27,425 bases of DNA from a virus (lineage: Duplodnaviria; Caudoviricetes), in the IMG/VR virus record IMGVR_UViG_3300010219_000073, positions 1 through 27,425 of that record; one strand, written 5' to 3'. Of this stretch, positions 1 through 27,425 are shown in pieces. The number at the start of each line of letters is the position of its first letter. The first letter of the stretch is position 1. Position numbers and translations under genes: made by a program. The notes under the pieces were generated by a model, which did no database searches, had not been told where the DNA came from, and worked only from the letters and a program-made list of their open reading frames with translations.

Positions 1-1035
1 TGGTGAACTTATTGTAGATCCATCCCAGGGAGCGATACCAAAGGTAAAATTATAAGATACCTTTATATCTTTTGCACCTGGTACATTGGTACTATTGGTG
101 TATCCGTTGTCATGATACACAGGTTTCCAATAGAGAAGAGCGCCGGTAATATCACTGCTCGGATCAAAAGAGAAATTACAGACCTTTGCAATGCGAGTAA
201 GGATCTGGCCAAAGCTTATACACCAGTGGCCACGAGGGAAAGTAAAGGAGGACAAGTCGGTATAACGACCGGAGTAGGCAACATCAAAATACTCGTCACC
301 ATACCCTAGGAATTCATCCCAGAACGGGATTTGAGCTAGTGCGTCTGCTACAGTTAATACGGAACCGTCGTCGTTTGGTATGAGTCCAGCCATATTACCG
401 TTACTGTCACCGGCTTCTGTTTCAGTAATTGCAGGAACGGTATAGCCTAAAGCTGTACCATAGCTGCTACTAGTACCGTTTAAAAACTCATTGAGTGTAA
501 ACTTCTTAAGACGCTCCGAAATATTATTGATTGTAAGCTGCACACTCTGCAACTGTTTCTCATTCAAAGTATCGGGATTATCTAAGAACTGGTCTTCTTT
601 CGGTATGCTTAAAGGATTAACGTCACCGGCAAATATTACTTCGCTTGTTCCGTCCGGTTTCTTTGCTGAAATAAAAACTGTATAAAGAGCCGTTTCATCA
701 TAAAAGACGTGATTGAGGAAACTACCACCATCCGGACTGTTTTCTGTGTAAGGTACGTCCCATGCTTCAAGTGAAGAGTTACCAGTATTGTATTTACCAG
801 CAAAAGTCCAAATGTCTTGTAAACTAATTTGGACCTGGTCACACGTAATAAATCCCTCTTCATCGTTCACACTCTTCTTAATAGCACCCATCGACTGAAA
901 CACGCGGTACCGTGAGAAGAGCTTTAAGCTTTCACCGTCTGGAACGTCAAAGTTTGTATTATTTCTGTTGATACGAACTTCAATTGCTCCATCTGGAGCC
1001 TTTAGGGAGTTCAGGATATATTGAGTAAACTGCAT
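1..1035 (-). CDS. Minor tail / tail-tip protein, 3' end outside window (absent from ORF track)
   Basis: Translated by hand: ATG at 1035, open to position 1 (MQFTQYILNSLKAPDGAIEVRINRNN...EVIFAGDVNP...); lies directly after the tape measure gene. Function inferred from position only. Confidence 0.75.
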   Translation of the reverse strand, partial: MQFTQYILNSLKAPDGAIEVRINRNNTNFDVPDGESLKLFSRYRVFQSMGAIKKSVNDEEGFITCDQVQISLQDIWTFAGKYNTGNSSLEAWDVPYTENSPDGGSFLNHVFYDETALYTVFISAKKPDGTSEVIFAGDVNPLSIPKEDQFLDNPDTLNEKQLQSVQLTINNISERLKKFTLNEFLNGTSSSYGTALGYTVPAITETEAGDSNGNMAGLIPNDDGSVLTVADALAQIPFWDEFLGYGDEYFDVAYSGRYTDLSSFTFPRGHWCISFGQILTRIAKVCNFSFDPSSDITGALLYWKPVYHDNGYTNSTNVPGAKDIKVSYNFTFGIAPWDGSTISSP

Positions 1036-1085
1036 GAAAAATTCTTCTTTAGATTAACGGAGGAATAATGAATTGAAAGCGTAGA

Positions 1086-4000
1086 TTATAAACGGCGCGA
1101 GTTAACGACACTAAGAGCTTGGTCTTGGCTTATCTTATTAGCATATTGATCGAGGACGATCGGAGCCGGTTGTTTTTTCATTGTGTCGTGAAGGTCCCGT
1201 AACTCCTGAACGATTGGTAAACTAGAAGCGGCTGCACTTGGGAGCAAGTTCAGTGACTGCATAATACCTGGGAGTTTATGGAGTGGGATAATGGCTTCAT
1301 CTCCTGCCTCACCTCGTTCCCCTTCGAACTCGTTATTTGGACCAAAAGAGAACCGCTGGGCACGCTGAACGATACCACCTTCTCCAAACTTGAACAGCTT
1401 TCGGGCTCCGGTGTAGAGACCGTAGATTCCGGCAATTGCAGCAGGGATAAGGGCAAGGGAGAACGGAAACGGGATAATGGTTGTGATCCACTTAATGGCA
1501 CTTGCAACCGCACCATAAGCGGCACTCGCCGCACTGGCAACGTTCGTTCCGATTTCCTGAGCAAGCATTGGTATTCTTTGCAGAATACCACCTTGTGTAG
1601 CTCCTGTCTTTGCAGCTTCGGTCGATTGAACTACTGCTACCTCTGCCCACTTGCTTGAGATGTAACTAACTAGCTGATTCAGTAAGAACTTCTTAACGAT
1701 ACCTTCCTGCTCAAAGAAATTAGCCTCAAGTCCTAATAGCTCTTGAGCTGCAAACTCCTTCGCCTTTTTACGCTTTTGATCGGCACCCTCACTAAAGAAA
1801 TCAACTACCCTGGCATAGTACCCTTTTACTCTCTCTTCCTGCTCTTTCTGAGCTTTAGCATCAATCTCTTTTACTTTCTCATTATGACGTTCTAGTAACT
1901 GAGCTTCTTTTGCTTTAAGAACTAACTTATTATCGGTCGATTTACGAAGCTGTTCTAACTCCTGATTATACTTCCACTCTTCAAGCGCTATCTCACGGGT
2001 GTGGGAATCTTCAATTACACTAATTTCCTTTTCGCGTGCTTCATCTGCAATCTTCTTTAATTCTTTTTGATGGTCGCGCTCTTGCTTTTCTTCTTCGTTC
2101 GCCTTATCCTTTTGGGCCTTTTCGAGGTCCTTGCCAGCCGTGTTTGAATCAACTGCATATTTCTTAAGGATTGCTATACGCTCGGCGGCACGCTTTACAG
2201 CTAGCTCTTTTTCCTTAATTGCATACTGTTCCTGAGTAATCTCTTCTTTGTCAAGAGATAACTTTAATGCCTCGGCCTGGTCATCGTATTTCTTTGCAGT
2301 TGCTTCTAGCTCCCTATCCGCATCAAACTTTCTGTGATCGGCCTGAGCTTTTGCGCTGTTTAACCTAAACTGAATATCCTGTTCACCATGAGTACGGGCG
2401 ATTTCAGCCAGTTCATCGTTAAGAGCAATAGTGTTTTCAAGAGTATGCCGTTTCACATACTCTTCACTTACCTCACCTTTTGCAAGCTGAAGGTCTAATT
2501 CAATTTGTTTTTCCTTATAGAACTCTTCGCGTTCTTTCTTCTCCTTATCGAATGCCTCCTTACGTAAGCGTTCAGCTTTCTTCTCTGCACTCTCTTGGAT
2601 CTTCTCAGATTTTGCAGCATTTTTAGCCGCCGCTTTTTCTGCAAACTCTTGAGCCTTGTCGTGCTTCTCTTCTATCTGTTGCTGGGACTCCGGTTGAACC
2701 GTTACCTGTTGTTCAACTTCTACCTTTTGTTTTACTTTCTTATCGCCACCACTGGAAGAAAAGAATTCAACAATACCTTTAGTAAAGTTATAAATAGCCT
2801 CAGCCGCATCCTTGATCCACTTTACAACTTGTGTTATCGCCTGAATGAGAAGTTTTACACCGTCCACCGCCAAACCAAGAGCGAACTTGAGAACGGTTGA
2901 TATTACATTCGCTAGAAATACAATGATTGGTGTAAGCTCTTTAAGGAGTGGGACAAGAGCCAAAGCTAGTTCTTTTGCCGTGTCGCCAAAGACACCTGCA
3001 AGAGTAACAACAATGGGTATGAGACCGTCAACAACGGGCATCAAGGCATCGATAACGGTCATTAATGCCTCGAAGATCGGTTGAAGAGCACTGAACGCCT
3101 TATCTGCAAAAGCAGTAGCGGTGTCCATGAGTTTGTTCTTCATCCTATCGAACGCGCCCATGGAGTCCTGCGTACTATCTTTCGTAGCCTGAATAGCTGG
3201 TCCAAGCTTCTCCTGAATGATACGCATACGTTCACTTGCGTCCGTCGTCTTGCCGAACTCGATACCAAGCTTCTTAAGCTGTGCTTCTTGTTCAGGGTCT
3301 GCACCTTTAGCGATAAGCTTTGCAACGGACTCGGCATTCATGCCCATCGCATTGGCAGAGCCGATAGAGATCTCAGTGAGCTTGGTTAGGTTTTCACCAG
3401 TGATGTTACCATAGCCCGCAATAGTGGCTTGGAGGGCCATGACTTCATGCTTTGGCATTGCGAAGTCATCCGCCATTTTGGTGGCGGACTTTCCAGCATC
3501 GTCTATCGCATCTTCAAGAGCTTTTCCACTCAGTCCAGCCTTTTGAAAGGCAATGGACATATTATCGCTTGCATCGTCTGCAATGGCCGCGTACTCATGG
3601 AGCTTGTTGAAGCCCTCCATTGCGAGACCAGCCACAGCTCCACCTGCGAGGAGCGATCCTGCGGCACCTCCGATACCACTAGCAGCACCACCGATTATTT
3701 GACGGCCTGTTCCGAGAATACCAGCCTTTGCACCGGCACCGCCTTCCTGTACGTCTTTTTTCTCAAGAGCTACTTGTTTCATCAGCCGCAGCTCGTCGTC
3801 AATCTCCTTCTTTCGAGCGGCTAATTCGGCTTTGGCTTCTTTTTCAACCGTGAGAGTTGAGGCATGAAGAATCGTTGCTTTCTCGTCCTGCAACTTCTTC
3901 ATGTCATCGATTATTTGTTTGCCCGAATCCTTATTGTATTTGGTCCGGACATCATTCATCTTTGCTTCTGCTTTGGCTATCGCTTCATTTGCAGATGCGG

Positions 4001-4217
4001 AGGCAGCTACTTGGGAGTGAAGAGCCTGGGAGACCTCTTGAGTGGCTTTGCTAACCGATTGAGCAACGGTAGCAACCGTCTTGTTACCATGAGCACTAAT
4101 CTCAGCTTGCACACCACCAAGAGAGGTGATCGTAAACTGAGTAAGCTGCTGAAGGGTAGTTTTAAAGCTTGCTTCATCTAATAGGAATTCGATTCCTACT
4201 TGGGCTTTGGAGGACAT
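1086..4217 (-). CDS. Tail tape measure protein
   Basis: 1043 aa, Ala/Lys/Glu-rich helical; Gly/Ala hydrophobic stretch, amphipathic repeats, C-terminal FGEGGIV...GEAGDEAIIPL motif typical of tape measures; follows the chaperone genes. Confidence 0.92.
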   Translation of the reverse strand: MSSKAQVGIEFLLDEASFKTTLQQLTQFTITSLGGVQAEISAHGNKTVATVAQSVSKATQEVSQALHSQVAASASANEAIAKAEAKMNDVRTKYNKDSGKQIIDDMKKLQDEKATILHASTLTVEKEAKAELAARKKEIDDELRLMKQVALEKKDVQEGGAGAKAGILGTGRQIIGGAASGIGGAAGSLLAGGAVAGLAMEGFNKLHEYAAIADDASDNMSIAFQKAGLSGKALEDAIDDAGKSATKMADDFAMPKHEVMALQATIAGYGNITGENLTKLTEISIGSANAMGMNAESVAKLIAKGADPEQEAQLKKLGIEFGKTTDASERMRIIQEKLGPAIQATKDSTQDSMGAFDRMKNKLMDTATAFADKAFSALQPIFEALMTVIDALMPVVDGLIPIVVTLAGVFGDTAKELALALVPLLKELTPIIVFLANVISTVLKFALGLAVDGVKLLIQAITQVVKWIKDAAEAIYNFTKGIVEFFSSSGGDKKVKQKVEVEQQVTVQPESQQQIEEKHDKAQEFAEKAAAKNAAKSEKIQESAEKKAERLRKEAFDKEKKEREEFYKEKQIELDLQLAKGEVSEEYVKRHTLENTIALNDELAEIARTHGEQDIQFRLNSAKAQADHRKFDADRELEATAKKYDDQAEALKLSLDKEEITQEQYAIKEKELAVKRAAERIAILKKYAVDSNTAGKDLEKAQKDKANEEEKQERDHQKELKKIADEAREKEISVIEDSHTREIALEEWKYNQELEQLRKSTDNKLVLKAKEAQLLERHNEKVKEIDAKAQKEQEERVKGYYARVVDFFSEGADQKRKKAKEFAAQELLGLEANFFEQEGIVKKFLLNQLVSYISSKWAEVAVVQSTEAAKTGATQGGILQRIPMLAQEIGTNVASAASAAYGAVASAIKWITTIIPFPFSLALIPAAIAGIYGLYTGARKLFKFGEGGIVQRAQRFSFGPNNEFEGERGEAGDEAIIPLHKLPGIMQSLNLLPSAAASSLPIVQELRDLHDTMKKQPAPIVLDQYANKISQDQALSVVNSRRL

Positions 4218-4240
4218 GAGTTATAAGGAGGGATTAATTG

Positions 4241-4284
4241 AAAAAAAAACCGCACCACGAAGAGAGGTATCGTTGGTGCGGTTT
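4241..4284 (-). terminator. Intrinsic terminator between tail chaperone and tape measure
   Basis: Stem aaaccgcacca / tggtgcggttt, extended by cga/tcg, ending in 9 U on the minus strand. Confidence 0.8.
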
Positions 4285-4327
4285 CTAGTATTCTTTAAGT
4301 GCTAACTTATAAGTTATATGTTAGGCT

Positions 4328-4621
4328 TTAAGCATTTGGTCTTTCCTTTTCCTTGGCTTGGTAATAAGCATACTCCGCACTACTGCGAGCACCAATAAAG
4401 CATAAGTGTTTAACGACATCAGGATAAGGGAGACTACCAGCGAGTAAGTATTCACTAATCACGGAGCCCGAAGCAAGGAAAAGGGTAACCTCACTTTGGT
4501 ATTCTAAAGGGACATAATCCATAATGTTAGGTCCCTCCTGTCTATCTGTTGCCAGTTCACTAAAAGCACTGCTTATTTTGTGCGCCTCTTTTCTTTGCCT
4601 GGCAACTTCGAAACGAAAAAA
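4328..4621 (-). CDS. Tail assembly chaperone C-terminal extension (gpGT-like), reached by -1 frameshift; includes ORF 4328-4522
   Basis: The -1 frame is open from the slippery site at 4615-4621 (FFRFEVARQRKEAHKISSAFSELATDRQEGPNI-MDYVPLEY...) to the stop at 4328. Confidence 0.75.
   Translation of the reverse strand, partial: FFRFEVARQRKEAHKISSAFSELATDRQEGPNIMDYVPLEYQSEVTLFLASGSVISEYLLAGSLPYPDVVKHLCFIGARSSAEYAYYQAKEKERPNA
4548..4621 (-). promoter_or_regulatory. Programmed -1 ribosomal frameshift signal
   Basis: T TTT TTC heptamer in the correct phase (4615-4621), 8-nt spacer, then 8-bp stem GTTGCCAG (4599-4606) / CTGGCAAC (4548-4555) on the mRNA strand. Confidence 0.72.
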
Positions 4622-4962
4622 TGGAGTTCGTGGACTAGCTTTGCGCTTTCTTGGTCCGTTGGCATGTACTCTTCCAACAGGTCTGACATTTTAGGACTGC
4701 TACCTACTGGAATGAACACAAGGTCTAGCATGAACTTAATCATGTCAGGATGATTCTGATTTTCTTTAATCCATTTACCGAACTTCGCTTCATTCATCTC
4801 CTTCGCTTTTGGATTATGCTTTTTATAGAGATCAATACCCGCCTGTTGCAAGCGGGCTTGCATAAAGAAGTTGACCGGTTGGATTTCGTATTTGTGTTTT
4901 TTCATTACAAACACTCTTGAGTTAGGTTTAGAAATACCAGAGAGTGGTTTTAAGACCTTCAT
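4573..4962 (-). CDS. Tail assembly chaperone (gpG-like)
   Basis: 129 aa ORF between tail tube and tape measure, with an HFF slippery motif near the C-terminus. Confidence 0.8.
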   Translation of the reverse strand: MKVLKPLSGISKPNSRVFVMKKHKYEIQPVNFFMQARLQQAGIDLYKKHNPKAKEMNEAKFGKWIKENQNHPDMIKFMLDLVFIPVGSSPKMSDLLEEYMPTDQESAKLVHELHFFVSKLPGKEKRRTK

Positions 4963-5020
4963 CGATTAATAATTATTGATAGTTGGGAGAAATAAAATTA
5001 ACTTTACTATTAAGAACGGA

Positions 5021-6010
5021 TTATGCGAACGCATCCATTTTGAATTGGATCTTCTTAGGATCGGCACCACCAAAGACAATAGAATCGGGAGTTGTTTCGT
5101 CGGAGTTATACATTACGGAGCCTTCAAAGAGAAGCTTAATCATGTTCTCCTTGTCACCAATACTTACCTCGTCAACCAGGCTAAGCACTCCAGGATCAAA
5201 CAGGAACGTCTCCCCTGCAAAGGTCTCATACTGAATCGGCACATCAATATCCCCATTTTCACTTGCCGCTTTAAGCTCCGTTACGCTCGTCTGTTTTAAG
5301 GTAACTTCTGCTTTAATATTACAGACCTCATTCAAATAGCGGTCACGGTTATCGACACTTGCACCTGTAAAGTCAAGTTCGATCTTCGGGTCTTTGAATA
5401 TTCCAACGTGGTTGTTATTTACCTTCACCTTAGAGAAGTTAGAAAGACCACGCTTTGTAACATCATACACAAGGTTAGCAGCACTAAGCCCTAAGGACTC
5501 TGCATCAACAATGGTAGTACCTGGGTTAAGTGTAGCAATGTTAGCCAAGATCCAGGCATATTCCGCTTTGGACATGGTGGTATACCAGTCGGCATCCACC
5601 TTTCGGGACTTTTGGTCCATCGAAAACTTAAACCTCATACCCATCAGGGCCGAACCGTCCGGTGTGTCTTGTCCCGCCGCGTTATCGATAAAAGGAAAGT
5701 GATCGCCGTCTTTGGTTACTACCTGTAGCTGGTGGAATTCCTTTGAGAGTAAGTAGAGATTTTTAAGGGATGCTACGTCTGTTTGGAGCAATCCTGCTTT
5801 AAACTGAGCCGAACGGTAGTTGGTAAACTTCCTATTGTTGCGGTCAGTAATGGTTATTGTTTTAAAATCAAGCGTAGTAGCTTCACGGAGCCCTAATACA
5901 CCTGCATCAGCTACATCAGTAAACGGGAAACCTTGTGTTGCTACTAGGATTTTTGCGTTACGCGGGATGCGGCGATTGGAAGACTTGTCGCCAGCAAAAT
6001 TTGTTGCCAT
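5021..6010 (-). CDS. Major tail (tube) protein with internal tandem duplication
   Basis: 329 aa, beta-rich, immediately upstream of chaperone and tape measure; the two halves align by eye. Confidence 0.75.
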   Translation of the reverse strand: MATNFAGDKSSNRRIPRNAKILVATQGFPFTDVADAGVLGLREATTLDFKTITITDRNNRKFTNYRSAQFKAGLLQTDVASLKNLYLLSKEFHQLQVVTKDGDHFPFIDNAAGQDTPDGSALMGMRFKFSMDQKSRKVDADWYTTMSKAEYAWILANIATLNPGTTIVDAESLGLSAANLVYDVTKRGLSNFSKVKVNNNHVGIFKDPKIELDFTGASVDNRDRYLNEVCNIKAEVTLKQTSVTELKAASENGDIDVPIQYETFAGETFLFDPGVLSLVDEVSIGDKENMIKLLFEGSVMYNSDETTPDSIVFGGADPKKIQFKMDAFA

Positions 6011-6060
6011 TGATTAAGAGTTACTAGAATTTAAGGGAGTAAGGGTTTAGGCTTGAGCTA

Positions 6061-6130
6061 TGTAATAGAGGCTCCGTAATAGAGGCTCTGTAATAGAAGT
6101 TACGCAGTAGGAGCTATATAATAGGAGTTA
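6061..6130. repeat. Five degenerate 14-bp tandem repeats upstream of the tail tube gene
   Basis: tgtaatagaggctc / cgtaatagaggctc / tgtaatagaagtta / cgcagtaggagcta / tataataggagtta. Confidence 0.85.
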
Positions 6131-6196
6131 GGTGGGGCTCAAGCTGTATAAACCCAGGGAATTTGTATCCCTGAGTTTGTGATATTATTCTGTTAC

Positions 6197-6228
6197 ACTT
6201 AGTTTTTTACCTACTTAGTTTTTTACCT
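6197..6228. repeat. Perfect 16-bp tandem duplication spanning the holin stop codon
   Basis: acttagttttttacct x2. Confidence 0.95.
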
Positions 6229-6439
6229 TAGATGATCGATATTGCAAAAGTGCATGAGTAACCGTACTAGCAGAGAATAGTCCAACAAAGTAGAGTGCAA
6301 CTTCAACCATCGCATTAATGACATTCTCTGGAATGTCAATAATACCAACAGTCTTTAGAGCACGAGCAATAAAGGTCAGTACTACCGGAATGGTCGTTGC
6401 AAGGTTCTTTGTAAACAGGGATTTCAAGAGTTCTTTCAT
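6215..6439 (-). CDS. Holin (two transmembrane segments)
   Basis: 74 aa, two hydrophobic segments, basic C-terminus, near the endolysin gene. Confidence 0.7.
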   Translation of the reverse strand: MKELLKSLFTKNLATTIPVVLTFIARALKTVGIIDIPENVINAMVEVALYFVGLFSASTVTHALLQYRSSKVKN

Positions 6440-6506
6440 ATTAGGTTATCTATGTTGATTAAAAGGGTTACTTAAGAGAACGGACATCCGTTCTAACTTT
6501 CGATTT

Positions 6507-6968
6507 CTACTTTCTAATTTCTTCTTTAATTTCTTGTAAGGTATGTTCAATGTTTTGGAGGGCGGTTCGGATAGGCTCTGCCTTGAGATCGATTAACTTC
6601 TCTATTTCTTTATTCCTTTCGGTCCTCCGTTCATCGAGCGTTTCAACTACAGTAGTCTTTACATTATCGAGACTAGGCTTAGCACTAATAAAGGCAAAAG
6701 CACCGAACAAAATGGCAATTACTGAAAGCACGGCACCATAGGATTTCCATTGGTCGAGAGTGATCCATAAGAACTTCTTCTGGGACTCCTTATGAATTAA
6801 TACCTCAGCTTCCTTAAGCTCTTCAAATGCCTTAAAGATGGCATTTGCAATCTGAGCCTCCTGTTCAATACTAAAAGCTGTTAGCGGAGGAGCCAATTCA
6901 TTTCGGGTTTGCTGGTTTAAAGTTGGGTGGTTTAGATTATGCTGGTTTTCACAAATCCTTTTATCCAT
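6507..6968 (-). CDS. Single-TM membrane protein with C-terminal coiled coil, in lysis cassette (holin-associated or spanin-like); true start may be downstream
   Basis: TM segment YGAVLSVIAILFGAFAFI followed by a heptad-rich tail; lies between endolysin and holin. Confidence 0.5.
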   Translation of the reverse strand: MDKRICENQHNLNHPTLNQQTRNELAPPLTAFSIEQEAQIANAIFKAFEELKEAEVLIHKESQKKFLWITLDQWKSYGAVLSVIAILFGAFAFISAKPSLDNVKTTVVETLDERRTERNKEIEKLIDLKAEPIRTALQNIEHTLQEIKEEIRK

Positions 6969-7465
6969 AGTTTCCTTGCTCTGGTTGGTTCGAAGTCTCT
7001 AAAGTGTCTAATCTTTGCATAGCACCCTTCCCCATTTCGTTGATCGCCTGAGGTGTGGCCAGAGGTATTATATTCAATAGTCGCAATGGCATAAGGTATT
7101 CCCTTATCGGTTTTAATGATATCGGTTACAAGTCCTGCGTGCCCCTGCCAAGTGTTCCCTAACTGAAAAATCACAATGTCACCAATTGAAGGCATGGCAC
7201 TCACATAGTGAGCTTTCCTTGCATTCTCATAAAAGGTTTGAGTACTCTTACTAAACGGAAATGGAATCTTCTTCTTATCGGCCAAACACGCAAGGTTAAA
7301 GATAGAAAGGAGTGCTGCAATACAGTAAGGTTCTCCTTCCTGCCAGTTGGTAGGATTCCTTCCAGAGTCCATTAAGTCTTTTAGCCAGGGAGCTTTGTTC
7401 TTTCCGGTTTCTACACAGCCAACATATTCACGCGCAATCGTTATTACGCGGTCACTTGTAATCAT
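6932..7465 (-). CDS. Endolysin, CHAP-domain peptidoglycan hydrolase
   Basis: Motifs EPYCIAA (catalytic Cys), GDIVIF, GHAGLV (catalytic His), TIEYNTS. Confidence 0.88.
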   Translation of the reverse strand: MITSDRVITIAREYVGCVETGKNKAPWLKDLMDSGRNPTNWQEGEPYCIAALLSIFNLACLADKKKIPFPFSKSTQTFYENARKAHYVSAMPSIGDIVIFQLGNTWQGHAGLVTDIIKTDKGIPYAIATIEYNTSGHTSGDQRNGEGCYAKIRHFRDFEPTRARKLWIKGFVKTSII

Positions 7466-7477
7466 AGGATAATAGGA

Positions 7478-8005
7478 TTAATAGGTTTCTATTAGGGGAA
7501 GATCGATTCGGGTCACATACCAGGGATGGGCTACTCGGTAGGTCTCGCTTACATTCTTAAACGGGCTTTCGTGATCTACGTAACAGGTTGAACCACTTAC
7601 CCAGGTGAAGTTCTTTGGTTGAATACCTGTAGTATCTGTTTCTCCACCCTCTGGCTCTTGCAGCTTTTTTAATATGTAGTCTACGAGATTATCCCGTTGC
7701 CTTTGAAGGTCTATGCCTTCAAAGCTATAGAAGTAGAGATATAAAGCAACGCGGCCAATGTTATCAACTAATGAGCCCTGTTCATTATCGAGCGGAAATT
7801 CACGGTTGACGTGCCACACCCGAACTGCCGGAACATCCGTTTCAGAAGGCATCCCTTCTTCATTAACGATTGCAAGGCCACGCTCAACAGACTCAAATAA
7901 AGGGGTATTATTTAGATCAACCAAACCTTTCAGCCATTCGATTATTTCGTCAACACTGAGGTTCAGGCCGGACTCAGGAAGGTTTAGTTTATGGATATCA
8001 GCCAT
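7478..8005 (-). CDS. Putative tail terminator / tail completion protein
   Basis: 175 aa acidic alpha/beta protein following the neck gene; position-based. Confidence 0.55.
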   Translation of the reverse strand: MADIHKLNLPESGLNLSVDEIIEWLKGLVDLNNTPLFESVERGLAIVNEEGMPSETDVPAVRVWHVNREFPLDNEQGSLVDNIGRVALYLYFYSFEGIDLQRQRDNLVDYILKKLQEPEGGETDTTGIQPKNFTWVSGSTCYVDHESPFKNVSETYRVAHPWYVTRIDLPLIETY

Positions 8006-8059
8006 TTTGGATATCAGCTATGATTAAGTGTATCAGCTATGATTAAGGATATCAGCCAT
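7991..8059. repeat. Four copies of the start-codon region of the 7478-8005 gene
   Basis: ggatatcagccat, ggatatcagctat, gtatcagctat, ggatatcagccat; the last two are each preceded by gattaa. Confidence 0.85.
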
Positions 8060-8085
8060 TAATACTTGTGGAGAGGGAGTTAATT

Positions 8086-8517
8086 TTAATAATTAATGCG
8101 GTTAACCATTTGTGCTAAGTCTTTCTCCATCTCTATTAAGGTTTTTGTACCAACGTCAAGGAATGGAGTTGCTGGTATATTCTTCGTACCAAAGTGATTG
8201 TATTCTGCTTTTATTTGGTCCTCGTCTCTTACCGTAATGGTGTTACCGTACAGGTCAAGACCGGTTAGCATTTTCTCAGTGTTTCGGAGCGTTCGTGGTG
8301 TTGTTGGAAGACCTAACTTTTTGCGTCTCTTTTGATAGGACTTCGAATAAGGTTTGTACGGGTGGCCTTCAGGGTCTAAGCCATGAACGGTGTTTTCTCT
8401 AATTTGATCGATAACCCGTTTTGCAGCAAGTGGGATAACCTGTGTAGAATAAACCTCAATTAGCTTCAAAGTAACTGTTTCAAAATCACCAGCTTTTATA
8501 ACAATCCGTACTTTCAC
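8086..8517 (-). CDS. Phage virion morphogenesis / neck protein (Mu gpG / P2 gpS-like)
   Basis: Basic 143 aa protein with DPEGHPYKPYSKSY, LRNTEKML and HFGTKNIPATPFL motifs; GTG start. Confidence 0.8.
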   Translation of the reverse strand: MKVRIVIKAGDFETVTLKLIEVYSTQVIPLAAKRVIDQIRENTVHGLDPEGHPYKPYSKSYQKRRKKLGLPTTPRTLRNTEKMLTGLDLYGNTITVRDEDQIKAEYNHFGTKNIPATPFLDVGTKTLIEMEKDLAQMVNRINY

Positions 8518-8574
8518 TCTTTTCGGACCCTCATTCTATGGTAAATCAGTTGATAGCAGCTATGGCAATACCGA

Positions 8575-9411
8575 TTATGGCAATATCGATTTCTGTACTT
8601 TGAAAGTTGGTAAGGTGCCTAGTGTTTTAACGGTAAGGTTACCTACACTTGCGGAAGCAGTACTGCCAGGCATTATTCTAAGCGCTACTCCTTTTGGAAC
8701 AGGTGTGTAAAGTGGAAGCGTGTTATTGAAACTAGCTCCTGAGTAGTTTCCAACTGCTCCCACAAAGTTGTTGAAGTTTAGATTAGTATCCGTCCAACCG
8801 CTTAGGTTACAGGAAAGCACTCCCTGCCCTCCACCACCAAACCATTTAAAGCCATTGATGTTTGTAAGAAATGTTCTGGGTATGAGGAGAATGGAAGCTG
8901 CACGAACATCGATTTGGTTTGTGGTTGAACACCATAACCTTACTCCAACTGTGTCCCCTGCTTGTGTTTGAGTGTTACTAGAAACTGGCATCAGGAAAGT
9001 CCACCACCTCCCTCCGGTAACATTCATGGCACCGCTTCCCGTTGTGAAGTTTGTACCATTAAGCTGAGTCCTAAAGTTCAGGGTGAGCAAGCTTGCAGAG
9101 TTATTGAACCCTCCCATCACTAAATAGGCATTCCAGTCGTCTACATCTGAGTTAACTGGGTAATCACTGGTTAAGAGAGTCTTTGTATAATGAGGGCTTC
9201 CTGTTCCAGGATCTGAGGTTGCCGTAACAAAGAAAGGAGTAAACTCTTCGGAGATTGCAGCACTCCAGGGACTTGTGCTTAGATCAACGTCACTAGTCGT
9301 AAAACTAGAGCTTCCACCCCCACCAGGAATAACATCCGTTGGCAGTTGATCGCCACTTGGCATTTCAGCCGGCAATCCATTATAAAGAACAATAGGTCGT
9401 CTTACTGTCAC
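8575..9411 (-). CDS. Fibre / receptor-binding-like virion protein
   Basis: Short N-terminal anchor MTVRRPIVLYNGLPAEMPSGDQLP, GGGGSSS linker, then a Thr/Gly/Asn-rich beta domain. Confidence 0.55.
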   Translation of the reverse strand: MTVRRPIVLYNGLPAEMPSGDQLPTDVIPGGGGSSSFTTSDVDLSTSPWSAAISEEFTPFFVTATSDPGTGSPHYTKTLLTSDYPVNSDVDDWNAYLVMGGFNNSASLLTLNFRTQLNGTNFTTGSGAMNVTGGRWWTFLMPVSSNTQTQAGDTVGVRLWCSTTNQIDVRAASILLIPRTFLTNINGFKWFGGGGQGVLSCNLSGWTDTNLNFNNFVGAVGNYSGASFNNTLPLYTPVPKGVALRIMPGSTASASVGNLTVKTLGTLPTFKVQKSILP

Positions 9412-9424
9412 TTCTTCTATTCCC

Positions 9425-9934
9425 TTATGCTATGGTAACCGGTGTTCCTGTGATCCATCGAGCGGTCGTTGCAGTAAGAGCAACTACAACAGGCTGCACA
9501 AGCTGTCCTGATGTTGTGGGAGGTGTGACCGTTACACCACCAGGAGTTGTGGCACTAAGAAAATAGATAGCTCCTGGGGTTAATCCGGACAGTTGATCGT
9601 TCGTACCGTCTAACTGCACGGTTGCAGTTGAGCCACTTAAGTAAGTCTGCCTTACAAATCCTCTCCCTGGCTTATTAGAACCAGCATCAGCTTTACGGAT
9701 TTTGGTTACTCCCAAGTCATTCCAGATGTTTACGATATCCCCTGCCGTTAGTCCTTCACTGCACACAGCCATAAAGTTTTCCGCACCGATACCGGACGGC
9801 ATAAAGGACTCATCCCATTTTCCATTGGCATCAAGAGCAGGGATTTTTCCAGCATCCCCAGAACCCGTTGAAGTAGTTGGAGGAGTCTTGAGTGTATGAA
9901 CACCATTAACGAGATCTAAAAATTTGTCGGACAT
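9425..9934 (-). CDS. Virion structural protein, capsid-cement / fibre-base-like
   Basis: Motifs AGKIPALDANGK, EGLTAGDIVNIW, LTPGAIYFLSATTPG, recalled from small phage decoration and fibre-adaptor proteins. Confidence 0.55.
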   Translation of the reverse strand: MSDKFLDLVNGVHTLKTPPTTSTGSGDAGKIPALDANGKWDESFMPSGIGAENFMAVCSEGLTAGDIVNIWNDLGVTKIRKADAGSNKPGRGFVRQTYLSGSTATVQLDGTNDQLSGLTPGAIYFLSATTPGGVTVTPPTTSGQLVQPVVVALTATTARWITGTPVTIA

Positions 9935-9977
9935 TTATAAGAGCCTCTATCAAAAAAAGGTGTATCAGATTAAAATG

Positions 9978-10436
9978 TTATGTAAGAGTTGGAGCTTTGA
10001 TATCAACCACCATAGAAGTTTGGGAGGTTGGAAATCCCAGCATTAAGATAAATCCAGCCGTTGGTACCGTTTGCGTGAGTAAGCCATTAGGACCTAAAAA
10101 GACCGGAATATCTGGCAGCCAATTAAACGTAGGTTCAATAATCTCTCCATTAGGAACAATGGTGACCTCCTGATTAGCGAGTCCCGCTGTAATTGTAACT
10201 CCAACAACTTTAGTTGCGTGTGAGGGAATAGAGTTATCGGCATAGATAACCTTTCCACTATTATCAACCGTTACTGCCTTATGGCCGCTTATGTTCGTTG
10301 CACAAATCTTTTTTAATAAAGGATTTCCGTCTTTGCCAGGCGGACCTTGTTTAGCAACAGCTAAAAGGGCAACCTTTCTCCTGTTAAGACTAATCTCTGC
10401 AAATCGTTTTGTTAGGTTTAATTCTACTCTCTGCAT
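9978..10436 (-). CDS. Virion structural protein, capsid-cement / fibre-base-like (distant paralogue of 9425-9934)
   Basis: QGPPGKDG mini-collagen, then ISGHKAV...YADN...VVGVT...PVFLGPNGLLTQTVP. Confidence 0.55.
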   Translation of the reverse strand: MQRVELNLTKRFAEISLNRRKVALLAVAKQGPPGKDGNPLLKKICATNISGHKAVTVDNSGKVIYADNSIPSHATKVVGVTITAGLANQEVTIVPNGEIIEPTFNWLPDIPVFLGPNGLLTQTVPTAGFILMLGFPTSQTSMVVDIKAPTLT

Positions 10437-10447
10437 TGTTGGAGTAA

Positions 10448-10813
10448 TTATAGACTAAATGTAACGGATTGCACGAACTTTATTTTACCCTTCGCAACCA
10501 ATATGGCCTCGTTATCAGGAGGTATTAACCAAATGTCGTATAAGTACTCAGGTTGTTTGAGCGTATTGCAAACGGTACTGGAAAGATAAATCCTGAACTC
10601 GCCTGGATCGGTAAGTACTGTTCCTTCTGGTGTGGCTGAAGGAGTCACATCGGAATAACGGTACTTCACAGTACACCGAACGCTCCAACCTGTAATGTCA
10701 ACCGGCACCTTGTCAACACTATAAGTCATTATGTGATCAATAGCACTGCCACGCGGAACGATAATGTCTAATTCCGCCGGTTCAAGACCACTACCATAAA
10801 CTTCATTTGACAT
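10448..10813 (-). CDS. BppU N-terminal-like adaptor protein
   Basis: IPRGS-like segment, PVDITGWSVRCTVK, YLYDIWL...KGKIKFVQSVT pattern typical of small Ig-like fibre adaptors. Confidence 0.6.
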   Translation of the reverse strand: MSNEVYGSGLEPAELDIIVPRGSAIDHIMTYSVDKVPVDITGWSVRCTVKYRYSDVTPSATPEGTVLTDPGEFRIYLSSTVCNTLKQPEYLYDIWLIPPDNEAILVAKGKIKFVQSVTFSL

Positions 10814-10838
10814 AAGTATTTAGATTCGAAACCAAAGC

Positions 10839-11345
10839 TCAAATACGAAACCATAAAGGTTTAGTTGTAGTACGTTCATCATCTTCAATGGTACCATTCT
10901 GAGAAAGATCTGGCTTTAATAACTTCACTGCCTGAGACATTCGGATTTTGTATTTCTCTTTCCAAATGTCCCGTAAGGCAATGTAGTAATCCATATTACG
11001 TTCTTGCCCCATCTTGAAGCTGATCGAGAGTTCATCAATCATGCTTAGAACCGTTGCAGCAATAGCCGCACGCTTTAGGACTTCTGGGTTTTGAAGCTTG
11101 TCTAAGATCGTGTCAAGCTCCGTTAAGGTATAACCACTATAATAGTCGGTACCAACAAACGCTTTGAAGAGTGGCGGTAACTCTACTAGGAGTTCTGTCT
11201 CAAGCATTGCTTTAGCATTCGCTTTGTTACGTTCAAAGAACGAAGCATCACCGTTTGGTGGAAGTAGGAAGTTTTTACTTCCTACTTCCGTACTCCAGTC
11301 GGTTTCATCAAAGAGAGAGAGTTCTAGCCAGGAAGTTGGGGCCAT
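10839..11345 (-). CDS. Putative head-tail adaptor
   Basis: 168 aa helical protein immediately after the major capsid gene; position-based. Confidence 0.55.
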   Translation of the reverse strand: MAPTSWLELSLFDETDWSTEVGSKNFLLPPNGDASFFERNKANAKAMLETELLVELPPLFKAFVGTDYYSGYTLTELDTILDKLQNPEVLKRAAIAATVLSMIDELSISFKMGQERNMDYYIALRDIWKEKYKIRMSQAVKLLKPDLSQNGTIEDDERTTTKPLWFRI

Positions 11346-11363
11346 AGGATCGCTCCTTAGTTA

Positions 11364-12296
11364 TTATCCTGCGCTGTTGATAATAACTGCACGGCTAAGG
11401 TCTAACTCCTTCACACCCCACTTAACATCAAGGGAGTACACCCAGCTACGAATGTCGGTCTTGTAGTACTTCTGAACGCGAAGGGAAACACCGGTCTCAG
11501 GATCGGTAACGATTTCTTCTTCAACGGCAGCACCACCATGAGCATCCGCACGCTCGAACTCTAAGAACCCGATAACGAAGGCAAAGCGGTCAAACAAGAC
11601 GTTTTTGGTAACAAGAGGGTCACCGCTGGAAGTAATGTGTTGAGAATAATCTATCGCCACGTTATAAAGGTTAGGCATCTTACCCCTAGTGATCGCGTCC
11701 GTTGAACCAACGTTCATCGCGTTCACATACTTCTGTTCATCGAGCAAGTCCTTATAATATCCCTTTGGATTTGTGACAAATGTGGTACGCGATGGATCGA
11801 CCTGCAACCCGTTATTGGTGAGCATGGTAATAGCATCACGGAAGAGATCGTCCGAGAGGGGAACCGGAGAAGCCGCAGAACCCACCGATTGAGTAACCAG
11901 GGAGCTAAGAGACAGTAAGCTTTGATCGATTGAGGTTACGATACCGTCCAGCATTGCGGAGTAGACCATTTGTAGCCACCGGTCAAAGTTGCCCTGGGTA
12001 TAACGGGACTCTGCTTCATTTGCCGTGATAACGATTTCCTTATGGTTCGTAAAATCTAACGTAACTCCATCATTGATGTTTACGTCCTGAGGGACCGCCG
12101 GAGTGGTGTAACTCACATTGGTCGGTGTCATAATGGAGGCAGGTTTGGTAATACGAACAGAGTTACCACCCTGTGCTATGTTCTGTTGAGTAGTCTCGAC
12201 ATAGGTCCTGCCTAGGATCGCTACCTTTTTACGAAGGTATTCTAAAGAGAAACCGCTAAGGAGACCTGGAATAAGTTGGGAGTATTGATTAGCCAT
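11364..12296 (-). CDS. Major capsid protein (P22 coat-like, HK97 fold)
   Basis: 310 aa; GNSVRITKP, TLDFTNHKE, IDQSLL, GVSLRVQKYY and LDVKWGVKEL motifs; follows the scaffold gene. Confidence 0.88.
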   Translation of the reverse strand: MANQYSQLIPGLLSGFSLEYLRKKVAILGRTYVETTQQNIAQGGNSVRITKPASIMTPTNVSYTTPAVPQDVNINDGVTLDFTNHKEIVITANEAESRYTQGNFDRWLQMVYSAMLDGIVTSIDQSLLSLSSLVTQSVGSAASPVPLSDDLFRDAITMLTNNGLQVDPSRTTFVTNPKGYYKDLLDEQKYVNAMNVGSTDAITRGKMPNLYNVAIDYSQHITSSGDPLVTKNVLFDRFAFVIGFLEFERADAHGGAAVEEEIVTDPETGVSLRVQKYYKTDIRSWVYSLDVKWGVKELDLSRAVIINSAG

Positions 12297-12297
12297 G

Positions 12298-12371
12298 TAA
12301 GCTGTTAGGATTGATTAAGCTGTTAGGATTAAGCTGTTAGGATTAAGCTGTTAGGATTAAGCTGTTAGGAT
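12298..12371. repeat. Five identical 14-bp repeats abutting the capsid start codon
   Basis: taagctgttaggat at 12298, 12316, 12330, 12344, 12358; degenerate ~15-bp repeats continue to ~12470. Confidence 0.95.
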
Positions 12372-12512
12372 TGAATTTGAGGATTAAGAATTTGACAGAG
12401 GATCAAAGATCAGAGAATTAAAACCTTAAGGTATTAAAGATTAGAGAATCAAAGATTGGGGTTAAAAGAGCAAGGGAGTTATCGTATTCTTAACTCTATT
12501 TTACTTTTAACC

Positions 12513-13382
12513 TTATTTTACTTTTAGTTCACCTTTCCTAAAACGATTGTAAAGTTCGATTGCCGTCGCGCCATCTAAATTTCCAAGCGTAGCATGAACG
12601 CTCGCATTACCGCTCGCATTACCGTTAGTATGACTTTCGACACCAGTTCTGCCTTTCATTCCTTGTGGTGCCGAGGGACGGACCATGTGAGGACGGTCTT
12701 TGATCAGTGCCGCAACTACTTCAGTAACGGTTGCAGGTTCGTGATTGCGTGAAGCTTCACGGACTAGGTCGCCACTCTTGGTATAGACCTGGATCTTACC
12801 ATTTACATTTTTAGCGTAGTAGTTACTATTAAAGATGGTTGTTACATCGTTGACAGAATAGACATTGAAATTACTAAGTGCCTTAATGACTTCGTTCTCT
12901 GTAATGTACTGGGTAACGTTCTCCTGAAGTCTCGCCTTTTCTCGTTCGGAAGCCTCGGCACGTAAGCGGTAGGTTTCCTTTTCTTCATCGGTCTGCGTAT
13001 TTGAGTTTAAGGATTCTGCTTTTCTTGCTTGTTCCGTTTTCGATTGTTCGGCTGTGAGCTTGATGCCTGAAGTCTTAATACCCAACGTTTTGAGTGATTC
13101 AATCGTCTTTTGAAGAGACTGGATAGGGTCACCTTCATCTGCTGTCACAATTCCTAATTCCTTAAGAGAGGTAAGCATTTCCTTCGCAGCTTGTCCCTTA
13201 CCTTCCAAAAGTCCGTTTTCGAAAGAGTTACCCTGCTTGTCAGTTTTGGATTCGAGTTCAAATTTGTTACTCTGGTGACCAGCATTGTTGGTTAGTTGTT
13301 GCAGCAGTTGAGCTACTGCATCGGTCGGATTAGAAGAACCATTGCTGTTCTCTTGTGTACTGTTATTATTATTTGTCTCCAT
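12513..13382 (-). CDS. Capsid scaffolding protein
   Basis: 289 aa, low-complexity N-terminus, coiled coil, Gly-rich linker and short C-terminal helix; between portal and capsid. Confidence 0.75.
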   Translation of the reverse strand: METNNNNSTQENSNGSSNPTDAVAQLLQQLTNNAGHQSNKFELESKTDKQGNSFENGLLEGKGQAAKEMLTSLKELGIVTADEGDPIQSLQKTIESLKTLGIKTSGIKLTAEQSKTEQARKAESLNSNTQTDEEKETYRLRAEASEREKARLQENVTQYITENEVIKALSNFNVYSVNDVTTIFNSNYYAKNVNGKIQVYTKSGDLVREASRNHEPATVTEVVAALIKDRPHMVRPSAPQGMKGRTGVESHTNGNASGNASVHATLGNLDGATAIELYNRFRKGELKVK

Positions 13383-14976
13383 GTATTAATGCATTTTCTG
13401 GATTAACCGTCTTTGAATTTTCTTCTGGGATTAAAGCTTTTTGGATTAAATCGGCTTGGGAAGGTTGGTCGATCGGACTCTCTTTTTCTACTTGCATCTT
13501 TTCGACTTGCTTCTTCTCTAACTGCTGCGTTTCTAATTCTTTTTTAACCTGTTCATCAATTTCCTGTTCGATTGTCTTTAAGAGCTTAGAGTCAATACCT
13601 GGCAGGGTTGCCCGCCAAATCTTTTTGGTTAGTTCACCTGCTGCCGTGATACTGGTTGGCATGGAACCACTGGAAAGGATTTGTCCTAAGGTGGTGGCTT
13701 CGGTCATAATTTCCTGAGCACCTTTCATCTCAAAAGAGATGGGATAAGTAACCGTAACTGGCTTTATGCCACTGGTTGCTAACTGCCCATCTGCTATGAG
13801 TTTAGTGATCTTCCGGTCGGCACTCTCGAAGAACTGAGCAATCTCGCTCATCACGCCATGCTCAGGAACGGCATCTAAGAGCTTAGCAATGCCGCTTTGA
13901 GTAGTGACAGTTGATACGTCTCTTAATCTGGCAGCGTGAGCAATGTTCTGGGGTGCTAACTCAAACTTGATCTTGGTTAACATCTCGATTTCCATTGCCG
14001 GGGTCTCTAGGTAACGGGTCGCTACATAGCTTGAACCGCCTCGCTCTACAATAACCTGACTTGCTCCTGTCCCTTGTTTAGAGGTGTGTTCCGCTGTATC
14101 CTGACTCATTACCACTTTAGGAAAGAGGTGCATGTAGCCCGCTTCCACCAGCATTGAGGTAAACTGTAAGTTCGCTATCGAAAGCTGAATGATATTGTAC
14201 ATGAACGCATGGCCTATGGTATTCTCATAGTAGCTACCGAAGAGACCTTTTACCATTCGGTTGAGATCGTTATACGGATAGCTACCATAATTACCAATGG
14301 AGGCCATATTTTCACTGTACGCAATCCGGACCATTGGAACACGGCCAAAGTTGTGAGGTAAAACCTTCACTTGAAGCCTGTCGGCTTTTTTGTCTTTAGC
14401 CCTAATGATTGTCTCTTTTTCGGTAAGGATGATTAAGTCATCACCACATTCGAAAGAGATCCATAAGAACTCGCCGTTTGGCTTCCGTTCAAAGTTGCGA
14501 ACCCACTGTGGATAGATAATTTTTGGTACCGGCTTAATCCCCTGCTCAACCTGTTCACCATAGTTTGCGGGCATCTCATCTAACTCTGGAAACTTCACCC
14601 AAACATAGAGTTCAGGCATAAGTAGAGACCAGGGAGCGAACTGCTGTTGAAACCACTGTTTGTAATCGGTCTTAAAGTATTCATCTAAGAGAGTGTCTCC
14701 ACAAGAACGTGTCACTTCATTGGTGCGGAATACTCCTTCCACATATTTAGAGCTAACCTGCTGAACATAGTTGTCATAGTGCCGCATCGTTGCAAGCCGT
14801 CTCCATTGGAGTTTATTCCAGGGCTCATGCTGAGAAAAGGCAAAGATGAAGGGAAAGAGCAACTCACCTCCATAGTAGCTTGCAATCGCTTCCGCCGCCT
14901 GGTTCGCAATGATGCGAAGGTTAGGACGCGGTTTCTCAGCATCTTCTAGAAGCTGTTCTATGGGGATTTCTGGCAT
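13369..14976 (-). CDS. Portal protein
   Basis: 535 aa directly after TerL; HNFGRVPMV and QSGIAK motifs, VTYPISF near the C-terminus. Confidence 0.85.
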   Translation of the reverse strand: MPEIPIEQLLEDAEKPRPNLRIIANQAAEAIASYYGGELLFPFIFAFSQHEPWNKLQWRRLATMRHYDNYVQQVSSKYVEGVFRTNEVTRSCGDTLLDEYFKTDYKQWFQQQFAPWSLLMPELYVWVKFPELDEMPANYGEQVEQGIKPVPKIIYPQWVRNFERKPNGEFLWISFECGDDLIILTEKETIIRAKDKKADRLQVKVLPHNFGRVPMVRIAYSENMASIGNYGSYPYNDLNRMVKGLFGSYYENTIGHAFMYNIIQLSIANLQFTSMLVEAGYMHLFPKVVMSQDTAEHTSKQGTGASQVIVERGGSSYVATRYLETPAMEIEMLTKIKFELAPQNIAHAARLRDVSTVTTQSGIAKLLDAVPEHGVMSEIAQFFESADRKITKLIADGQLATSGIKPVTVTYPISFEMKGAQEIMTEATTLGQILSSGSMPTSITAAGELTKKIWRATLPGIDSKLLKTIEQEIDEQVKKELETQQLEKKQVEKMQVEKESPIDQPSQADLIQKALIPEENSKTVNPENALIHGDK

Positions 14977-15017
14977 TGATTAAAAAACTTAGAAGCTATA
15001 AGATTAAAAGAGGAAGC

Positions 15018-16427
15018 TTAGAACAAGAAGCTGGATAACTGAGAAGTATTCGTATTACGGACCTTTTCTAATTCGGAGAACTGATTAATGAAATAACCAA
15101 AGGCATCGCTTGAGTGAGTTAGCACACCTGTCTTTTGCTTACTAAAGAGCATCTTACGAGTTACACGCTCAAAGTCTCTGATGTGATTTTTGGCTGTTGG
15201 ATCAATCCTTACGGAGACTTCACCTTTTGCATTTTTGAGAACCGTGTTTACATTATTAATACGGTCGTTGATCGGGCCTTGTGTCTCTTCGTGGTATTGA
15301 GCATTTGTAAAATAATTACGGATTTGCTGCCACGCGGACTCCGTAGCCTCTGCCTTATTACTGTTACCACTATGGTCTCCATAGAAATGGAGAGTACCAT
15401 AGGGAAGCTTTGTGTGATCGATATCAAACGATCTAAGTCTTGCATCCAACTCATGACACATCATTTCAACCGTTGCGTTTGGCAGGTACACCTCGCAAGG
15501 CACCCTATAGATTGTTGTCGGTGCTTTTGATGAACTATTTGGATGAACCGTGTTGAAGTCTACCTGGTAAATTCCCCAATTGTGGTGACCATAGTTGAAG
15601 TCACAAGAGACATGAATTCTGTCACCACTAATAAAAGGAGTCCCGACTACATGAGAACCTAACTGGAAGTTGTTATACGCACGTCCTGGAGCGGTAATAA
15701 AACTCGCATTGAACTCCTGTTCGTAAAGCTCCGGTGTATAGAATGCTTTAAGCTCTTCTAACTTGTGATCCGGAATTACATCGCTGCTCGGCCAATGAAA
15801 AGCCTCCCAGTTCTTATCTTTCCCTAATGATTGCTCATAGAGGGCGCGTTCGAACAGTTCTTTGAACTCCTGAGAACTTGGACCTTCAACGTCTGGAACG
15901 CCTAAGTGAATGCTCCACCCGTCACGCGGTACCAACATCGGGTAAATGTTCTTTTCCCAAATGTCCGCTTCAATGTCCGCTCGTTCATCTAATACGCACC
16001 CATCAAACTCAATACCTTCAATGCGTTCACTTGCCTTGAGTCCTACTAAATGGATTTCGTTACCGTGACGGGTAGTAATAATGTGATCGCTTTCTGAGAT
16101 GCTACCAACCCACAAGGGAGGCATCAGGTCCTTTAAGTCCTGCCATGCGATACGGATAACCTGGTCCTTTGTTGGAGCACCATAGAAGAACTTTGTTTTG
16201 TAGCTCTTCTTTTCACCTGCCGCTAGAATGAGCGTACGCTTTGCGATTTCCGTTTTAAGGGACCTGCGGCCAGCTACAACGACTTTGTGACGGCTGGTGC
16301 TGTTTAGATACCGTTTGCGGGGACCAGTAAGCCCAGGACAGCCTTTCTCAGTCATTCGAAACCACCGTCTGGGAAAGAGCAAATCTTTATTCGAACGATT
16401 TTTATATGTCCGGTTCTGGATTATCAT
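15018..16427 (-). CDS. terL: Terminase large subunit
   Basis: Walker A-like VVAGRRSLKT, YGAPT, Walker B CVLDE, YEQEFNASF, nuclease motifs SCDFN, GDHSG, HSSDAFGY. Confidence 0.93.
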   Translation of the reverse strand: MIIQNRTYKNRSNKDLLFPRRWFRMTEKGCPGLTGPRKRYLNSTSRHKVVVAGRRSLKTEIAKRTLILAAGEKKSYKTKFFYGAPTKDQVIRIAWQDLKDLMPPLWVGSISESDHIITTRHGNEIHLVGLKASERIEGIEFDGCVLDERADIEADIWEKNIYPMLVPRDGWSIHLGVPDVEGPSSQEFKELFERALYEQSLGKDKNWEAFHWPSSDVIPDHKLEELKAFYTPELYEQEFNASFITAPGRAYNNFQLGSHVVGTPFISGDRIHVSCDFNYGHHNWGIYQVDFNTVHPNSSSKAPTTIYRVPCEVYLPNATVEMMCHELDARLRSFDIDHTKLPYGTLHFYGDHSGNSNKAEATESAWQQIRNYFTNAQYHEETQGPINDRINNVNTVLKNAKGEVSVRIDPTAKNHIRDFERVTRKMLFSKQKTGVLTHSSDAFGYFINQFSELEKVRNTNTSQLSSFLF

Positions 16428-16902
16428 TTAAGGCATTCCCTTTTAACTCTTCATTAAGGTCACTTTCAGAAGGAGGTTCAAACCCTTGTTCAATATCAAA
16501 CCCCTTTTCAATATCAAATCCCTGTTCGGTGTATTGCTTTAAGAGTTTGCGTTGGGCTTCCTGAATCTCATCCAGTTTCTCGGAGTCCGATGAAGTACGG
16601 TGTTCGAGCTTTGTCACACTCCTCCACCGGTCCGGCTCGCGGTTGCATAGCCAAAAGATTATTGCTGGTATTTTCCCACTTACAGCACTTACGAAAAGCG
16701 CATCTTCGACCGCCTGGGAGGCAGCTTCTTCGGTATGGGCTACCTGTACGGCAAATTGAGGATCATTCTTCAGCCAGTCATAAAAGGTACGCCGTCCAAT
16801 ATTTGCAGCACGGCAGGCATCAATGACACGGGATCCTCTCGATATCGACTCCAGAACCCTCCGCTTTTTCAACTGAGTGGTTTCCGGAGACTCTTTCGAC
16901 AT
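16402..16902 (-). CDS. terS: Terminase small subunit
   Basis: N-terminal HTH (ACRAANIGRRTFYDWLKNDPQF), VEDALF...AIIFWLCNREPDRWR; upstream of terL. Confidence 0.85.
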   Translation of the reverse strand: MSKESPETTQLKKRRVLESISRGSRVIDACRAANIGRRTFYDWLKNDPQFAVQVAHTEEAASQAVEDALFVSAVSGKIPAIIFWLCNREPDRWRSVTKLEHRTSSDSEKLDEIQEAQRKLLKQYTEQGFDIEKGFDIEQGFEPPSESDLNEELKGNALNDNPEPDI

Positions 16903-16907
16903 AGCTG

Positions 16908-18014
16908 TTAACTCAAAGGATTAGAAGGGTTGGAAGGATTAGGAGAACTTGAAGGATTAGGAGAAGTGGAAGGATTAGGAGAAATAACTGAGACTGGATC
17001 TATCTTCGACAAAATGTTCTCCTTAATGTGAAGAGCGATTGCCCGCATGAACTTTGGAGGTACTGAGTTGCCTAACCTTGCGACTTGATCGAGATAGGTA
17101 CCGATAAGCTTAAAAGAGTCAGGAAAAGAAGCAACACGTTTTAACTCTTCTGCCGACAAATGCCGGTGTTCATAGGGATGGATTAGAAAGTTCGAATAGG
17201 GAATGAACATCTTTGTAATGGTTCTGGCCGGACGGTCTGGGTGAGCCCGTACGCAACTGTTCTTGTGATCGTAGGCTGTTTTGCGCAGTACTTTTGGAAT
17301 GTACTCTTTTAACAACTCCTTTGGTACACACTCTAACGCAGACTTTCCCTGGGTGATATAGGGAAGAACGATGGAGGCACCTCTACCCTCGGGAGCAAAG
17401 GTCTTACTTTTAACATCCTTAATTGCTTCCCACAGACCAACGATACGCTCTGTTCCAATGGGATGAGAGGGTTTAAGATCAAAGCTGTCACATAAGTCGT
17501 TTCTAACACCAATAAAGATCAGCCTTTTACGCCACTGGGGAACACCGTAATACATGGCGTTAAGCACTCTTGCTCTTACGGTGTAGCCGCAGGCTTTAAG
17601 GGAACGCATGGCCTCCGCAAAGATCAGTTTCATATTTCCTTGCACCATGCCTTCGACGTTTTCCATTACAAAAACTTTGGGCTTCAAGTCCCTTAGCAAT
17701 CTGCAGTACTCCCGAAAGAGCTGATTGCGGTCGTCTGTAAACTTGCGCTTACCGATCGTTGAAAATCCCTGGCATGGTGGTGAACCGTCTAATATGTCAA
17801 GCTCGCCTGGAGTGAGGCCCGTTCTCCGAAAGATTTCGTGAGTGGTGAGTTTTGATATATCCCCATAATAAAGATCGGTCTCTGGAAAATTTAACCGGTA
17901 GGTCTCAGCCGCATTCTTATCCCACTCGACCGCTAACAGGACTTTGCCACCAGCTTGCTTATACCCAAGAGAAGAACCACCACAACCGGAAAAGGTACTG
18001 ACAACAGTAAACAC
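16908..18014 (-). CDS. DNA (cytosine-5)-methyltransferase, orphan
   Basis: Motifs FSGCGG, GSPPCQGFS, ENV, QWRKR, GNSVPP; GTG start; no adjacent restriction endonuclease. Confidence 0.95.
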   Translation of the reverse strand: MFTVVSTFSGCGGSSLGYKQAGGKVLLAVEWDKNAAETYRLNFPETDLYYGDISKLTTHEIFRRTGLTPGELDILDGSPPCQGFSTIGKRKFTDDRNQLFREYCRLLRDLKPKVFVMENVEGMVQGNMKLIFAEAMRSLKACGYTVRARVLNAMYYGVPQWRKRLIFIGVRNDLCDSFDLKPSHPIGTERIVGLWEAIKDVKSKTFAPEGRGASIVLPYITQGKSALECVPKELLKEYIPKVLRKTAYDHKNSCVRAHPDRPARTITKMFIPYSNFLIHPYEHRHLSAEELKRVASFPDSFKLIGTYLDQVARLGNSVPPKFMRAIALHIKENILSKIDPVSVISPNPSTSPNPSSSPNPSNPSNPLS

Positions 18015-18072
18015 TATTTGTATGAGGATTAAAGAAAGGAGTTAAGGAAAAAGAGTTAAACAAAGAATGGAG

Positions 18073-18114
18073 AGAAAGGAGATGAAGATTAAAGAAAGGA
18101 GATGAAGATTAAAG
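18073..18114. repeat. Perfect 20-bp tandem duplication at the stop of the ParB-like gene
   Basis: agaaaggagatgaagattaa x2, with a degenerate copy near 18027. Confidence 0.9.
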
Positions 18115-18831
18115 TGTTTTTGCGAGCTTCGCTTGTGGAAATTGTTTTACAATTTCAGTGAGCATTGCTTCCACACGTTCGGCATCGATCATTGGTACCT
18201 TAAGAGTAAACTTTGCCTCAGCCGCGAAATTGTCCGCTACACTTTCATCGAATTCTTTTCCCTCACGAGCTTCTTGTGTATCCCGAACAGGTTTAGAGAA
18301 TGAGTTTTGGGAATCGCTCGAATTCCTTTCCAAATCCTCACTGGCAACTGACGTTATGTGATCGGTTTCTGTAATTGCTAGACTACTTAAGTTTAGGTTA
18401 CTAAGATCCAGGCTATCCAGATTCAACTTGCCAAAGGTATCCGGCATATCTAGCTCCATCTCGCTTAAGATATTAAAGACACCTGTAGTAAATTGTCCCT
18501 GTATCGTTGGACTATTGGCCGCAATGTTCGCAGCCCGTTCTTTCTTCTTAGGCCAGTCTACAAACCGTACATGAAACTTATTACCGTCCGGTGTTAGAAT
18601 CACACCTTCATTCTCATTTACCGCTGTGATGCTTAAGTCCCCATAACGCTCCTGTAAAGCTTTGATCCTTTGATGAGCTGCTATAAGATTCTTTGTTCGT
18701 TTGTTGAACGTAATACCGCTAAGGTCACCAAATTCTTCCAGGGAGTATTTAAGCCCTTCTAACGCATCAGGTGAAATCTCGCGCGGGTTATAAGCTGCTG
18801 GTGTGAGGCTTGATAATTTGAGTTCAGTCAT
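18109..18831 (-). CDS. ParB/Srx N-terminal domain protein (phage, terminase-adjacent)
   Basis: LTPAAYNPREIS...SLEEFG...NKRTKNLIAAHQR. Confidence 0.85.
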   Translation of the reverse strand: MTELKLSSLTPAAYNPREISPDALEGLKYSLEEFGDLSGITFNKRTKNLIAAHQRIKALQERYGDLSITAVNENEGVILTPDGNKFHVRFVDWPKKKERAANIAANSPTIQGQFTTGVFNILSEMELDMPDTFGKLNLDSLDLSNLNLSSLAITETDHITSVASEDLERNSSDSQNSFSKPVRDTQEAREGKEFDESVADNFAAEAKFTLKVPMIDAERVEAMLTEIVKQFPQAKLAKTL

Positions 18832-18857
18832 TGAGTTCAGACATTGAGTTCAGACAT
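18819..18857. repeat. Three 13-bp copies of the ParB-like gene start
   Basis: tgagttcagtcat, tgagttcagacat, tgagttcagacat. Confidence 0.92.
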
Positions 18858-18882
18858 TAGGAAATAAGATTAGTATAAAATG

Positions 18883-18962
18883 AGCACGTCCCTTGTCCCT
18901 CATTTGGGCTTTTATGGATTAAGGAATGTTCGTTCTCAAAAAGAGACGAAGGGAACAGTGCT
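18883..18962 (-). promoter_or_regulatory. Long imperfect RNA hairpin in the leader of the packaging/late operon
   Basis: AGCAC/GUGCU, CCCUU/AAGGG, GUCUCU/AGGGAC and UUUG/CAAA arms on the minus strand, loop containing CCUUAAUCC. Confidence 0.55.
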
Positions 18963-19130
18963 ACAATTAGGGAGATCGTTGGATTAAGGCAGGATCATTA
19001 AGGTAGGCCGTTAAGGTTGGACCTGCACAGCATGTTATTACAGGTAGGTTGTGGATTGTATTACAATAGTATTCTTTCTCCCAATAACCATCTATTAAGA
19101 ATACTAAGGGATAGGACCATATTGGCACAA

Positions 19131-19832
19131 CTAAAACAAATACTTCGCAAGTAACCTGGCTTCAATAACAGGCTTTGTAAGTGGGTATAGAATACCCTCC
19201 CCTGCTACGGTAAGCGTGTTCATTGCGGTAACTTCGGCGCCAATGCCTAGACCAATAAGGGCATTAGTACCGGTCGTTACAAAAGCGTATTTACTTAGTT
19301 CGATAAGTGGAGTAATTGGTATAGAATACGGAGAAAAGGAAGATGGGGAGAACACTTGTGGAATGTCGCTACTCTGTAGGGTTGAAATAGCTGGATAATA
19401 ACCAATATCGATAACCTTCTCCGGTGCCTGGAAGCTTGCACTAACAGAGTCGCCGTTCGGTAACCTTTTCCCTGCCGAAACAATGAAGCTATCAATAGCA
19501 GCATTAGTAACGGTATCTACTGCTTGAATATGGAGGCTATTCAAGCTAACCGCATTTGAATCTAGTTTATTTGAATCTAGTTTATTTGAATCTACTTTGG
19601 AGTTGTAGAAATGCTGCACAGGTAGAGTAACCTTGAAAATATCCTTGTGCTGGTTGCCTAGTACGGTTCTTAGTAGGGAGTCTTGAAAATCTATTGAAGA
19701 ACCAAGCGAATTAGAGGATTGATTGATGGACGGTTTATCGGAAGAATTGCTTGCTGGCCTTGCGAAGAGGTATGCAAGGAAAGAACAGACAAGCATCAGA
19801 CCTGCTACAATCCAACGGGCAGTTGTATTCAC
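19131..19832 (-). CDS. Membrane-anchored protein with C-terminal amphipathic beta strands (possible spanin-like)
   Basis: N-terminal TM WIVAGLMLVCSFLAYLF; ends LIGLGIGAEV...EARLLAKYLF with terminal Phe; GTG start. Confidence 0.5.
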   Translation of the reverse strand: MNTTARWIVAGLMLVCSFLAYLFARPASNSSDKPSINQSSNSLGSSIDFQDSLLRTVLGNQHKDIFKVTLPVQHFYNSKVDSNKLDSNKLDSNAVSLNSLHIQAVDTVTNAAIDSFIVSAGKRLPNGDSVSASFQAPEKVIDIGYYPAISTLQSSDIPQVFSPSSFSPYSIPITPLIELSKYAFVTTGTNALIGLGIGAEVTAMNTLTVAGEGILYPLTKPVIEARLLAKYLF

Positions 19833-20167
19833 TGTCAGTATATATTAAAGAGATTGTTGAACAAGACAAAAAAGAATTAACCTTAAAAGGAGAAACTTAA
19901 GGAGTAATCTTTAGGAAGAAAATATGAAGAAGGGTTATAACTTAGATCAGCTATACATTAAATCAGCGAGGAAGCCAATTAGTTGAAGTAATTATACAAT
20001 CCTTTAGAGAGACCCATTCGTTCCGGTTAATACATTAATTAAAATACATGGTAAGCCATACATGGCCAACCATTCAAACACACCTAATATCTTATCCGCA
20101 CACATTTATTCCTTTTATAGGTGTGCGGAATGTGCGGATAACAATTAGCGAATAGAAACAGGTCTAT

Positions 20168-20208
20168 AAAAGAAAAGGAGGTGCGCCCCTAAAGCATACC
20201 TCCTTTTT
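20168..20208. terminator. Bidirectional-looking intrinsic terminator
   Basis: aaaaggaggt...acctcctttt stem with an A-tract on the left and a T-tract on the right. Confidence 0.75.
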
Positions 20209-20300
20209 GGTCCTCCCATATACCCGCTCTGTTAGTGGGCATACATTTGTGAAAGCTACAGACAGGTCCTCCGATTATGCCCGTAACTAAGGTGATGAAT
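20168..20300 (-). ncRNA. Candidate ~130-nt small RNA, family not recognised
   Basis: Bounded by a near-consensus promoter and an intrinsic terminator; internal stems GGGCAUA/UAUGCCC and UUAGU/ACUAA; no substantial ORF. Confidence 0.55.
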
Positions 20301-20305
20301 GGACT

Positions 20306-20334
20306 AATATAACTCTCTTTCGACTCAAAGTCAA
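20306..20334 (-). promoter_or_regulatory. Sigma70-type promoter
   Basis: TTGACT (20334-20329), 17 nt, TATATT (20311-20306), with an AT-rich tract upstream. Confidence 0.65.
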
Positions 20335-20394
20335 GAAAAAGGAATAAGCACAATAATTAGTATATTAGGGACATGCGAGGGAGAACTTCCTGAA

Positions 20395-20425
20395 TAAGAA
20401 AAGGGAGTACGGGTCTCGTACTCCC
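20395..20425 (-). terminator. Intrinsic terminator downstream of the T9SS gene pair
   Basis: Stem gggagtacg / cgtactccc, 5-nt loop, followed by UUUUCUUAUU on the minus strand. Confidence 0.75.
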
Positions 20426-20554
20426 CTTGTGCGGAGCTCCCCTAGTTTGCCATGTTATGGGTTCGTCACCATAACGATTCGGAGAGCTACCTGTGCGGTG
20501 AGATAAAGATCTGTTTCACGATACCTCTTATTTCACCGCACTACTTTATCGAAC

Positions 20555-20588
20555 TACTTAATCCATTTACTTAATCCATTTACTTAAT
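20555..20588. repeat. 13-bp tandem repeat at the stop of the small T9SS gene
   Basis: tacttaatccatt x2 followed by tacttaat. Confidence 0.88.
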
Positions 20589-21461
20589 ATGTTTGAGCTT
20601 AAGTGTTCTTACTTCACCACCACTTGTCGAGAAGCGGGCATAGTACGTTCCAGTTGATAGATTACTTCCATCAATAGGAATGATATGATGTCCTTTTTCT
20701 ATAACTCGGCCTATGTCATTACTTTGTACAACCTGACCTAATTCGTTACAAAGCTCGAACTTTACGAGTCCAATTTGAAGCATCTCAAGTGAGATATAAG
20801 TCTCTTTTGTAAAGGGATTCGAGCTTGCTGTTATATCACCCAATGTATACTTAAGCTCATGGACTGGTTTTACTCCTGCGTTTGGATTTTCGCGGAGGAT
20901 TCCGAGACCTAATTCCTCTAAAGATGGAAGGGTGGTATCAAGTTTGAAAAGATTCGTGTCTACCGTTACAGTATCTTGCCAATGTTTATACTGCTCCTTT
21001 CTTGTCTGATTCCAACCATCATTCTTTATGTAATTGATCAAGGTTGGACAGCGACTAGTTTCAAGCAAGAACTTATTGATAGCAAGTGCTCCATTCAGAT
21101 CATACCCTCTTCCTGGAACATATTGAAACGTCATTAACAATGATTGAACATCAGCACAATAATATCTAGGATCAATGGTATTAAGGTAAAGTACTGAAAG
21201 TAGCCATTCTCTATAACGTGGATACTTCATTTTATCCTGTGTCATTTTTGTAACTGCTCCGTCAAGCATACTAAATGCCTGAAATCCATCAGTATACAAA
21301 GGACAGGTTTCGATAAAATAACGCAGAGTGTCATACCCCTTTGCAGGTTCAAATTTGGCTAAATCATACCCATGATTGTATAGCCTTTCACAATCACCTT
21401 GAGCATTTGTACAGGTGGCAATAAAAAGACAACTAAAGAAAAGGAATTTGCAGAGGTTCAT
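20580..21461 (-). CDS. T9SS type A sorting-domain protein, 293 aa; stand-alone paralogue of the C-terminus of 21508-26064
   Basis: Signal peptide ending TNA/Q; C-terminal SNPF...NELGQVV...LSTGTYYARF...LKLKHIK sorting domain. Confidence 0.88.
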   Translation of the reverse strand: MNLCKFLFFSCLFIATCTNAQGDCERLYNHGYDLAKFEPAKGYDTLRYFIETCPLYTDGFQAFSMLDGAVTKMTQDKMKYPRYREWLLSVLYLNTIDPRYYCADVQSLLMTFQYVPGRGYDLNGALAINKFLLETSRCPTLINYIKNDGWNQTRKEQYKHWQDTVTVDTNLFKLDTTLPSLEELGLGILRENPNAGVKPVHELKYTLGDITASSNPFTKETYISLEMLQIGLVKFELCNELGQVVQSNDIGRVIEKGHHIIPIDGSNLSTGTYYARFSTSGGEVRTLKLKHIK

Positions 21462-21474
21462 AAAACAAAAGAGA

Positions 21475-21500
21475 TGGAGGTGTCGCTGTGGACACCTCCA
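21475..21500 (-). terminator. Hairpin between the two T9SS genes (terminator, attenuator or stabiliser)
   Basis: tggaggtgtc / gacacctcca 10-bp stem followed by UCUCUUUUGUUUU and then the next ATG. Confidence 0.6.
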
Positions 21501-21507
21501 CTATTTA

Positions 21508-24500
21508 TTATTTAATGTGCTTTAATTTAAGCGTCTTCGTTTCACCACCGCTTGTTGAAAAGCGAGCATAGTACGTTCCAGTTGATAGACTACTTCCATC
21601 AATTGGAATTATATGTTTTCCTTTCTCGACAACCCTACCAATATCGTTATGTTGAACAACCTGTCCTAGTTCGTTATAGAGTTCGAACTTTACTAAGCCA
21701 AGCTGGAGCATCTCAAGTGAGATATTGGTCTCAGTTGTAAAAGGATTTGAGCTTGCTGTTATATCACCCAACGTATACGTAAGCTCGTGGGCTGGTTTTA
21801 TTCCTGCGTTTGGATTTTCGCGGAGGATTCCTAAACCAAGCTCCTCAAGGGACGGAAGGGTGGTATCAAGTTTGAAAAGATTAGTGTCTACCTTTACTGT
21901 ATCCTGCCAATGCTTGTATTGCTCCGCACGACCTCCATTCCACCATCCATCTTTAATATAATTTGTGATAGTAGGACAACGATTAGTCTCCAATAGATAT
22001 TTATATACTGCGAGAGTTCCATTTACATCGTAACCTCTACCTGGAACGAATTGAAAAGTTGTAATAATAGATTGGACGTCAGAGCAATAATATCGCGGTT
22101 CAACGGTATTAAGGTATAACACAGAAAGTAACCAATCTCGATAACGAGGATATTTCATCTTGTCATCTGTCATCGTACTTACCGCCCCATTAAGAGTATT
22201 AAAGGCGTGATAGCTGCCTTCTGCTTGAGCACAGGTCTCGATGTAATGCTTTAGTGTATCATATCCTTTCAAAGGCTCAAATGTTGCTAAATCATACCCA
22301 TGATTGTATAGCCTTTCACAGTCCCCTAGATCATCCATGCTGCTCGGTTTCTCGTTTGCACTGGGAGCAAGGTTTTCAGTCTTGGCTTTAACCGGTGAAT
22401 CTGATGAGTTGGGCTGAGGGGCCTTTTGCTCAGGAGTGCCATTACCGCACGCAATGCCCGAGGCAGTATAAGCGCTCGTTGGTTGATGAACGTGCCAGCC
22501 TGTCCAATTCTCATATACCATGCCGTCGAATCTACCTGTTGTAGAACCGGTAACATAATACACTGCCTCCGGACTACCTGCCGCCCAATACTGCCTGTGC
22601 ATTGAGCCTATCTTAAGAACGGTAGTAGAGTTGTTTGGTCCGTATGGTCCCCAAATGAAATTATCATCCGTGCCATTTGTGACGTCATTATTAGCAATAA
22701 TATTATTCTTACCAACGTGCGGAGAATCTACCTCAATAGACGAATTAGGATTTCGTACTCTGCTTAACCACAAATCGGCACCATTGGTAGTAACATGGAT
22801 TTGTCCGCTATTAGAATTGAGATCAAGATTGTTATGCTCAATCGTATTCATAGCAGGATAGCCACTAACGGCAACACCATTTTCGGTATGGTTTGGCACA
22901 CCTGCCATATCAACACTATTCCCCAACTTGAGGCCAGGACCATCATTATTGTAATAATGATTGGCTATTAATTTAGCGACGTCGTTATCCCCACTGTTAT
23001 GGCCAATGTTACCATTAGCAATGCTATTTAATTTTCCATAGCCGCTCCACCAATCAGTCCACAGCCCATAATTATAGGTATTCTCAATTGTGTTGCTGCA
23101 TATTAGACTTGTACTTACATCAGTTGAGCCAGAAATCGTATTATTGTTCGTAATGCCGTTTTTAAATCCTGCACCAGAAATAGTGTTGTAATTAATAACA
23201 CCACAAGATCTATTTAGCAGTACGGCATTCTCAATCGGATTCGTGGATGTTTGACCTGTATTTGTTGTAAAGAGATTGCTATAAATACTTACAAAATCTC
23301 TCCTACTAGTTCTCTTATAATTCTCAATGGAAACCCCATTCATATTAACACCACTGTTCAAAAAGGTCTTGAAGGTGTTACTTGAAATCAGGACGTTGTC
23401 ATAATCGAGATCGGTAATAGCATCTCTAGTAATTTTGATCGGAGTCGAAAGAATATTATCGAACTCCACATCCAAAACATCGAAGCCATTTTCGCTTGTG
23501 TTACCCGTTAAATGAACTCCTGCCTCCTCTGCATAAATACTTGTTCTATCTAGCTTACCACCCTGAAACAGGACTGAGCCAATTCCATTATAAGCGTCCA
23601 AAGTTCCAGTAAAAGTAATCCTCAAGTTACCAGTATTGCCCGTTTGTCCTGAGGGTGGAAGATTCTGCACAAGTGTTCGTTTCATTGAGAACTGAGTAAT
23701 CCAGTCATAACAACTTGTACATGGCTGAACCTCTATTAGGTCAGACGTTCGATCATTGGCGATATAGCTATTTATCTTGCTATTAATAATCTCCACGTTC
23801 CCTTGCGTAACGATTGAACCCAGTTCATTATTATTAGAAGTACCAAAAGCATACCTCACCGAGGGTTCATTCAGCAGATTAATAATGCCACTGGTTGACC
23901 TAAAAGTAATTTCAGTCGGTAGACTAAGAATCGCACCGCCGTGTATGTTTAGTGTAGCAGGGCTCGTAATTGAGGACGGGTAGCCCGTTGAACTATTTGT
24001 AAGAGTTGCAGTACCACCCTCCAATTTGATCGTACCACCTGGTCCTGTGAAGTTCGTTGCAATAAGCCCCTCTGGAACGCCATTAAATTCAAATGTTGAA
24101 TTCTGATAGATCTTCAGCACTTGGGAGGATGTTGAAAAATGGTATTCGAAGTTTGGCAGTGTTACTAACTTACCATTACTAGCAGCATCTTTTCCTATTT
24201 GAAGAACGGTATTCGGGTCCTCCATATAGATTTGGGCGTTTGAATAACCAGGAGGGTTCGAACGGGCGGTATAAATCCCGTTATCGAACGCACTAGAGAC
24301 TCCTACGTTCCAATTAGGGTCGGTCCAGAGTGTCATGGTTTTTCCGCTGCGAAGTGTTGCTCCCACAGTACCTGCATGAGCAGTTCCATCACCGACTATA
24401 GTCTTATAGGTTACAATCGTGTGCTCTTCAATATCTTCATCAAACCGCCTTACATCACGACTATACACATGCCTTGATCCTATACTAGATAGGTAATGGA

Positions 24501-26064
24501 CGTGAATACCCATTTGATTAGCGGCTCCAACAACCCTATGAAGTGTAATTGGAGGATTAGAAAGGTCAGACCAAGTTGTACCTTGATCAGTAGAAGTTCG
24601 GTTTAAAGGAGTGCGAGTATTCCAACCAGCACTTTGAATCGTCATTAAATAAGGAACTGAACCCAACACAGCAGGATCACGCATGAAATACAAACAATGG
24701 AATTCATCGAAATTATCTGGGGTCGTTCCTCCCTCTCCGTCATACGGATTTGCAAACGCATGAAGAGGGCCATCAATAACTCTCCAAAAACCTGACGGCA
24801 TAGGTGATGGATGCGGAGGTAGTGCCGCATGTGGTCCATCAGCATATAAAGCGTAGCCGGCTGGAGATAGATTGTACGTTGGCCCAGTTATTTTTTGAGC
24901 CATTAACTTATTATCTTCAATAATATAGATAATGGCTGGTGGATTATACGTACCGGTCGGGGTAGGTGAGACGCTAGAGACCGCTATTTTTACGTGAGTA
25001 GGTTGCGCATACGGCAGTGTTCCAGGTGGGGTTGTCGAAGATGTTACATCCACTACCCTCTTCGGTAGTAATTGTGTGCCACCCGTGACCCCAGGAAACA
25101 GAGCATTGTTCTTCCAAAGATGCTTTACTTGCCCATTAACAATGTTTGTTATGTACGCTAGCTGAAACTTGATTTGTGCGTCTGCATTTCGTTTATTACA
25201 AGCAATAGTTACTCTTCGTCCCTCATCGAGAGTCGTACCACTAAAACCATCCGCCGCCGTTGTTACAGGAATCGGCCAACCAGGTTGCTGTATACCTGTA
25301 TTAAGATTAACAACTGTCACGTAGATGCGGCACTTAATGGTTTGAGGAGCAAGAGCTACCGTATCGACCGCACACCATGCAATGTATAGAAAGGTCTTAT
25401 CCATTGCAATATCAAAACAATCTTCCTCGTAGCTTTCCACTTCATTTGAATCGTGCGCCAGATTGCTAGCTTCTATTACTTTTCGATAAATACCTGTTCC
25501 AGCAGGAATTGTTGGTATGGTAACCTCTGTGGTTCTAACATCTTTGGTTATTAAATCCCTGGTACTTGCAGGATGAGGGATTCCAATAAAAGAATGCTTG
25601 ACATCACCGGAATTAAATCCACTAACAATGAAGGCTGTCCGGTTTGCATTCACTCGAACAAACCGCACTTTGCCATCAAGATTTGTAGCCACCTTTACAG
25701 CATTGTAGGCATTTCCATCGTCAACGTACGTCCCCTGATCTAACATACCAGAAGGGTGGATTGGACCACTTATAGAAAGCTGAGGTTGCTCTATGTTATT
25801 TCCCCATAATTGCCATACTAATTTGAGGTTTGCAGCTCCAGTTCTAGATATTATCCAAGTACCATAACCATTTGCATCACCAGCCATAGCATCACAATAG
25901 TGTTCGTCACCACCAGATTGCACAACACTAGGTGGTTCATATTCAAAGTGATATGGTACTCCAGTAAATTGAGCATGAGCTAGGGAATGCAGTGAAAACA
26001 GACATAAAAGAAACATCGCATAAACCAGAGGTCGTTTTATGCCAGGGGAATGAGCTTTAATCAT
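21508..26064 (-). CDS. Large T9SS-secreted surface protein, 1518 aa, with probable parallel beta-helix region
   Basis: Signal peptide ending AHA/Q; Asn/Gly/Thr-rich repeats (ISSNTF, IYSNLF, INYNTISG, ICSNTIEN); type A C-terminal sorting domain. Confidence 0.88.
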   Translation of the reverse strand: MIKAHSPGIKRPLVYAMFLLCLFSLHSLAHAQFTGVPYHFEYEPPSVVQSGGDEHYCDAMAGDANGYGTWIISRTGAANLKLVWQLWGNNIEQPQLSISGPIHPSGMLDQGTYVDDGNAYNAVKVATNLDGKVRFVRVNANRTAFIVSGFNSGDVKHSFIGIPHPASTRDLITKDVRTTEVTIPTIPAGTGIYRKVIEASNLAHDSNEVESYEEDCFDIAMDKTFLYIAWCAVDTVALAPQTIKCRIYVTVVNLNTGIQQPGWPIPVTTAADGFSGTTLDEGRRVTIACNKRNADAQIKFQLAYITNIVNGQVKHLWKNNALFPGVTGGTQLLPKRVVDVTSSTTPPGTLPYAQPTHVKIAVSSVSPTPTGTYNPPAIIYIIEDNKLMAQKITGPTYNLSPAGYALYADGPHAALPPHPSPMPSGFWRVIDGPLHAFANPYDGEGGTTPDNFDEFHCLYFMRDPAVLGSVPYLMTIQSAGWNTRTPLNRTSTDQGTTWSDLSNPPITLHRVVGAANQMGIHVHYLSSIGSRHVYSRDVRRFDEDIEEHTIVTYKTIVGDGTAHAGTVGATLRSGKTMTLWTDPNWNVGVSSAFDNGIYTARSNPPGYSNAQIYMEDPNTVLQIGKDAASNGKLVTLPNFEYHFSTSSQVLKIYQNSTFEFNGVPEGLIATNFTGPGGTIKLEGGTATLTNSSTGYPSSITSPATLNIHGGAILSLPTEITFRSTSGIINLLNEPSVRYAFGTSNNNELGSIVTQGNVEIINSKINSYIANDRTSDLIEVQPCTSCYDWITQFSMKRTLVQNLPPSGQTGNTGNLRITFTGTLDAYNGIGSVLFQGGKLDRTSIYAEEAGVHLTGNTSENGFDVLDVEFDNILSTPIKITRDAITDLDYDNVLISSNTFKTFLNSGVNMNGVSIENYKRTSRRDFVSIYSNLFTTNTGQTSTNPIENAVLLNRSCGVINYNTISGAGFKNGITNNNTISGSTDVSTSLICSNTIENTYNYGLWTDWWSGYGKLNSIANGNIGHNSGDNDVAKLIANHYYNNDGPGLKLGNSVDMAGVPNHTENGVAVSGYPAMNTIEHNNLDLNSNSGQIHVTTNGADLWLSRVRNPNSSIEVDSPHVGKNNIIANNDVTNGTDDNFIWGPYGPNNSTTVLKIGSMHRQYWAAGSPEAVYYVTGSTTGRFDGMVYENWTGWHVHQPTSAYTASGIACGNGTPEQKAPQPNSSDSPVKAKTENLAPSANEKPSSMDDLGDCERLYNHGYDLATFEPLKGYDTLKHYIETCAQAEGSYHAFNTLNGAVSTMTDDKMKYPRYRDWLLSVLYLNTVEPRYYCSDVQSIITTFQFVPGRGYDVNGTLAVYKYLLETNRCPTITNYIKDGWWNGGRAEQYKHWQDTVKVDTNLFKLDTTLPSLEELGLGILRENPNAGIKPAHELTYTLGDITASSNPFTTETNISLEMLQLGLVKFELYNELGQVVQHNDIGRVVEKGKHIIPIDGSSLSTGTYYARFSTSGGETKTLKLKHIK

Positions 26065-26285
26065 ATTGTATGATGTGTAAAGATGTTAACAAATATGAAT
26101 CTCAATAAAAGAAGTCTTGGCGAGGAAAGACTGCGTCTATTAAAACTCTCAAAAAAGAAGCTAAAAAGAGCTAAACCATACTATGTGACGATAAAAAGGA
26201 CACAAATGAAAACAAGCAGGGTTCGAGGTACAAGTGCAAGAACCTCACATCTAGGGAAACGTTACATCCTGATTCGACAAATATA

Positions 26286-26392
26286 GGGCTAATATTAGTC
26301 CCTTGACTTGGATGAACCAAAGACACCACGAAAATAAAAAATTCTTTGATGCGACAGCGATTTTCAACTAATTAGATGCAATCGCATGTCGC
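26286..26392. promoter_or_regulatory. Candidate operator palindromes in the divergent control region
   Basis: gggctaatattagtccc (26286-26302); gcgacagcgatt...ctaattag...aatcgcatgtcgc (26351-26392). Confidence 0.5.
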
Positions 26393-26425
26393 TTTACATC
26401 CGCCCTTTTCGTTATTTCGTTCCCG

Positions 26426-26731
26426 ATGAAAAAAACGGGACCAGGAAGACCACGAAAGAAAGCACCACCAAAACGTAAATCCATTGCTATTAAAGTTGTT
26501 GCAGATAATATTAAGGGCTATAGGGCGCAGTTAGGTATTTCTCAAATGAACCTGGCAAAGGTCGCTAACGTCCAACCTACGTATGTAGGTAATATTGAAC
26601 GTGAAGAAAAGACGATGCGTATCGATATTCTGTGGAAGCTGGGTGAAGCGTTAGGAATCGAACCTCATTTGCTGTTACTCAAGGATTCCTACAAGACCTA
26701 CAATGCAAAACTAAAGAGATCTGATTATTGA
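26426..26731 (+). CDS. XRE-family HTH regulator (controller-protein-like) with basic N-terminal arm
   Basis: NIKGYRAQLGISQMNLAKVANVQPTYVGNIER...LGEALGI. Confidence 0.9.
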   Translation: MKKTGPGRPRKKAPPKRKSIAIKVVADNIKGYRAQLGISQMNLAKVANVQPTYVGNIEREEKTMRIDILWKLGEALGIEPHLLLLKDSYKTYNAKLKRSDY

Positions 26732-26790
26732 AAGATTTAGCGAGGAGTATGTATTCCTTTCTCTATCCCATTTAAGCAAGCGTTAGCAAA

Positions 26791-27054
26791 GTGAGTTTGA
26801 AACTTAAAAAGATCGCCGGTCAAAACCTTCGTGGCTACCGGAAATTAAAAGAACTTACTCAGGAAGAGATCGCAGCACTTTCGCATGTACCAATGAACAC
26901 TATTGCTCGTCTTGAACGTGCGGATAAGCAGATTGGCTTTTCGTTAACCACGTTGGGAAAGATTAGCAAGGCTCTTGAAATTGATCCTTACTTATTACTC
27001 ATCCCCCATTCCTATAAAAGACACTTCCGAATAGTTGAACGTGCAAAGAGTTGA
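26791..27054 (+). CDS. XRE-family HTH regulator, paralogue of the upstream gene
   Basis: GQNLRGYRKLKELTQEEIAALSHVPMNTIARLER...ISKALEIDPYLLL; GTG start. Confidence 0.9.
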   Translation: MSLKLKKIAGQNLRGYRKLKELTQEEIAALSHVPMNTIARLERADKQIGFSLTTLGKISKALEIDPYLLLIPHSYKRHFRIVERAKS

Positions 27055-27083
27055 GATTAGGGAATTATCTCTTGCTTGATATC

Positions 27084-27425
27084 TTACCTCGCCTCATCCT
27101 CAGCATCCTCATCAATGTTGCCTAGAATGATACGTAGTGCTCGATGCCATTCCGGCAGCGAAGAATCTCGCCAGAACTCTACTGGGTTCGAATACAGTCT
27201 TAGTGAAGGTTCAAGTACAATGGATGCGTATTTAGCCGCTTCCTGTTCATACTCTATCCTAATCTTTTCCGGTATGGAATAACTGAGGTCACGGGGATGG
27301 AATAAGTAATGGCAGTCCTGTTCTGCAACGACAATCAACCGATCAACTGGAGTAATACCGCTACGAACAAAGATGCGAGACCCGAACAATACGGCATTAG
27401 CCTTTTTGTTCTGGAACACATCCAT
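27084..27425 (-). CDS. ImmA/IrrE-like metallopeptidase-fold protein with degenerate active site; probably 5'-truncated by the window
   Basis: RLIVVAEQDCHYLFH...EQEAAKYASIVL mirrors the family pattern RFTLAHELGHxxLH...ExEAxxFAxxLL; next to XRE genes. Confidence 0.5.
   Translation of the reverse strand: MDVFQNKKANAVLFGSRIFVRSGITPVDRLIVVAEQDCHYLFHPRDLSYSIPEKIRIEYEQEAAKYASIVLEPSLRLYSNPVEFWRDSSLPEWHRALRIILGNIDEDAEDEAR

Follow-up and report, generated by a model that had tools for sequence, protein, structure and literature searches.

Short tandem copies of gene ends in an uncultured tailed provirus as likely by-products of frequent duplication and ordinary recombination

The analyzed window, 27,425 nt in length, belongs to an uncultured tailed provirus with known natural relatives, and its IMG/VR record is estimated to be 71% complete. 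It includes an operon for packaging, head, lysis, and tail functions (TerS, TerL, portal, capsid, neck, endolysin, and tape measure) as well as T9SS-type cargo, and a scan of its 28 proteins against Pfam and PHROGs gave no polymerase. The head-tail adaptor was labeled by gene position, its family search having given no match, whereas the fibre label was taken from the first-pass annotation, the PHROGs match for the N-terminus of this protein being to a "virion structural protein" only. An Rfam search of the window gave zero matches, and promoter-like and terminator-like sites occur at chance frequency. TerL matches in GenBank phages reach only about 30% identity, and all Atlas matches for the small T9SS protein and the fibre protein are under 0.9. 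Two close relatives located on JGI contigs (12,233 and 7,488 nt) were compared via their proteins.

Approximately one in four genes is trailed by a short tandem copy (echo) of its final codons together with the stop (Table 1). These gene-end echoes are real. The first-pass annotation had listed four diverged pairs (fibre, adaptor, scaffold, and TerL) and three exact echoes (holin, ParB-like, and small T9SS genes), and all of them were found in place. A blind score that ignores translation (threshold of at least 8), applied to the stops of 27 called ORFs, picked echoes at 6 of 27 window stops, namely those of the holin, fibre, adaptor, scaffold, TerL, and small T9SS genes. Among the 940 stops of 68 control phage loci, some of them redundant, the same score picked 6, and the rate in shuffled sequences was 0.5%. 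Thus, the worry that the four diverged pairs had been hand-picked is rejected, since the blind test recovers them. The ParB echo, which is exact and lies mostly downstream of the stop, was found via repeat scans and is not among these picks.

Two genes, small T9SS and scaffold, carry ladders in which the copy nearest the gene is identical and farther copies are more diverged, the protein sense being kept; the five small T9SS units and the third scaffold unit extend the initial inventory. The third scaffold unit was left uncounted at 0.59 identity, just below the 0.60 ladder rule. T9SS units 4 and 5 overlap a predicted hairpin arm, and the resemblance of unit 5 may therefore be fortuitous. An apparent endolysin echo at 6910-6948 was considered as a counter-example and rejected, since its score is below the threshold and the overlapping ORF 6507-6968 contains it in frame. 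Translation of the echoes by readthrough or frameshift was also rejected, since periods of 13-20 nt fall in all three frames.

Table 1. Gene ends with echoes, other short tandem arrays, and their context in the window (positions in nt).
Feature	Position	Strand	Description
Packaging/head/lysis/tail operon	1086..18831	minus	Provirus context
Spacer between holin and tail tube genes	6055..6130	minus	Intergenic 14-nt array
Putative holin stop	6197..6228	minus	Exact 16-nt duplication across stop; label by position, no family match
Start-linked array before gene 7478-8005	7990..8062	minus	Periods 19, 19, 16
Fibre gene end	8560..8589	minus	SILP* 8575-8589, echo SVLP* 8560-8574; period 15
Putative head-tail adaptor end	10820..10856	minus	WFRI* 10839-10853, echo 10820-10834; period 19
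Intergenic array upstream of major capsid gene	12298..12372	minus	14-nt units, near exact
Putative scaffold end	12479..12527	minus	LKVK*, echo 2 LKVK* 12496-12510, weaker unit LRIR* 12479-12493; period 17
Scaffold gene interior	12592..12624	minus	Exact in-frame 12-nt duplication
Portal gene tail	13484..13515	minus	In-frame 15-nt duplication
Terminase large subunit (TerL) end	15004..15032	minus	SFLF* and echo; period 14
Terminase small subunit gene	16478..16527	minus	In-frame 18-nt array
Cytosine methyltransferase gene	16916..16983	minus	Gene tail formed by in-frame 18-nt array
ParB-like gene stop	18073..18114	minus	Exact 20-nt duplication across stop (period 20); repeat scans
ParB-like gene start	18818..18858	minus	Start-spanning, 3 x 13 nt (MSEL, MSEL, real MTEL)
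Gene 19131-19832	19554..19598	minus	In-frame 15-nt array
Small T9SS-type gene ladder	20524..20588	minus	Up to five 13-nt units: IK*, IK*, IK*(TAG), IK*(ATA), VK*

The differences between copies are predominantly silent. In the 15-nt cores of the four diverged pairs, 10 differences fall in 9 codons, 8 of which are synonymous, the remaining one being an I/V change. The earlier count of 11 silent differences out of 12 is reached by including the TTA/CTT codon of the adaptor, but this codon is the outermost of the alignment and perhaps not part of the unit that was duplicated. For the window echoes, degenerate sites were changed more often than non-degenerate ones (13/44 vs. 3/67, P = 0.0003). The silent bias also survives simulation with equal mutation in the coding copy and the echo (P between 0.0005 and 0.017), drift of the coding copy being thereby included, and hence a plain decaying slippage copy is insufficient. 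Such an excess demands a rate of change in the selected lineage that is about 5-10 times the echo mutation rate or more. The copies thus differ in the way that protein-constrained alleles do, a resemblance that these comparisons support. With the first steps of the four initially noted pairs removed, the contrast in the window is not significant (4/21 degenerate vs. 2/33 non-degenerate sites, P = 0.15), nor is it in two distant relatives, G001 and G002, taken together (5/23 vs. 4/34, P = 0.26), whose echo codons show 3 synonymous and 5 non-synonymous differences.

Duplications of 12-20 nt are not special to gene ends and are also found at starts, in spacers, and inside genes, places that the first-pass annotation had not noted. 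Nine of the 14 arrays in the window have no contact with any stop. Array density amounts to 13 in 27.4 kb (4.7 per 10 kb), compared with 52 in 775 kb (0.67 per 10 kb) of 71 other loci; the latter include the relative L003, with 8 arrays in 17.6 kb. The units are unrelated in sequence from one array to another. The arrays comprise 2.00 to 4.29 copies, the extra partial copy being absent in the holin array and 2 nt long in the ParB array. All five in-gene arrays have periods that are multiples of three (12, 15, 18, 18, and 15; P = 0.004), while only 2 of 9 arrays outside genes do. Coding DNA is depleted in arrays, since only 5 of 14 lie wholly within ORFs, although ORFs offer 23,616 of 27,395 positions. 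Stops, in turn, exceed their neutral opportunity (5/9, P = 0.02 to 0.001). In the start-linked array at 7990-8062 the differences are non-silent (ATG to ATA, ATC to ACA), a decay that counts against the explanation proposed below.

Duplications of the same kind are found in the relatives. In the provirus G001, a distant relative, echoes of unrelated sequence follow the scaffold gene (exact) and the adaptor gene (IDRV*/IDKV*), both of which also have echoes in the window. No echoes were present in two short GC-rich loci at 44-45% identity. The relative P0035 lacks the 4 residues of the scaffold 12-nt duplication, while the C-terminal halves of the two proteins are otherwise identical. This exact duplication arose on a protein-identical background, which counts for the explanation proposed below. 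Other in-frame duplications are present in relatives, namely in the portal P0014 and the scaffolds P0035 and P0036. The first-pass suggestion of allele exchange is supported at the protein level insofar as the family recombines heavily, the nearest of three close relatives switching in a mosaic of blocks smaller than a gene (46 runs vs. 75 expected over 115 sites, P < 0.0001, in a runs test whose signal could be inflated by site clustering by domain). The further suggestion, that echoes are termini of diverged alleles, agrees with the protein-constrained pattern of differences, but in the protein-level comparison no echo matched the end of a real allele: the sole fibre relative ends in SILP, not SVLP, and three scaffold alleles end in KVK, KIA, and KTR, not RIR, whereas the adaptor and TerL are uninformative.

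The echoes are likely by-products of an element-wide habit of duplicating 12-20 bases, and their copies likely diverged via ordinary recombination with related phages. The full scheme of frequent short duplication, survival where harmless, and subsequent exchange with diverged alleles is, in our estimate, somewhat better than an even bet. First, head-to-tail duplications, whose high frequency in the lineage is observed directly, would be produced by replication slippage or flap errors. Second, only multiples of three would persist inside genes, in line with the observed periods, while a copy including the stop would spare both the protein and the downstream spacer. Third, a phage without the echo would recombine with the echo-bearing one; since the two genomes would be homologous only as far as the extra copy begins, the real terminus of the partner may align with either copy and replace one of them. 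The two copies would then differ by long, selected divergence between alleles rather than by short, unselected decay of an echo, and the constant period of the ladders would follow from the register set by a repeat already in place. The echoes themselves would serve no function. Such exchange is favored by the RecT encoded in the family member G002 and by published work: lactococcal siphoviruses have a measured r/m of about 24 (Kupczok et al., 2018, PMC5913663), and Rad52-like recombinases exchange short diverged segments, some of them within genes and about 100 bp long (De Paepe et al., 2014, PMC3945230). Two further points weigh against this scheme, namely that the exchange must terminate almost exactly at the border of the unit, to within a few bases, and that the excess of arrays at stops obliges it to invoke a presumed constraint on spacers. 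With ordinary recombination among relatives at hand, there is probably no need to postulate machinery that targets gene ends.

Alternatively, exchange itself might create the duplication, each replacement pushing the old gene end downstream: the incoming allele would pair up to the end of homology, at the stop and a few bases beyond, and join an untrimmed old-strand flap of 13-20 nt. Ladders after stops would then be ordered records of earlier alleles, left by an undescribed flap-retaining exchange that halts where homology ends. The graded ladders with preserved protein sense, the excess of arrays at stops, and the strong mosaicism of close relatives all speak for this possibility, which we nevertheless consider unlikely. 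Exact copies (holin, ParB, T9SS units 1 and 2, and the G001 scaffold) require no second allele, arrays of equal size also lie within genes, in spacers, and at gene starts, and a constant period across 3-5 units requires a prior repeat for register. The Pfam and PHROGs scans of the 28 window proteins gave no recombinase, integrase, or reverse transcriptase, nor was a phage single-strand annealing recombinase found in the window, although 29% of the genome may be missing from the record; the family member G002 carries genes for RecT and an integrase-like protein. The idea is that of the first-pass annotation, with or without a dedicated enzyme; the version with one is a very small part of this already low probability, and a gene-by-gene process aimed at gene ends is not supported, given the arrays away from stops, the sub-genic exchange blocks, and the exact echoes. 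Scars of site-specific integration or excision, also proposed there, are not supported either, since the echoes compared with each other have no long repeat in common that could serve as an att-like core and the window, in a 71% complete record, has no integrase. Retrohoming of the diversity-generating retroelement or retron type likewise finds no support: there was no reverse transcriptase or Rfam match, and the differences, which include C/T and T/A changes, go beyond adenine-specific ones.

It is also conceivable, albeit rather improbable, that no recombination was involved and that old duplications were inherited clonally. The nucleotide sequence of the echo would then be constrained by a role in translation start or in a hairpin, silent drift being confined to the coding copy, or else the pattern would be luck. 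The next start codon lies 6 nt past the adaptor echo and about 27 nt past the TerL echo, and the outer T9SS units fall within the predicted hairpin arm. In addition, 8 of the 10 core differences are transitions, which leucine and stop codons absorb, and the silent excess loses significance beyond the four initial pairs. Against this, equal mutation in both copies rarely reproduces the bias in simulation, the distance to the next start is 200 nt for the scaffold echo and 43 nt for the fibre echo, and selection would have to freeze five different echoes separately. An assembly artefact joining the ends of two alleles from mixed strains, which would yield exactly the end of one allele followed by that of another, or a non-natural sequence, is highly improbable given the frame kept by all five in-gene arrays, the graded ladders with their 3-5 units, the similar duplications that independent contigs carry elsewhere, the identical residues of the relative P0021 across the array at 6910-6948, and the natural relatives of this IMG/VR provirus.

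Duplicated gene 3' ends whose copies may differ silently are familiar from target-gene reconstitution by integrating elements and from homology-facilitated illegitimate recombination. Upon integration, the displaced gene end stands at the far side of the inserted element and one att core is common to both, and the usual outcome of the illegitimate route is a deletion, not a duplication; the prophage has no insertion at these sites, and its units all differ from one another. Parallels are also offered by the tandem repeats of Borgs, which, as described by Schoelmerich et al. (2023, PMC9879509), are likewise element-wide, short, and unique to each array, have unit lengths divisible by three in ORFs, include intergenic arrays, some beginning in an ORF end, with partial flanking repeats, and are ascribed to slippage. 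The prophage resembles Borgs in its repeat density, far above that of comparable loci, and in its unique units. However, Borg arrays are near-perfect and multi-copy and reside in giant linear archaeal elements with their own polymerases (PolB), whereas those of the prophage have 2-5 copies in a small bacterial element without a polymerase among the 28 proteins; silently differing copies are not reported in that account of Borg repeats.

Microhomology-mediated tandem duplications are short, largely neutral, depleted from coding DNA, and spread across bacteria and viruses, and faulty processing of Okazaki flaps raises their rate in yeast (Wei et al., 2026, PMC13167724). Microhomology is not clearly evident in the prophage (none at the holin copy), and the main text of that study does not contain the term "stop codon", its mechanism leaving allele-like copies unexplained. 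Relaxed recombination by Rad52-like phage recombinases yields sub-gene mosaicism among related temperate phages, as in this family (De Paepe et al., 2014), and the siphoviruses with high r/m (Kupczok et al., 2018) resemble it in mosaicism; in this family, RecT is encoded by G002. The text of the former does not use the word "duplication", and gene-end scars are not described there or in the latter account. Among titles and abstract openings, no literature on allelic gene-end duplications in phages was found, most subscription literature lying outside the search.

If the preferred explanation of short duplication followed by ordinary recombination is true, an echo and its gene end would form a built-in pair of unselected and selected copies, and a single genome would reveal recombination with unseen relatives. 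Should exchange itself build the ladders, they would represent a new recombination footprint that stores allele history in order. The data also carry a warning that silent-only differences in a non-coding copy can arise without any function and without an enzyme devoted to them. Short duplications are about seven times as dense as usual in this phage lineage, which provides a natural model for the origin of such duplications in bacteria.

Every copy of a gene's last codons and stop located directly downstream of that gene (an echo; several units form a ladder) by the first-pass annotation is present at its position. With a score blind to translation, echoes were found at 6 of the 27 called stops in the window, as compared with 6/940 stops in 68 control loci that share its terminase family (redundant in part, with varied GC) and 0.5% in shuffles. 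Since this score recovers all four diverged pairs (fibre, adaptor, scaffold, and TerL) together with two exact echoes, the four are not a hand-picked subset, and the gene-end echoes are real. Fibre, adaptor, scaffold, and holin are positional labels without a firm family match.

Four things are observed directly: short duplications are frequent, a filter on reading frame acts on them, mosaicism runs below gene level, and silent changes are in excess in this genome. We give slightly better than even credence to duplication by slippage or flap errors followed by exchange with echo-less alleles. Such errors would generate the short copies; exchange would then stop at the boundary of the additional copy, with a true terminus replacing one copy.

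Head-to-tail duplications (arrays, periods of 12 to 20 nt) number 14 in the window; their density, from a scan that counted 13 in 27.4 kb, is 4.7 per 10 kb vs. 0.67 in 71 other loci. Of the 14, five span stops, one spans a start, three are intergenic (one start-linked), and five lie within ORFs, all of the latter having a period divisible by three. That the exchange itself deposits the old gene end is unlikely. Arrays do exceed neutral opportunity at stops (5/9, P = 0.02 to 0.001, under a null that leaves promoters, terminators, and start regions unconstrained); the duplications are, contrary to the first proposal, not peculiar to gene ends, being found also at starts, in spacers, and inside ORFs. 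Where echoes could be compared directly with other alleles, none matched: the protein of the one fibre relative ends in SILP, like the gene, and not in SVLP, like the echo. The RIR terminus of scaffold unit 3 is absent among the protein ends of scaffold relatives.

The 15-nt echo cores contain 10 differing bases over 9 codons, 8 of which are synonymous. Drift in a clonal lineage whose echo is constrained, or chance, is a rather improbable source of this bias: simulated random substitution yields P ≤ 0.0007 if the echo alone mutates and P ≤ 0.017 when mutation is equal in the two copies, with selection on the coding one (transition biases 1 to 20, the low end being favored by 108 transitions vs. 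89 transversions between the T9SS paralogues). With a blind 60% rule used to extend the ladders, differences occupy 13/44 degenerate vs. 3/67 non-degenerate sites (P = 0.0003), with 12 synonymous and two I/V codon changes; scaffold unit 3 (three conservative changes) falls just below the rule and is uncounted. Spacer sites differ at 14/42, a value inflated by bases counted past the last unit. The silent excess is not significant in the window minus the first steps of the four diverged pairs (4/21 vs. 2/33 sites, P = 0.15), nor in four echoes of the distant provirus G001 and the RecT-encoding family member G002 (5/23 vs. 4/34 sites, P = 0.26; 3 synonymous, 5 non-synonymous codons), two of which extend into the next gene's start, a fifth G001 echo in a fragment ORF with Ns being excluded. 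Changes in the array upstream of gene 7478–8005 are non-silent, and T9SS unit 5 lies within a predicted hairpin arm. In simulation, the silent data become unremarkable once selected-lineage change is at least about 5–10 times the echo mutation rate (P = 0.03–0.06 at a ratio of 5, 0.13–0.17 at 10, and 0.26–0.32 at 20); for lactococcal siphoviruses, one study gives r/m near 24 (PMC5913663).

Two close relatives (JGI contigs of 12,233 and 7,488 nt), compared as proteins only, carry different in-frame duplications. The exact 12-nt scaffold duplication of the window is absent from the related scaffold protein P0035, which is identical over the rest of the C-terminal half; thus, the exact copy predates any change in the protein. 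In four proteins, variable sites form blocks with a differing odd-one-out genome (46 runs vs. 75 expected, 115 sites, P < 0.0001), a result that stands whether or not it includes the 7,488-nt contig's capsid protein, taken by elimination as identical to that of the window. The syntenic G001 has 8 arrays per 17.6 kb, with echoes unrelated in sequence downstream of its scaffold and adaptor genes, and an artefact or non-natural sequence is a very improbable account of the window. In G002, a complete phage, arrays are few and 1 of 57 stops has an echo; its products include RecT, a PD-(D/E)XK nuclease, and a weak match to RusA. No recombinase, integrase, polymerase, or reverse transcriptase was detected among 28 proteins scanned in the window, a provirus record 71% complete.

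The minus strand of the window carries the packaging, head, lysis, and tail operon, and PHROGs matches include terminase subunits, portal, major head, neck, endolysin, and tape measure. Weak T9SS C-terminal domain matches in two paralogous genes suggest a Bacteroidota-like host. This tandem pair is unusual prophage cargo with one full-length relative (34%); its smaller member copies the last 280 residues of the larger, with patches of near-identical DNA. The predicted fold of the whole 131-nt region 3′ of the small gene is no more stable than those of shuffled sequences (z −0.87). The endolysin/next-ORF overlap is conserved in 3/3 phages, resembling lysis-cassette overlaps. Within 2.8 kb of non-coding DNA in the window, TTAATC has 21 copies on the coding (minus) strand against two on the opposite one; the 24.6 kb of coding DNA have 9 and 7. 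It often sits immediately upstream of start codons, also ahead of the G001 tube and scaffold starts, and many arrays include this possible translation-initiation or regulator motif. The TerL repeat arose by replacement rather than insertion, since relatives are equal in length there. Duplication may have rewritten the C-terminus of the 6507–6968 protein, which reads EIKEEIRK vs. EIRADVRSLR in its relative P0021.

Positions of additional features in the window and other phage loci
Feature	Locus	Position	Observation
Period-7 array	Window	6504–6534	Across stop of gene 6507–6968
ORF 3′ of endolysin	Window	6902–6968	ATG within endolysin's last 12 codons
ORF 3′ of endolysin	L003 (G001)	13610–13646	Same
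ORF 3′ of endolysin	L075	10501–10537	Same
TerL 12-nt repeat	Window	15960–15981	ADIEADI; ADMKEKI, ADLKPGA in relatives
Predicted hairpin 3′ of small T9SS gene	Window	20487–20542 (−)	Left arm overlaps echo units 4–5
Tandem T9SS-type genes	Window	20580–26064	1,518 and 293 aa
TET-associated glycosyltransferase-like gene (PF20691)	L003 (G001)	4163–5712	After ParB-like gene, start inside ParB echo; cytosine methyltransferase in window
Raised array density	L037 (control)	11789–13650	2–4 per 10 kb; AAACYAC-like array start
Raised array density	L038 (control)		2–4 per 10 kb; AAACYAC-like array start
Raised array density	L049 (control)		2–4 per 10 kb

An att scar and a retroelement were rejected as sources of the echoes on the features tested. 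A literature search judged on titles and abstract openings listed no report of allelic gene-end duplications in phages. The element-wide duplication pattern is similar to Borg tandem repeats (PMC9879509) and to microhomology-mediated tandem duplication (PMC13167724), and the mosaicism of the family to relaxed recombination in temperate phages (PMC3945230). The window echoes are a variant of known processes, and the variant is itself new.
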